Below are positions 1 through 55,370 of a stretch of DNA of 55,370 nt, one piece after another. Source of the stretch: Verrucomicrobiota bacterium (GTDB lineage Bacteria; Verrucomicrobiota; Kiritimatiellia; UBA8416; JAQBFJ01). The position numbers were made by a program, and so were the translations under genes. The notes under the pieces are model-generated. The model did not search any database, was not told the DNA's origin, and saw only the letters and a program-made list of their open reading frames with translations. Numbering within the stretch: position 1 is the stretch's first letter; each line of letters begins with the position of its first letter. The DNA is taken from NCBI GenBank assembly GCA_032123435.1, contig JAQBFJ010000157.1:1-55370 (forward strand), in the 5' to 3' direction.

Positions 1-672
1 ACGGTAAGGACGCTCAATGCGGGCCGATCTGTATTGAAGAACCATGACAACCTGCGCAATCTGACCATTTATCGTCTCCTATGTTTCCGGGACCCTGTCG
101 CACTACATCCTTCATCAGCGAGCACAACCCTGAGACCGAACAACTTAATTTTAGACAGACATGTCGGAAGTGCCGGAAAGGGTGTTGCAAGTCCGGCATA
201 CCTGCTGTTTTTGTTCATTGTTTCAATAATTGTCTACGGGAATAATAGGTCATAACAAGCCCACTTTGCAAGCTGTCATCATGTCTTTCGAAGGTTTTTT
301 AACAGAAGGTAATTGGGAAGGTTATGAAAGAATAAAGATTGAAGGCTGAAAAGAGCAATTCATATGGCAATCGCAATAAATAAAAAACGAAAAGAGAGTT
401 AAGTATTAATTCGAGGGACCCTGGGCTTCTGCAGACAAAGCGTCGATACGTTTCCATCTCTTCCTCCTGAACCCCGAGCCCTCCCCGCCTGATTAGTTAC
501 CAACCTCAGGGGATTGATGGATTTGCTGCGTCTTTCAATGCGTCGCATCTTTTGTAAATTGATCAATCGCAATATGCAGATTAATTTACTCATGAAGAGA
601 TGTTCTTCAGGATTACGCATTTCGGCGCGTAAAATGCGGGTTTATGGATTGTGATGAATATACTTGCAAGTA

Positions 673-691
673 ACTGTCATTATATGACAGT
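673..691. promoter_or_regulatory. Perfect palindrome ACTGTCAT-tat-ATGACAGT 10 nt upstream of the AbiEi-like start codon; candidate autoregulatory operator
   Basis: Read directly: 8-bp arms, 3-bp spacer, preceded by TTGCAA at 664-669. AbiEi antitoxins are known to repress their own promoter through inverted repeats. The assignment here rests on position only. Confidence 0.4.
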
Positions 692-700
692 ATTGAGCAC

Positions 701-1339
701 ATGCAGGCTATAACAGAAATTGGATTACAGAAAGCTGTGCAAGGTGTATTTACCCGGCAGGAGGCGGCCTGTTGGGTTAACAGCGATGACGCAAGTCTCG
801 ACGCCTTGCTGAAGCGGGCCGTTGCAGCAAAGGAAGTCTTGCGCCTCCGACGTGGTTTGTTCTGTCTGGCAAGCCGCTACATGCATAGCCGGATTCACGA
901 ATTTGAACTTGCCCAACGGATCCATGGCCCAAGCTACATCAGCCTCGAATCGGCTCTTGCTCATTACGGGTGGATCCCTGAAGCGGTGTATGCTGTCACC
1001 AGCGCATCAATCGAACGATCTCGTACCTTCGAGACACCGATGGGATTGTTCAGCTTTACACGCATCCCACAGCGGGAATTTTTTGCAGGGGTAAGAAGAC
1101 GGTCCCTGGAAGGTCGTGGCAGTTTCTTTCTGGCGAGCCCGCTCAAGGCGCTGGCCGACTACGTCTATGCCCACTCTTGCGACTTGGACTCCGCTGACTC
1201 CATCGTGGCGAGTCTCCGCATTGAGGAAACCGAACTGAAAACGTTGACGGTTGAAGAGTTCGACCGCCTGGCACCGGTATACAGATCCGGCCGTGTGTGT
1301 CGATTCCTGAAGGGACTCAGAAAGGATTTGAGACTATGA
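701..1339 (+). CDS. AbiEi-family type IV antitoxin / transcriptional regulator (N-terminal wHTH)
   Basis: 212 aa. The N-terminus (GVFTRQEAACW...LLKRAVAAKEVLRLRRGLFCL) matches the AbiEi_4-type wHTH pattern (G.ft..ea...l..l...G.l.rl.rGly.l). Its stop overlaps the downstream AbiEii start in ATGA. Visibly higher GC than neighbours. Confidence 0.8.
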   Translation: MQAITEIGLQKAVQGVFTRQEAACWVNSDDASLDALLKRAVAAKEVLRLRRGLFCLASRYMHSRIHEFELAQRIHGPSYISLESALAHYGWIPEAVYAVTSASIERSRTFETPMGLFSFTRIPQREFFAGVRRRSLEGRGSFFLASPLKALADYVYAHSCDLDSADSIVASLRIEETELKTLTVEEFDRLAPVYRSGRVCRFLKGLRKDLRL

Positions 1340-2181
1340 GTGTTGAAATCATCCAGGAGCGACTGGAGTCGTATGGGTGTGCGTCCGCTCTCGAGGAAGA
1401 GCAGGCACTGCGCGAGATTACTCAGGAAATCATTCTGGCCGGGCTTGGCCGAACGGACTTGTTTGGCCGTGCCGGATTTCATGGTGGCACCTGCCTGCGT
1501 ATCTTCCATAGCCTCAACCGGTTTTCCGAAGACATGGATTTTGCGCTTCGGGAACATGATGCTTCATTCACGCTTGCGCGATATCTCGATCAGGTCCGCA
1601 CCGAGTTGGTCGCCTATGGATATGACCTGGAAATCGATGACCGTTCAAAAGCTGGGCAGACCATGCAGCAAGTCTTCCTCAAGGACGACTCCGTCGGCCA
1701 GCTGCTGCGCTTGAATTACCGTCCGGGAACCGGCCCGATGCGGAAACTGCGCGTGAAACTTGAAGTGGATACCAACCCGCCGGCCGGCGCCTCCTACGAG
1801 ATGCCCGTGTTGGACTATCCGTTCCCGTCGGCGGTGCGCGTTTTCGATCTCCCCAGCCTCTTCGCAGGCAAGATCCACGCGCTACTCTGTCGCGACTACC
1901 TGAAGGGTCGGGACTGGTACGATTTTATCTGGTACACAGCACGACACACATCAATCAACTACACGTTGCTCTCTGCCGCGCTTGACCAGCAGGGCCCCTG
2001 GGCAGGAACAAAGCCGAAAACCGACAACGCATGGTGCGTGACGCAACTCGGTGTTAAAATCGGAATGCTTGACTGGAACCAGGCGAGAGAAGACGTGCGA
2101 CGATTTCTTAAACCCAGCGAACTGCCGTCTCTGTCTCTGTGGTCCTCCGAATTCTTCCTGCGGCAGTGCCGGAAACTCTGA
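1336..2181 (+). CDS. AbiEii/AbiGii-family nucleotidyltransferase toxin
   Basis: Motif FHGGTCLRIFHSLNRFSEDMDFAL matches the GGTaL...RfSeDlDF signature of AbiEii. I place the start at ATG 1336 (MSVEIIQERL), which overlaps the AbiEi stop (ATGA at 1336-1339). The track ORF starts earlier at 1297. Confidence 0.85.
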   Translation: MSVEIIQERLESYGCASALEEEQALREITQEIILAGLGRTDLFGRAGFHGGTCLRIFHSLNRFSEDMDFALREHDASFTLARYLDQVRTELVAYGYDLEIDDRSKAGQTMQQVFLKDDSVGQLLRLNYRPGTGPMRKLRVKLEVDTNPPAGASYEMPVLDYPFPSAVRVFDLPSLFAGKIHALLCRDYLKGRDWYDFIWYTARHTSINYTLLSAALDQQGPWAGTKPKTDNAWCVTQLGVKIGMLDWNQAREDVRRFLKPSELPSLSLWSSEFFLRQCRKL

Positions 2182-2323
2182 AAGGATCGACGACCTCCAC
2201 ATCCTGCAGGCGCTTGACGCAAACATCAGGCCATATTTTCTTATTTTTTTCTTGCCTGACCGCGCAATCTTCATTAAAAACCATTTGGCAACAGGTGATA
2301 CACGCCTGTTAAGGAGTAATGCC

Positions 2324-3814
2324 ATGACTAAAAACAAAAACTTGAAATCCTTCATGGAACAGTTTCCCTATGAAGGGCTCACATTCGACGACGTATCGCT
2401 TTTGACTCAATACGCCGACTTTCTCCCTGATGAAGCGAACATTGCAACACGGCTTACAACACGCATTAACCTTAATATGCCTTTTGTGAGCGCCGCAATG
2501 GATACGGTGTCGGAAGCCAGAATGTCTACTGCCATGGCATTACTGGGCGGTATCGGAATTATACACAAAAATCTTTCAATCCATGAACAAAAATCTCACG
2601 TGGCTGTTGTTAAACATCATCTACATGGCTTGATTAGAGATCCAATTGTTTTCCGATCGACCGATACCCTGCAGAAAGTTCAGGACCGGAAAGAAGACAA
2701 GGGCTACACCTTCAGCGGCTTCCCTATTCTGAATGAACAGGATAATCTGGTGGGCATTCTTACCTCGACTGACATTAAATTCTCACGCGATAAAAACGCG
2801 AAGGTGGCGAACATAATGACCATCAAAGTGGTTACAGCCCCGCCCGACACCAGCCTGCAGGACGCTTATGAAATCATGATGCAGAATAAGATCGGTAAAC
2901 TGCCGCTGATCGACAAAGGAAAGCTTATCGGTCTTTATAGCTTTACCGATGTGCGCACTCTAGTTGAAAATGTTCAACCAATGTATAACCGCGATTTAAA
3001 ATACCGGCTTCGTGTCGGTGCAGCCGTCGGACCGAATGATCATGAACGCATTGAACATCTGGCCGAAGCGGATATAGATGTGATTGTCATAGACACCGCC
3101 CACGGCCACTCTAAGGGAATCATAGATATGGTTCATTGGCTGGCAAAACATTACCCGGATATTGATATTATTGCCGGTAATATAGGCACAAAAGAAGCCG
3201 CTCTGGCTCTTCGCGATGCCGGAGTCCATGCCGTGAAAGTAGGGATTGGACCCGGTTCAATCTGTACAACCCGCGTCGTCTGTGGCGTTGGTGTGCCGCA
3301 AGTAAGCGCAGTCTATGAATGTGCCAAGGCGCTTGAAAACTCTATTCCTGTCATCGCTGACGGCGGAATAAGACATTCGGGCGATGTACCCAAGGCAATC
3401 GTCGCCGGCGCAGACTCGGTAATGCTGGGTTCAATACTCGCCGGCACCGAAGAAAGTCCCGGCGAAAAGATAATCCATCAAGGCCGTCAATATGTAGTCT
3501 ATCGCGGTATGGGCAGTCTGGCGGCTATGCAGAAGGGCGCAGGCAGTCGTGAACGATACGCGCAAAGCGCGGTTTCAGAAGATGATCTAGTTCCCCAGGG
3601 TATTGAAGGAATTGTGCCATATTCCGGAACGGTAAAAAAGGTTATGACACAATACTGCGGCGGATTGAAATCTTCCATGGGATATTGCGGATGCAGAACA
3701 ATACCTGAACTTCAGGCAAGCGGCCGTTTTATCAGGGTATCACTGGCAGGCCTGCAGGAATCTCATCCGCATGATGTTAAGATCATGAAAGAAGCGCCCA
3801 ATTACCGCTCGTAA
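2324..3814 (+). CDS. guaB: Inosine-5'-monophosphate dehydrogenase (with CBS pair)
   Basis: [20 protein letters not shown], catalytic loop [32 protein letters not shown] at 2324 is preceded by AAGGAG. The track ORF start at 2051 overlaps AbiEii and is not credible. Confidence 0.95.
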
Positions 3815-3915
3815 AACATGCCGCCTGCAGCGCCTGAAGCCGCAGGCAATGCGGGCAGGCAGAGATAAGAAGAGAGAGTTTTTACCACAGAGAGCACGGA
3901 GATTCGGAGAAGAGA

Positions 3916-3957
3916 GTTGATTTAATTTGGAAAGAGTTTTTCCGAAATTAAATCAAC
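3916..3957. repeat. Long hairpin (13+5 bp stem, one bulge, about 3-nt loop): GTTGATTTAATTTGGAAA gag TTTTTCCGAAATTAAATCAAC
   Basis: Arms verified by reverse-complementing by hand. Confidence 0.7.
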
Positions 3958-3982
3958 AATGTCCATTGAGAAGTTGTTCGGA

Positions 3983-4042
3983 CCATCGAAATCGGGATCG
4001 GTATCAAAGCACAATGAGCGAACCCGATCCCGATAGCGATGG
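3983..4042. repeat. Hairpin with 11-bp perfect core (ATCGGGATCGG / CCGATCCCGAT) extended by CCATCG/CGATGG; 22-nt loop
   Basis: Arms verified by hand. Confidence 0.6.
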
Positions 4043-4104
4043 GGTGGTTAACATGTGTCCTGTTTGAATCTCCCTCTTTCCTCCGGGTACTCGAGGATCG
4101 AGGA

Positions 4105-4899
4105 TCAAAAAGCGCCAAAAAAGATACTGGTAAACGAAATTACAGGCGAGGTCTCACGAAAATCATCAAGTGTCGCGCGAGCCTCATTTACCACACTCTT
4201 AACCTCATTATATAACTCCTCATCGTTAACCAGCTTCCCCAGCATGCCTTCGCCGCGTTCTATCTTTGCGGTTATCTCCTTTAAGGCCTTAACGGATTCG
4301 GCAAGATCATCATATAACGCTCCGTCTTTCGACAACAGCTTGCCCAACACCCCTTCGCCGGCGTTCAATCGAGTGGTAGTATCTTTAATCTGAGCTGTTG
4401 CTTCCCTGAGATTCGCTATTATTCCATCTTCATCGGTAAATCCTTCCTTTGCGGCATTCACCAATTGGGCGGCATCTGCCATCAGATCATACGGCTCTTC
4501 GCCAATAAACAGTTTCATGTTTTCCAGCACAGGCAAATCATCAGATCCCTCATAAATCTGAAGATAACGCCCGCCCAGTATGGACGTTGCCACAACCGTA
4601 ATCTTATAATCCGCCTTCATCTTCAACACTTTCTCGACCGTAATCATGATATGCACGCCATCTGCCTGCAGAGAAAGATTTTCAATCTGTCCAATGGGCA
4701 TGCCCCGAACAACAACGCTGTCCTTTTCCCTCAGACCCATGACATCATTGAAAACAATCTCCATCTGATAATGTTTCTTTCCCCACATTTCACCCGATAA
4801 TATAAAGGTGAAATACACGAGTCCAAGCAATATCATAACCATGAAAACGCCAACTATCACTTCCATGGTAAGCTCTCTGGCCATCCAATCTTTTTTCAT
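4105..4899 (-). CDS. mlaD: MlaD-like MCE-domain protein (periplasmic substrate-binding subunit of the Mla/Ttg2 ABC system)
   Basis: N-terminal TM helix followed by an MCE domain (FNDVMGLREKDSVVVRGMPIGQIENL...ATSILGGRYLQI) and a C-terminal helical region. ATG at 4899 overlaps the mlaF stop as ATGA and has an AAGGA SD. The track start at 4917 is the alternative. Confidence 0.8.
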   Translation of the reverse strand: MKKDWMARELTMEVIVGVFMVMILLGLVYFTFILSGEMWGKKHYQMEIVFNDVMGLREKDSVVVRGMPIGQIENLSLQADGVHIMITVEKVLKMKADYKITVVATSILGGRYLQIYEGSDDLPVLENMKLFIGEEPYDLMADAAQLVNAAKEGFTDEDGIIANLREATAQIKDTTTRLNAGEGVLGKLLSKDGALYDDLAESVKALKEITAKIERGEGMLGKLVNDEELYNEVKSVVNEARATLDDFRETSPVISFTSIFFGAF

Positions 4900-5657
4900 C
4901 TCGATTTCCTTTCCCATACACCTTGCTTAGTTATGAACTGAGCCTCAAGAAAACTTCTGACACCTGGATTTGTGGATTTAATAAACTCGTCCGGTGTCGA
5001 TATATGAACAATCTTGCCGTCCTGCAGCATCGCTATCCTCGACCCTATCGACAAAGCACTGTGAAGATCATGCGTTACCACAACGCTCGTAATACCCAGC
5101 TCTTTGTTCATCCTGCTGATTAACGCGTCTATTGTCCGGGCTGTCACGGGATCAAGTCCGGAAGTAGGTTCGTCATAAAGCACTATTTCGGGATTCCTTA
5201 CAATAGCGCGCGCAAGCCCGGCTCTTTTCTGCATACCGCCTGAAATCTCAGAGGGCTTTTTTTCTCCATCCTCCCCAAGTCCTACCAGTTCAAGCATATG
5301 CCGCGCCTTCTTCCTGATCTCCTCGTCACTCATACGTGTTTTTTCACGCAACGGCAGGGCGACGTTCTCCATCACCGTAAGCCACGCAATAAGCGCACCA
5401 CCCTGGAAAAGATACCCGAACTTTTCACGCACTCTTTCGAGTTCCTGTCCTACCGCGCTACTGATTAGAACGCCGTCAACAAAAACGTCTCCGTCATCCG
5501 GCGTCATGAATCGAACCATATGTTTCAATGTAACACTCTTGCCCGCCCCGGACGGGCCAACAATAACAAAGACTTCTCCAGCCTGCACTTCAAAGCTTAC
5601 GTTATCGAGAACCACGCTACTGCCAAACGATTTTGAAACTTTTTCCAACTTTATCAT
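4896..5657 (-). CDS. mlaF: MlaF-like ABC transporter ATP-binding protein
   Basis: Walker A GPSGAGKS, signature SGGMQKRAGLARA, Walker B VLYDEPTSGLD. ATG at 5657 (MIKLEKV) is preceded by GGAG with 5-nt spacing. Confidence 0.85.
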   Translation of the reverse strand: MIKLEKVSKSFGSSVVLDNVSFEVQAGEVFVIVGPSGAGKSVTLKHMVRFMTPDDGDVFVDGVLISSAVGQELERVREKFGYLFQGGALIAWLTVMENVALPLREKTRMSDEEIRKKARHMLELVGLGEDGEKKPSEISGGMQKRAGLARAIVRNPEIVLYDEPTSGLDPVTARTIDALISRMNKELGITSVVVTHDLHSALSIGSRIAMLQDGKIVHISTPDEFIKSTNPGVRSFLEAQFITKQGVWERKSR

Positions 5658-5731
5658 TGTATCTCCACGCGAAATCAATCCGCCGCCCCTGGCGCACATT
5701 ATTCATGAAGAATGCACGCTAGCATACATCA

Positions 5732-6544
5732 TCAGTAATAAAACAATCCCGTAAGCAATAAACCGGCAACAAGAATCGTCAGGAACGAAACGATTACAGC
5801 TTTTCTTGTCGCGGCCCCCACGCCTATCGCGCCATGGGTAGCTGCGAAACCTTCATAACACGATACAATTGTTATAATTATACCAAAGATAACCGCTTTA
5901 AGCTGGCCGACATACAGGTCTTTCACCTTGCCGAACCGTAATGCATTGTCTATGTAAACATCCCACGATACACCCAGCAAACAATAAGCGACCACCCCGC
6001 CTCCAACAACGCCCATAACACAGGTATAAAAAGACAGCAGCGGCGTCATAATGCTCATTGCCACCAAGCGCGGCATTACAAGAAACCGCACTGGATCAAT
6101 GGACATTATTTCAAGAGCGGCAATTTCTTCTGAAACTACCATTGTGCCCAGCTGCGCGGCCATAGCCGACCCCACACATGCCGCTAAAATCAGCCCTGTC
6201 ATAAACGGCCCCATCTCCCTTAACATCGAAACAAGCACCGCCACACCAACATGCGCCTCCTTATTATACTCACGAAGCGCAATCCCGGTGTTCAAGGCCA
6301 GTATCATGCCGGTAAAAACAGCAACAACCGTAATCACACCAAGACTCTTTATTCCATACACATACATTTGCACAATCGTTTCGCGCCTTGAACGCGGCGA
6401 AAAGACATGCGCGAGATTCGCAATAGAATGCATCAGCAGAATAGTGCCTTGCCCAACAGCCCTGCAGTAAAACAGTATCATCCTTCCAACCCGGCCCAAT
6501 AAGCCGGAGGAAGGCGGAAAATATTCTGGTTCTCTAGTTATCAT
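5732..6544 (-). CDS. mlaE: MlaE-like ABC transporter permease
   Basis: 270 aa, polytopic, typical MlaE layout (QMYVYGIKSLGVITV..., LREMGPFMTGLILA..., AAQLGTM). The first ATG (6544) overlaps the stop of the upstream lipoprotein gene by 11 nt. Confidence 0.85.
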   Translation of the reverse strand: MITREPEYFPPSSGLLGRVGRMILFYCRAVGQGTILLMHSIANLAHVFSPRSRRETIVQMYVYGIKSLGVITVVAVFTGMILALNTGIALREYNKEAHVGVAVLVSMLREMGPFMTGLILAACVGSAMAAQLGTMVVSEEIAALEIMSIDPVRFLVMPRLVAMSIMTPLLSFYTCVMGVVGGGVVAYCLLGVSWDVYIDNALRFGKVKDLYVGQLKAVIFGIIITIVSCYEGFAATHGAIGVGAATRKAVIVSFLTILVAGLLLTGLFYY

Positions 6545-8009
6545 CCTTTTTATCCCCGCAATGAATCTTGATAACGTATAATATCTTATACGTTCTTTGC
6601 AAACCCTTGGTTTTACAACCAATCAATCCCATCAAAATGTTCCATTCTCTGCTCCCATCGCCATCCGTTGTTTTTTCGGATGAAAACAGGGGGAATAGTG
6701 AAATATGACCTCCTTCAGCGCCATCCGAGCGCCGATGAAACAAGCCCCATAGAACCTCATCTTCAACAACTTCGCCCGTTCTTTCATGTGAATATAAACT
6801 CCATATGGGTGCCAGGTTGCGTTCAACGGCGGGCGTACGTTTAAGCGGCCAAAGCGCGAGCATTCTGAACCGCGCATCGGCTTCCCTGCGCTCGTAAGAC
6901 AAAAGAGGCCAAAATTTGAAATATCTCTCGCCAACCCTGTCCTCGGCAGATTCATTGCTGTCATCCTTAATCAACATTTTCTCATGATAAACCAAAGGCA
7001 GGATATTAAATCTTTTTAACACCGACTCGTTACGCGTTATTTCCTCAGTATTTATTATCGGCCATAGCGCGAATGAAGATTTAACCTGGCCGACTGTCTT
7101 GCGGCCCCACAAGGGCCATATGTACAACTTGGCGGGATCCCCTGATCTATATTGAAATAACGGCCACGGACAATTCAACTCCATGCTTTCCTTGCCGTAA
7201 CCAAGTTTGAAAAGAGGCGGCAAAAAAGTCCACGACCTGTTCTCACCAGCTTTTGCCTGGCCATATAGAGGAAATAAGACAAAACCACCGCCCTGCTGAT
7301 CGGGATATTGATACCGGACAGAACTCCACAAGGGCCATAAAACAAATCTTTTGGTCCACCTGTTCCGATTAAACGACTGCCCATAAAGCGGGAACAATCT
7401 GAACCGTGATACATCTTCTCCTTTTGACCACGATATTAAGGGCCAAATCACATCATATGTTTCCACGTCATCAACGGAACTATGCGTGTAAAGCGGAAAA
7501 AGCGCGAAGTTTATCTTGTCCCGCCCCAGAAATTCATGAATCTTGCCGCCAATTGGAAACACTGCAAAATATTTCGAGCCTTCCTTATCCCGTCCAGTGT
7601 ACAAAACGGGAAAAACAATGAAGCGTTTTCTGGATTCCGGATCAGCATTATCGAAATCATGACCAAACGCCGACAGAAAGCGCCAGTAAGTTTCTCCGCG
7701 ATACTGTTTGATCATTCCAACAGGCCAGAGAAACTCCTGAAGTGAACGATCCCTGGCAGGTTCAGTCGTAGAGCTATAAAACGGCCGCACGGCAGTAAAC
7801 ACCATGCCCGCATCATCTTTCTGTCTTTCAACAAAAGGACCCAGCGCGCGAACTCGTTCTGCGCCAGTTGGGTCAATATCGGCACATGAAAGGAAACCTA
7901 TATCCCACTCTCTGGCGGGAATGGTAGAGCATGACGTCAGGCTCAAACATGAACAGGCGAGCATGCACGACAAAAAACATGATATTAACTCAGAGGTGTT
8001 TTTCGGCAT
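6534..8009 (-). CDS. Lipoprotein built from about 15 tandem W/F-P-L-(Y/W/F) repeat units; function unknown
   Basis: Signal peptide with lipobox LTSC (Cys27). Recurring FPLY/WPLW/WPLF/FPLF units every 17-22 aa across almost the whole mature protein. The ATG lies 17 nt upstream of the pyrB-like stop codon (20-nt gene overlap), and its own stop overlaps mlaE. Confidence 0.7.
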   Translation of the reverse strand: MPKNTSELISCFLSCMLACSCLSLTSCSTIPAREWDIGFLSCADIDPTGAERVRALGPFVERQKDDAGMVFTAVRPFYSSTTEPARDRSLQEFLWPVGMIKQYRGETYWRFLSAFGHDFDNADPESRKRFIVFPVLYTGRDKEGSKYFAVFPIGGKIHEFLGRDKINFALFPLYTHSSVDDVETYDVIWPLISWSKGEDVSRFRLFPLYGQSFNRNRWTKRFVLWPLWSSVRYQYPDQQGGGFVLFPLYGQAKAGENRSWTFLPPLFKLGYGKESMELNCPWPLFQYRSGDPAKLYIWPLWGRKTVGQVKSSFALWPIINTEEITRNESVLKRFNILPLVYHEKMLIKDDSNESAEDRVGERYFKFWPLLSYERREADARFRMLALWPLKRTPAVERNLAPIWSLYSHERTGEVVEDEVLWGLFHRRSDGAEGGHISLFPLFSSEKTTDGDGSREWNILMGLIGCKTKGLQRTYKILYVIKIHCGDKKDDN

Positions 8010-9063
8010 AATTATTTATTTTCTTCTCACATCCAAACATCTGGGCAATAAGTGCCGCCCTGATCCACATGCCGTTCCTCATTTGCCGCCAATATACCGC
8101 ACGCGGATCATGATCAATTTCGGGTGAGATCTCACTGCGCCTTGGCAAAGGATGCATGATAATCGCATCTTTTTTCATGAGTGCCATCTGTTCAGGACCT
8201 ATTGAATATTTCGAAATGTCTATCCGCGCGCTTTCGCCTTGATTTATGTCCCATTCATCCTGAACACGAGTCATGTAAACAGCGTCCATTGCCGGTATCT
8301 GACCGGTAAAATCATCGCTCAACTCATACTTCACGCCATGTTCCCGGAGCTGATCCTGAATATCCTGTCCTATCTGCAGTTTAGCAGGTGCAACAAAACA
8401 CTGCTCCACATCGTTATACTTGGCTAACAGAATGGATAAAGACCGCACGGTGCGTCCACGCGCCAGATCACCCACAAAAAGAACCCGTTTCCCGTCTATA
8501 CCCCCTCTTTTTTCAAAACTCCGCTGAAGTGTATAAATATCTAATAATGCCTGCGTGGGATGCTGATCTTTTCCAGAACCAGCGTTGATTATCGGAATAG
8601 GTCGTTCGGAGTTCGATAACACCCATGCCATCCTCGTAGCCAGCCCCGATTCCTTCGACCGCATTATTATCATATCAAAATATGAACTGAACGTGCGTAC
8701 CGAATCTTCCTGCGATTCACCCTTGAACTCACTTGATGTAGCTGTATCACGCACATTACCGACATTCATTCCCAGAATTTGACAAGCAGATAAGAAAGAC
8801 AGGAACGTTCTCGTACTCGGCTGGGTAAAATATAACATCGCATGCCTATGCGAAAGCAGCCCTTGTAGAAATTTTGCTCCTTCTTCCTTCTTGGCAATGA
8901 AACGGATTCTCGTCGCGAGACTGCCCAGCTCATCAAGATATCTGCGATCAAACTGCTGGGCTAATAACAGATGGACAGGCCGACCGTTTTCCATGAAACA
9001 TTCCGCCTTTTCCGTCATATCGAGCCGTTCAAACTTTTCCCATGAAATTTCTTTCAGCCGCAT
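7990..9063 (-). CDS. pyrB: Aspartate carbamoyltransferase-like protein (ATCase/OTCase superfamily, ATCase-type HPLPR motif)
   Basis: FTQPSTRTFLSF (carbamoyl-phosphate motif), KGES, HPTQALLDIYTL, FVGDLARGRTVRS, IMHPLPRRSEI, QMRNGMWIRAAL. The start is uncertain: ATG 9063 has a GGGAG SD at good spacing, and ATG 9069 and TTG 9114 are alternatives. Confidence 0.75.
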   Translation of the reverse strand: MRLKEISWEKFERLDMTEKAECFMENGRPVHLLLAQQFDRRYLDELGSLATRIRFIAKKEEGAKFLQGLLSHRHAMLYFTQPSTRTFLSFLSACQILGMNVGNVRDTATSSEFKGESQEDSVRTFSSYFDMIIMRSKESGLATRMAWVLSNSERPIPIINAGSGKDQHPTQALLDIYTLQRSFEKRGGIDGKRVLFVGDLARGRTVRSLSILLAKYNDVEQCFVAPAKLQIGQDIQDQLREHGVKYELSDDFTGQIPAMDAVYMTRVQDEWDINQGESARIDISKYSIGPEQMALMKKDAIIMHPLPRRSEISPEIDHDPRAVYWRQMRNGMWIRAALIAQMFGCEKKINNYAEKHL

Positions 9064-9125
9064 TGCCATTCTCCCATTATCATGACGCAAAAGACCAACC
9101 AGCCCGCAGAGCAATCACAGCTTAT

Positions 9126-10139
9126 CTACGAACCCAGGACCGCTGCAAGTAAAGCCTTTATTGTATGCATTCTGTTCTCAGCTTCATCAAAAGCCCTTGA
9201 AAAAGGTGCTTGAAACACTTCATCCGTCACCTCCAGCGCGCCCGTATCCCTGGTCACTTCTGTTTTATTATCATGGAATGCAGGTAAACAATGAAGAAAA
9301 ATCAGATTGCCGTTTTCCATGTTGCCCGTCTGCTTAATCAGGTTCATGTCCACCTGATAAGGCCGCAAAAGCTTTATTCTCTGCGCCTGTTTCGATTCCT
9401 CGCCCATTGAAAACCATACATCCGTACAAATCACATTGGCACCTGCAACAGCAGTTGAAATATCGCTGTCAACAACGACACTGCCGCCATTTTCAGAAGC
9501 CTTTTTCTGTACGTCTTTTATATCTTCAGAAGCTGGATAAAGTTCCGGCGGCGTGCAATCAACAAAATGCATTCCAGCCTTCGCGCATCCCAGCATCAGT
9601 GACATGGCCACGTTGTTTCTGCCATCACCAACATAAACTGCCTTTAACCCCTTTAACCTGCCGAAATGCTCCTTTATTGTCATCAGATCAGCCAAAGCCT
9701 GCGTCGGATGAGCTTCATCAGTAAGCCCGTTCCAAACCGGCACTCCGGAATATTGAGCCATCTGTTTTACAGTATCCTGCTTGTAACCCCGGAAAAGTAT
9801 CCCGTCGAACATCCGGCCAAGCACCCGGGCAGTATCAGCAACTGATTCCTTCTTCCCGATATGTATTTCGTTTGCGGACAGATATTCCGCATTGCCGCCT
9901 TCATCAGCCACGGCAACAGTCGTTGCACATCTGGTTCTTGTAGACATCTTTTCAAAAATAAGCGCTATGTTGCGTCCACAAAGCAGACTGCCCTTTGCTT
10001 TCATCTGCTTCTTCTTCTTAAGACCAATCGCCAGATCCAGAAGATCCATCATTTCCTTGTCCGAAAGGTCGTTCAAAGTCAGAAGTGACCTGCCTTGCAG
10101 AAAAGCTTCTTTAAATCCATAGTTATCACATGTTTCCAT
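9126..10139 (-). CDS. argF: Ornithine carbamoyltransferase
   Basis: FEKMSTRTRCA, HPTQALADLMTI, YVGDGRNNVAMSL, FLHCLPAFHD. ATG 10139 is preceded by AGGAG at 8 nt. The track start at 10160 lacks an SD. Confidence 0.85.
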   Translation of the reverse strand: METCDNYGFKEAFLQGRSLLTLNDLSDKEMMDLLDLAIGLKKKKQMKAKGSLLCGRNIALIFEKMSTRTRCATTVAVADEGGNAEYLSANEIHIGKKESVADTARVLGRMFDGILFRGYKQDTVKQMAQYSGVPVWNGLTDEAHPTQALADLMTIKEHFGRLKGLKAVYVGDGRNNVAMSLMLGCAKAGMHFVDCTPPELYPASEDIKDVQKKASENGGSVVVDSDISTAVAGANVICTDVWFSMGEESKQAQRIKLLRPYQVDMNLIKQTGNMENGNLIFLHCLPAFHDNKTEVTRDTGALEVTDEVFQAPFSRAFDEAENRMHTIKALLAAVLGS

Positions 10140-10232
10140 CGCACTAGCTCCTGCTACCATTTGTCTTCATAACATGCCCGATATTACAGACCGTTAACTG
10201 ATAAAGGCAAAACAATTCTTTTCCCGCCGTTC

Positions 10233-10261
10233 TTGACTCATAAGTACTTTTCTGAATAACT
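10233..10261 (+). promoter_or_regulatory. Possible sigma70-type promoter (TTGACT, 16-17 nt spacer, AATAAC/ATAACT) that would give a near-leaderless DUF89 mRNA
   Basis: Hexamers read directly. No SD precedes ATG 10269. This is prediction only. Confidence 0.25.
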
Positions 10262-10268
10262 AAGCGTC

Positions 10269-11159
10269 ATGAAAGCCCAGCCAGACTGCATCGCCTGTAT
10301 GTTTAAACAGGCCCTTAATACAATAAGAATACTCACAGACAGCACCGAAACCCAGACCAAGGTCATGCGTTCTCTGGCGCACAGGGTCGCTGATACACTT
10401 TCTCTCAATAAAACACCCGCTGCACTTTCTCAGCCGGTATACGAAATTATAACGGAAATCACCGGCATCGCGGATCCTTACGAAAATATAAAAACCGAAA
10501 CCAACAGGCTTGCGCTTTCTTTACTGCCTGACTTGACTAACCGCGTGCACAATGCGGCCGACCCGCTTGACGCAGCACTCCATGTCGCCGCCGCCGGAAA
10601 CATAATCGATCTGGGAATCGGTCATGAATTCGATATGGAAAAAGACATAGTTCGAATTATGGACCAGCCTTTTACCATAAACGCTATCGAAGATTTCAGG
10701 ACCGAGCTTCGCAGACATAAAAACGTGCTTTATCTGGGCGACAACGCGGGTGAAATAGTGTTCGACACCATTCTCGTCGAACATATTATTAAAATAGGCG
10801 CATCCGTGACGTTCGTCGTGAAGTCAGGTCCGATCATCAATGATGCCACCATTATTGACGCTGAAATCTCTGGAATGACAAAACTAGCGCCCGTAATAGA
10901 AACCGGATCCAGCGATATCGGAATAAACTGGAACAGGGTTTCCCCGGAATTTCGTCAGGCCTTCGAAACTGCCGATATCATAATAGGCAAAGGCCACGGC
11001 AATTTTGAAACATGTAATGAACGTCCTGAAAATATTTATTTCCTGTTGAAAGCCAAATGCGACATGGTAGCACATAATTTAGGCGTGCAATTCGGTGATA
11101 TCGTGTTTAAACATTCTGCGGGACAAAACAGCAAAACCTCTAACCCGCATATTTCATGA
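10269..11159 (+). CDS. DUF89 (ARMT1-like) damage-control phosphatase family protein
   Basis: N-terminal CIAC, LYLGDNAGEIVFD and IIGKGHGNFE motifs typical of DUF89. Confidence 0.8.
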   Translation: MKAQPDCIACMFKQALNTIRILTDSTETQTKVMRSLAHRVADTLSLNKTPAALSQPVYEIITEITGIADPYENIKTETNRLALSLLPDLTNRVHNAADPLDAALHVAAAGNIIDLGIGHEFDMEKDIVRIMDQPFTINAIEDFRTELRRHKNVLYLGDNAGEIVFDTILVEHIIKIGASVTFVVKSGPIINDATIIDAEISGMTKLAPVIETGSSDIGINWNRVSPEFRQAFETADIIIGKGHGNFETCNERPENIYFLLKAKCDMVAHNLGVQFGDIVFKHSAGQNSKTSNPHIS

Positions 11160-11281
11160 AGAATTGCATGCGTGTGTGATAAGACATTGTAAAACAATGG
11201 CTTTGTGCAGTAGTTGAAGATTATTTGGCAAATATAGTTTGTAATATGATTCCAGAAAAGAAAAGAGGCATGCAATTCTTC
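11156..11281. repeat. Perfect 15-bp inverted repeat pair (TGAAGAATTGCATGC ... GCATGCAATTCTTCA) bracketing 96 bp
   Basis: Verified by hand. The left arm contains the DUF89 stop codon. Confidence 0.6.
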
Positions 11282-11302
11282 ACCGGAGGCGAGCCCATGC
11301 CT

Positions 11303-11364
11303 GCCAAGGCCGGCGTTATTGAGGATTCGCGGTATATTCATACAGCTTCGTCCTCAATGCCTTG
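11303..11364. repeat. Bulged 15-bp stem-loop (CCAAGGC-[7 nt]-ATTGAGGA / TCCTCAATGCCTTGG) between convergent genes; no U-tract
   Basis: Verified by hand. Confidence 0.5.
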
Positions 11365-11432
11365 GCCTTGATGGGCCTGAACTCGTGAAATAAACGGGCT
11401 AACTGACAACAAGTTTATAAACGTCATCCTGC

Positions 11433-14400
11433 TTATATTATTAACTTTATTGTCCTGATCTGAAACGGCTTAAATTCAAGAGCCATCTTTCCCGCGCGTA
11501 ATTTCAGCTGTTTTTCCGGCTTTTCCATTAGATCCGTCTCAAACGCTTTTTTAACCGGCAAAGCCGTGTTCAGCGTACAGCGCCCGCGAGAACCATGCGC
11601 CTCATACATGCGAACAATAATACCATCATCGTCTTCAGCTTTTTTAATCGTTTCTATGATCACATTATCGCCCGTAACCGAAAAGAAACTTCCGCTCCGA
11701 CCGGTTTTGTGTTTCGATCGCTTTGGCTCCACAGTCAATACAGGCACATTCAGTTCGTAACCTGATCTCACCACACCGTTCCTGTAATCTCCAACATGGG
11801 GTAGAAGTGAATACGTGAACAGATGCTTCTGACCAGTATCAACGTTTTTACCCGGACTCCGGGACGCGCGAAGCAATGTTAATCGCATTACGTTTCCTTT
11901 TATATCATACCCATATTTGCAGTCATTAAGCATGGCTACGCCATAAGCGCCTTCAGATAAGTCAGCCCATTTTTGGCCCGGCACTTCGAACTTGGCAAAA
12001 TCATGAGGCGTGTTCCAGTGCGTCGGTCTCTGTACATTGCCAAACTGAATTTCGTACCTGGCAGTCTCTGAATGTATATTAACCGGAAACGCCACTTTCA
12101 GCATGACGTCCTTCTCATCACCCCAATCTACGCTTGTTGAAAAATCAATGCGCGCTGAACCGGCAGTGAGTATAACGTCCTGAGTAATAAGCGATTTGCT
12201 GACCGCTCGCTTGATGCGCACGACAGACCGTACCGGTCCGCGTTCAATCACTTCCATTGAAACCAGCTTACCGTCCGATTCCATAAGTCTGTCATTATAA
12301 AAAATTTCTATATCCCATGCTTCGCCGCAAGAAACCGTCTTGTCTTCGAACAGGAGCAATCTGTTCGCGATTGTACCCGGCTCGGTTACGTCCCTCTTTT
12401 CCAATAGATCATATATGCGGGTAATACGGCCTTTTTTATCGAAAAGCACCCGTACATGCCCGTTTTCCATCACACGTTTATCAGCCTTGATAACAGGTTT
12501 TTTCACGACCGATGGCCGTATGTTGAACACGCTGTAGCCTACCGACGGCAACTCAGCCTTGAACCTTGCTTTGCCATCAAAACCCGGCTGGACAGGTGTT
12601 TCCGCTCCCGTTCCGTCAACCGCGACATAACTTTTGTCCTTACGCAACCCTTTAACAGCCACCTCTATGACATCCTGTCTTTCCCATGGAAGCGTGTTAA
12701 AAGCCACAACCGGCTTTCCTGAGCCTGATACGTCCACCGTACCCGCTAATCGCGCCATGCCCTTATCTCTTATTGCTTCAACAATCTTGAACACCTTTTG
12801 ATAGTCACGCTCGGAATCTTTGTATACTTCATCTATTGAACTGCCTGGAATAATGTCATGAAACTGATTCAGTAATATAAGTTTCCACGCTTCATTGAGT
12901 TTCTTCTGTTCCTGTTCAGCGTCCAATCCAATGTTCAGCACCGAAAGCATTTCCGCGTCGCGGAGAAGATATTCCGCTTTACGGTTTGAACGTTTGTTTC
13001 TGGCTCGCGTGGTATATGTACCCCTGTGACATTCCAGGTAAAGTTCACCTATCCATTCAGGCAGATCAGCGGACTCCTTTTCGAGCCGTTTAAAAAACTT
13101 TCCCGGCGACATGGGGTTCAACCTGGGCATACCCTCAAGATCCCGATAACGAAGCATACGTTCCATATGAGCGGTTGTGGGTCCGCCGCCGCCGTCTCCA
13201 TGCCCGTAAAGAATGGCCTGAATATTACTGCGATCCTTTTCCCTGTACGCGCGCGCGCCAAACATCATCTCAAACGCGGCCAGTTCAGAATTATAGGTAC
13301 GGGCAGGCACAAAGTGCGACAGTGTCCTGCTCCCGTCTATACCTTCCCAGTAGAATGAATGGTATGGGAAATCCGTGAACTGGTTCCATGAAATCTTTTG
13401 TGTAAGAAAATATTTTATTCCACTGCGTTTCAGTATCTGCGGGATCGAGGCGGAATAGCCAAACACGTCCGGAATCCATAGACATACCGGTTTATGATTG
13501 AATTCCCGCTCAAAGAATCTTGTGCCGAACAACACCTGGCGCACAAGACTTTCGCCGCTGACAACATTGCAGTCCATTTCAACCCAAGTACAGCCGGCGG
13601 GAACCCATTTCCCCTGTTTAACTTTCTGTTTTATACGCTTGTACAATCCGGGGTACTTGTCGCGCGTAAATTCGTACAGATGCGGCTGGCTCTGACAGAA
13701 TATGTATTCGGGGTACCTCTTCATTAATTCCAAAGCGTTGGAAAATGTGCGCCCGCATTTACGCATCGTCTCAGAAAGCGGCCAGAGCCAGGCGACATCT
13801 ATATGAGCATGACCCATGCAGGCAATGGTTTGTTCCGAAACATTGGCTCTGCAAGAATGAAGCGGATTTACCGTCTTCGACACCTTCCTTGCCGACGCGC
13901 ACCGGACGCTTCTATCTGCGGTTCTGTAATCAAAATTGTCAGTCGCCTTGTTAAGGCCGAAGATTATACGGGCACGCCGCGTATCATCGAAAGGAAGAGT
14001 TCTAACTGATATATTCGTGGGCCAGCCTACACTACGGTCTGCCGGATCCACCATGTCGAACAACGTCTTTACATCCCAATAAGCTTTCCATATATCCTCG
14101 TTAAATACGGCCAGCTTCGGCGCGCGCATGATCTGTCTCTTGAACCCGCCAAACGATTCGGATGCCGCCGCCTCAATAAACAACTCAACACGCTCATTGC
14201 CAACAGCCCTGTCGAAAAGAATATAATCCCTGCGGCTCCAGCTCAAGCCTTGAACCGGCTCACCATCGCGAAATATCAAAGACTCGCCAGTTCCATTTTC
14301 AAACAAAAGAGATATCTTTTCACCCTTGAACGAGGCCGGCACACGAATGCGTAATCGGAACCAGGCACTGCTCCACGGCTTGCCCCATGTCCACCCATCC

Positions 14401-14582
14401 TTCACGGGCTTGTATGACAACTGTTTGGCCTTTTCGAACGATAAATGTTCCATCGTTTCAATTGCCGCAACATCATCTATCGTAACGTGATCAGACCACA
14501 CACAATTTTCTATTTCTTTGATCTGTTTAGCGATCTTATCAACGTAAACTCTTTCCCGTTTTTTCATGCCATTGTCTGCCAT
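11433..14582 (-). CDS. GH38 alpha-mannosidase
   Basis: About 1050 aa. GH38 N-terminal catalytic signature GHAHIDVAWLWP, later QFHDIIPGSSI. ATG 14582 is preceded by AAGGAG at 5 nt. The in-frame ATG at 14600 is the alternative. Confidence 0.9.
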   Translation of the reverse strand: MADNGMKKRERVYVDKIAKQIKEIENCVWSDHVTIDDVAAIETMEHLSFEKAKQLSYKPVKDGWTWGKPWSSAWFRLRIRVPASFKGEKISLLFENGTGESLIFRDGEPVQGLSWSRRDYILFDRAVGNERVELFIEAAASESFGGFKRQIMRAPKLAVFNEDIWKAYWDVKTLFDMVDPADRSVGWPTNISVRTLPFDDTRRARIIFGLNKATDNFDYRTADRSVRCASARKVSKTVNPLHSCRANVSEQTIACMGHAHIDVAWLWPLSETMRKCGRTFSNALELMKRYPEYIFCQSQPHLYEFTRDKYPGLYKRIKQKVKQGKWVPAGCTWVEMDCNVVSGESLVRQVLFGTRFFEREFNHKPVCLWIPDVFGYSASIPQILKRSGIKYFLTQKISWNQFTDFPYHSFYWEGIDGSRTLSHFVPARTYNSELAAFEMMFGARAYREKDRSNIQAILYGHGDGGGGPTTAHMERMLRYRDLEGMPRLNPMSPGKFFKRLEKESADLPEWIGELYLECHRGTYTTRARNKRSNRKAEYLLRDAEMLSVLNIGLDAEQEQKKLNEAWKLILLNQFHDIIPGSSIDEVYKDSERDYQKVFKIVEAIRDKGMARLAGTVDVSGSGKPVVAFNTLPWERQDVIEVAVKGLRKDKSYVAVDGTGAETPVQPGFDGKARFKAELPSVGYSVFNIRPSVVKKPVIKADKRVMENGHVRVLFDKKGRITRIYDLLEKRDVTEPGTIANRLLLFEDKTVSCGEAWDIEIFYNDRLMESDGKLVSMEVIERGPVRSVVRIKRAVSKSLITQDVILTAGSARIDFSTSVDWGDEKDVMLKVAFPVNIHSETARYEIQFGNVQRPTHWNTPHDFAKFEVPGQKWADLSEGAYGVAMLNDCKYGYDIKGNVMRLTLLRASRSPGKNVDTGQKHLFTYSLLPHVGDYRNGVVRSGYELNVPVLTVEPKRSKHKTGRSGSFFSVTGDNVIIETIKKAEDDDGIIVRMYEAHGSRGRCTLNTALPVKKAFETDLMEKPEKQLKLRAGKMALEFKPFQIRTIKLII

Positions 14583-14811
14583 TGCATCTCCTTCTTTCAT
14601 TTTTCCAAAAACGAACCGGGAAACTCAGTCCAATATCTTTATCCATTCACATTGCCTTATCAAGACGAATAGAAAGCTTTTCATTAAAAATAGCGTAAAA
14701 ATGCTTCCAAACAAACCTTTTGAGTCTCGACATTGTCCTTGCGGCCGAATATATTAATATTCTGTTTTGACGTAACAATGGAAGCATGACACAACAGAAC
14801 GAGGAACTATC

Positions 14812-15588
14812 ATGGGCCTCATAAAAATAAATTACGACGTTACTGATGTCGGTCATCATAAACACCTTTATCTCAGTCCGGCCATGTTTCGTACATTCAA
14901 CGTCAGCACACTCGGATTGGGCGATATATCAAAACGCGGCGACCATATGGATGTTCTCGCCGCGATATATGATCTTGAAGAATTCACTTCGTTCTGCAGT
15001 CAAATTGATCCACATCTCGTCGTCCCGAAATATCTGGACCAGATGTTAAACTGGTTATTCGAGGAAATAGCGACAAATTTCACAAAGGAATACCACCAGG
15101 ATAAAGTAATCCTTTGGGGTAAATTCCCGTTTTTTACAAAGTTTCTGGGCGACGGTATAATGTTCCTGTGGGACACAAAAGGGCTTGGACCGGCATCTCT
15201 GGGCAATATAGTCATCAACCTTTATAAAGTCTGCTCCGGCTATACGGCTAATTTTCTGCCCGATGTTAAACACGATTTCGTTGACGCACCGCCCAAACTG
15301 CGCTGTGGTATTGCCAGGGGCGAAGTCACCGTGATAGGAGGCGGCAAGGATTTTGTAGGGCCCTGCATCAATGAAGCGGCCCGCCTACAGAAGGTCAGTC
15401 AGCTTTCATTCGCGTTCGCGAGGAAAGGGTTCGATCCCAGAGATTGTTTCAGCGATACATGGCAGGCTGAATTCATGCTTAAAAGAATATCAATCAGAGG
15501 CATAGCGAAAGACGAGCTGGTCATGATCTGCAGAAAGGAATTCGAACAACTTCCGGATTCCGAGAAACACTTATTTAAAGAGCCATAA
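14812..15588 (+). CDS. Stand-alone class III nucleotidyl (adenylate/guanylate-type) cyclase homology domain protein
   Basis: Ordered cyclase motifs: VLAAIYDLEEFTSF (first metal Asp, D...FT), KFLGDGIMFLW (second metal Asp), RCGIARGEVTVIGG, FVGPCINEAARLQ. No TM, sensor or receiver domain. GAGGA SD 6 nt upstream. Confidence 0.75.
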   Translation: MGLIKINYDVTDVGHHKHLYLSPAMFRTFNVSTLGLGDISKRGDHMDVLAAIYDLEEFTSFCSQIDPHLVVPKYLDQMLNWLFEEIATNFTKEYHQDKVILWGKFPFFTKFLGDGIMFLWDTKGLGPASLGNIVINLYKVCSGYTANFLPDVKHDFVDAPPKLRCGIARGEVTVIGGGKDFVGPCINEAARLQKVSQLSFAFARKGFDPRDCFSDTWQAEFMLKRISIRGIAKDELVMICRKEFEQLPDSEKHLFKEP

Positions 15589-15613
15589 TTAAACTTAAAC
15601 CCGACAAAAATCT

Positions 15614-17503
15614 ATGAACAGACATGCTTCCGCTCCCGACAAAAGAGCAAAACACGACGATGCCCGGAAAATCAACCTTGCGGACGCCGATAAGCTGATC
15701 CAGGCAATGGCAACCCTCGTTAACAATACGCTACATCATTACTGGCTGTCTAACTCAGATGCTCACGATGCCACGATAGAATGCGCCTCGTTAGCGATCA
15801 AGATACTTGATGAATACGAAGAAATCGCCTTCCGCATTTTTGACGGCGCTCTGCTGTTAAACGGCATGACTATCGAGAAAAAAACAGCGGCCATAAAGAT
15901 CCTGGCTCAACACCTGACGGATCTTGAAATACATAATTTTTCTCTGCTTAAAGGCTTGTCGGATAACGACTTCATCAAACTCATTGAAATTCTGGGCGCG
16001 ACACCATTCGAGATTAAACAGCTTGGCGGTTTTCAAAAACTCCTTGCCGATTTCGATTTGAAGCATATCGAGGCTAAAACACTTATCTTCCGTGAGATAA
16101 CAGAGGAAGAGACTATTGTCTATAAAGACGAAATCCAGCCCGGCTCAACGTCTGCGTCTGGCGATACCAATGAAAAGGAAACCATTGAAGGAAATATTCT
16201 CGCCTTCCTGAAAGGCGATATATCACTTTCCGAAGAAGAGGCGGCCAAAGAGATTCAGGATATCGCTACCGATGCACAAAAAATGGCCGAACTGATCATT
16301 AAGGCGGCAGAAGTAAAAAAAGCATCCACCCCTATCGAGAACGGCGAAAGCCTTGTTGATTTCGTCGTCGGATCACTCAAACGAACTTATCGAAGCCTCA
16401 TGAACGATAAATCCGCTAAAACAAAAACAGGCCAGAAACGGATTACGCGAAACCTGCTCCTTGTCGAAGAGGAAATACTTAACCGCATGCGGGAAATGTC
16501 CGAAGAATGGACCGAAGAAGATTTCAAGAATGTTACCGAGGCGCGGACGGAAATAACCGACGAGCTCAAAATAGATTCCGTTTCCGATGATTTCATTACA
16601 AAACAAAAAGCCAGCGAACGAACCGAAAAACAAATGCTGAAACTCGTAAATTCCATGGGAATCAGGAACCTTAACGATCTCCAGCAGAAACTGCTGAGTA
16701 AAGGACTCAGCCCGGAAGGCTGGCGTGACCTCGTGATAAAAAGTAAACACGGCGAAACAGGAAGACGAGGACAGGGCGGGGACGGGAACGGGGGCAAGGG
16801 CCGTGGAGCCGGGAAGGGCGAAGGACTTTTGGACGGTTCGGGCGATCAGCCTTTGCAGGACGGCAAGGGCGCCGGGGACAGTCTCGGTATCGACATCGGA
16901 CTCGGAGGCGCTGGAACAGGCGGTTTTGATTTCGGGCTCAATAAAGTACTCGACGCTCTTGGACACCTTGATGTGCTTCTGACTCAGATGGAAAACGAAG
17001 TAGACGATAAAAATACAGACGCCGGAATAAAAAATGCAAATATCAATAAAGTCATCACCACGGTCCAGGAAATAAACCAACAGGTTAAGGACGATGTAAG
17101 TGTTACGGAAGAGAAAATAGACCTGTTCGTCGATAACCTTCTTATGGACGAATCCACAATTCCAAGCGCCGACCCAACCGACCCGAAATCAAAAACCATC
17201 GAAAAATCAGGCAAAAAAGGCATTTTTGACTCTCTCGTCGAAATTATCGACAACATTTACGAGCCGCTTCTTACAATACAATCCTCTCTCCATGTCCTTA
17301 CATCAAACACTTTGGGCAATATGAACCAGCATCAATCGAACATACTGCATATTGCCGTGGAAAATGTTGAAAGAATAAAGGACTCTCTCGAGTACCTGAA
17401 AAATAAACATCCTGCCCGCGCGTCTTCACGACTCAATACTCAAGATCCGACGCAAGAAGAAAACTCAGACGGTGGTCCAGATCTTCAGAATGCCTTCCTC
17501 TGA
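15614..17503 (+). CDS. 629-aa hypothetical protein: N-terminal alpha/beta-like module, charged helical region, Gly-rich low-complexity segment, C-terminal HisKA-like helix lacking the His
   Basis: Long uninterrupted ORF 25 nt after the cyclase gene on the same strand. No catalytic motif recognised. The start codon has no SD, so the exact start is uncertain. Confidence 0.6.
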   Translation: MNRHASAPDKRAKHDDARKINLADADKLIQAMATLVNNTLHHYWLSNSDAHDATIECASLAIKILDEYEEIAFRIFDGALLLNGMTIEKKTAAIKILAQHLTDLEIHNFSLLKGLSDNDFIKLIEILGATPFEIKQLGGFQKLLADFDLKHIEAKTLIFREITEEETIVYKDEIQPGSTSASGDTNEKETIEGNILAFLKGDISLSEEEAAKEIQDIATDAQKMAELIIKAAEVKKASTPIENGESLVDFVVGSLKRTYRSLMNDKSAKTKTGQKRITRNLLLVEEEILNRMREMSEEWTEEDFKNVTEARTEITDELKIDSVSDDFITKQKASERTEKQMLKLVNSMGIRNLNDLQQKLLSKGLSPEGWRDLVIKSKHGETGRRGQGGDGNGGKGRGAGKGEGLLDGSGDQPLQDGKGAGDSLGIDIGLGGAGTGGFDFGLNKVLDALGHLDVLLTQMENEVDDKNTDAGIKNANINKVITTVQEINQQVKDDVSVTEEKIDLFVDNLLMDESTIPSADPTDPKSKTIEKSGKKGIFDSLVEIIDNIYEPLLTIQSSLHVLTSNTLGNMNQHQSNILHIAVENVERIKDSLEYLKNKHPARASSRLNTQDPTQEENSDGGPDLQNAFL

Positions 17504-18382
17504 GGCGCCCGGCTGAATCCAGCGTGATCCCGCGACAGTGTTCAACGCGTTCGGAAAAGCCATCCATGGTTCCACGCAGAAGAAAGGATCTTCCGCCACC
17601 GTGTAAAGCTGTACGTAAGGGAACATATTCTTGTCTTCAACCCCTTCAGCAATCATGTGTATCGTCGTGCCGTCAGACAACTTCAGCCGCGTCTCCTTGT
17701 CCGCAACTTCAATAAGCGCCTCATTAAGCGCCTTTTCACATATGCTCGAAGGCAGTGTCGGTGCCTTTTTTATATCCACCAGATCCGTAAGTCGTTCATT
17801 ATATACCATTTGCCTGCCGGCATTCATGTCCAGAACAGCTTTTTCCTTGCCCGCACCGGCGGGGGCAGTAAGGAAATAAGGGTGAAACCCGGCGTAATAC
17901 GGCATCGGTTTTTCTCCATTGTTGATATACTCCTGCTCTATCACGAAAAGACCCGGCTCCGCTATAAACCGGAGCCTGATCGTGAATCGGAACGGATATT
18001 GCGCCCTTGTTTCTTCCGTATCGCTTAACTCAAGAATTAATTCCTGTTTATTTTCGCAATTACTGTCGTTGATGAGTTTCCATGGTATTCTCGTGCTGAA
18101 ACCATGAATACTCATTCTGTAAATATGACCCTCGTAAAGATAAGCGTCAGCCTGGCCGCCACGCTCCAGTCTGCCGCATACCGGAAAGATAAACGGCAGG
18201 CCTCCGCGCGTTCTATCGGTATCTCTATCCCAGAAAAACGGGTGCAGAAAAAGCAGTTCGCCGGGGCCGTTGGTCCGTCCCATAATAAGCGAACTGACGA
18301 TCGCGCCAAGTTCCGGAACGATAGATGCCTTCACTGATCCATCGGTCGCTGTAATCGTAATAACATCAAGGTTTTCAGCCAT
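17465..18382 (-). CDS. Aldose 1-epimerase (galactose mutarotase-like) family protein
   Basis: GGLPFIFPVCGR, HGFSTRIPW, YPFRF, AGFHPYF motifs. ATG 18382 is preceded by GGGAGGAAGG. The track start at 18412 is TTG. Confidence 0.8.
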   Translation of the reverse strand: MAENLDVITITATDGSVKASIVPELGAIVSSLIMGRTNGPGELLFLHPFFWDRDTDRTRGGLPFIFPVCGRLERGGQADAYLYEGHIYRMSIHGFSTRIPWKLINDSNCENKQELILELSDTEETRAQYPFRFTIRLRFIAEPGLFVIEQEYINNGEKPMPYYAGFHPYFLTAPAGAGKEKAVLDMNAGRQMVYNERLTDLVDIKKAPTLPSSICEKALNEALIEVADKETRLKLSDGTTIHMIAEGVEDKNMFPYVQLYTVAEDPFFCVEPWMAFPNALNTVAGSRWIQPGASEEGILKIWTTV

Positions 18383-18420
18383 ATTCCTTCCTCCCGTTTC
18401 TTTAGCACCCAAGTTAATAT

Positions 18421-18680
18421 TTTTGACAGGATAACAGGATTGACGGGATTGATTAAGAACAGGATTCGTTAAATCTCAAGGGGATTATTTAATCCCTTGA
18501 GATTTAACGACCATCTCTGATGTTCAGGCAATAAGAATCGTCGATCAATGCCGGGGCTTGGGATGCAAATCTTCTCCATCACGGACACCGTTTATGAAAT
18601 CTGGAGTCAAAACTATCGTTTTGGTTCAGATTTCATAAACATCCTGATCATGTCCCATCCTGTGAATCCTGTCAAAAAAC
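18421..18680. repeat. Composite intergenic element E2: outer imperfect inverted repeats rich in ACAGGAT/ATCCTGT (18421-18449 vs 18641-18679) enclosing two 20-bp hairpins (18466-18510 and 18590-18640)
   Basis: Hairpin 1: TCGTTAAATCTCAAGGGGATT attt AATCCCTTGAGATTTAACGA (one G bulge). Hairpin 2: GTTTATGAAATCTG..CAAAAC tatc GTTTTG..CAGATTTCATAAAC. Verified by hand. Confidence 0.7.
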
Positions 18681-18760
18681 TCTCCCTCCTCTCTTCACGC
18701 TCTTCATGTTCCTCATGGTAAAACTCTCCCTCTTTTTCCGTGGTAAATTCTCTTGATCAG
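18681..18760. repeat. Pyrimidine-rich box with two inverted copies of the GAGA(G/A)TTT(T)ACCA core (18715-18728 and 18740-18752)
   Basis: The reverse complement reads GAGAGTTTTACCAT and GAGAATTTACCAC, compared with GAGAGTTTTTACCAC at 3874-3888. Confidence 0.6.
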
Positions 18761-18786
18761 GTTAATCCTGTCTTTTTCCCATCGGG

Positions 18787-19305
18787 TTACCAACGTTCCG
18801 TGTGCACAAGCTTCTCGTCATACCTTGTTCGCGGCTCACTATTTTCAGCGGGCCAACCTACGGCAATAGCTGAAATGGGAATTATATTCCTGGGCAGATC
18901 AAAAAGCCTGCGCATATGATCAATCCGCTCCTCCTTGGGATGAATACCAAGCCAACACGCGCCAAGCCCAAGCTGACTTGCCGCCAGCAGTATGTTCTCA
19001 ATGGCCGCACTGCAGTCCTGCAGCATATACGATTCAAGCTGACCGTGCGCCTTGTCAATATCCCCGCAGACCACTATCCCGACAGCCGCCTGCCTCAACA
19101 TCTGCCCGTTCGGCAGACCATCAGCTATCTTTGCCAGCCCGGCCTTCTGCTGGATCACAATGAAATGCCACGGGTCTTTCGCCACCGCCGAAGGCGCGGC
19201 CATGGCCGCCTCCAGCAGATCCTTTATCATTTCGTCCGGAATATCATCTTCCTTGTATGCCCTAATACTTCTCCTCGCAAATATGTTGCCAAGCATTGGA
19301 TTCAT
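18787..19305 (-). CDS. Nitroreductase family protein
   Basis: FARRSIRAYKEDDIPDEMIKDLLEAAMAAPSA is a typical nitroreductase N-terminus. GGAG SD 10 nt upstream. Confidence 0.85.
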   Translation of the reverse strand: MNPMLGNIFARRSIRAYKEDDIPDEMIKDLLEAAMAAPSAVAKDPWHFIVIQQKAGLAKIADGLPNGQMLRQAAVGIVVCGDIDKAHGQLESYMLQDCSAAIENILLAASQLGLGACWLGIHPKEERIDHMRRLFDLPRNIIPISAIAVGWPAENSEPRTRYDEKLVHTERW

Positions 19306-19473
19306 TTCTCAAATCTCCTTCCTTTTGTTCTCACATCAAAAACACATTACCCTAAACACATGGAGCCATACAAGTTATCTCCGCCATATTTCCCCGATGC
19401 GATTACAATTGCTTTTAACCTTTTCTTCAAGTAGCTTTACAACTCTTATACACGAAGTTGGAGACACTCATAT

Positions 19474-22446
19474 ATGAATACCACACTACCTCAAGTCCTT
19501 CTTAAAGAAGGAGATATGCTTCATGGATTTCTTGTTGAAAACATCACGGCCGTGAGCGAAATCATTTCCATCGCATACCGTCTCAAACACCTTAAAAGCG
19601 GAGCGCGCCTCATTCATTTGCACTCCAATGATGCCGAAAATCTCCTGGCCATCGGTTTCCGCACGCCTCCTCCGGACAACACCGGCTTGCCCCATATTCT
19701 CGAACATACCGTGCTCTGCGGCTCTGCCAAGTATCCCGTAAAAGATCCGTTCGTCGAACTCATCCGCACAAGTATGGCCACGTTCCTTAACGCAATGACT
19801 TATCCCGATAGAACAGTGTACCCATGCGCAAGCATGAACAAAAAAGATTTCTTCAATCTCGCTGATGTCTATTGCGATGCCGTGTTCCATCCGCTCATCA
19901 CTGAAGAACATTTTAAACAGGAGGGACATCATTTCGAATTCACCGAACCGGGCAATATCAGTTCCCGCCTTACACTCAAAGGCGTGGTGTACAATGAAAT
20001 GAAAGGCGCTTTATCCGATCTTGACGGGATCATCGAGGATAATCTTCGTAACCTCTTCCCTGACAACGCCTACGGACTTAATTCCGGCGGCCATCCCGAT
20101 TTTATTCCAACCCTTTCCTACGCTCAATTCAAGGCCTTTCATGCACGGTATTATCATCCCTCAAACGCCTTTATCTTTATCTGCGGAAATATTCCAACAA
20201 GAGAACACCTGGCTTTTCTTGACTCATCATATCTGTCCAATTTCGACACAATCAACATCAACACGACCATAGCCGAACAACCGCGCTGGACTCAACCGCG
20301 CCGTGAAACAATTTCCTATCCCATTGGGCCCGCTGAAGAACGCGATCATAAGACGGCTGTCACCTTGTCTTTCCTCACCAACCCGGTAACAGCGATCCGG
20401 GATACTATCGCTATGGATATCCTGTCCCATTACCTCCTGGACAATGCCGCAAGTCCATTGCGCAAAGCTTTGATTGATTCCGGATTGGGACAGGAACTCA
20501 CCGGCTCCGGATATGCATCAGACCAACGCGATACCTTTTTCACCGTTGGTCTCAAGGGAACCGAACCGGAGCATGCCGGCCTGATAAATGATCTGATACT
20601 GGAAACATGCCGCAAAACAGCCGAAAACGGCCTGGATCCCTCAAAGCTTGAGGCCGCTCTTCACAGACTGGAGCTGGCGTCCAGAGCCATAGGCGGCGGC
20701 TACCCTCTCTCTCTCATGTCCCGTGTCTATCGAGCCTGGGTGTACGATGAGAAGGATCCCCTGTCACAACTGAAATTGGCCGAGTGCCTCGCGATGCTTC
20801 GCGAATCTCACAAAAAAAATAAAAGGTTCTTCGAAGAAGTTTTGACACGCCTCATCGTTCAGAATGATCATCGCATTCTGCAAATTTATACTCCTGATCC
20901 CAGCCTCAGCAAACGCAGTAGTGACGACTTTGAACGCGGGATGGAAAACCTCAAGGCGGCAATGACCCGTGATCAGCTCTCTTCCATTTCCAATGAAGCC
21001 TGCAGTCTCACCCACCTCCAGAACCAACCCAACTCCCCCCGGGCACTGGCATCCTTGCCAAGACTCATCCCGTCTGATATACCCCCTGAACCCGTTCCCC
21101 TGTCGTACGCCGAAACAACCGTCGCAGGACGTCCTTTCATCCGGGCCGACATGTGGAGCAACGATCTGTGTCATATCAACATTATGCTTGATTTAAAGGG
21201 CATTTCCGATGAATTGATCGATTATCTACCCCTGTTTACCGCCTGTATTATGAAGATGGGCGCCGGAGGCTATAACTATGCCGAAATGGCCGAACGCGAG
21301 GCCTTGAATACCGGTGGAGTTTCATCTTCAGTCTGGGCAAAAGGAGCCTTTGCTGATCCTTCCCGCATACAGCCATTCTTTGCCGTCTCGTCATTCGCTC
21401 TGGCCTCCAGATTCCGCGAGATGCTCGACATCGTTAACCTGCGGCTGACGCAATGTGATTTCTCCGATACGGCTCGACTGCAGAATATCATTTCCCAGGA
21501 ACTCGTCCACATCGAGAGCCATCTTGTTGCAGGCGGAAATGCCTACGCGGCTCTTCGGGCCCAAAGTCATCTCACCAGAAATGGAACCATAACGGAACGG
21601 CTGGGAGGAATATCGCATTTGCGTTTTCTGCGCCAGCTCGCGGCAAAGTTCCCCGACATCAAGACCGATATAATTTCCAGGCTGTCCGCGATTCACAGAC
21701 ATGTGCTCGCACGCGAACGCCTTCACGCCGGCTTTCTTGGGAACGATCCTCAATATGACCTGACACAAACGTGGCTGAATGATCTTGTCAACCACTTATC
21801 CCCCGGGACGCTCTCACATTTGTCAGACGATTTTCAGCCCAATGCCACGGCCCGCGAGGGAATGGCTATTCCCGCCAAAGTGGGCTTCTGCGCGCGTTCC
21901 ACACCCCTGGCAATATCAGCGAACCATCCACTGGCTCCGTCGTTACTCGTTCTAGCCCACATTCTTACGTTTACCCACCTCTGGAACGAAATAAGAGTAA
22001 AGGGCGGAGCATATGGCTGTTCTGCCCGTTATTCAATTCTTAACGGCACCTTTGATCTTTCCACTTACCGCGATCCCGCCATCAACCGCAGTTTGTCAAC
22101 ATTCACCCGTCTGGCTTCCATCCTCCCGTCAATTCTTGATCCTTCACCTGACGCCGTATCACAGGCCGTCATCGGCGCCATGAAGAACATCGATCATCCA
22201 ATACGGCCATCGTCCGCCCTGTACATCGCGACCGACCGCTACCTCACCGGCATAACACCGGACCTTCACAGAGCCTTCAGGACATCTCTTCTTTCTGTTA
22301 CACCGGATCAACTCCAGGAAGCCGCCACGCTCCTCTCACAAGCATTATCGGCAGACAGCCCAATTTGCGTTCTCGCCGACAGAAAGGCCCTTCAACAGGC
22401 CAATTTAGAACCCGATTCATTCAATCTGAATATTCACGACGTATAG
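19474..22446 (+). CDS. M16C family metallopeptidase (presequence protease / PreP-like insulinase)
   Basis: 990 aa. Inverted zinc motif HILEHTVLCGS followed by KYPVKDPFVEL, and a YNEMKG motif, as in PreP/Cym1-type M16C enzymes. Confidence 0.9.
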   Translation: MNTTLPQVLLKEGDMLHGFLVENITAVSEIISIAYRLKHLKSGARLIHLHSNDAENLLAIGFRTPPPDNTGLPHILEHTVLCGSAKYPVKDPFVELIRTSMATFLNAMTYPDRTVYPCASMNKKDFFNLADVYCDAVFHPLITEEHFKQEGHHFEFTEPGNISSRLTLKGVVYNEMKGALSDLDGIIEDNLRNLFPDNAYGLNSGGHPDFIPTLSYAQFKAFHARYYHPSNAFIFICGNIPTREHLAFLDSSYLSNFDTININTTIAEQPRWTQPRRETISYPIGPAEERDHKTAVTLSFLTNPVTAIRDTIAMDILSHYLLDNAASPLRKALIDSGLGQELTGSGYASDQRDTFFTVGLKGTEPEHAGLINDLILETCRKTAENGLDPSKLEAALHRLELASRAIGGGYPLSLMSRVYRAWVYDEKDPLSQLKLAECLAMLRESHKKNKRFFEEVLTRLIVQNDHRILQIYTPDPSLSKRSSDDFERGMENLKAAMTRDQLSSISNEACSLTHLQNQPNSPRALASLPRLIPSDIPPEPVPLSYAETTVAGRPFIRADMWSNDLCHINIMLDLKGISDELIDYLPLFTACIMKMGAGGYNYAEMAEREALNTGGVSSSVWAKGAFADPSRIQPFFAVSSFALASRFREMLDIVNLRLTQCDFSDTARLQNIISQELVHIESHLVAGGNAYAALRAQSHLTRNGTITERLGGISHLRFLRQLAAKFPDIKTDIISRLSAIHRHVLARERLHAGFLGNDPQYDLTQTWLNDLVNHLSPGTLSHLSDDFQPNATAREGMAIPAKVGFCARSTPLAISANHPLAPSLLVLAHILTFTHLWNEIRVKGGAYGCSARYSILNGTFDLSTYRDPAINRSLSTFTRLASILPSILDPSPDAVSQAVIGAMKNIDHPIRPSSALYIATDRYLTGITPDLHRAFRTSLLSVTPDQLQEAATLLSQALSADSPICVLADRKALQQANLEPDSFNLNIHDV

Positions 22447-22490
22447 AATCTGAGAGTATAAAGAGGCGTAACGCTTTGCGCCACAATGCC

Positions 22491-24344
22491 TTACGATAGC
22501 TTGCGGATTTCAACACTCAGCATCACCATATCGGCGGGCGTAATGCCGGGGATCCGCAGGGCCTGGCCTATACTCAGGGGTCTTACCCGCTGAAGCCTCT
22601 CACGAGCTTCATATCTGAGACCCTTCATGACAGTGTAATCAATATCAGCCGGTATGCGGCTTTCTTCCCTTTTCAGCGCTTTCTGGACGGCGGTGCGCTC
22701 CTGTTCAATATACCCTTCGTATCGCACCCGCACCGTCACTTCCTCGGTGATTTCCCCGTCAAGATCCGTGCGCGCCCCAGGCAAGTCTTCATAGGCAATG
22801 CCGTGACGGCAAAGCATATCCCGTAATGTCCCGTTCCGGGTTCGCGTCGTTTTCAGTCGCTCGATTTCTTCCTCAATCTGAGTTTGCGCTCGGCATGTGT
22901 TTTCGAGATCGCATTCCTTCACAATGCCTATTTCGCGCGCATAATCTAAAAGCCGGAACCTGGCATTCTCCTGCCTCAAACAAAGCCTGTATTCAGCCCT
23001 GGAAGTAAACATTCGGTATGGTTCATCCACGCCCTTTGTTACCAGATCATCTATCATTACGCCAATATAACCCTTTTCGCGCGGAATAATGACCGGAACA
23101 AGCCCGGCCACGCCACGGGCTGCGTTCACCCCGGCAATGAATCCCTGTGCCGCCGCCTCCTCATATCCAGTAGTGCCGTTTATCTGGCCTGCCAGATAAA
23201 GCCCCTCGACGATCTTTGATTCCAAAGTATGCCAGAGCTGAGTGGGGTCACATGATTCATACTCTATGGCATAACCCCATTCGGCCACCTCGGCCCTTTC
23301 CAGTCCCGGAATCGAGCGGATGAAATCCAACTGCACTTCTTCCGGAAGACTATTCGACGTGCCGTTGGGATAGAGCAGGGGACTATCACGTCCTTCCGGT
23401 TCTAGAAAAATATGATGCGATTCCTTATCCCGGAATCGAACAACTTTATCCTCTATTGATGGACAATATCGCACACCCGTTCCCGTTATAGCCCCTCCGT
23501 AAAGCGCGCTCCTATCAAGATTCTCCCTGATTATCACATGGGTCTGAGCCGTCGTATGCGTCAAAAAACACGGGATTTGATCGCTTCCAGGAAGCCATGG
23601 GCATAACGTCGTTCCCATATGTTCCACGTGGAACATATCCCTGCTTTCTTTTGCCTTGCGCGAGAATAGAGGCGCCGGATCAAGCCCCGGCTGGCATGTC
23701 ATCTCCTCGAGTCTCACACTTTCCTTCTTTAACCTCGGCGGTGTTCCTGTTTTCAATCGTCTCATTCGAAAGCCGGCTTTCTCAAGACATCTCTGCATCT
23801 CGTCGGCCGACGGCCGTCCGGCGCCACTGCCGCGTACCTGTTTTTTTCCAACAAATATCCGACCCCCCAGAGCAGTGCCGACGGCAAGAACCACGGCTTT
23901 TCCTGAAATCCTGTCGCCTGCCTTTAATTGAACGGCGCGGATACGCCCATTGTCTATGATCAATTCTGTTGCCAGATCATCTACAATCGAGATACCGGGT
24001 TCTTTTTCCAAGACCGCACGCATACGCCTGGAATATGCTTCCTTGTCGCATTGTATTCTTGTGGCCTGAACGGCTGGTCCCCGACGCGTGTTCAGCATTC
24101 GATACTGGATCCCTGTGAAATCAGCGTTCACGCCCATCTCGCCACCCAGAGCATCCAGTTCATGAACAAGGTGAGATTTAGCGATACCGCCTACCGCCGG
24201 GTTGCAGGGCATTGCCGCTATGGAATGCACACCTGCCGTGATCAGGACTGTCCGGCGGTTCATCCGGGCAGACGCCAGAGCCGCCTCACACCCGGCATGG
24301 CCTCCGCCTATTACAATTACGTCATATTCGCTATTATTGCCCAT
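22491..24344 (-). CDS. mnmG: tRNA uridine 5-carboxymethylaminomethyl modification enzyme MnmG (GidA)
   Basis: [16 protein letters not shown], full-length GidA-like sequence. ATG 24344 gives the usual short N-terminus. The track start at 24383 (TTG) would overlap mnmE. Confidence 0.95.
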
Positions 24345-24357
24345 TGTCGAACCCACA

Positions 24358-25728
24358 TCACTTGCCGATACAGAAGGCATCAAATATCGAAGCCAATAAA
24401 TCTTCTGAATAAACTCTTCCTATGACTTTCCCTATGCTTTCAGCTGACGCTCTAAGTCCTTGCGCGGCAACTACTAATACATCTTCTGTTCCTGCCGAGA
24501 GAATTTCCAACGGTGTTCGCAGGGCCTCGAGCGCCTCTTTGATTCCCTGGTATTGACGAGCCGTTGTGAGCGCGTGAGGTTCGCCGCCTTTCTGTTTCAT
24601 CAGTTTTCTTTCGACATGGTCACGCATGGCGCGCACGCTGTCTTCTTTTAAAAGGCATGTTTCAAGAACATCGAGTCCGTCGAGATCACCCGTTGTTGTT
24701 TTACGGCCAAGATCGACTTTGTTGAGAATGATTAATAACCTGTCCCTGTCCAGACCGCTGACTAATGCCATTTCACCGGCATCAGGTTCCATGGAAGCGT
24801 CTATAACGTGAATGTTGAGTTCGGCACGCCTCATCCAGTCACGCGCCCGTTCGACGCCCTCACGCTCAACCGAACAATCCGTCGGCCGCAGACCGGCCGT
24901 ATCGATGAGCCGCACAAGCATCCCGCCTATTACCATGTCCTCTTCTATGGTGTCCCGCGTTGTTCCCGGCTGTTCGTTCACTATCGCCCTGTTCACTCCC
25001 AGCAGGGCGTTGAGAAGAGTCGACTTTCCGGCATTGGGTCTTCCCGTTATGACTGCCGTAATACCTTCCCTGATAATGCGTCCTTCCTCCCAGTTTTTTA
25101 AAATTTTCTCAATATCATCTACCGCTGTTGTAACAAGCGCTCCGGCCTCGTCCCGACAGTCTTCGGTTAAATCATCCTCACTGAAATCAAGCCTGGTTTC
25201 AATAACGGCTGCAGCCCTGGTTATGTCATTGTAAGTCTTTGTCAGCAAATCACTTAGACGTCCGTCCAGTTGCTCCATGGCCGCGCGTGCGGCGAGTTCC
25301 GTTCGGGCCTTGATCAGGTCTATGACGGCCTCGGCTTGAATTAAGTCGAGGCGGCCGTTAAGAAAAGCGCGCTTGGTAAATTCGCCTGGCTCGGCCACAC
25401 GAACCCCCGCATGAACAAGAGTCTCGAGGATCCTTTTTGCGGATGTGCGGCCGCCATGACATTGTATCTCAACAATGTCTTCGCGCGTGTAGCTGTGAGG
25501 CGCCTTGTATACCAGAACTATTACCTCGTCAATATGCTCACCGGCAGAATTGACGACATGACCGTAACGAAATGTCCAGCCGGTTTGTGAGAATATATCT
25601 CCTCCTTTTAGACAAAGAATTTTGCTGGCTGTATCTACCGCCTTATCACCCGAAACTCTCACCACTGATATTCCGCATTCGCCGGGAGCCGTTGAGATTG
25701 CCGCTATCGTATCATTTGCCTCATGCAT
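24358..25728 (-). CDS. mnmE: tRNA modification GTPase MnmE (TrmE)
   Basis: N-terminal [11 protein letters not shown]-domain [12 protein letters not shown] / DTAG / NKVD, C-terminal CIGK. Confidence 0.95.
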
Positions 25729-25820
25729 AATCAGGAAATCATAGGCCCGGGTATTTGAGCAGTCAAGCTCGCTGAAAATGCCGCATCAGCACAGATTACA
25801 CATTTACCATATCAGTGCAA

Positions 25821-26522
25821 TCAGTGGTCTGTCTGTTGGCCGTAGGCGGCGCCGCGGCCGTGCTTTCGCCCGTGGTGTATATCGCGGATATAGCCGGGTA
25901 TGGACTGTTTTTCGCTGTTGATTTGCATGGTGCCAAAAGCCATCTCGGCAACCATCTCAAGCGCTATGCTCATTTTCACCGAATCCATGGCATCCTTGCC
26001 CCAGGCGAATGGGCCGTGATCAGCCACTAGAACCGCCGGCGTGTCGGTCGGCTGTTTACCGTCAAAGCGCTCAACAATTATACGGCCCGTGTTTTCCTCG
26101 TATGCTTCCGCCGCCTCTTCCTTCGTCAGAACGCGCGTTACGGGTACAGGCCCCAGGAAATGGTCCGCGTGCGTTGTGCCCATGCATATAATTTCTCGAC
26201 GTGCCTGAGCAAACATGGTCGCATGTGTGCTATGTGTGTGCGTAATGCCGCCAATGTCCGCAAACGCATTATAAAGAACAAGATGGGTAGGGGTATCAAC
26301 GGACGGCTTATACCTGCCTTCGACAGTTTTGCCGGCAAGATCCAAGACAACAATGTGTTCAACCTTAATATCAGAATACGGGATCCCGCTCGGTTTTATC
26401 GCTATCAGGCCATTATCCCTGTCTATGCCGCTGACATTACCCCACGTAAGCTTTACAAGCCCGGAACAGCCCAATTCCAGATTCGCATCCAATACCATTT
26501 TTTTCAGATTCTCTATTGTCAT
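25821..26522 (-). CDS. araD: L-ribulose-5-phosphate 4-epimerase
   Basis: TWGNVSGIDR, IKPSG, THTHSTHAT, class II aldolase/epimerase fold motifs. Adjacent to the ribulokinase gene. Confidence 0.9.
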   Translation of the reverse strand: MTIENLKKMVLDANLELGCSGLVKLTWGNVSGIDRDNGLIAIKPSGIPYSDIKVEHIVVLDLAGKTVEGRYKPSVDTPTHLVLYNAFADIGGITHTHSTHATMFAQARREIICMGTTHADHFLGPVPVTRVLTKEEAAEAYEENTGRIIVERFDGKQPTDTPAVLVADHGPFAWGKDAMDSVKMSIALEMVAEMAFGTMQINSEKQSIPGYIRDIHHGRKHGRGAAYGQQTDH

Positions 26523-26556
26523 TTTCCTGCTTTCCTAAATACAGGTTTAGATCCGT

Positions 26557-28251
26557 TCATTTTCTCTGGCACTCTCTGATTGATATAAGCTTCTTCATAA
26601 TATCATTCAGTTTACCAGTCCACTGCGATGTGCCAAAAGCGTCATGCAGACTACGATAACAACAGTACAGTTGCGAGTACATTTCAGTGTTTTTCGGGAC
26701 AGGCGTGTACACCTTGCTCCTTGTCCCGCATATTACTGATTGTGCTTCCTGAACGCTGGAAAAACCCGAAATCTCACGCCCGGCAGCTACTGCGCCGAAG
26801 ATTGCAGCACCAACAGCACACGTTTGATCACTCCGTGAAATCTTCATCGGCCGATTCGTGACATCCGCGTATATCTGCATCAGAAGCGGATTCTTTACCG
26901 CCAATCCGCCGCAATTGATTATTTCATTTATCGGAACACCATATTCTTCGATACGTTGTATTATGGTCAACGCGCCAAACGCCGTTGCTTCAATTAAGGC
27001 TCTGTATATCTCGTCCGCTCTAGTGTGAAGTGTCTGACCAATAAGCAATCCACTGAGCCTGGTATCCACCAGTATTGTCCTGTTGCCATTGTTCCAATCA
27101 AGCGCGATAAGTCCATGCTCACCCGGTTTCTGCCTGCCCGCGGCTTTTGCCAGATTGCTGAATTTCTCGTCAGCATCTTTCCCATAACTGTCAGGCACAA
27201 GATGGTTGACGAACCACAGGAAGATGTCGCCAACCGCCCCCTGACCTGCCTCAATTCCATAAAAGCCGGGCAGGATGGAACCCTTCACAATTCCGCATAC
27301 ACCCGGGATATCCGCCAATTTCCTGTCCGCCTGCATGACCATCATGTCACACGTACTTGTGCCGAGAATTTTCACAAGTATACCTTCATTCACTCCCGCT
27401 CCGACTGCGCCCATATGCGCGTCAAACGCGCCTGTCGCTATGGCAATACCCGCTTTTAAGCCCAATTTTTCTCCCCATTCTTCGGATAACCGGCCGGCAA
27501 GTCGGTCGGAAGAAAAAGCCTTTGAATAGAGCCTGTCACGCAGTCCCGGCAAGGTCTCATCCAGTCCGGCAAGGAACTCTTTGTCGGGCAAACCGTTCCA
27601 TTCGTCACAATACATCGCTTTATGTCCGGCCGCGCAAATGCTTCTTGTAGTATTCCTGGTATCTCCCGCCAATACAGATGGTATATAATCACAGCATTCA
27701 ACAAAACTATCCGCCGCAGTGAACACATCTTCCGCAACATTTTTGCAATGCAACACCTTGCTCCAGAACCACTCCGATGAATACGTCCCTCCGCATTTTG
27801 CCAGATATTGCGGCCTTATTTTAGAGGCCAGCTCTGTAATCAACGCCGCCTCAGCGTGAGAGGTATGATCTTTCCATAACCATGCCATCGCATTAAGATT
27901 ATTTTTGAATTCAGGCAAGAACGCCAGCGGAGTGCCGTTCTTGTCAACTGGTATTGGTGTACTGCCGGTCGTATCAACTCCTATGCCTATGATATTCGCA
28001 GAGTCAAATTCCTTATCTGTCTCCGCCGCCATCTTGACCGCTTCCCGTACAATCGTTATTGCGCCATCAAGATAATCCTGTGGATGCTGTCGTGCGACAT
28101 TCGGATCTTTCGGATCAAGCACTATTCCGTTATCTCCTGTCGGGTACGAAAACACATGCGTTCCGATTTCACATCCATCACTCAGATCAATAATTACGGA
28201 ACGACATGAATTAGTGCCGTAATCTAATCCCATTGCGTATTTTTTCATCAT
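26557..28251 (-). CDS. araB: Ribulokinase (FGGY family)
   Basis: MGLDYGTNSCR N-terminus, about 560 aa, FGGY layout. AAGGA SD. Confidence 0.9.
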   Translation of the reverse strand: MMKKYAMGLDYGTNSCRSVIIDLSDGCEIGTHVFSYPTGDNGIVLDPKDPNVARQHPQDYLDGAITIVREAVKMAAETDKEFDSANIIGIGVDTTGSTPIPVDKNGTPLAFLPEFKNNLNAMAWLWKDHTSHAEAALITELASKIRPQYLAKCGGTYSSEWFWSKVLHCKNVAEDVFTAADSFVECCDYIPSVLAGDTRNTTRSICAAGHKAMYCDEWNGLPDKEFLAGLDETLPGLRDRLYSKAFSSDRLAGRLSEEWGEKLGLKAGIAIATGAFDAHMGAVGAGVNEGILVKILGTSTCDMMVMQADRKLADIPGVCGIVKGSILPGFYGIEAGQGAVGDIFLWFVNHLVPDSYGKDADEKFSNLAKAAGRQKPGEHGLIALDWNNGNRTILVDTRLSGLLIGQTLHTRADEIYRALIEATAFGALTIIQRIEEYGVPINEIINCGGLAVKNPLLMQIYADVTNRPMKISRSDQTCAVGAAIFGAVAAGREISGFSSVQEAQSVICGTRSKVYTPVPKNTEMYSQLYCCYRSLHDAFGTSQWTGKLNDIMKKLISIRECQRK

Positions 28252-28363
28252 GGTCCATCCTTGTTTCCGCCACTCTTATGTTGACGACTAAGTGATTACA
28301 GCCAAACTATTTACGACTTTCATCAAGCCGACATCTGACCCGTTATAATCCCTTAATAATACT

Positions 28364-29848
28364 TTAAAAGGGATTTTCCGTTTTGTATAAATGCCGCTCA
28401 TCTTTGGGGATATTAACATCGTCTATACCCAGCAGGGAAACAGCGTCAAACAGAATTTTCCCAACATGTTTGAACGCTACAGCGGTATGATGCGGAAACA
28501 TTTTCTCAAGCAATACATATCTGTAAAACCGCGAAAAATTATTTATCCCGATAATACCTATCCCGCCAAATGATGAAGGATCACCGTCAAGCACACGACC
28601 TTCTGCCAGATAGCTCATCAGTTCGTAATTTGTGGGCTTGCTCTGCAATCTGAAAACCGTAACCGGTCCCTTTTTTAATGTGCCTTCAAGCGTGCCGCAG
28701 GTTATGTCCGGCGCCTTACCCGGTTCTTCCATCAGCCTGTTCATTATCAACTGATATTTCATGGAATATCCGGAACATAAATAACAGCTGGGTGTATTAC
28801 CGCAATGAAACCCCATAAAAAGATCCTTCCTTTTTATTCCGCGAAGATCCTTGATCTTTATATCGGCAGGAACAGTATTATTAACATCCAGAATACTCAC
28901 AGGCTTCTGGGAAGCCAGTTGCGCCATGTATTCGGAAACCGCCCCGTAAATATCCACTTCACAGGCCACTGGTATGCCGCGTGATGCAAGACGACTGTTG
29001 ACAAAGCATGGAACGAATCCAAAAGCTTTTTCGAAGGCAGGCCAGCATTTATTTGCGTAAACGCCGAATTGGCGCGATCCGAGATTTTCTTCAAAATATT
29101 TTGTCAGCGCGATCTCAAATTGGGCCAATTGTCTCAATTTTTCAGGATATCTGTTGCCTTTTCCCAGTTCTTTCTTCATTTCGCTGATAACCGCGTCTAT
29201 CTCTTTTGTCTGACCGGCCGCCGACCTGTAAAGTTCAAGCATGTCCAATTCAGAGTTCTCCATTACCTCTATTCCCATGTTGTATAGTGGCTTAATCGGG
29301 GCGTTACAGGCATAGAAATCGTGCGGTCGCGGCCCGAACGAAAAAACCTTGAGATCCCTGATGCCTATGACCACCCGTGCTATTTCTTTAAAGTGGGCTA
29401 TTTCCGCGGCAATATCAGCAGGCAAGCCTACGGGAACTGCCGGTACATACGGTCGCACACCCCTCAACCCGGCATTAAGACACGCATTGAGCATCCCGCA
29501 AAATGCATCACCGCGCCCATTAATGAGCGACTTCCTGTTTTCCTCCGCCGCGCCACAAAGCATAAAAGGCTTGTTTAATACCTTGGCAAATATTGTCATT
29601 GGTCCTTCGGGACCAAAGTTGCCCAAATAAATAACCGCGGCATTAACATTGGCATGTTCCATTTCAGCCGCCGCGACTATTGCATCATGCTCCGACCGAA
29701 TGATTGTGGAGCAGGGCGCTATATCAAGCTTCAGTCGCGCACATTCCTTGACAACTCTATTCAGCCTTGTTTGCGTCAATTCTACAGGGAAACAATCTCT
29801 ACTGACTCCAATCAAACCTATTTTTACTTCCGGCATATTTTTCTTCAT
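28364..29848 (-). CDS. L-fucose/L-arabinose isomerase superfamily protein, probable non-canonical L-arabinose isomerase
   Basis: N-terminus KIGLIGVSRDCFP... and overall layout resemble FucI-like isomerases rather than classical AraA (which starts ..EVWFVxGSQxLYG). Sits first in the isomerase-araB-araD order. ATG 29848 is preceded by GGAGG at 5 nt. Confidence 0.7.
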   Translation of the reverse strand: MKKNMPEVKIGLIGVSRDCFPVELTQTRLNRVVKECARLKLDIAPCSTIIRSEHDAIVAAAEMEHANVNAAVIYLGNFGPEGPMTIFAKVLNKPFMLCGAAEENRKSLINGRGDAFCGMLNACLNAGLRGVRPYVPAVPVGLPADIAAEIAHFKEIARVVIGIRDLKVFSFGPRPHDFYACNAPIKPLYNMGIEVMENSELDMLELYRSAAGQTKEIDAVISEMKKELGKGNRYPEKLRQLAQFEIALTKYFEENLGSRQFGVYANKCWPAFEKAFGFVPCFVNSRLASRGIPVACEVDIYGAVSEYMAQLASQKPVSILDVNNTVPADIKIKDLRGIKRKDLFMGFHCGNTPSCYLCSGYSMKYQLIMNRLMEEPGKAPDITCGTLEGTLKKGPVTVFRLQSKPTNYELMSYLAEGRVLDGDPSSFGGIGIIGINNFSRFYRYVLLEKMFPHHTAVAFKHVGKILFDAVSLLGIDDVNIPKDERHLYKTENPF

Positions 29849-29932
29849 TACTACCTCCATAATTTATCCAACGACATATCCTAATTAGCACCTTGTGAAA
29901 AAAAAGAAAACTGTTTTCAGGTCGAAACGGGT

Positions 29933-31108
29933 TTATGATTTTATTCCAAAGCCAAGCCCGGCAATCTTGTTCTTCAGCGTTGGCGAAGTATTTTCCGCCT
30001 TTACGCGAGTAAATCTGAACTCGCGTCTAATTGGATAATCAGAGCGCAATCTTTCGAAATGTCCGGAAATACACTTGTTTCCATCAAATGCGCGAAACCT
30101 GTCATCGTCTGATTCTACATCATATACGCGTCTGATTATATCATTTAAGACCACTTCATCTGGTCGTCCGTCAGTTTTAATCTCAATCTCCGGAACCGCA
30201 GGGGTCGGCAATAGATTGTCAGGGATCCATACCGACTTGAATCCAAACACTTCACAAGTCTGCTTATAAATCATCACCGTGCCCATCACCCTGCCTTCGA
30301 AAGAATATCCCGCTATGTGCGGCGTTGCAATAGCCGCTTGATTAAGCAGGGCCATGCTGAAATCAGGTTCTCCTTCCCACGTGTCTATAACGGCATCTGA
30401 AACAATCCCTTTCTTCATTGCCGTCAGGAGGGCTTCCGTGTTCATTACTGCGCCGCGTGCTGTGTTAATGAATATGGAGCCCGGTTTCATCCTGTCGAAA
30501 AATGATTTATCCGCCAGAGCGAATGTTGCATCAAGCCCATCCATGGTCAGCGGCACGTGTAATGTGATTATGTCTGATTCTGCCAAGACCCTGTTTAGAT
30601 CAACGAACGAATTCCCCGTATTTTCCACTGTTTCCGCCCGTATTTGGCGTGTTTGTCTCGCTTTCGGCGGATCGTTACGAAGAATTCTCATGCCCAGCGC
30701 TTCAGCCTTCCTGCAAACAAGACTGCCGACATTGCCTACACCGATCACACCTATGGTCTTGCCTGAAAGTGAAAAATTCTTACGACATGCAATAGTCAAC
30801 ACTGCGGCACTTACATACTCGGCTACACTGTTTGCGTTACAGCCGGGCGCACAGCACCATTTTATGCCTCTTTCATCCAGATACGCCGTGTCGATATGAT
30901 CCATGCCGATTGTTGCGGTACAGACAAATTGCACCTGACTATGTTCCAGCAGTTTTTTATTAACCCGCGTAGTCGAACGAATTGCAAGGATCTCGGCATC
31001 CCGTACATCCTGACTGCAAATTGAACGGCCGTTCACACCGACAGTTTTGCCAAGTGTGCTGAAGGCCTCCATGCCGTATTGTACACTGGAAGAGCAGACA
31101 ATTTTCAT
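29933..31108 (-). CDS. pdxB: 4-phosphoerythronate dehydrogenase
   Basis: MKIVCSSSVQYG...FVCTATIGMDHID...APGCNANSVAEYV parallels the E. coli PdxB N-terminal and NAD domains. About 390 aa including the PdxB-specific C-terminal domain. Confidence 0.85.
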   Translation of the reverse strand: MKIVCSSSVQYGMEAFSTLGKTVGVNGRSICSQDVRDAEILAIRSTTRVNKKLLEHSQVQFVCTATIGMDHIDTAYLDERGIKWCCAPGCNANSVAEYVSAAVLTIACRKNFSLSGKTIGVIGVGNVGSLVCRKAEALGMRILRNDPPKARQTRQIRAETVENTGNSFVDLNRVLAESDIITLHVPLTMDGLDATFALADKSFFDRMKPGSIFINTARGAVMNTEALLTAMKKGIVSDAVIDTWEGEPDFSMALLNQAAIATPHIAGYSFEGRVMGTVMIYKQTCEVFGFKSVWIPDNLLPTPAVPEIEIKTDGRPDEVVLNDIIRRVYDVESDDDRFRAFDGNKCISGHFERLRSDYPIRREFRFTRVKAENTSPTLKNKIAGLGFGIKS

Positions 31109-31280
31109 AATTTACAATCTCTTCATATAAGCGCCCATAACCCGTGCGCCTGCTGAAATAATGCGCCAACAAGCCTTATAATCTGTTTCTCAAGATATCT
31201 GCTAAGTCGCTTGAAATCAAGCGTTTCGGATATATTACGTATTTACTGTTTGCATTCCAGCGCGCCTACGGACCTGCATT

Positions 31281-32567
31281 TTAACAACGAACAATAGCGC
31301 AGGCGTATATGCCGTCCGTTTGGGTTTCTGGCGGAAACAACTCGACCTTTTTCTCCAGTGTAAAACCGGGATTGTTTTTCAACCATGAATCAATCAGTTC
31401 GCTGTTCTCCTCCGGCTCAATACTGCATGTACTGTATACCAGCGTGCCGTCATGTTTAAGTAATTCCGATGCCGAATCAAGTATCGCGTATTGACAGGAA
31501 TTAAGATGCTCCAGATTTTCCTTGTGAAAACGCCACCGTGCGTCAGGTCGGCGTCGTAAGACTCCGGTATTACTGCATGGAACGTCGAGAATAATCCGAT
31601 CAAAACGCACGTCCCCGCAAATTTTCAATAAATCCCGGCGCACGGAGGCATCCGCGCAAAACACATCAACAGAATTCAGTTTCCATCGTTTAACGTTTTC
31701 ATTAAGTCTATTGATACGATTTTTATCTACATCCATGGCGATAAGTCTGCCTGTCCCGCCCATTTTGTCGGCTATAATAAATGTCTTTCCACCTGGTGCG
31801 GCACAAGCATCCAGAACCGTGTCGCCGGGTCCTGGTGCCAGCAAATCTACTGCCGCCTGCGTGGAAGGATCCTGCACGCTGAAAATACCATCCGAATATC
31901 CGGGCAGTTCCGTTACTCTGATCCCGCCCGGCAGAACAATGAACAGATCAGGTCTAAAGCAATGAGGAACAGCTCTGATTCCTTCCAAAGCCACGATATC
32001 GAGAAAATCATCCATATCGATCAGTGCTGTATTGATTCGAACCGTTATTTCTCCTCTCCTGTTATTCCAGCGGCACAAATCCATCATCCTGTCATAGCCG
32101 AATCTGCCGCGCCACCTTTCCGTAAGCATGTCGGGGTGTGACTCTCTTATTCCCGGTTCCTGTTTCCTTAAATCTTCTTTTATGTTGTCTGCTTCACGCA
32201 GTGCATATCTTAGAACTGCGTTTATAAAACCTGCTCGCGAAGGTACTCGCCCTGTTTTTACTGCTTCCACGGTTTCATTTACAGCCGCGTATTCGGCCAC
32301 ATTATCCATGAGAAGAATCTGGTAAAGACCCACCAGCAGATACGGCATTGTGTGCTTGTCCGGTTTTCGTTTTGTACAGAGTCCAACGACCCATTCCAGC
32401 ATACGGCGCCATCTTGCAATGCCATAAACCAATTCCATAACAAAGGGCCTGTCTTGAATATCTGCTTCCATCAAACGATCCGGGAATGTTCCCGTTTCCT
32501 GCCATTCGCTGATGATTTGTACTGCCAGTTTTCTGGAATTTGTTTTCTGTATTTCTGTTTCAGCCAT
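31281..32567 (-). CDS. rsmB: 16S rRNA (cytosine967-C5)-methyltransferase RsmB (NusB-like N-domain plus SAM MTase)
   Basis: NusB-like N-terminus, DACAAPGGKT, DVPCSNTGVLRRRPD, YSTCS. The start is uncertain: ATG 32567 gives the canonical N-terminus, and ATG 32627 and the track start 32666 are alternatives. Confidence 0.85.
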   Translation of the reverse strand: MAETEIQKTNSRKLAVQIISEWQETGTFPDRLMEADIQDRPFVMELVYGIARWRRMLEWVVGLCTKRKPDKHTMPYLLVGLYQILLMDNVAEYAAVNETVEAVKTGRVPSRAGFINAVLRYALREADNIKEDLRKQEPGIRESHPDMLTERWRGRFGYDRMMDLCRWNNRRGEITVRINTALIDMDDFLDIVALEGIRAVPHCFRPDLFIVLPGGIRVTELPGYSDGIFSVQDPSTQAAVDLLAPGPGDTVLDACAAPGGKTFIIADKMGGTGRLIAMDVDKNRINRLNENVKRWKLNSVDVFCADASVRRDLLKICGDVRFDRIILDVPCSNTGVLRRRPDARWRFHKENLEHLNSCQYAILDSASELLKHDGTLVYSTCSIEPEENSELIDSWLKNNPGFTLEKKVELFPPETQTDGIYACAIVRC

Positions 32568-32629
32568 GAGTACGTTTCTCTTGGGGTGTATACGGAAATC
32601 ACGCAGAACACGCGTGAACAGGCCCATTC

Positions 32630-33655
32630 TTACCGTTTCAGAGCAACATGTCTTAATTGTCCGCATGCTGCCTTCATGGATCCGCCTTTTGATGTTCTTA
32701 TCGTTGCATTAATACGTGCTCTCTTTAATATCCCGATGAACATTTCCGCCGTTTGGCTTGAGGTTGGTTTTCCTTGATATTCCGGTACCGTGCTTAAAGA
32801 AATAAGATTTACCCGACAACGCAAGGAAACAAGAATGCCGACCAGCGCTTCGGCCTGTGCTCTTGAATCATTCACATTATTTATCAAAACATACTCAAAT
32901 GTAATAATCCTGTTCGTCTGTTCGACATACGACTGACATGCTTCAATAAGATTCCGCATAGGATATTTTTTGTTAACAGGCATGAGGCGGGATCGAAGCT
33001 TGTCGTCTGGCGCATGAAGCGATACGGAAAGCTCCACCTGCAGATTTTCATTCGCAAACCGCCTTATTCCTGGAACGATCCCGCAGGTACTGATCGTTAT
33101 CCGACGCGCTCCTATACAAAGCCCATCCGGATCGTTCAATATTCGAATCGCCTTGATAACCTGGTCATAGTTATCCAGCGGCTCGCCAATACCCATAAAA
33201 ACAACATTCGAAACCGGTTTTCCGCAAATCTGTTCGGCAAGCAGTACCTGCCCAACCATTTCGCCTGCCTCAAGATTACGTTTGAATCCAGCCTGGCCGC
33301 TGGCACAAAAGGAGCACTTGAATTTGCATCCAACCTGGCTCGAAACGCAAACCGTCCAGCGATTGTAAGATGATATCAATACCTGTTCAATACATTCACC
33401 ATCACACAGCTTCACAAGAATCTTACGCGTTGAACCTTCTTCTCCTGCACTTTCAGTCGGCACACATGAATCAATTGAAACATGTTTTGCCAATTCCTGA
33501 CTGACCGACATTGGCACATTCTTCATCGCGGCCCAGTCCGACACTTTCTGGACATAAAGCCAATGCCATATTTGCGATGCACGATAACAGGGAAAACCAC
33601 AGCCGTTGCACAATTCAGCTATCTCATCTTTTGTAAGGCTGTGAATAGAGGTCAT
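32630..33655 (-). CDS. rlmN: 23S rRNA/tRNA (adenine2503-C2)-methyltransferase RlmN (radical SAM)
   Basis: Radical SAM cluster GCKFKCSFCASG, GIGEPLDN, and the conserved C-terminal Cys (AACGQL). Confidence 0.9.
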   Translation of the reverse strand: MTSIHSLTKDEIAELCNGCGFPCYRASQIWHWLYVQKVSDWAAMKNVPMSVSQELAKHVSIDSCVPTESAGEEGSTRKILVKLCDGECIEQVLISSYNRWTVCVSSQVGCKFKCSFCASGQAGFKRNLEAGEMVGQVLLAEQICGKPVSNVVFMGIGEPLDNYDQVIKAIRILNDPDGLCIGARRITISTCGIVPGIRRFANENLQVELSVSLHAPDDKLRSRLMPVNKKYPMRNLIEACQSYVEQTNRIITFEYVLINNVNDSRAQAEALVGILVSLRCRVNLISLSTVPEYQGKPTSSQTAEMFIGILKRARINATIRTSKGGSMKAACGQLRHVALKR

Positions 33656-33658
33656 GAA

Positions 33659-34063
33659 CTACTCAGACGTTTCTTCATCAATAAGCTCGTCGGCTTCCTC
33701 ATCGATAATGTCTTCCTCCGGGTCAGATTCCGGTGCTGTCACGGCTGTGCGTGTCTTTGTTCTGGATGATGAAGAGTAATCCGAGCCGCCTGAAACCCAT
33801 GCGGACGGAGGCTGTGAGTAGAAAAACCATTCCAGTGCCTGCATCCCGAGCAAGCCCAAGAAGACCAATACAATAATAACGCACACAATTACCGATAATT
33901 TATCAGGCTCTGCACCACCTATACCAGCTGGCCCGGCCAGAATCGGACCCGGCGTCGCCGTGACCTTCTGCGCAGGGCCCTTGCCTTTATCGTCGCTCGA
34001 GATCGCGCCGATATCACTTTTTACTGAAAGCTTCTTTTTTACTGTAACTTGCGTGCCACTCAT
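33659..34063 (-). CDS. Small single-pass membrane protein with basic N-terminus and strongly acidic C-terminal tail; unknown function
   Basis: 134 aa. One clear TM helix (LSVIVCVIIVLVFLGLLGM). C-terminus is ESDPEEDIIDEEADELIDEETSE. Its stop lies 3 nt before the rlmN start. Confidence 0.5.
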   Translation of the reverse strand: MSGTQVTVKKKLSVKSDIGAISSDDKGKGPAQKVTATPGPILAGPAGIGGAEPDKLSVIVCVIIVLVFLGLLGMQALEWFFYSQPPSAWVSGGSDYSSSSRTKTRTAVTAPESDPEEDIIDEEADELIDEETSE

Positions 34064-34104
34064 TAGCCAAATACCTTAAGCACCTATCTTCAAAAACGCA
34101 ATAT

Positions 34105-34143
34105 AATTTTATGCCGGATTTTTCTTAATTTTATGCCGGATTT
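34105..34143. repeat. Two perfect direct copies of AATTTTATGCCGGATTT with 22-bp periodicity
   Basis: Copies at 34105-34121 and 34127-34143, read directly. A partial third copy (AATGCCG) follows at about 34149. Located in the 109-bp gap upstream of the 134-aa gene. Confidence 0.6.
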
Positions 34144-34172
34144 GTCATAATGCCGTTAATTAAAGCCAATAA

Positions 34173-34982
34173 TCACTTTTCCTGAATATCAATGCCAAGC
34201 ATAGAAAGAGATTGTCTGATCATTATATCACAAAATCGGGCTCCTTTTTCGCCTGCACGTAATTTTCCCCTGTACGCCCAATATACAGCATGCGATTCTG
34301 GCCGGAGCCAGTCTAAGGGGCCATATCTGACGTCAATTTCCAGCATGATTTCTGGAAGCAACTTGTACTCATCGCGCATCTTGTCCTCAATCTCAGCACC
34401 CAACCCGGCGTAATCAAGCGTGGCACCGCCTAAAAGTCCTTTCATTTCTTTAGCGAACATTTGCTTGTAATATATGCCTGACGCACCCGTCGCACGCCCA
34501 ATTTTATTCTGGTACAGCCACCCCAGTTCACGGTAAAGCGCAGGATCATCCGGATTATAAACCAGACCTTCGTCACGCAAAAGACTTATGCCGTTCTTTA
34601 TCCAACGCCAGCCGTCAGCAGGATCCGACATCATAACACTGATGTTATACGCCATGTTCCAGGCATGATATGCCCACACTTCCGTTGAGCCTGGTTCAAG
34701 TTTTGTAATCCAGTTGGATAACTGGACCATCTCAAAATATTCACCTTTTTCCTGCATGTATGATACCCTGAGCCATAGGACATCGGCTATTAGTCCGCGG
34801 AACCCGCCCAGTACCACCGTGCTGAAAACCATGATTGGTGATGCGTTTATCAGATTGACGGAAAAACCGAACCCGTAATCGGCACGCTTGCCGGCTAAAG
34901 CAACATTCTGTCTCCCACCCAACCCGAAACAGAGAAGGGAACAGCAAAACAGGAGCACTGAAATTATCCGCCTTATGATCAC
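34173..34982 (-). CDS. Membrane-anchored helical-repeat (TPR-like) hypothetical protein
   Basis: 269 aa. N-terminal hydrophobic anchor. Motifs GGFRGLIADVLWLR, WAYHAWNMAYNISV and LYRELGWLYQNK suggest alpha-helical repeats. No family name could be assigned from memory. Confidence 0.55.
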   Translation of the reverse strand: MIIRRIISVLLFCCSLLCFGLGGRQNVALAGKRADYGFGFSVNLINASPIMVFSTVVLGGFRGLIADVLWLRVSYMQEKGEYFEMVQLSNWITKLEPGSTEVWAYHAWNMAYNISVMMSDPADGWRWIKNGISLLRDEGLVYNPDDPALYRELGWLYQNKIGRATGASGIYYKQMFAKEMKGLLGGATLDYAGLGAEIEDKMRDEYKLLPEIMLEIDVRYGPLDWLRPESHAVYWAYRGKLRAGEKGARFCDIMIRQSLSMLGIDIQEK

Positions 34983-34992
34983 ACTTTTCTTC

Positions 34993-36369
34993 CTATATAA
35001 TGGGTAAAGCTAATTCTCTTTTTTTCAGCAGATACACACCAATTACACCCAGGCTAAACGGGTATAGAATAAAGAGCAGAAAGAGAGCCTTGCCCGTGAA
35101 TTCCCAAGATACAACCATGCCGTTCACCATGAGCGGCACGGGATCATATCCGGTCAGGGACGAAATAAAATATTCAACCCCGTTTATGACCTTATGCATG
35201 GCAATCTGCACTTCCGACACCTTGTAACCTAGCTCTAAACAGCGACTGCACGTGTGTATAGGCTGATTCGTTAATACTACAAAACGGGCTATAAACAGCA
35301 TTACAACCGCCGCATAAGACGCAAATACCGCCACTGGAAACGAAAAGACAGCGCTCGCAGTCAAACCAAAAGCCGAAAGAAGCCCCATATAAAAGAAAAT
35401 AACGACAATAGCGCGTAAAAAGTTCATTTTGAATCCACTCCAGCGAACCAATAATTTCAGCCCGTCATCAATATCAAACATGGCTGTTGCCGCCTGTTCG
35501 CCGGCATCATTGATAAATGTTACTACCGTTGGGATTCCAGCCGGGATAGCAGAAGCAGGCACAAGTATGCTGTGCGAACCTGCCCGACATTTGTCCATTG
35601 TTGAACGGAATATATCAGGCTTTTGTTCAGTACCCACAAGCCAAACGCCGCTCACCGTTTTCCTGTCCATACCGGCAGATACCAGATGGAACCGCAGATA
35701 TACTGAAACATTACTGTCGCCGCACGAGAACGGCTTAAACACCCAGCGTTTTGACTGGCCTGGCGCCACGGTCGACTTCTCCGACAGAACGCGTCTCTTT
35801 GTTTTTGTATAGATCTCCTGGTAAGGCATGTCCTCCGGAATCCTGTCGTTCTCAACAAGCCAATCCATTCGCTGATGAATTTCATCATCAAAAGATTCTG
35901 ATAAAGATGTTATGCTTTTTCGGCCAACAAGTATCTCGCTATAAACACCGGTACGCTCAATATCGTCCGCATGAGAATTTTTGATCCGCCAGCATAGCAA
36001 TGCATATACTGTAACACCGACAAAAGACAGCAGTATCGCGCTCATAAGTAATAGACCGAACCATTTGCCCAGCCATATCTGATAACGATGCACTGGCTTC
36101 GTTACAATAAGCTGTATCTGCTTCTCCTGAATATCATGCGCTATCGTTCCACATGCTGACCACAGTACGACGGATCCAAGAATGATAGCGGCTAAACCAA
36201 GTGTATACTGCAGTAGTATTGTAATATCACCCGCGAGCGTGCCATCACCCTTGGCAGTAAGCGGAAGCCCGATAACCGTAATGGCAAGCACAACCATTAA
36301 CGACACAAAAAGCTTGGACCGCACAGCCGTTTTGAATGCCAGCAAAGCTATTGCCGCGATTTTAGTCAC
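34993..36369 (-). CDS. ABC-2-type permease with an inserted extracytoplasmic domain of about 200 aa
   Basis: Three N-terminal TM helices with an ABC-2-like EKQIQLIVTKPVHRYQIWLGKW segment, a soluble insert (about aa 126-325), then further TM helices. The start overlaps the ATPase gene stop by 8 nt. Confidence 0.7.
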   Translation of the reverse strand: MTKIAAIALLAFKTAVRSKLFVSLMVVLAITVIGLPLTAKGDGTLAGDITILLQYTLGLAAIILGSVVLWSACGTIAHDIQEKQIQLIVTKPVHRYQIWLGKWFGLLLMSAILLSFVGVTVYALLCWRIKNSHADDIERTGVYSEILVGRKSITSLSESFDDEIHQRMDWLVENDRIPEDMPYQEIYTKTKRRVLSEKSTVAPGQSKRWVFKPFSCGDSNVSVYLRFHLVSAGMDRKTVSGVWLVGTEQKPDIFRSTMDKCRAGSHSILVPASAIPAGIPTVVTFINDAGEQAATAMFDIDDGLKLLVRWSGFKMNFLRAIVVIFFYMGLLSAFGLTASAVFSFPVAVFASYAAVVMLFIARFVVLTNQPIHTCSRCLELGYKVSEVQIAMHKVINGVEYFISSLTGYDPVPLMVNGMVVSWEFTGKALFLLFILYPFSLGVIGVYLLKKRELALPII

Positions 36370-37279
36370 TGCTCAAATACTCCGCAACACTGTCGGGACA
36401 CGATTCTTCCGAGTCCTTATGCGCCTGTTTCACCACTTCTATAAAGATCTGTTCCAGATTCTTGGAAGGTCTATCTATCTCGGGATCCTGGTTAATCGCT
36501 TTTCTGATAAGGGCAAGCACTTCTTTTGTCTTTTCAGGAGAAAGCGAAGGGATTGTCAACCTCATGCTTTCCCGTTCTTCCAGTAATTCATTAATCCTGC
36601 CGCACACACGAGTCCTTCCTTTATAAAGGATGACCACACGATCACAAACATCCTCTACATCAGCCAGCAAGTGAGACGACAGGAGAATCGTCTTGCCGCG
36701 TTGCGCCAGAGTCAACATTAAATCCTTGACCTGTCTACAGCCTATCGGATCAAGACCCGACGTTGGTTCATCCAGGATAACAAGTTGCGGATCATTAATC
36801 AGTGCTTGCGCCAGACCGACGCGACGTGCCATGCCTTTGGAGAACTCTCCGACGGGTCTGTCTGCCTCGCGCGTCAAACCAGCCATGTTTAAAAGTTGAC
36901 TAATACGCTCTTTACGGGCTGTTCCTGTCATATCAAACAGACGCCCATAAAACTCCAACGCCTCGCGCGCAGTCAAATACGGATATAAATATGATTCTTC
37001 CGGAAGATACCCTATGTTGCTCTTGGCCTTCACACTGCATGGTGATGCTCCCATGACGCTCACTTCACCTGAAGAAGGATGAAGCAAGCCAAGAAGTATT
37101 TTTATAGTCGTGCTCTTACCAGACCCATTAGGCCCAAGAAGCCCAAAGATTTCGCCGCGTTTGACTTCCAGATCCAGCCCGTCAACCGCGCACACTTTTG
37201 GGCGTCGCCAGAAATCACGGAAGATCTTTGTAAGATTAGTCACCTTGATAACAGGCTCACCGTTTATAGTACTGCTCAT
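36362..37279 (-). CDS. ABC transporter ATP-binding protein (ABC-2/CcmA-NosF-like)
   Basis: Walker A GPNGSGKST, signature FSKGMARRVGLAQA, Walker B LVILDEPTSGLD. ATG 37279 is preceded by GAGGAG. Confidence 0.9.
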   Translation of the reverse strand: MSSTINGEPVIKVTNLTKIFRDFWRRPKVCAVDGLDLEVKRGEIFGLLGPNGSGKSTTIKILLGLLHPSSGEVSVMGASPCSVKAKSNIGYLPEESYLYPYLTAREALEFYGRLFDMTGTARKERISQLLNMAGLTREADRPVGEFSKGMARRVGLAQALINDPQLVILDEPTSGLDPIGCRQVKDLMLTLAQRGKTILLSSHLLADVEDVCDRVVILYKGRTRVCGRINELLEERESMRLTIPSLSPEKTKEVLALIRKAINQDPEIDRPSKNLEQIFIEVVKQAHKDSEESCPDSVAEYLSSD

Positions 37280-37341
37280 GATTCTCCTCATAGCTGCATT
37301 CATTCACGATCATGACATAACCACGAGTCCGGATCGACATT

Positions 37342-38340
37342 CTACTTTATTTCAACGTGTCTGAACAATAACATGCCTAAAAATAACACTCCCGCTGAAT
37401 AGACCAATGCGTAAATCGCCGTATCCACAATGTAGCCTGCCGGCACAATACCCCCGCCATTCAAAGCATCTGCGATCCAGAAGTACTGCCAATTCGGCAA
37501 AATGCGATAAATGAACGCCCCTACCGCAGGACTACTCACTATTGTATGTTTCCCCGAAAACAAATAATCAGACATCAATCCGATAATAAAAACCAGACTG
37601 CATATCACCATTGTGGGCACAGTGCTGAACCATGTGGACAATGTGATGGCAATAGCCGACAATACAATCAGCGCAAAAGTAATGAGCAGACTCACCGGAA
37701 GGATCCGCCACTCAACCCTTAGATCAAACGGAGCCAACTCTCCTTTTATATTGAAGAACCCGCCCGTCACAAGAACAGCGCACAGCGCAACAAAAAGGAA
37801 TCCAAACGCCATGGATCCAAACGGGCGTCTTTTGACGTAATTTATCACTCCCGCCGCCAGGAACGCGGCAAAAGGCACGGCCAGAAACAACCAGCCTATC
37901 AGCTTGTCCCTGAAATAACCTAACAATTCAGGCGTATCATAGAACTTCAATACAATCCGTTCACTCAATAGCGTCGCAATCGCGGCACAAATGGAAAACG
38001 CGATAACTGCTGAAACAACTCCGGTAAATTTAGCCAGGAAGAACACCTCGCGGCTAACTGGTTTACTCAGCACGGCTGACGCAGTTCCGCCTCTTAGCTC
38101 GCGGGCAAGCGACGAACAAGCCGCGTATCCGGCAATGAATAAACCAAAAACAAAATGAAAAGCCAACCCGCTGTCACGCGCAAGCTTTCCTTCCTCGCCA
38201 AACTGATGCACCAGCAATTGCGGTGTCAGAGAAATCAGCAATATACAAGTCGCTGATAACAAAAGAAATATGGGCTGATGAATTGCTTCAATAGCTGTAA
38301 GACCTGTGATAGCCAAAAATTGCTTTATTTTTAGCTTCAT
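37342..38340 (-). CDS. ABC-2-type permease-like polytopic membrane protein
   Basis: 332 aa with at least 6 hydrophobic helices. The RELRGGTASAVLSKPVSREVFFLAKF segment resembles the conserved ABC-2 permease loop. Confidence 0.7.
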   Translation of the reverse strand: MKLKIKQFLAITGLTAIEAIHQPIFLLLSATCILLISLTPQLLVHQFGEEGKLARDSGLAFHFVFGLFIAGYAACSSLARELRGGTASAVLSKPVSREVFFLAKFTGVVSAVIAFSICAAIATLLSERIVLKFYDTPELLGYFRDKLIGWLFLAVPFAAFLAAGVINYVKRRPFGSMAFGFLFVALCAVLVTGGFFNIKGELAPFDLRVEWRILPVSLLITFALIVLSAIAITLSTWFSTVPTMVICSLVFIIGLMSDYLFSGKHTIVSSPAVGAFIYRILPNWQYFWIADALNGGGIVPAGYIVDTAIYALVYSAGVLFLGMLLFRHVEIK

Positions 38341-38364
38341 TATTTCATTCTGCGGAAATCCGCA

Positions 38365-40464
38365 TCAAGCATCTTTCTCTCGCATGGCTTCTTTTCGGCT
38401 CAGCCTGATTCTGCCTCTATCGTCTACGCCAAGACACTTAACCCACATCCGATCCCCGATTTTGCAGATGTCTTCCACCTTGTTGACACGTCCTTCGGCC
38501 ATTTCGCTGATATGAACAAGCCCGTCTTTGCCGGGTAGAATCTCGACAAACGCGCCAAATTCCTTTACACCTGTAACAACTCCATCATAGATCTTGCCTT
38601 CTTCCGCCTCCGCTGTGATCAAACTGACCTCCCGAACAGCCAAATCCAGTGAATCCTGGCCCGTGGCATAGATGCTGACCGTGCCATCTTCTCCTATGTC
38701 TATCTGGGCTCCGCTCAGTTCTGTTATGCGACGAATGTTCTTGCCGCCCGGCCCGATTAATTCGCCTATCTTATCCTGCGGAATACTAATGATCTCTATC
38801 TTTGGCGCATAGACCGACATGTCGGGCCGCGGATCAGCAATCACCGTATGCATAAAATCAAGCAACGTTAAACGAGCTTTCCTTGCTTCCGTGAATGCCT
38901 CTTCAACAAGATCCCAGCTCAATCCCGGAATCTTGAGATCAACTTGAAAACCAGTAACGCCGTCCTTTGTGCCCGCAACCTTGAAGTCCATGTCGCCGCA
39001 ATGATCCTCTGTGCCCAGAATATCAGTGACCAGAACCCCTTTTTCATCATTCGAGAAAAGACCTATCGAAATTCCAGCTATAGGTTTAAGTATAGGGATC
39101 CCGGCATCCATCATTGCCAGCGTCCCGGCGCAAATACTGGCCATTGAGCTCGATCCGTTGGAACCCATGATATCAGAAACAAGCCGAACAGTATATGGAA
39201 AATCCTTAGGCACAATCGGCTCCAGAGACCTTTCCGCAAGCGCGCCATGCCCTATTTCCCTGCGGCCTGTGCTCCCCAGGCGTCCGCATTCGCCCACACT
39301 GTATGGAGGAAAGTTGTAGTGTAGCATGAACTTCTTGTCTTCCGGGCCGCCCGTGACCGCGTCCAAATTCTGCGCATCCGATTTTGTTCCCAGTGTAACA
39401 GTAGCCAATGCCTGCGTCTCACCACGCTGGAACACTGCGGATCCATGTGTTCTAGGCAACACGCCAATCTCTGCTTTCAATTCACGAAGCTCATTGGAAG
39501 CGCGTCCGTCAGGACGTAGTCCCTTTTCAAGCATATTAGCTCGTACCGTTTCTATCTCAAGCTCATCAAACATGGACCGGAACGCCTCATCCGTCATATC
39601 TTGAAATTTCTCAAGAAGGGCCTCTTTGAGAGATTTTCTAATCTCTTCAAGCATCTTCTGACGTTTTTTCTTGTCACCTGTTAACATGATTTCTGCCATT
39701 CTGGTTCCTGCTGTTTCCCTGCCGGCGGCAATCAAAGGCTCCTCGTTCTCCTGACTGGTCTCTTCTATTACCTTATCAGCCAATCCCAGTTTGCGGCGTA
39801 ATTCCAATTGTGCGTCAATAATTTTTACGCATTCGGGATGTGCAAATTTCATGGCCTTGATCAGATCTTCTTCCAGAACTTCCATGCCGCCGCCTTCTAT
39901 CATGAGAGGCAAATCCCGCGTGCTGGCATAAACAAGATCCATGTCGCTTTCTTCCCGCTCCTTATGTGTCGGATTGATGATAAACTTACCGTTTATCCTG
40001 CCTACGCGAACACTCGCCACGGGGCCCATAAAGGGAATTTCAGAAATCGTAAGTGCTGCGCTTGAGGCAACGATACTCATCATATCCGAGTCATTTTCGC
40101 CATCAGCTGAAAGAAGCATGTTGTTGATCTGTACATCATTCTTGTACCCCTTGGGAAAAAGAGGACGAATAGGGCGGTCTGTTATCCGCGCCGTCAGTAT
40201 CTCTTTTTCGGCTGGACGTGCCTCACGCTTGAAAAAACCGCCTGGAAACCGGCCGGCGGCATAAAATTTCTCGCGATATTCAACCTGTAGAGGAAAATAA
40301 TCTATCCCCTCTCTCGGTTCATTCGTACACGTCACAGCGGAAAATAAAACAGTATCTCCCATACTGACGGTAACAGCACCAGCCGCCTGCTGGGCCAGTA
40401 CACCGGATTCTATAATAACAGTCTTGTCGCCTACTTTGATTTCTACTGATGTTGTATTTTTCAT
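38365..40464 (-). CDS. pnp: Polyribonucleotide nucleotidyltransferase (PNPase)
   Basis: Two RNase PH domains, KH (GPGGKNIRRI) and S1 (GKIYDGVVTGVKEFGAFVEI). ATG 40464 is preceded by AAGGAAGGA. The track start at 40509 is GTG. Confidence 0.95.
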   Translation of the reverse strand: MKNTTSVEIKVGDKTVIIESGVLAQQAAGAVTVSMGDTVLFSAVTCTNEPREGIDYFPLQVEYREKFYAAGRFPGGFFKREARPAEKEILTARITDRPIRPLFPKGYKNDVQINNMLLSADGENDSDMMSIVASSAALTISEIPFMGPVASVRVGRINGKFIINPTHKEREESDMDLVYASTRDLPLMIEGGGMEVLEEDLIKAMKFAHPECVKIIDAQLELRRKLGLADKVIEETSQENEEPLIAAGRETAGTRMAEIMLTGDKKKRQKMLEEIRKSLKEALLEKFQDMTDEAFRSMFDELEIETVRANMLEKGLRPDGRASNELRELKAEIGVLPRTHGSAVFQRGETQALATVTLGTKSDAQNLDAVTGGPEDKKFMLHYNFPPYSVGECGRLGSTGRREIGHGALAERSLEPIVPKDFPYTVRLVSDIMGSNGSSSMASICAGTLAMMDAGIPILKPIAGISIGLFSNDEKGVLVTDILGTEDHCGDMDFKVAGTKDGVTGFQVDLKIPGLSWDLVEEAFTEARKARLTLLDFMHTVIADPRPDMSVYAPKIEIISIPQDKIGELIGPGGKNIRRITELSGAQIDIGEDGTVSIYATGQDSLDLAVREVSLITAEAEEGKIYDGVVTGVKEFGAFVEILPGKDGLVHISEMAEGRVNKVEDICKIGDRMWVKCLGVDDRGRIRLSRKEAMREKDA

Positions 40465-40562
40465 AATTTTCCTTCCTTTGGATAACCCGGGGATGGACTG
40501 GTAAGACACCTAATTCAAATGTGAATAACAGGACGTATGTCGGCTGGAAATACCGCTGGTTT

Positions 40563-40826
40563 CTACCGGCTGATGTTCAGATCTTCGGTCAGCTTCCCAT
40601 ATTTAGGCTCATCATGTCTCTTAAGATAATTCAACAGGCGCCTGCGAGCGCTTATCATCTTGAGAAGCCCTATACGAGAACTATGGTCTTTCCTGTGCGT
40701 CTTGAGGTGTTCCGTGAGCAGTTCAATTCGTTTCGACAATAAAGCAATCTGCACTTCAGACGATCCAGTATCATTACTGTGATGCTGAAATTTTTCCTGA
40801 ACAGCTTTTTTGTCTATCTTGCTCAT
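40563..40826 (-). CDS. rpsO: 30S ribosomal protein S15
   Basis: 88 aa, [14 protein letters not shown]...[48 protein letters not shown]. The track ORF (to 40973) is an upstream in-frame extension. Confidence 0.95.
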
Positions 40827-40833
40827 GTCCCCT

Positions 40834-41904
40834 TTATGTTTTCCTTTTTCTACTTTCTCTTTTTTTCCTTTTTTTGTTTGTCCGGGTCTGACTATAGTAC
40901 GGATAAATACTTGATGTAAAGAGATTCCTTTCTTTTTTTTCAGCCAGAACCGCCTGCATGCACCCGACGTCATCCTTAATCTGCTTTTTCAGCGCCGCCG
41001 GTGAAGGAAATGTTATTTCATCCCTGATTTTATAAAGAAAAAATATTTCCATATCATATTCGTATAAAAGTGTATTTACGTCAAAAAGGTGTGCCTCTAT
41101 GCAGGGAACAGTTTGCGGCTCACCGAAAGTAGGCCTGAAACCTATGTTCAATATCCCGTGATGAAACCGACTGCGTCCCGTCTTTCCTGCAACTTTAGAA
41201 TCCTTTATTTCGGCATAAACTGCGTATACGCCGCTGGGCGGTATTACTTCATTATACGGGTCAATATTGGCTGTCGGAAAACCAAGAGACCTGCCTAACC
41301 CTCTGCCTTTAACAACAGTTCCCAAAACGCTCACAGACCTGCCAAGCAAAATAGAGGCCCCCTTCAAATCACCGTTCGCGATCTTGTTACGTATACGTGT
41401 ACTCGAAACCGGTGATCCCTGCCTGATTACCGGCCTGATGATCGTTACATCAAATCCAACTTTCTTTCCGAAACGTGAAAGTATGGCCGTGTTTCCTTCC
41501 TTTGACCGACCAAAACGCCAGTTCCGGCCAACAATAATCTCATTTAAACACGGAATGTTCGATCGCAAAAGATCAAGGAAGCCGATTGGAGAAACATCCG
41601 CCAACTCACTGGAAAAAGGCATTACCAAACATCCATCAAGCTCCAGCCCGGCCAATAGTTCAAGCTTGTGCTGCTCCGATGTCAACAGCCTCGGTTCGGA
41701 ACCAGGCTTAAGTATTTTCAGCGGATGAGCATCAAACGTTAATCCCCATGCCTGTCCGTGCACGTTCCGCGCCCGAGCCACCGTTTTACATATTATTTTC
41801 TGATGCCCGACATGAACACCGTCAAAGAAGCCTGCCGCAAGTATAACCCGACTCTTTTCCCTTTTAAGACCAGATAGATTCCTGATAACTTTCATTTTTT
41901 CCAT
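40834..41904 (-). CDS. ribF: Bifunctional riboflavin kinase / FMN adenylyltransferase with a Lys/Arg-rich C-terminal tail of about 35 aa
   Basis: [20 protein letters not shown], the riboflavin kinase domain (HLFD...YEYDMEIFF). The first ATG is 41904 (the track start at 41916 is TTG). The ORF runs through the purine-rich rpsO leader to a stop 7 nt before the rpsO ATG. Confidence 0.9.
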
Positions 41905-41938
41905 CAGTAGAAACAATTAATAACGCAATAATTATGTC

Positions 41939-42703
41939 TTATATTTTAGACGCAATGAAAACGCTTAGAGGAATAATACACCCGGCAAGTTCTTCATGTT
42001 TCATGTTCTGTACTTTATCAAGCTGGACCGCCTCTTCAATACTGACACTGCCCGAACGTGTCCGGCGAAGCTGTTCAAGATGCGCGCCGCATCCAAGAGC
42101 TTCACCTATGTCGGCACATAACGTGCGCACATAAGTCCCCTTCGTACAGCGAATAAAAAAACTTGCCAACGGCAGATCGAAATCCTTCATTTTGAATTCA
42201 TAAACATGTACCAATCTGGACTTGCGTTCAATTGTACGACCTTTCCGCGCATGCTTGTAAAGAGGAACGCCGTTAACTTTAACCGCGGAAACCATCGGCG
42301 GCAACTGCTGAATGTCACCCGTAAGCCCGGCCATCTGCGCTTCCACCTGATCTCTGGTTACAAAACCACAGTCCGACTCTCGTATGATTTCGCCCTGCGC
42401 ATCTTGAGTTGCAGTAGCAACGCCAAGCTTCATTACCCCTTCATATTCCTTGTCAGAACCCATGATTCGTTCCGATAACTTCGTTCCTTTACCAATAAGA
42501 ATTAAAAGCAGTCCTGTCGCCTGCGGATCAAGTGTTCCGCCATGCCCAACCTTCCGAAATCCGAATTGCTTCCGAATTATATCTACTATATCGTGCGATG
42601 TCGGACCCGACGGTTTATCAATAACAAGCACCCCGTCAAAATCATTAAGAGCTTGCAGTGGAGCAGACACTCTGGGTTGATTTGTTGTTATGCGCGGTTT
42701 CAT
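41939..42703 (-). CDS. truB: tRNA pseudouridine(55) synthase
   Basis: GVLVIDKPSGPTSHDIV, KVGHGGTLDPQATGLL. Confidence 0.95.
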   Translation of the reverse strand: MKPRITTNQPRVSAPLQALNDFDGVLVIDKPSGPTSHDIVDIIRKQFGFRKVGHGGTLDPQATGLLLILIGKGTKLSERIMGSDKEYEGVMKLGVATATQDAQGEIIRESDCGFVTRDQVEAQMAGLTGDIQQLPPMVSAVKVNGVPLYKHARKGRTIERKSRLVHVYEFKMKDFDLPLASFFIRCTKGTYVRTLCADIGEALGCGAHLEQLRRTRSGSVSIEEAVQLDKVQNMKHEELAGCIIPLSVFIASKI

Positions 42704-42706
42704 GCC

Positions 42707-43123
42707 TTATAGCCCAAACACGCCATCATCTTCACCTTCTCGTGTTTCATCAGACGGGCCCTGATCCACATCTGTTGTTTCTTCCATCTTCGAAAGAATA
42801 GCCAGAATATGATCCCCTTTTTCCAGTGAACAGTCTATTTCAAAAGTAAGACGCGGCGTATATTTCAGAACAATATTACGGCTAATATGCTTCTGAATTT
42901 CAATCCTGTGCCTGTTCAAAATCGCCAGCATATCGCCGCGCCGTTCCTGATTATCCCTTACAGAAACAAATACACGTGCACTGCGTAACGTCGGACTTGT
43001 CATTACACGCGTAACTGAAATCGACGACAAATCAAAACCATCATCGTTTATGATTCGAAACAGAACACTGCCGATCTCGCGACGCAGTAATTCATCAACA
43101 CGGTCTATGCGGCTTTTTTTCAT
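42707..43123 (-). CDS. rbfA: Ribosome-binding factor A
   Basis: RIDRVDELLRREIGSVL..., KH-like RbfA layout. Position between infB and truB. Confidence 0.9.
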   Translation of the reverse strand: MKKSRIDRVDELLRREIGSVLFRIINDDGFDLSSISVTRVMTSPTLRSARVFVSVRDNQERRGDMLAILNRHRIEIQKHISRNIVLKYTPRLTFEIDCSLEKGDHILAILSKMEETTDVDQGPSDETREGEDDGVFGL

Positions 43124-43314
43124 ATTGATAACAACAGCGGCACACGAGTCAATTGTGCCGAAAAAAACAGGGCGTCAGGTGTAAGACCTGAAAAACTGAC
43201 GTTGAATAGCTCCCTTCTCGCAATTCTTTATTCAAAATAAGCGGAACAAAACGGCCGAATCACAACTATTTTTTAAAAGCCGCGTGAAAAAGAAAGTAAC
43301 AGCCCGCAAAAACC

Positions 43315-45387
43315 CTACAATGTCTGTTTTGTCTGCTCTACCTCATAAAATTCCATAGTGTCACCTTCATTGAAATCCGCAAAAGATTCCAACCGGATAC
43401 CACACTCCTGAGATTCCCTGACCTGAATCACATCTTCCTGGAAACGCTTTAATGATGCTATTAATCCATCATGTATAACCTGATTTTCACGCTTTAATCT
43501 TGCCTTGAATTTTGGTTTAACCAATCCCTGCGTAACAAGACAACCGGCAATCTTATTCCGTTTCCCAGATCCAAATACCTGCTTGATAACCGCACTGCCT
43601 CTGGGAAGTTCCTGTATCTTTGGCGCAAGCAAGCCCGTCATGGCAGCATGTACTTCGTCAATCAGCTCGTAAATCACCTCATGGACCCTCATTTCTACAC
43701 CTTCATGCTTGGCATTCGCCAGCACGCCGCTTTCCTTGCCAACGTGAAAACCCAGAATAATAGCGTTGGACGCCGATGCCAGCATAACATCATTCGTCGT
43801 AATGTTTCCCGTAGTACCAAGAATAATACTGAGAGAAACCTTGTCGCTGTTAATCTGACGAAGAGCATATATGATCGCTTCAACAGATCCCTGCGTGTCA
43901 GCCTTGATTATAATCCTCAAATCAAGCTTATGAATGTCATCCTTCATCTGCTCAAAAATATTATCCAGAGAAATTTTCTGCGGCAGCACCAGTTGACGGG
44001 TTTTCTCTTTTCCCATTTCCTCTTCAGCCATACGCCTTGCGTCTTTCTCATCAGCACAAACCTTGAATTCCCAGCCCGCCTCCGGTACCCCTGAAAGCCC
44101 CATACATTTTATCGGCATAGAAGGCATTGCGGATTTAACCTTTATTCCATGATCATTAAGAAGCGCCCTGACCTTGCCGCAATAACACCCGCAAAGAATA
44201 ATATCGCCTATTTTAAGGGTGCCATTGGTTACCAACAGATTGGCCGTGGGACCCATGCCCGGCTCCAGCTGAGATTCAACAACATACCCGTTTGCACGAC
44301 GCTTAGGGTTCGCTTTCAGCTCAAGAATATCCGCCTGAAGCAGAATCATATCCAGTAAATGATCAATACCAAGACCCGTTTGAGCGCTTACCGGACAACA
44401 TATCACGTTGCCGCCCCAATCCTCTGCGAGCAGATTTTCCGCCTGAAGTTGCTTCTTTACACGCATTTCATCCGCGGCCGGCAAATCCATTTTGTTAATC
44501 GCTATCATTATGCATACACCGGCCGCCTGCGCATGCTTTATAGCTTCCTTCGTCTGCGGCATAATGCCGTCATCAGCAGCTATAATTATAACAGCAATAT
44601 CTGTAAGATTGGCGCCGCGCGCGCGCATGGCCGTAAAAGCCGCGTGACCCGGTGTGTCAAGAAAAGTAATGCTTCGTCCGCCAACTTCAACCGTGTATGC
44701 GCCTATATGCTGGGTAATCCCACCCCATTCGCCCTGCGTCACCTTCGCGTTCCTGATCTTGTCGAGCAATGAAGTTTTGCCATGATCAACATGTCCGAGA
44801 AAAGTCACTACCGGCGAACGCGGCGCAAGATCTTCGGGTTTGTCTTTTTCTTTTTCAGATTCTTCCTCTTTCTGCTTCCTGAAAATCTCCTTGTGGCCCT
44901 TTTCCTGTTCAAGAGTCAATCCATGCTGTTCAACTAGCTTGCGGGCAACATTGACCTCAAGACGCGCATTAATAGCCGCAAGCACATTCATGCCCATCAG
45001 TTCAGCAATAAGTTTGTTGGGCCTCAGGCCCATAAGCTCAGCAAGATCTTTGACAATAATGGGACCACGCACTCTGATGACGTTGCTGTCCAAACAGATA
45101 TCGCCAGATTCATCAGGCTCCTGACTCTGCGCCGCCGGCTTCTGAATCGCGCTGGTACTATCCTCTTCCTTTACAGATATTGATGTCGAATCATGCTTCG
45201 GCAAATCGGCCGACTGCTGACTCTTTACATCGGAATCTTTAACACCATATTCCTCCTGTAAAAGCCCAATAGCAGTATCTTCAATAGAACTCATGTGGTT
45301 CTTCGCTTCCACGCCCAGAGAATGCAGTTTGGCAAGAATATCCTTGCTGGATACATTCATCTTTTTTGCCAATTCATGAACTCTCAT
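43315..45387 (-). CDS. infB: Translation initiation factor IF-2
   Basis: G-domain VVTFLGHVDHGKTSLLD / DTPGH / NKMD plus the conserved C-terminal domains. Confidence 0.95.
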   Translation of the reverse strand: MRVHELAKKMNVSSKDILAKLHSLGVEAKNHMSSIEDTAIGLLQEEYGVKDSDVKSQQSADLPKHDSTSISVKEEDSTSAIQKPAAQSQEPDESGDICLDSNVIRVRGPIIVKDLAELMGLRPNKLIAELMGMNVLAAINARLEVNVARKLVEQHGLTLEQEKGHKEIFRKQKEEESEKEKDKPEDLAPRSPVVTFLGHVDHGKTSLLDKIRNAKVTQGEWGGITQHIGAYTVEVGGRSITFLDTPGHAAFTAMRARGANLTDIAVIIIAADDGIMPQTKEAIKHAQAAGVCIMIAINKMDLPAADEMRVKKQLQAENLLAEDWGGNVICCPVSAQTGLGIDHLLDMILLQADILELKANPKRRANGYVVESQLEPGMGPTANLLVTNGTLKIGDIILCGCYCGKVRALLNDHGIKVKSAMPSMPIKCMGLSGVPEAGWEFKVCADEKDARRMAEEEMGKEKTRQLVLPQKISLDNIFEQMKDDIHKLDLRIIIKADTQGSVEAIIYALRQINSDKVSLSIILGTTGNITTNDVMLASASNAIILGFHVGKESGVLANAKHEGVEMRVHEVIYELIDEVHAAMTGLLAPKIQELPRGSAVIKQVFGSGKRNKIAGCLVTQGLVKPKFKARLKRENQVIHDGLIASLKRFQEDVIQVRESQECGIRLESFADFNEGDTMEFYEVEQTKQTL

Positions 45388-45429
45388 GAAAACACCTTTC
45401 TATCAACCAGCCCGGATACATAATTCAGC

Positions 45430-46773
45430 TCAGTCCTGAGCTTCAACTTCTTCCGCCAATTTCCGGGAATCATCATCTTGCACAACACCATCATCAGAAT
45501 CACCCGTAGCATCAGTATGAGTGTCCGCTTCAATCCGCGTCGCCGCCGCCGAATAAATAAGCTTAGCTTCCTCAAGATCAAGACTTGTCATCTCGACTAT
45601 ATCTTCTATCTCAGCAGCTAAAATACCTTCAATAGTCAGGAATCCCGCTTTTACAAGAATTTTAGCCTTCTCGAGCCCTATGTTCTCAACACTGCCAAGA
45701 TCGTCCACCGCTCTTGCCACTTTTTCTTCAAAACTGACTTCGCTCTCATCCTTCTGTATGTCAATTTTCCAGCCGGTCAAACGTGATGAAAGACGAACAT
45801 TCTGGCCTTTCTTGCCAATCGCCAATGAAAGCTGATCTGCATCAACAACAACATGAACCATTCTTTCAATGTCCTTGTCTGCCGTCACTTTGGACAACTT
45901 GGCGGGTGAAAGAGAGTTTCCCACGTATGTCTTAATATCATCACTCCAGCGGATAATATCTATCTTCTCGCCCGAAAGCTCCCTCACAATATTTTTAACG
46001 CGCATACCGCGCATTCCCACACATGCACCAACTGGATCGACCTTTTCATCATTCGACTTAACGGCTATCTTCGTTCTGTAACCCGCTTCACGCGCAATGC
46101 CCATAATCTCAACAACCCCGTCACTTATCTCAGAAACCTCCAGTCGAAAAAGACTTCTCACAAAATCAGGATGACTCCGCGAAAGCAGAATGCTGGGACC
46201 GGCAGTATTGTTCTGAACCCCTAAAACATAAGCCCGAATTCTGTCGCCAACTTGATATTCCTCCGTCGGTACCCGTTCCTTTGCCAGAATCACAGCCTCA
46301 GCCCGGCCAAGATCCACAATTATGTCATGCCGATCAAATTGACGTACAGCACCATTGACAATATCACCCACACGATCCTTGTATTCATCAAAAACGACGT
46401 CCTTTTCCGCCTGCCTTATCTTCTGAATGATCGCCTGCTTCGCAGTTTGTGCCGCGATACGACTTAGATTGCGGGGCGTGGCCTCAATCTCAATTGCCTC
46501 TCCTATCTGGACATCAGGTCTAACCTTTCTCGCCTGTTCAAGCGAAATCTTGTTTTTGCTGGATCTGGAAGCCTTTTCCACCACCTCAACTGAGGCAAAA
46601 GCCTTGATATCACAGGTCGCCCGGTCTATCTCTATGCGCAAATCACGCGTGGCATCCAGGGTCTTCCTTGCAACAGCCTGCAATGCATGTTCAACCGCTT
46701 CCATCAACACCTCGCGGTTAATACCTCGTTCCTTCTCCATGTAAGCAAGAACGCTCAATAGTTCATTGTTCAT
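45430..46773 (-). CDS. nusA: Transcription termination/antitermination factor NusA
   Basis: N-terminal domain, S1 (GDIVNGAVRQ), KH1/KH2 (GACVGMRGMRV, AIGKKGQNVRL) and a C-terminal acidic region. Confidence 0.95.
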   Translation of the reverse strand: MNNELLSVLAYMEKERGINREVLMEAVEHALQAVARKTLDATRDLRIEIDRATCDIKAFASVEVVEKASRSSKNKISLEQARKVRPDVQIGEAIEIEATPRNLSRIAAQTAKQAIIQKIRQAEKDVVFDEYKDRVGDIVNGAVRQFDRHDIIVDLGRAEAVILAKERVPTEEYQVGDRIRAYVLGVQNNTAGPSILLSRSHPDFVRSLFRLEVSEISDGVVEIMGIAREAGYRTKIAVKSNDEKVDPVGACVGMRGMRVKNIVRELSGEKIDIIRWSDDIKTYVGNSLSPAKLSKVTADKDIERMVHVVVDADQLSLAIGKKGQNVRLSSRLTGWKIDIQKDESEVSFEEKVARAVDDLGSVENIGLEKAKILVKAGFLTIEGILAAEIEDIVEMTSLDLEEAKLIYSAAATRIEADTHTDATGDSDDGVVQDDDSRKLAEEVEAQD

Positions 46774-47097
46774 ACCGCTTCTATCCTATCATTATGAACC
46801 TTTATTTCCCCTTAACATACAAAAGAGCGGGGAAACCCCACTCTCTGTCAAAAAAATAAATTTTTCAGAGTCGAAATACATTACGTACCGCAACCCCGCA
46901 AGTCAAGCAGATACCGCCTTTTTTTGGATCACCCCATTGCTCCCGTTAAACAATGCGAAAAGAGCGCCAATCAACAAGAAACAACAAATATGACCAAATC
47001 CGGCACGGAAGACTCTTGACCTGAATACCCGCCATACCGGATAGTAACCACTGCCTATACCGCTGAATAAAGCTGAAATGACAGAAAGAGGATCGCG

Positions 47098-50000
47098 GTG
47101 AAACATATAATAACAGATTCAAGCATTCGGAAGCCAAAACACATAATAAGCCTGATGCTGATCATCACCGCAATCTTCGTAACCCCGCTGTTTCACCTTG
47201 AATTTGAAAACAACAGAGAACACTCGCTTCCACAGGACAGCCCTGTTCTTGCAAACTGCATCCAGGCAAGCAGAAAATTCGATCTTGAAGATTCAATAAT
47301 TGTCGGTATCGTAAATGAAGAACATCCTGATGGCGTGTTCAACATTCAAACCCTTACCAGAATATACAACCTGACCTCACAACTCTCCAGCCTCCGCTGC
47401 GGCGCCAACGACGGCAAAGCTGTCATTACTATTCCGGCAAACGACCATCAGCAAAGAAAAATATTGGTGCTGGATCTGTCACGAAGAAAGCTGATCGATT
47501 ATCTTTTCATGAAAAACCACAACAGCCTGTTTGATGAACACGGCAACAGCGTGATCAACATAAAAGGTATTATCAGCCCGAGCACCGTCGTTAATATAAA
47601 ACGCGGTGAAATCGGAATGTTAAAATCCGAACCCCTTGTGCCGTCGCCTCCGGCTACAAGAGATGAGGCGCTCGTGATAAGAAAAGATGCGCTCGGCAAT
47701 TCTCTTTATGCCGGCACTTTGTTTTCAGAGGACGGAAAGGCCGCCTGCATTTATATACCAATCAACGATGTATCAAGAGCACACATCGTCTCGCGCCTTG
47801 TCACTATGCTCACAAAAGACTGGCACGACGAAACCACCGTGCTGATAACCGGCCCTTCCATAATCCAGGACCAGTTCAACAGGGAAATGCTTCTTTATGT
47901 AGTTATATCCACGATAATAATGCTGATCTGCGCATTCTGCGTAATGACGGCCCTTTTCCATGGTTTCGTCTCGCTTGCTGTTGCGCCGGTAATATCCGCC
48001 ATTATCACCATAATCTGCTCTCTCGGCGTTATGACAGCGCTCGGAATAAAGGCTGATGCCGCAAGCTGTATTGCTGTATTCTTCCTGATTATAGTCGCAA
48101 TCATGAATTCAGTTCATGTTCTAAGCGAGTTCTTTGATGCATGTTACAAATTCAACAATAAGAATCTCGCCATCCGAAATGTTTCTATACGCCTGTTTAA
48201 ACCCATGATCTACGCGAACATCGCAATTACTGCCGGTTTCATAGCGCTCACAACCACATCCGGCCCGGCTATTCGCGCGTTCGGAACCCTTTCCGCTATA
48301 GGCACCATCATTGCGTGGCTCCTTGCAATCACATTCATACCAGCCTACGTGATCATAGCCATCTCGCCCAAAACACTCAGCGCCATATGGGATCTGTCAT
48401 ACAGGCATCACGAAAGACCCGATTGGCTGGGCGGTACGCTGCGATCACTCGGCATATTCAACTGCATGCAGTGGAAACCGATCATCACGCTAACAGCAGT
48501 GACCTGCGCAATACTTCTGGTCGGAACACGATGGTGTTCACTGAACAGTAATTCCGTCGGTAATTTCGCGCCGTATCATACAGTTCAAACCTCCAACAAT
48601 ATGCTCAGAAAACATCTTCCCGGCACCCACCTTATTCATTTGTCACTTCACTCGGCACAGCCACGGACTTTAAACTATATGGAAAAAATATCCATCATGC
48701 GCAGCGAAGCACAAAAGCGTTTCGCGCCCATCTTCCCGCAAGCCACCAAAATATTCACAGCCAAACTGAATGGACTGGAACAGCTCTACCTCAATGCCAC
48801 AAGCGGAAGTGCCGGAAAACACTTCGCAACGCTCGTCAGGGAGGCGGAAGACGTTGATAGACAAGCTCTTGTATCATGGAACGAGCTCGCCAACGCACTC
48901 GTTTACGTCAATCCCGAAAACCTCAGCATGAATAAACTCGCCCGGGAAATACTGAAAGCAAAAAACGTCGATTACAACGATAAGAAACTTCTCCTGGCCA
49001 GATTGGAAGAACATGTCAATCTGAAAGATATACCCTTGCTCGACAAAACATTGGAAATCTGCAGTGAATTTACGCGACTTTCTTTCCGTGAATTTGTTTT
49101 TGAAATGGAAGCGGAACTCAATGCGCCTCCCTTCAAGCAGGCCTCCATGCTCAATTATATCAATACCCTTCAATCATTCTTGATGAAAAACAGTTCAGTC
49201 GCCAAAACGACCTCCGCCGTGGATGCGCTGAAACAAGTATCATACGAATTGAACTACGCCACGTTCCCGGGATATGACAATATCAGCAGTCCTGCCTATA
49301 ATACCGGAAGAAACTCCACCGACTCGCTCATTCCGCGTTCCGCATCAGCCGCCGATAAAATGTTCACTCAGCTCGAAGGACTAAAGAACAATACATACCT
49401 GCGCCGTTTCGTAACCAAAGATTTTCAAAATGCCAATATACAAATTCAATTGAAAACATCCAGCACCAGAAACGTCAATAAGTTGATCACGGACATCAAT
49501 AACTTCATGTTATCCAACCCGCCTCCGGTAAAACTCAACATCGCATGGACGGGCCCGGCATATATGGATACATTGTGGCAGCATATTACGCTCAACAGCA
49601 TAACCAGACCGGCATTTTACAGCTTCATAACCATTATCATGGTAATTATGCTTCTGTTCAGATCTCCCCTGTACGGATTACTGGGAGCTATCCCGCTCCT
49701 AATGACAATGGTCTTCATTTTCGGTCTTATGGGTTTTGCCAGAATTCAAATTAATACCACAACAGCCATACTGGCCGCGGTCATATTCGCTATTAGCGTT
49801 GATTTTACAGTCAATTTCCTTGAACGCGCGCGCCTTATACAAGCCAGACACAAAAGCTGGCATAAAGCCTGCCTCAAAATGTTCCACGAACCGACAGCCG
49901 CCATAACCAGAAACACCATCATAGTCAGCATCAGCTTTCTGTCTCTCATAGCCCTGCCGCTGACCCCCTGCAAAACCGCAGGATGGCTGATCGCAGTCGG

Positions 50001-50121
50001 AACATTCGTATGCCTGATCGTCACCCTCCTCGTCATGCCCGCACTGCTCACAGCTTTAAGAAAATTATCGTTCTCCCACGAGGAAGATACGTTCAACCTG
50101 GAAGAAGAGGAAGAAGACTAA
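47098..50121 (+). CDS. RND-superfamily / MMPL-type exporter (COG1033-like) with an enlarged second soluble domain
   Basis: 1007 aa. Two hydrophobic blocks (about aa 255-425 and 825-985), each preceded by a large soluble domain. GTG start preceded by AAGAGGA at 5 nt. Family assignment is by architecture and N-terminal similarity only. Confidence 0.65.
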   Translation: MKHIITDSSIRKPKHIISLMLIITAIFVTPLFHLEFENNREHSLPQDSPVLANCIQASRKFDLEDSIIVGIVNEEHPDGVFNIQTLTRIYNLTSQLSSLRCGANDGKAVITIPANDHQQRKILVLDLSRRKLIDYLFMKNHNSLFDEHGNSVINIKGIISPSTVVNIKRGEIGMLKSEPLVPSPPATRDEALVIRKDALGNSLYAGTLFSEDGKAACIYIPINDVSRAHIVSRLVTMLTKDWHDETTVLITGPSIIQDQFNREMLLYVVISTIIMLICAFCVMTALFHGFVSLAVAPVISAIITIICSLGVMTALGIKADAASCIAVFFLIIVAIMNSVHVLSEFFDACYKFNNKNLAIRNVSIRLFKPMIYANIAITAGFIALTTTSGPAIRAFGTLSAIGTIIAWLLAITFIPAYVIIAISPKTLSAIWDLSYRHHERPDWLGGTLRSLGIFNCMQWKPIITLTAVTCAILLVGTRWCSLNSNSVGNFAPYHTVQTSNNMLRKHLPGTHLIHLSLHSAQPRTLNYMEKISIMRSEAQKRFAPIFPQATKIFTAKLNGLEQLYLNATSGSAGKHFATLVREAEDVDRQALVSWNELANALVYVNPENLSMNKLAREILKAKNVDYNDKKLLLARLEEHVNLKDIPLLDKTLEICSEFTRLSFREFVFEMEAELNAPPFKQASMLNYINTLQSFLMKNSSVAKTTSAVDALKQVSYELNYATFPGYDNISSPAYNTGRNSTDSLIPRSASAADKMFTQLEGLKNNTYLRRFVTKDFQNANIQIQLKTSSTRNVNKLITDINNFMLSNPPPVKLNIAWTGPAYMDTLWQHITLNSITRPAFYSFITIIMVIMLLFRSPLYGLLGAIPLLMTMVFIFGLMGFARIQINTTTAILAAVIFAISVDFTVNFLERARLIQARHKSWHKACLKMFHEPTAAITRNTIIVSISFLSLIALPLTPCKTAGWLIAVGTFVCLIVTLLVMPALLTALRKLSFSHEEDTFNLEEEEED

Positions 50122-50143
50122 CCAAGTCGCTCGCTCACCATCT

Positions 50144-51403
50144 ATGAACACTTATCTCATCGTCATACTGTCAATTCTGATCATTCATTACCTTCTCGAT
50201 CTCGTAGCCGACTATCTGAACATCCGGCATATCAAAGAAGAACTGCCGGAAGAATTCTATGATTATTTCGATAACGCCAAATATCGGCAGTCACAGAATT
50301 ACCTGCGTGAAACAACAAAGTTTGGAATAACTGTAAGCACGGTTAACGCCCTTGTGTTGATCACTTTGATCCTGATCGGTGGATTCAATTTCGTCGATCA
50401 CTTCGCGCGAAGCCTCCGATCCGGCCCCATTATCACCGGGCTGATATTCGCCGGAACTCTCGCGTTCGCTGGAATACTGCTTAACCTGCCTTTCTCCATT
50501 TATGACACCTTCGTGATCGAAGAAAAATATGGCTTTAATAAAACCACACCAAAAACATTCATCCTTGATATGATAAAAAGCCTGCTCCTGACCGCGCTGA
50601 TAGGCGGCGCCATTTTTGCCGGCATTCTGTGGTTTTTCGATAAAACTGGCGCATGGGCCTGGCTTTATTGCTGGATAGCCGTAACGGTCTTTCAGATATT
50701 CATGATGTTCATATCACCATATGTAATTATGCCTCTTTTCAATAAATTCGTTCCCCTCGAAGAAGGCGATCTCCGGACAACAGTTGAAAAATACGCACAA
50801 TCACAAAATTTCACCATTAAGGGTGTCTACAAAATGGACGGCTCCAAAAGATCAACAAAAACCAATGCTTTTTTCACTGGGTTCGGCAAGTCACGCCGTA
50901 TAGTGCTTTTTGATACACTGATAGAAAAACACACGACCCAGGAACTACTGTCAATCATCGCTCACGAAATGGGCCACTATAAAAAGAAACATATACCACA
51001 GGCAATCTTCAGATCTGTTGTTATAAGCGGACTGATGTTCTATCTCATGTCCCTCTTAATCGGAAACTTAAAACTGTTTGCCGCGTTCAAAATGTCCCAT
51101 CTTTCAATCTATGCCAGCCTGTTTTTCTTCGGGTTTCTTTTCAAGCCTGTCGGTACGCTGATTGCAATCATGGAAAATATCATGTCAAGAAAACATGAAT
51201 ACGAGGCCGACGCCTATGCCGCGGCAACAACAGGAACTCATGAACCGATGATAACGGGATTAAAAAAATTATCCGTGGATAATATGTCGAATCTTACACC
51301 ACATCCATTCAAGGTGTTTCTCGATTACACTCATCCGCCGGTACTCCAAAGAATAGCCACCTTGAGAAAAATAGGCTCTGAACAGCGCCGTGCCGGCACA
51401 TGA
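50144..51403 (+). CDS. Ste24-like CAAX-type zinc metalloprotease (peptidase M48A)
   Basis: Multi-TM N-terminal half, HEMGHYKKKH zinc motif, downstream EYEAD, C-terminal THPPVLQRI. Confidence 0.85.
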   Translation: MNTYLIVILSILIIHYLLDLVADYLNIRHIKEELPEEFYDYFDNAKYRQSQNYLRETTKFGITVSTVNALVLITLILIGGFNFVDHFARSLRSGPIITGLIFAGTLAFAGILLNLPFSIYDTFVIEEKYGFNKTTPKTFILDMIKSLLLTALIGGAIFAGILWFFDKTGAWAWLYCWIAVTVFQIFMMFISPYVIMPLFNKFVPLEEGDLRTTVEKYAQSQNFTIKGVYKMDGSKRSTKTNAFFTGFGKSRRIVLFDTLIEKHTTQELLSIIAHEMGHYKKKHIPQAIFRSVVISGLMFYLMSLLIGNLKLFAAFKMSHLSIYASLFFFGFLFKPVGTLIAIMENIMSRKHEYEADAYAAATTGTHEPMITGLKKLSVDNMSNLTPHPFKVFLDYTHPPVLQRIATLRKIGSEQRRAGT

Positions 51404-51410
51404 CCCGCAA

Positions 51411-51914
51411 TCAGTATGCATCATTCAATATGTTTTCCGTCCTTCCACTGGCTTCACGGCATCTGGAAAACGTTACACGCACGGCGCTAAAGGACGCGTT
51501 TACCAGCAGAATAACCGCGCCGGCCGCGCCCACGCTCAGGGCCAAACAGAATAATGCCCTGAAATATTTTGTCTTCTGAATAAAACATCCTAAAGGAATA
51601 ACTATCAAAAACAGAAATGCCGCTACCGTTATAACAGGAACGATCACGCTGGTTCCGGCCCAGGTCAATTCAGGAACAATATACAACTTGGCCGATACCG
51701 ATGCCGCCAACAGAATCACCGCCGCAATAACAAGAACCAAAACAGACCGGCCCATGCCTGATAACGGTGTTTCCAGCACACTGTTGAGTTTCTGAAAAAC
51801 CAGCGCACATATAAAAACAGATAACGCCAACACCGTAACCGTCTGCGCCGCAGATTCCGGATTGCCAAGAAGGACCCTCAACTGTCGGTAAATCTCTATG
51901 TAAAACTTATTCAT
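51411..51914 (-). CDS. Hypothetical polytopic membrane protein
   Basis: 167 aa with 4-5 hydrophobic helices. No recognised motif. Confidence 0.45.
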   Translation of the reverse strand: MNKFYIEIYRQLRVLLGNPESAAQTVTVLALSVFICALVFQKLNSVLETPLSGMGRSVLVLVIAAVILLAASVSAKLYIVPELTWAGTSVIVPVITVAAFLFLIVIPLGCFIQKTKYFRALFCLALSVGAAGAVILLVNASFSAVRVTFSRCREASGRTENILNDAY

Positions 51915-51985
51915 GCAGGTAAACAGACATAAAAAATAAGAACCTGTCAGCCAGTTATTGAGCGGCCAGATAACCCTGAGGAGTT

Positions 51986-52012
51986 CTTCGTACTCTCACG
52001 AAGCATTTTTTT
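51986..52012 (+). terminator. Orphan intrinsic-terminator-like hairpin (CTTCGT actctc ACGAAG, then caTTTTTTT)
   Basis: Read directly. No annotated plus-strand gene lies upstream of it in this gap. Confidence 0.35.
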
Positions 52013-52314
52013 GCTACTTTGCGGTTCTGCCCCACAATACCAGCTAACAGGTTTGTGTTATTCAAAGCAGGATTCGTACCATTAAACAGAAAATGCGCCC
52101 TGTAATTTTGTCGACGTAAATATTTATTCTGTTTACTGGTAAAATCAAACTATGCGCATCCGCGTCTCACACCGTTCACAAGCAATAACTGCTCTGTCTT
52201 TCACATTATTGTGAAACTCTTAAGCAAAAGTGAGAAAAAAACAGACTGAAGCTTGCTTCCAGACAGGCCGACAGATTAGAATGCGCACAATATAGACAAT
52301 AGAGAAAATATGTA

Positions 52315-52782
52315 ATGATCAAATTGCTTCAAAATTTAGTTCCTCGAATCAGAAACAGTACCTTATGGCGTTACGCAAGTCCAAAAGTGAAATCTGTGCT
52401 TTGCCGTTATGGCGGTTACATGATGCTGGTCACAGGCATTCTAATGTTCATGTTTGGCCCGAAAATAGTTGATCCATTCCTCGTGCGTATTCTCGGTCCG
52501 GAAATTATATTCGGCAAAAAGAATGTAATCTTTGAGGGCGACATATATCTCACTACAAATCAGACCGCCATTATAAAATGGATCTTCATGGTAATGTTCA
52601 TCGGCCTGATTATTGCCGTCTGCGGTTTTATCGTAATCCAATTAAAGAAATTAAAGAAATTATACGATGAATATATCGCGAAAATGGATCCTGATATCCC
52701 GCTCCCGTCCAAATTGAATATCTATCTGGCTGTCTGCAAAGAACTCTTTATTAAAGAAAAAGAAGACCAGGGCGAATCATGA
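52315..52782 (+). CDS. Hypothetical two-TM membrane protein in an AT-rich patch
   Basis: 155 aa. Two hydrophobic helices (YMMLVTGILMFMF, WIFMVMFIGLIIAVCGFIVI). About 32-38 percent GC by eye. Confidence 0.5.
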   Translation: MIKLLQNLVPRIRNSTLWRYASPKVKSVLCRYGGYMMLVTGILMFMFGPKIVDPFLVRILGPEIIFGKKNVIFEGDIYLTTNQTAIIKWIFMVMFIGLIIAVCGFIVIQLKKLKKLYDEYIAKMDPDIPLPSKLNIYLAVCKELFIKEKEDQGES

Positions 52783-52902
52783 CCCGGCGTTGACCCAGCA
52801 CCGGTGAGCCCTTACCCTTTTTCGGAGCCGGTTATATTAACCCGTCTTTCGCTATTCGCCGATTGGAATGTTGAGTTTCTTAGGAAACTGCCTACATCTT
52901 GC

Positions 52903-54684
52903 TCAAAGGTCTGCCCCACATTTCCTTTTTAGTTCTTCAAGTCGAGGAGGCAGTTGCTCGGGCAAGGATAGATTGAGTTGATGCAGGAGAAGTTTCAGAT
53001 CATTTTCCGGCTGGGTGTAGCGAGGTAGGATCAGGTTGTGCCCGTCAGTGGTTGGCAGATGCACGTCGATCATCTGCATAGCTTTGAACTTTTCGAGGAT
53101 CGCCCGAGGCGTCAGGCCGGGGGCCTTGGCCTTTGCACGTTGTTTCAAGGTTACCTGTAAGCAATATGCCAGGAAGCTGACGAAAATGTGCGCCTCGATG
53201 CGATCGTCTTTCTGATGATAGACTGGCCGGATGCTCAGGTCCTGCTTGATCTCCTTGAAGGCCTGTTCGACTTCTGTGAGCACGATGTATTGTTTCCACA
53301 GCTCTTCAGGGCTTTCAGCCACAAGGTTGGTGCGCAGCAGATAGGTGCCTTCTCCTCGCCGGGTTCGGCGCAGTTTCTGCCTGTTGAGACTGAAGGTGAA
53401 CGTTTCGGGGGTAACGGTTTCTCGTGGCTTGGGAAGCTCTATATCGATCAGCGACCAGGCTTTTCCCGCTTCTTGTTTTGCCGCACCGAGTTTGAGCAGC
53501 AGTGCATCGCGCTTGAGATTCTTCATTCCCCGGATCTGATGTAGCCGGTTCCAGAGTTTCTTGAGCTTACGCCGCCGCATGGACTGCTCTTTGTCGCGCC
53601 GTCCACCGCTACGAGTCAGCACATAGAGGTCTTTACCGTCGCGGGCGAGTTTGACTTGGATCTGCGACTGAACCTGCTTCCACGGCAAGGCGAAAAGCTG
53701 ATCTTCAAGCTTAGTAATACGTCCACGAAGGGTGCCGACCAGATAGCTTGCTCCTTGCGCACGCATCTGCTCAAGGGCTTCCTCGGTCGGAATGCCTCGG
53801 TCCATGATCCACAACCTATTCATCTTGCCGTATTGATTTTCGATCCTGCGCAAGAAGTCCGGCAACGTTGTTTTGTCGGATGTGTTGCCCGGCATCACCT
53901 CGTAGGCCACTGGAAAGCCTTCCGGGGTCACAATCAGTGCAATGACCACTTGCACGCAATCGGGACGTTTGTCACGGCTGTAGCCGAATCGGCGTAGCCC
54001 GTCCGTATCCTCCGGCGGATCGCACTCGAAATAGGTGCTTGTCAAATCGTATAGCAGCACATCATACGTTGCTCCGAACAGATCCGCCCAGCGTTCCTTT
54101 AGAAAGGTGAACAACTCAGACTTGTGGGCGCAGAGCCTGTCAAGGCAGCGGTAGAGCGTGTCCTTGGCCGCAATCGAATCGTCCTCGCCAAGTAGATCGG
54201 CCATTGCGCTGGTTTTAAACCAGTCCCGGTGAAGACGCCATTCGCTGCCCGGATCCAACAGGCGGTAGCTGACCAGCGTCTTGAGAACATTGAGCCAACT
54301 CGTTCCCTTGCGGCTGTTCGACAGGTGCTGTGCCCAGAAGCCATCAAGTCCAAGTTGATTCCACAGCTCCATCGTCAGCCAGCAACCTCCCCACTGCCGA
54401 GGATGACGCAACGTCATTTTGTTGAGCCGGATCTGAACAGGATTGCGCACATCCGGCGGAGGCGTGCGATCCGCAGGAAAGAGGCTCATCTGTTTGACGG
54501 TATCGTCTGTCTCATCCAGCACATCAAGCGCCGAGCACCACTGCGCACGTTGACTGTCGTTGATCTCGCCAAGATAGAGAAGCTGACGCTTTATCACGCC
54601 ACGACGGGTGCGTACGCTCTCGGCAATGCTCCAGTAGCGATGCTCTTTGCCGTCCTTGAAACGCTTGTGACACTTCAGGTACAT
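52903..54684 (-). CDS. IS1634-family (IS4 superfamily) DDE transposase
   Basis: 593 aa. The N-terminus MYLKCHKRFKDGKEHRYWSIAESVRTRRG..LLYLGEINDSQRAQW is the pattern I recall for IS1634-type transposases. Family assignment is from memory, not searched. Confidence 0.85.
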   Translation of the reverse strand: MYLKCHKRFKDGKEHRYWSIAESVRTRRGVIKRQLLYLGEINDSQRAQWCSALDVLDETDDTVKQMSLFPADRTPPPDVRNPVQIRLNKMTLRHPRQWGGCWLTMELWNQLGLDGFWAQHLSNSRKGTSWLNVLKTLVSYRLLDPGSEWRLHRDWFKTSAMADLLGEDDSIAAKDTLYRCLDRLCAHKSELFTFLKERWADLFGATYDVLLYDLTSTYFECDPPEDTDGLRRFGYSRDKRPDCVQVVIALIVTPEGFPVAYEVMPGNTSDKTTLPDFLRRIENQYGKMNRLWIMDRGIPTEEALEQMRAQGASYLVGTLRGRITKLEDQLFALPWKQVQSQIQVKLARDGKDLYVLTRSGGRRDKEQSMRRRKLKKLWNRLHQIRGMKNLKRDALLLKLGAAKQEAGKAWSLIDIELPKPRETVTPETFTFSLNRQKLRRTRRGEGTYLLRTNLVAESPEELWKQYIVLTEVEQAFKEIKQDLSIRPVYHQKDDRIEAHIFVSFLAYCLQVTLKQRAKAKAPGLTPRAILEKFKAMQMIDVHLPTTDGHNLILPRYTQPENDLKLLLHQLNLSLPEQLPPRLEELKRKCGADL

Positions 54685-54690
54685 GCAACC

Positions 54691-54718
54691 ATTATCGCAC
54701 GAACGAACCGTTCGTCAA
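54691..54718 (-). promoter_or_regulatory. Candidate transposase promoter inside the IS: TTGACG, 16 nt spacer, GATAAT, with GAACG-gtt-CGTTC palindrome in the spacer
   Basis: Read on the minus strand. The -10 ends 6-7 nt before ATG 54684 and no SD is present, implying a leaderless transcript. Confidence 0.4.
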
Positions 54719-54855
54719 TGGGGTGGGTCTGCCCCACAGCACAATTCCGAACATCAACCCCTGAAAACATTGGGACAAACGGCTTCAACCTACCGAAAAT
54801 AGTCGTTTTGCGCCGCGAATAGCGAAAGACGGGTTAACAAGTTGTGTGAACGAGA

Positions 54856-54963
54856 ATGATCAAAGGAAAGCACATCCAGCTCCGGCCCGTGACATTGGAC
54901 GACCGACGAATGATCTATGCGTGGAGTCATGAGTCGGACGTAGCGCTATTCATCCACACCTAA
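54856..54963 (+). pseudogene. Truncated N-terminal remnant (35 codons) of a GNAT (RimJ/RimL-like) acetyltransferase
   Basis: MIKGKHIQLRPVTLDDRRMIYAWSHESDVALFIHT* matches the usual i.LRp...D...l..W..d.ev GNAT N-terminus but stops after 35 aa. Begins 19 nt from the IS right end. Confidence 0.4.
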
Positions 54964-55008
54964 ATTTATTGGCTAAAATGCAATTCCTATGAATTTACGG
55001 TACAAGCG

Positions 55009-55037
55009 TTGACAGAGACACTATTACTTGGTAGCAT
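55009..55037 (+). promoter_or_regulatory. Sigma70-like promoter TTGACA, 17 nt spacer, TAGCAT
   Basis: Hexamers and spacing read directly. The -10 ends 9 nt before ATG 55047. Confidence 0.4.
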
Positions 55038-55046
55038 ATGCCACTG

Positions 55047-55370
55047 ATGAAAGTTGTGAAAACAGTGCTGTCTTTCTGGATGTGCCTGATATTCCTTTCT
55101 TCGGGACTATCTGGCCTCACCATTTGCATAACCCCGGACGGCCACATCTGCCTCAAACTCGCAGGAAGTAACACGCCTAGTGAGCCCTGTTCGCAGAGTC
55201 ATGAAGATTGCCAAGACCGTGATGATCAAGGCATGTCGCACCCCACAGCAGAACGATGCTGTTACAAATGCGTCGACATGCCTCTTCCTGGTGCCAAGAT
55301 TCCAGAGTGTACGGTACAGCAACCGGAGGTCACAAAGATCTCAAAGGTGCGCCTTGCGACCTGCTTGAAC
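55047..55370 (+). CDS. Partial CDS (5' end; runs off the window): secreted Cys/His-rich hypothetical protein
   Basis: 108 codons open to the window edge, checked codon by codon. It is absent from the ORF track because no stop lies in the window. Signal-peptide-like MKVVKTVLSFWMCLIFLSSGLSG, then CITPDGHICLKL, HEDC, CCYKCVDMPLP. Confidence 0.5.
   Translation, partial: MKVVKTVLSFWMCLIFLSSGLSGLTICITPDGHICLKLAGSNTPSEPCSQSHEDCQDRDDQGMSHPTAERCCYKCVDMPLPGAKIPECTVQQPEVTKISKVRLATCLN

Follow-up and report, generated by a model that had tools for sequence, protein, structure and literature searches.

A repeat-protein gene at the head of mla-like genes

The window, by which we mean the whole 55,370-nt stretch of DNA that was analysed, carries a gene for a 491-residue repeat protein (REP) followed by genes for a permease, an ATPase and an MCE protein of the Mla type (Table 1). 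Pfam and NCBIfam searches confirmed the MlaE, MlaF and MlaD identities proposed for these neighbours in a preliminary description, and by Pfam they supply the MlaE permease, ABC ATPase and MCE-domain protein that characterize an MCE-type ABC transporter. REP had been described as embedded in an Mla operon, but it precedes the mla-like genes at their 5' end. The 11-nt overlap with mlaE was found as first described: the mlaE start codon (ATG; MITREPEYF...) is at 6544 and the REP stop codon occupies 6534-6536. On its other side, REP shares 20 nt with a carbamoyltransferase-like gene that lies upstream. A scan for promoters and terminators returned fewer sites than were obtained in shuffled sequences. 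REP is probably translationally coupled to the transporter genes. The reported local absence of MlaA, MlaC and MlaB also held: a Pfam scan of 36 large ORFs in the window gave no match to MlaA, MlaC or a STAS domain.

Table 1. Features of the REP locus
Feature	Coordinates	Strand	Basis and remarks
Repeat protein gene REP, 491 aa	6534..8009	(-)	First-start-to-stop ORF; member of an unnamed family
Signal peptide and lipobox LTSC (Cys27)	7929..8009	(-)	Sequence reading; AF2 helix 5-29
Beta-hairpin repeat body, residues 35-484	6558..7907	(-)	46 predicted strands, ~22 hairpins of ~18 aa
mlaE-like permease	5732..6544	(-)	PF02405, E 4.7e-65
mlaF-like ABC ATPase	4896..5699	(-)	PF00005, 3.9e-31; NF008809 MlaF, 3.3e-56, below cut-off
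mlaD-like MCE protein, 270 aa	4105..4917	(-)	PF02470, 7.4e-13; TM helix, MCE domain, helical needle, conserved tail
Helical needle of MlaD, residues 145-256	4150..4485	(-)	AF2; two GEGxLGKLxxDxxLY modules (consensus)
MlaD C-terminal tail, RETSPVISFTSIFFGAF-COOH	4108..4158	(-)	Pattern RETxPxxxFxSxFFGAF

The N-terminus of REP reads MPKNTSELISCFLSCMLACSCLSLTSC, with Ser as the next residue. Its hydrophobic segment (LISCFLSCMLACSCLSL) leads into L-T-S-C27, which agrees with the bacterial lipobox pattern [LVI][ASTVI][GAS]C, and from this sequence REP is probably a lipoprotein and a substrate of signal peptidase II in the window organism. The closest homologue (P0002) carries the lipobox LASC, again followed by Ser, and in sampled family members the residue after the lipobox Cys is Ala, Val or Ser, never Asp. 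Throughout the family the N-terminus is either a lipobox or a plain signal peptide, the former in 88 of 195 classifiable members. The original lipoprotein claim thus stands for the window protein, whose LTSC motif and 491-residue frame are as first reported, but only ~45% of the classifiable family shares the lipid anchor. The window REP and many relatives read as lipoproteins with short tethers, and tethers of 50-90 aa are present in some members. REP is secreted.

Repeats, predicted fold and family of REP

The strict motif [WF]P[LIV] occurs 14 times in REP and a relaxed pattern 16 times, with a spacing of 16-21 aa in the core and a period of ~18 aa. When the mature sequence was shuffled 20,000 times, the mean number of strict motifs was 0.6 and the maximum was 6, in agreement with the tandem W/F-P-L repeats of the preliminary description. 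Anchoring on Pro/Gly turns gave ~21 units that are conserved across 90 homologues. Non-overlapping segments of REP aligned with one another in hhalign (up to 97% probability, E 1.6e-11), and therefore the repeats are truly internal. Autocorrelation of the REP profile also revealed them, with peaks at 18, 36, 54, 73, 92, 109, 127 and 145 aa. The same profile autocorrelation showed no two-hairpin super-period and gave no support to a six-fold, four-hairpin super-repeat that would match an MlaD hexamer.

The beta-hairpin repeats suggested at the outset were recovered in an AF2 model of REP (pLDDT 92.9, pTM 0.80), which predicts an all-beta chain of ~22 hairpins. The 46 short strands of this model run antiparallel in a single tight meander. 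Strands are 5-8 residues long with turns of 2-4 residues on both sides, and nearly every inter-strand turn falls within 2-5 residues. The W/F-Pro motif is found at every second turn, thereby making one edge of the sheet hydrophobic; this edge is unbroken and confined to positions -4 to +2 around each turn Pro. Of the top 400 covarying pairs, 114 lie between adjacent strands. Covariation also pairs the N-terminal hairpins with the C-terminal quarter, in a contact block that was picked after the data were seen and comes from a reduced-alphabet DCA that is noisy at long range. A conserved aromatic-rich strand, of interest because outer-membrane barrels have a C-terminal aromatic beta-signal, has the consensus RLLYFLKF and lies close to the C-terminus but not at its end. 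The conserved polar residues are E61, R75, R110, D164, R204, Q286, R382, R397 and N398, and we rejected an enzymatic role because they include no conserved His/Ser/Cys set.

A barrel or a propeller had been among the folds first suggested, but neither a propeller nor a transmembrane barrel is likely. Outer-membrane barrels have strands of at least ~9 residues in which hydrophobic, lipid-facing side chains alternate, a pattern that REP, with its short strands and hydrophobicity restricted to one edge, does not show. Propellers are built from four-stranded blades with longer outer-to-inner connections, whereas nearly all REP turns are tight and the two-hairpin period is missing. Foldseek comparison of REP with WD40, YWTD and BamB propellers gave TM scores of 0.15 or less.

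REP has 347 homologues, every one annotated "hypothetical", and its family comprises 2185 clusters at 50% identity and is found in 293 species genomes. All named members come from Kiritimatiellia, Lentisphaeria or "Verrucomicrobia"; a look-up of the clusters with the most divergent representatives returned no taxon names. The window REP has no Pfam match at E ≤ 0.1, and 90 members scanned singly have none at E ≤ 1; PF03886 (ABC_trans_aux, PqiC-like), PF04333 (MlaA/VacJ) and PF05494 (MlaC) are therefore without a match in either set, and REP does not match the LptD/OstA family of Pfam. Neither NCBIfam nor a PDB sequence-profile search provided a match, consistent with the initial failure to put a family name to the repeat. 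Foldseek searches of the REP model against PDB and BFVD retrieved generic all-beta matches only (TM ≤ 0.2), the best local match being the single-layer sheet of TCP10 (TM 0.45 on the target); no confident match to a characterized fold was obtained. Longer homologues contain no domain fusions, and their extra length corresponds to a Pro/Ser-rich tether or loop. We found no description of this family in the literature.

Linkage of REP to a needle-type MCE transporter

The gene mlaE directly follows REP in 79 of 79 loci, at a median distance of about -3 nt. In Kiritimatiellia and Lentisphaeria, mlaE-mlaF-mlaD follow in 66 of the 70 loci with room for them, and mlaF and mlaD are not nearby in the other four. 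REP-mlaE adjacency is kept at 38-62% sequence identity and where the upstream genes differ. The reverse test took 35 metagenome MlaD genes with an FFGAF tail and enough upstream DNA, and REP was upstream in 31 of these operons and not in the remaining four. Together, these counts agree with the early suggestion of a lineage-specific component tied to an MlaEFD-like transporter, and synteny with mla genes, on which that suggestion depended, extends to the relatives.

The neighbouring transporter is a needle-type MCE system. MlaD homologues match PF28544 (Helical_needle), and the AF2 model of the window MlaD places helices at residues 145-161, 166-186, 190-197, 200-220, 225-231 and 233-256, an extension of ~110 residues. 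Foldseek found Mce1 subunits and MlaD as the best matches of this model, and the only PDB sequence match to reach into the needle is 13hr, a 312-aa Mce/MlaD protein. The mycobacterial Mce1 complex (PDB 8FED/8FEF) is the best structural match, needle included, and its needle tip is built from the C-terminal segments of six chains. Unlike the window system, Mce1 is hetero-hexameric, has accessory proteins of other kinds and lacks a REP-like subunit. The preliminary description had assumed the canonical Mla pathway, but the six-gene form of that pathway includes a short, needle-less MlaD together with MlaA, MlaB and MlaC, and none of these three was found among the large ORFs of the window.

Relatives such as Kiritimatiella glycovorans and Victivallis vadensis encode MlaA, with MlaC as well in K. 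glycovorans, and have another MCE system at a different place in the genome (supplement of PMC10665443). The REP-linked transporter is therefore a needle-type MCE system in its own right, and REP is not a simple MlaA replacement. MlaA (VacJ), which with OmpC/F makes up the outer-membrane end of the canonical pathway, resembles REP as a lipoprotein that works with an MlaFED-type ABC/MCE complex. However, MlaA is alpha-helical and acts through soluble MlaC and a short MlaD, whereas REP is predicted to be all-beta, lacks the MlaA domain and neighbours an MlaD with a needle.

The C-terminal tail is the most conserved part of MlaD. All 69 MlaD copies linked to REP keep its pattern with few substitutions, even though identity over the whole proteins is just ~35-55%. 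In a paralogous MCE operon (L080), the tail and the lipoprotein both differ. The length of the MlaD needle is uncorrelated with that of the REP tether or body (rho 0.12 and 0.16).

Candidate roles for REP

The strict placement of REP before the transporter operon suggests that it is probably the missing outer partner of the transporter. Specifically, we propose that REP is exported to serve a needle-type MCE ABC lipid transporter as its dedicated accessory subunit, docking the distal needle end in the manner of PqiC; we judge the chances of this proposal evenly balanced. Six copies of MlaD would assemble into an MCE ring at the inner membrane, and their helical needle would span the periplasm. 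REP would sit at the outer-membrane end of the needle, held there by its N-terminal lipid or, in members that lack a lipobox, by the hydrophobic row of W/F-Pro hairpin tips. By capturing the invariant hydrophobic C-terminal tails of MlaD, REP would dock or cap the needle, giving lipid a path from the needle lumen to the inner leaflet of the outer membrane or back. REP would thus do for MlaD what the PqiC/PA3214 ring does for PqiB/PA3213, using an unrelated single-chain beta-repeat fold.

Work on the PA3211-14 system has shown that PA3213/PqiB binds, through its C-terminal peptides, to a hydrophobic groove in its partner ring of outer-membrane lipoproteins, and that specificity comes from the MCE C-terminal peptide (PMC13631591), the very part that is most conserved in the window MlaD. 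Like the window operon, PA3211-14 encodes MlaE-like, MlaF-like and single-MCE-plus-needle subunits, and PqiC/PA3214 resembles REP in being a lipoprotein whose gene belongs to a needle-type MCE operon. In contrast to REP, a single 491-aa chain that is all-beta in the model, PqiC-like protomers are mixed alpha/beta proteins of ~190-210 aa that assemble into octameric rings. The two have no sequence match, and the lipid anchor is not conserved in the REP family. Veillonella parvula also has a minimal MlaEFD core, with an elongated MlaD that is proposed to bridge the envelope; this protein ends in a fused 10-stranded barrel. MlaD of the PVC group reportedly lacks such a barrel, and partners have been postulated for it (PMC10665443). 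REP is a separate protein instead of a fused barrel, and its model is unlike a membrane barrel.

The PVC-group prediction and the PA3213/PqiB precedent both favour a docking role, as do the synteny, the reverse test, the export signals, the needle-type MlaD with its conserved tail, the hydrophobic edge of REP and the lack of residues suggestive of an enzyme. Several observations point the other way. About half of the family has no lipid anchor and some tethers are long, such that membrane contact is not assured. REP adjoins mlaE rather than mlaD, whereas PqiC-like genes come after the MCE gene. Exceptions to the linkage occur in both directions, the lengths of needle and REP do not covary, and the MlaD tail could, without REP, build a small barrel of six strands at the tip of the needle, as in Mce1 (PMC10665443).

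The covariation between N-terminal hairpins and the C-terminal quarter is the basis for a more specific and rather unlikely form of the docking model, in which REP would be a new fold: a one-chain ring that closes on itself, with its W/F-Pro rim in the inner leaflet of the outer membrane, and receives six MlaD tails.

We also considered the possibility that REP acts at the inner membrane, as an accessory or regulatory subunit that sits against MlaE on its periplasmic side or surrounds the MCE ring and might, for instance, gate lipid entry. The gene order fits this idea, since REP overlaps mlaE, which is always present even where mlaF and mlaD are missing, and half of the family dispenses with a lipid anchor. 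Yet Asp does not follow the lipobox Cys in the sample, with the proviso that the E. coli sorting rule may not be that of this group, and neither the distal needle end nor the invariant tail of MlaD would have a partner. We regard this arrangement as unlikely. It is quite unlikely that REP is instead a periplasmic lipid-binding carrier or adaptor that takes the role of MlaC and hands substrate to or from the MCE complex. The operon is without MlaC, roughly half of REP members have only a plain signal peptide, and the long hydrophobic stripe would need lipid or protein cover; but needle-type MCE systems are believed to span the envelope with no need of a shuttle (PMC10665443; PMC13631591), the window REP and many relatives read as lipoproteins on short tethers, and a repeat protein of ~50 kDa is unlike known carriers. 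A carrier would also leave the invariant tail unexplained.

An integral outer-membrane barrel that serves, like TGD4 or LptD, as a channel for lipid leaving or entering the outer membrane is very unlikely. TGD4/LptD-type beta-barrels partner the TGD1-3 MCE transporter of chloroplasts and, like REP, are all-beta proteins for which a place at the outer-membrane terminus of an MCE ABC transporter has been proposed. The 46 antiparallel strands, the RLLYFLKF strand, the plain signal peptides of half the family, which outer-membrane proteins also have, and the covariation that brings the two ends of REP together would all suit a barrel. However, strands of 5-8 residues joined by 2-4-residue turns on both sides are too short for the bilayer, hydrophobicity lies at one edge rather than alternating along strands, many members are predicted lipoproteins, REP does not match LptD/OstA, and Foldseek TM scores to barrels do not exceed 0.19. 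Finally, the overlap with the carbamoyltransferase-like gene would also allow REP to be a merely co-transcribed glycan-binding protein or envelope scaffold with a function unrelated to the transporter, but this is highly improbable given that adjacency to mlaE outlasts both sequence divergence and changes of upstream gene, and that the reverse test finds the same adjacency.

[quoted passage not shown] Phylogenomic work points to a minimal MlaEFD core with an elongated MlaD in most bacteria, and to possible additional partners wherever the terminal barrel of MlaD is lacking (PMC10665443). REP is a concrete candidate for such a partner, being a large, strictly syntenic family that is paired with an invariant MlaD tail, is new to Pfam-A and NCBIfam and has no PDB match in sequence or fold. 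The docking model may reveal a second, structurally unrelated way of docking an MCE needle at the outer membrane. If the one-chain ring is correct, trans-envelope MCE lipid conduits would have an outer-membrane terminus of a new class, which would explain how the barrel-less long MlaD of Kiritimatiellia and Lentisphaeria gets to the outer membrane.

Repeat structure, export and distribution of REP

The N-terminus of REP, the repeat protein encoded directly upstream of an mlaE-like gene, reads MPKNTSELISCFLSCMLACSCLSLTSC and closes on the canonical lipobox L-T-S-C (Cys27) named in the preliminary description. The tandem W/F-P-L repeats reported there were confirmed in several ways. In mature REP, the strict motif [WF]P[LIV] occurs 14 times (16 when the pattern is relaxed), at intervals of 16-21 aa, whereas 20,000 shuffles of the mature sequence gave a mean of 0.6 and a maximum of 6. 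When units are anchored on the Pro or Gly of the turn, about 21 are obtained, with a unit consensus held across 90 homologues. The profile autocorrelation peaks at each multiple of ~18.3 aa, up to 145, and non-overlapping segments align with one another in profile-profile comparisons (up to 97% probability, E 1.6e-11, 70 columns). These two results indicate that the repeats are genuine duplicated repeats.

Searches of Pfam-A and NCBIfam with REP gave no match, the family profile gave no match among PDB sequences up to E = 10, and 90 members scanned singly against Pfam showed no consistent match, in keeping with the earlier failure to name a family. All 347 close homologues are unnamed. Clustered at 50% identity, the family comprises 2185 clusters at E <= 1e-3, 794 of them below 1e-30, and relatives are present in 293 species-representative genomes. 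All sources that carry a name are Kiritimatiellia, Lentisphaeria/Victivallales or unplaced 'Verrucomicrobia/PVC' MAGs. A lipobox is present in only 88 of the 195 members that could be classified, and 99 carry a plain hydrophobic signal peptide; therefore, export is a trait of the family and lipid anchoring is not. The original designation as a lipoprotein thus fits the lipobox of the window protein but extends to only part of its relatives. Pro/Ser-rich tethers of 50-90 residues occur on some lipobox-bearing members.

Predicted fold of REP

We built a confident AlphaFold2 model of REP with a 90-sequence alignment (mean pLDDT 92.9, pTM 0.80). In the model, 46 strands of 5-8 residues come after the signal helix, with turns nearly all of 2-5 residues, and REP is thus predicted to be one continuous antiparallel meander of ~22 hairpins, whether as a ring, a coil or a ribbon. 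Mean-field covariation over 308-335 non-redundant sequences agrees with this prediction: adjacent strands account for 114 of the top 400 pairs, and 113 of the 200 highest-ranking pairs are <=30 residues apart. The W/F-Pro motif forms the turn of every second loop rather than the start of a strand. In the mean of 15 repeats, only positions -4, -2, -1, +1 and +2 from the Pro are highly hydrophobic, and the remaining positions are near zero on both faces. Because hydrophobicity is limited to these turn positions, the sheet has one greasy, aromatic long edge, and its other edge is polar. Arg or Lys residues frequently border the greasy edge.

At long range, covariation is strongest between residues 59-79 and 398-480 (pairs 77-455, 59-411, 79-398, 77-443, 75-402 and 77-480). 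This block, defined post hoc, holds 6 of the top 60 long-range pairs against 1.7 expected, which suggests, as a lead, that the two ends of the chain meet.

Foldseek searches of the model against PDB and BFVD returned generic all-beta matches alone (WD40 proteins, the teneurin YD shell, OspA and the TCP10 single-layer sheet), with query TM-scores <= 0.2. The beta-hairpin repeats proposed earlier are upheld by the modelled meander, but the barrel or propeller forms suggested with them are not: short strands, edge-only hydrophobicity and tight turns disfavor both a transmembrane barrel and a propeller. An enzyme is disfavored as well, there being no conserved His, Ser or Cys.

Linkage to mlaEFD and the MlaD tail

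Pfam and NCBIfam identify an MlaE permease, an ABC ATPase and an MCE-domain protein (MlaD) downstream of REP. The mlaE ATG lies at 6544, so the previously noted 11-nt overlap with the REP stop codon stands; on the other side, the nearer of two carbamoyltransferase-like genes reaches 20 nt into the start of REP. Among the best 80 REP loci, 79 reach far enough downstream, and each of these has mlaE directly after REP, at a median distance of about -3 nt from the REP stop; mlaE-mlaF-mlaD follows in 66 of 70 with >= 2.7 kb downstream. Four Victivallales/Kiritimatiellae MAG loci (L013, L008, L039 and L072) have mlaE followed by other genes in place of mlaF/mlaD. The upstream carbamoyltransferase pair is kept in only ~35 of the 80, which ties REP to the transporter rather than to the whole neighborhood.

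Features of the window and of related loci
Feature	Position	Strand	Remarks
AbiEii nucleotidyltransferase toxin (PF08843, E 7e-28)	701..2181	+	preceded by 212-aa ORF without Pfam match; probably an AbiEi/AbiEii type IV toxin-antitoxin pair
MlaD needle-module region	4150..4485	-	
REP ORF	6534..8009	-	full first-start-to-stop frame, 491 aa
Two tandem aspartate/ornithine carbamoyltransferase paralogues	7990..9114, 9126..10160	-	directly upstream of REP
ARMT1-like/DUF89 gene	10269..11159	+	conserved neighbor
Adjoining ORFs, 258 and 629 aa	14812..17503	+	no Pfam match; Gly-rich low-complexity stretch in the 629-aa ORF
ABC ATPase (36362..37303) flanked by ORFs of 269, 458 and 332 aa	34173..38340	-	flanking ORFs: no Pfam match
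1007-aa MMPL/RND-type membrane protein, then M48 (CAAX-type) peptidase	47098..51403	+	
DDE transposase (PF01609)	52903..54684	-	GC skew, strongly negative elsewhere, returns to about zero here
Locus L013: AAA-ATPase-like and type I restriction-modification-like (defence-type) genes	10298..16672		after mlaE; may be an insertion or assembly join
Locus L080: second MCE operon	1480..4898		3 kb upstream of the REP operon; MlaE-like gene, ATPase, 325-aa MCE protein, 301-aa Ala-rich lipoprotein
Locus L081 (Kiritimatiellae): ARMT1-like/DUF89 gene	1001..4922		adjoins lipid A synthesis genes lpxI and lpxB

The 270-aa window MlaD comprises a TM helix, an MCE domain and a helical region (residues 145-256) in its AlphaFold2 model, and the Pfam family PF28544 'Helical_needle' was found on its homologues. 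The best full-length Foldseek matches were Mce1 subunits, followed by MlaD MCE domains. The sole PDB sequence match reaching into the helical part was 13hr, a 312-aa Mce/MlaD protein of the same length as PA3213, with which we infer it to be identical. If extended, the ~110 helical residues would span ~165 A, comparable to the ~170 A rod of PA3213 (PMC13631591). Homologues at loci L001-L080 fall into length classes of about 264-270, 296-307, 330-341 and 364-374 aa. The classes are ~34 aa apart, matching 2-5 copies of the needle module 'GEGxLGKLxxDDxLY', and the window protein belongs to the shortest. MlaD length was uncorrelated with the length of either the REP tether or the REP body.

The C-terminus is the most striking part of MlaD: in each of the 69 copies linked to REP it reads RETxPxxxFxSxFFGAF-COOH with few substitutions, although the whole proteins are only ~35-55% identical. 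As a reverse test, a search of metagenome contigs for DNA coding for this tail gave 120 matches, 105 of which end an ORF fitting the MlaD profile. REP lies upstream in 31 of the 35 matches with >= 3.3 kb upstream; the other four have other genes or rearrangements there. At L080, the second MCE protein has a C-terminus unlike the REP-linked tail and is followed by a lipoprotein that differs from REP, consistent with a tail and a partner specific to each MCE system.

REP as a probable partner of a needle-type MCE transporter

According to Grasekamp et al. (PMC10665443), the ancestral and widespread form is MlaEFD with a long MlaD, MlaABC is mostly proteobacterial, the Veillonella-type C-terminal barrel is never found on PVC-group MlaD, and further unidentified proteins may be required. 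None of the large ORFs of the window encodes MlaA, MlaC or a STAS protein, as the preliminary description had observed for MlaA, MlaC and MlaB. However, K. glycovorans, V. vadensis and other Lentisphaeria are listed with two MlaD/MlaE sets and MlaA elsewhere, and some also with MlaC elsewhere (PMC10665443 supplementary table). The REP operon therefore represents a needle-type MCE system of its own beside a canonical-looking one, and the idea of an Mla pathway in which REP replaces MlaA falls. The initial interpretation survives in outline, without a canonical Mla system or a conserved lipid anchor.

The nearest functional precedent for REP is the PqiC/PA3214 lipoprotein ring, which encircles the PqiB/PA3213 needle tip and has a hydrophobic groove that takes up the seven C-terminal residues of the MCE protein (PMC13631591). 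REP resembles PqiC/PA3214 in operon logic and in the candidate MCE-protein tail, but departs from the PqiC family in every sequence and fold criterion; we therefore do not file it there.

REP is very probably a dedicated subunit of the transporter. The analogy, the lipobox, the hydrophobic edge and the invariant tail make it about an even prospect that REP would act at the outer-membrane end of the needle, where it would capture the MlaD C-terminal tails. An accessory role on the inner-membrane side is unlikely, and a periplasmic lipid carrier or adaptor somewhat more so. A true outer-membrane barrel, with the strand, turn and edge properties of the model against it, is improbable, and a REP with no functional link to the transporter is the least credible reading. 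REP and its MlaEFD-like genes amount to an MCE transporter whose partner comes from a family of new structure, which is of real interest for the lipid-transport field and directly testable.
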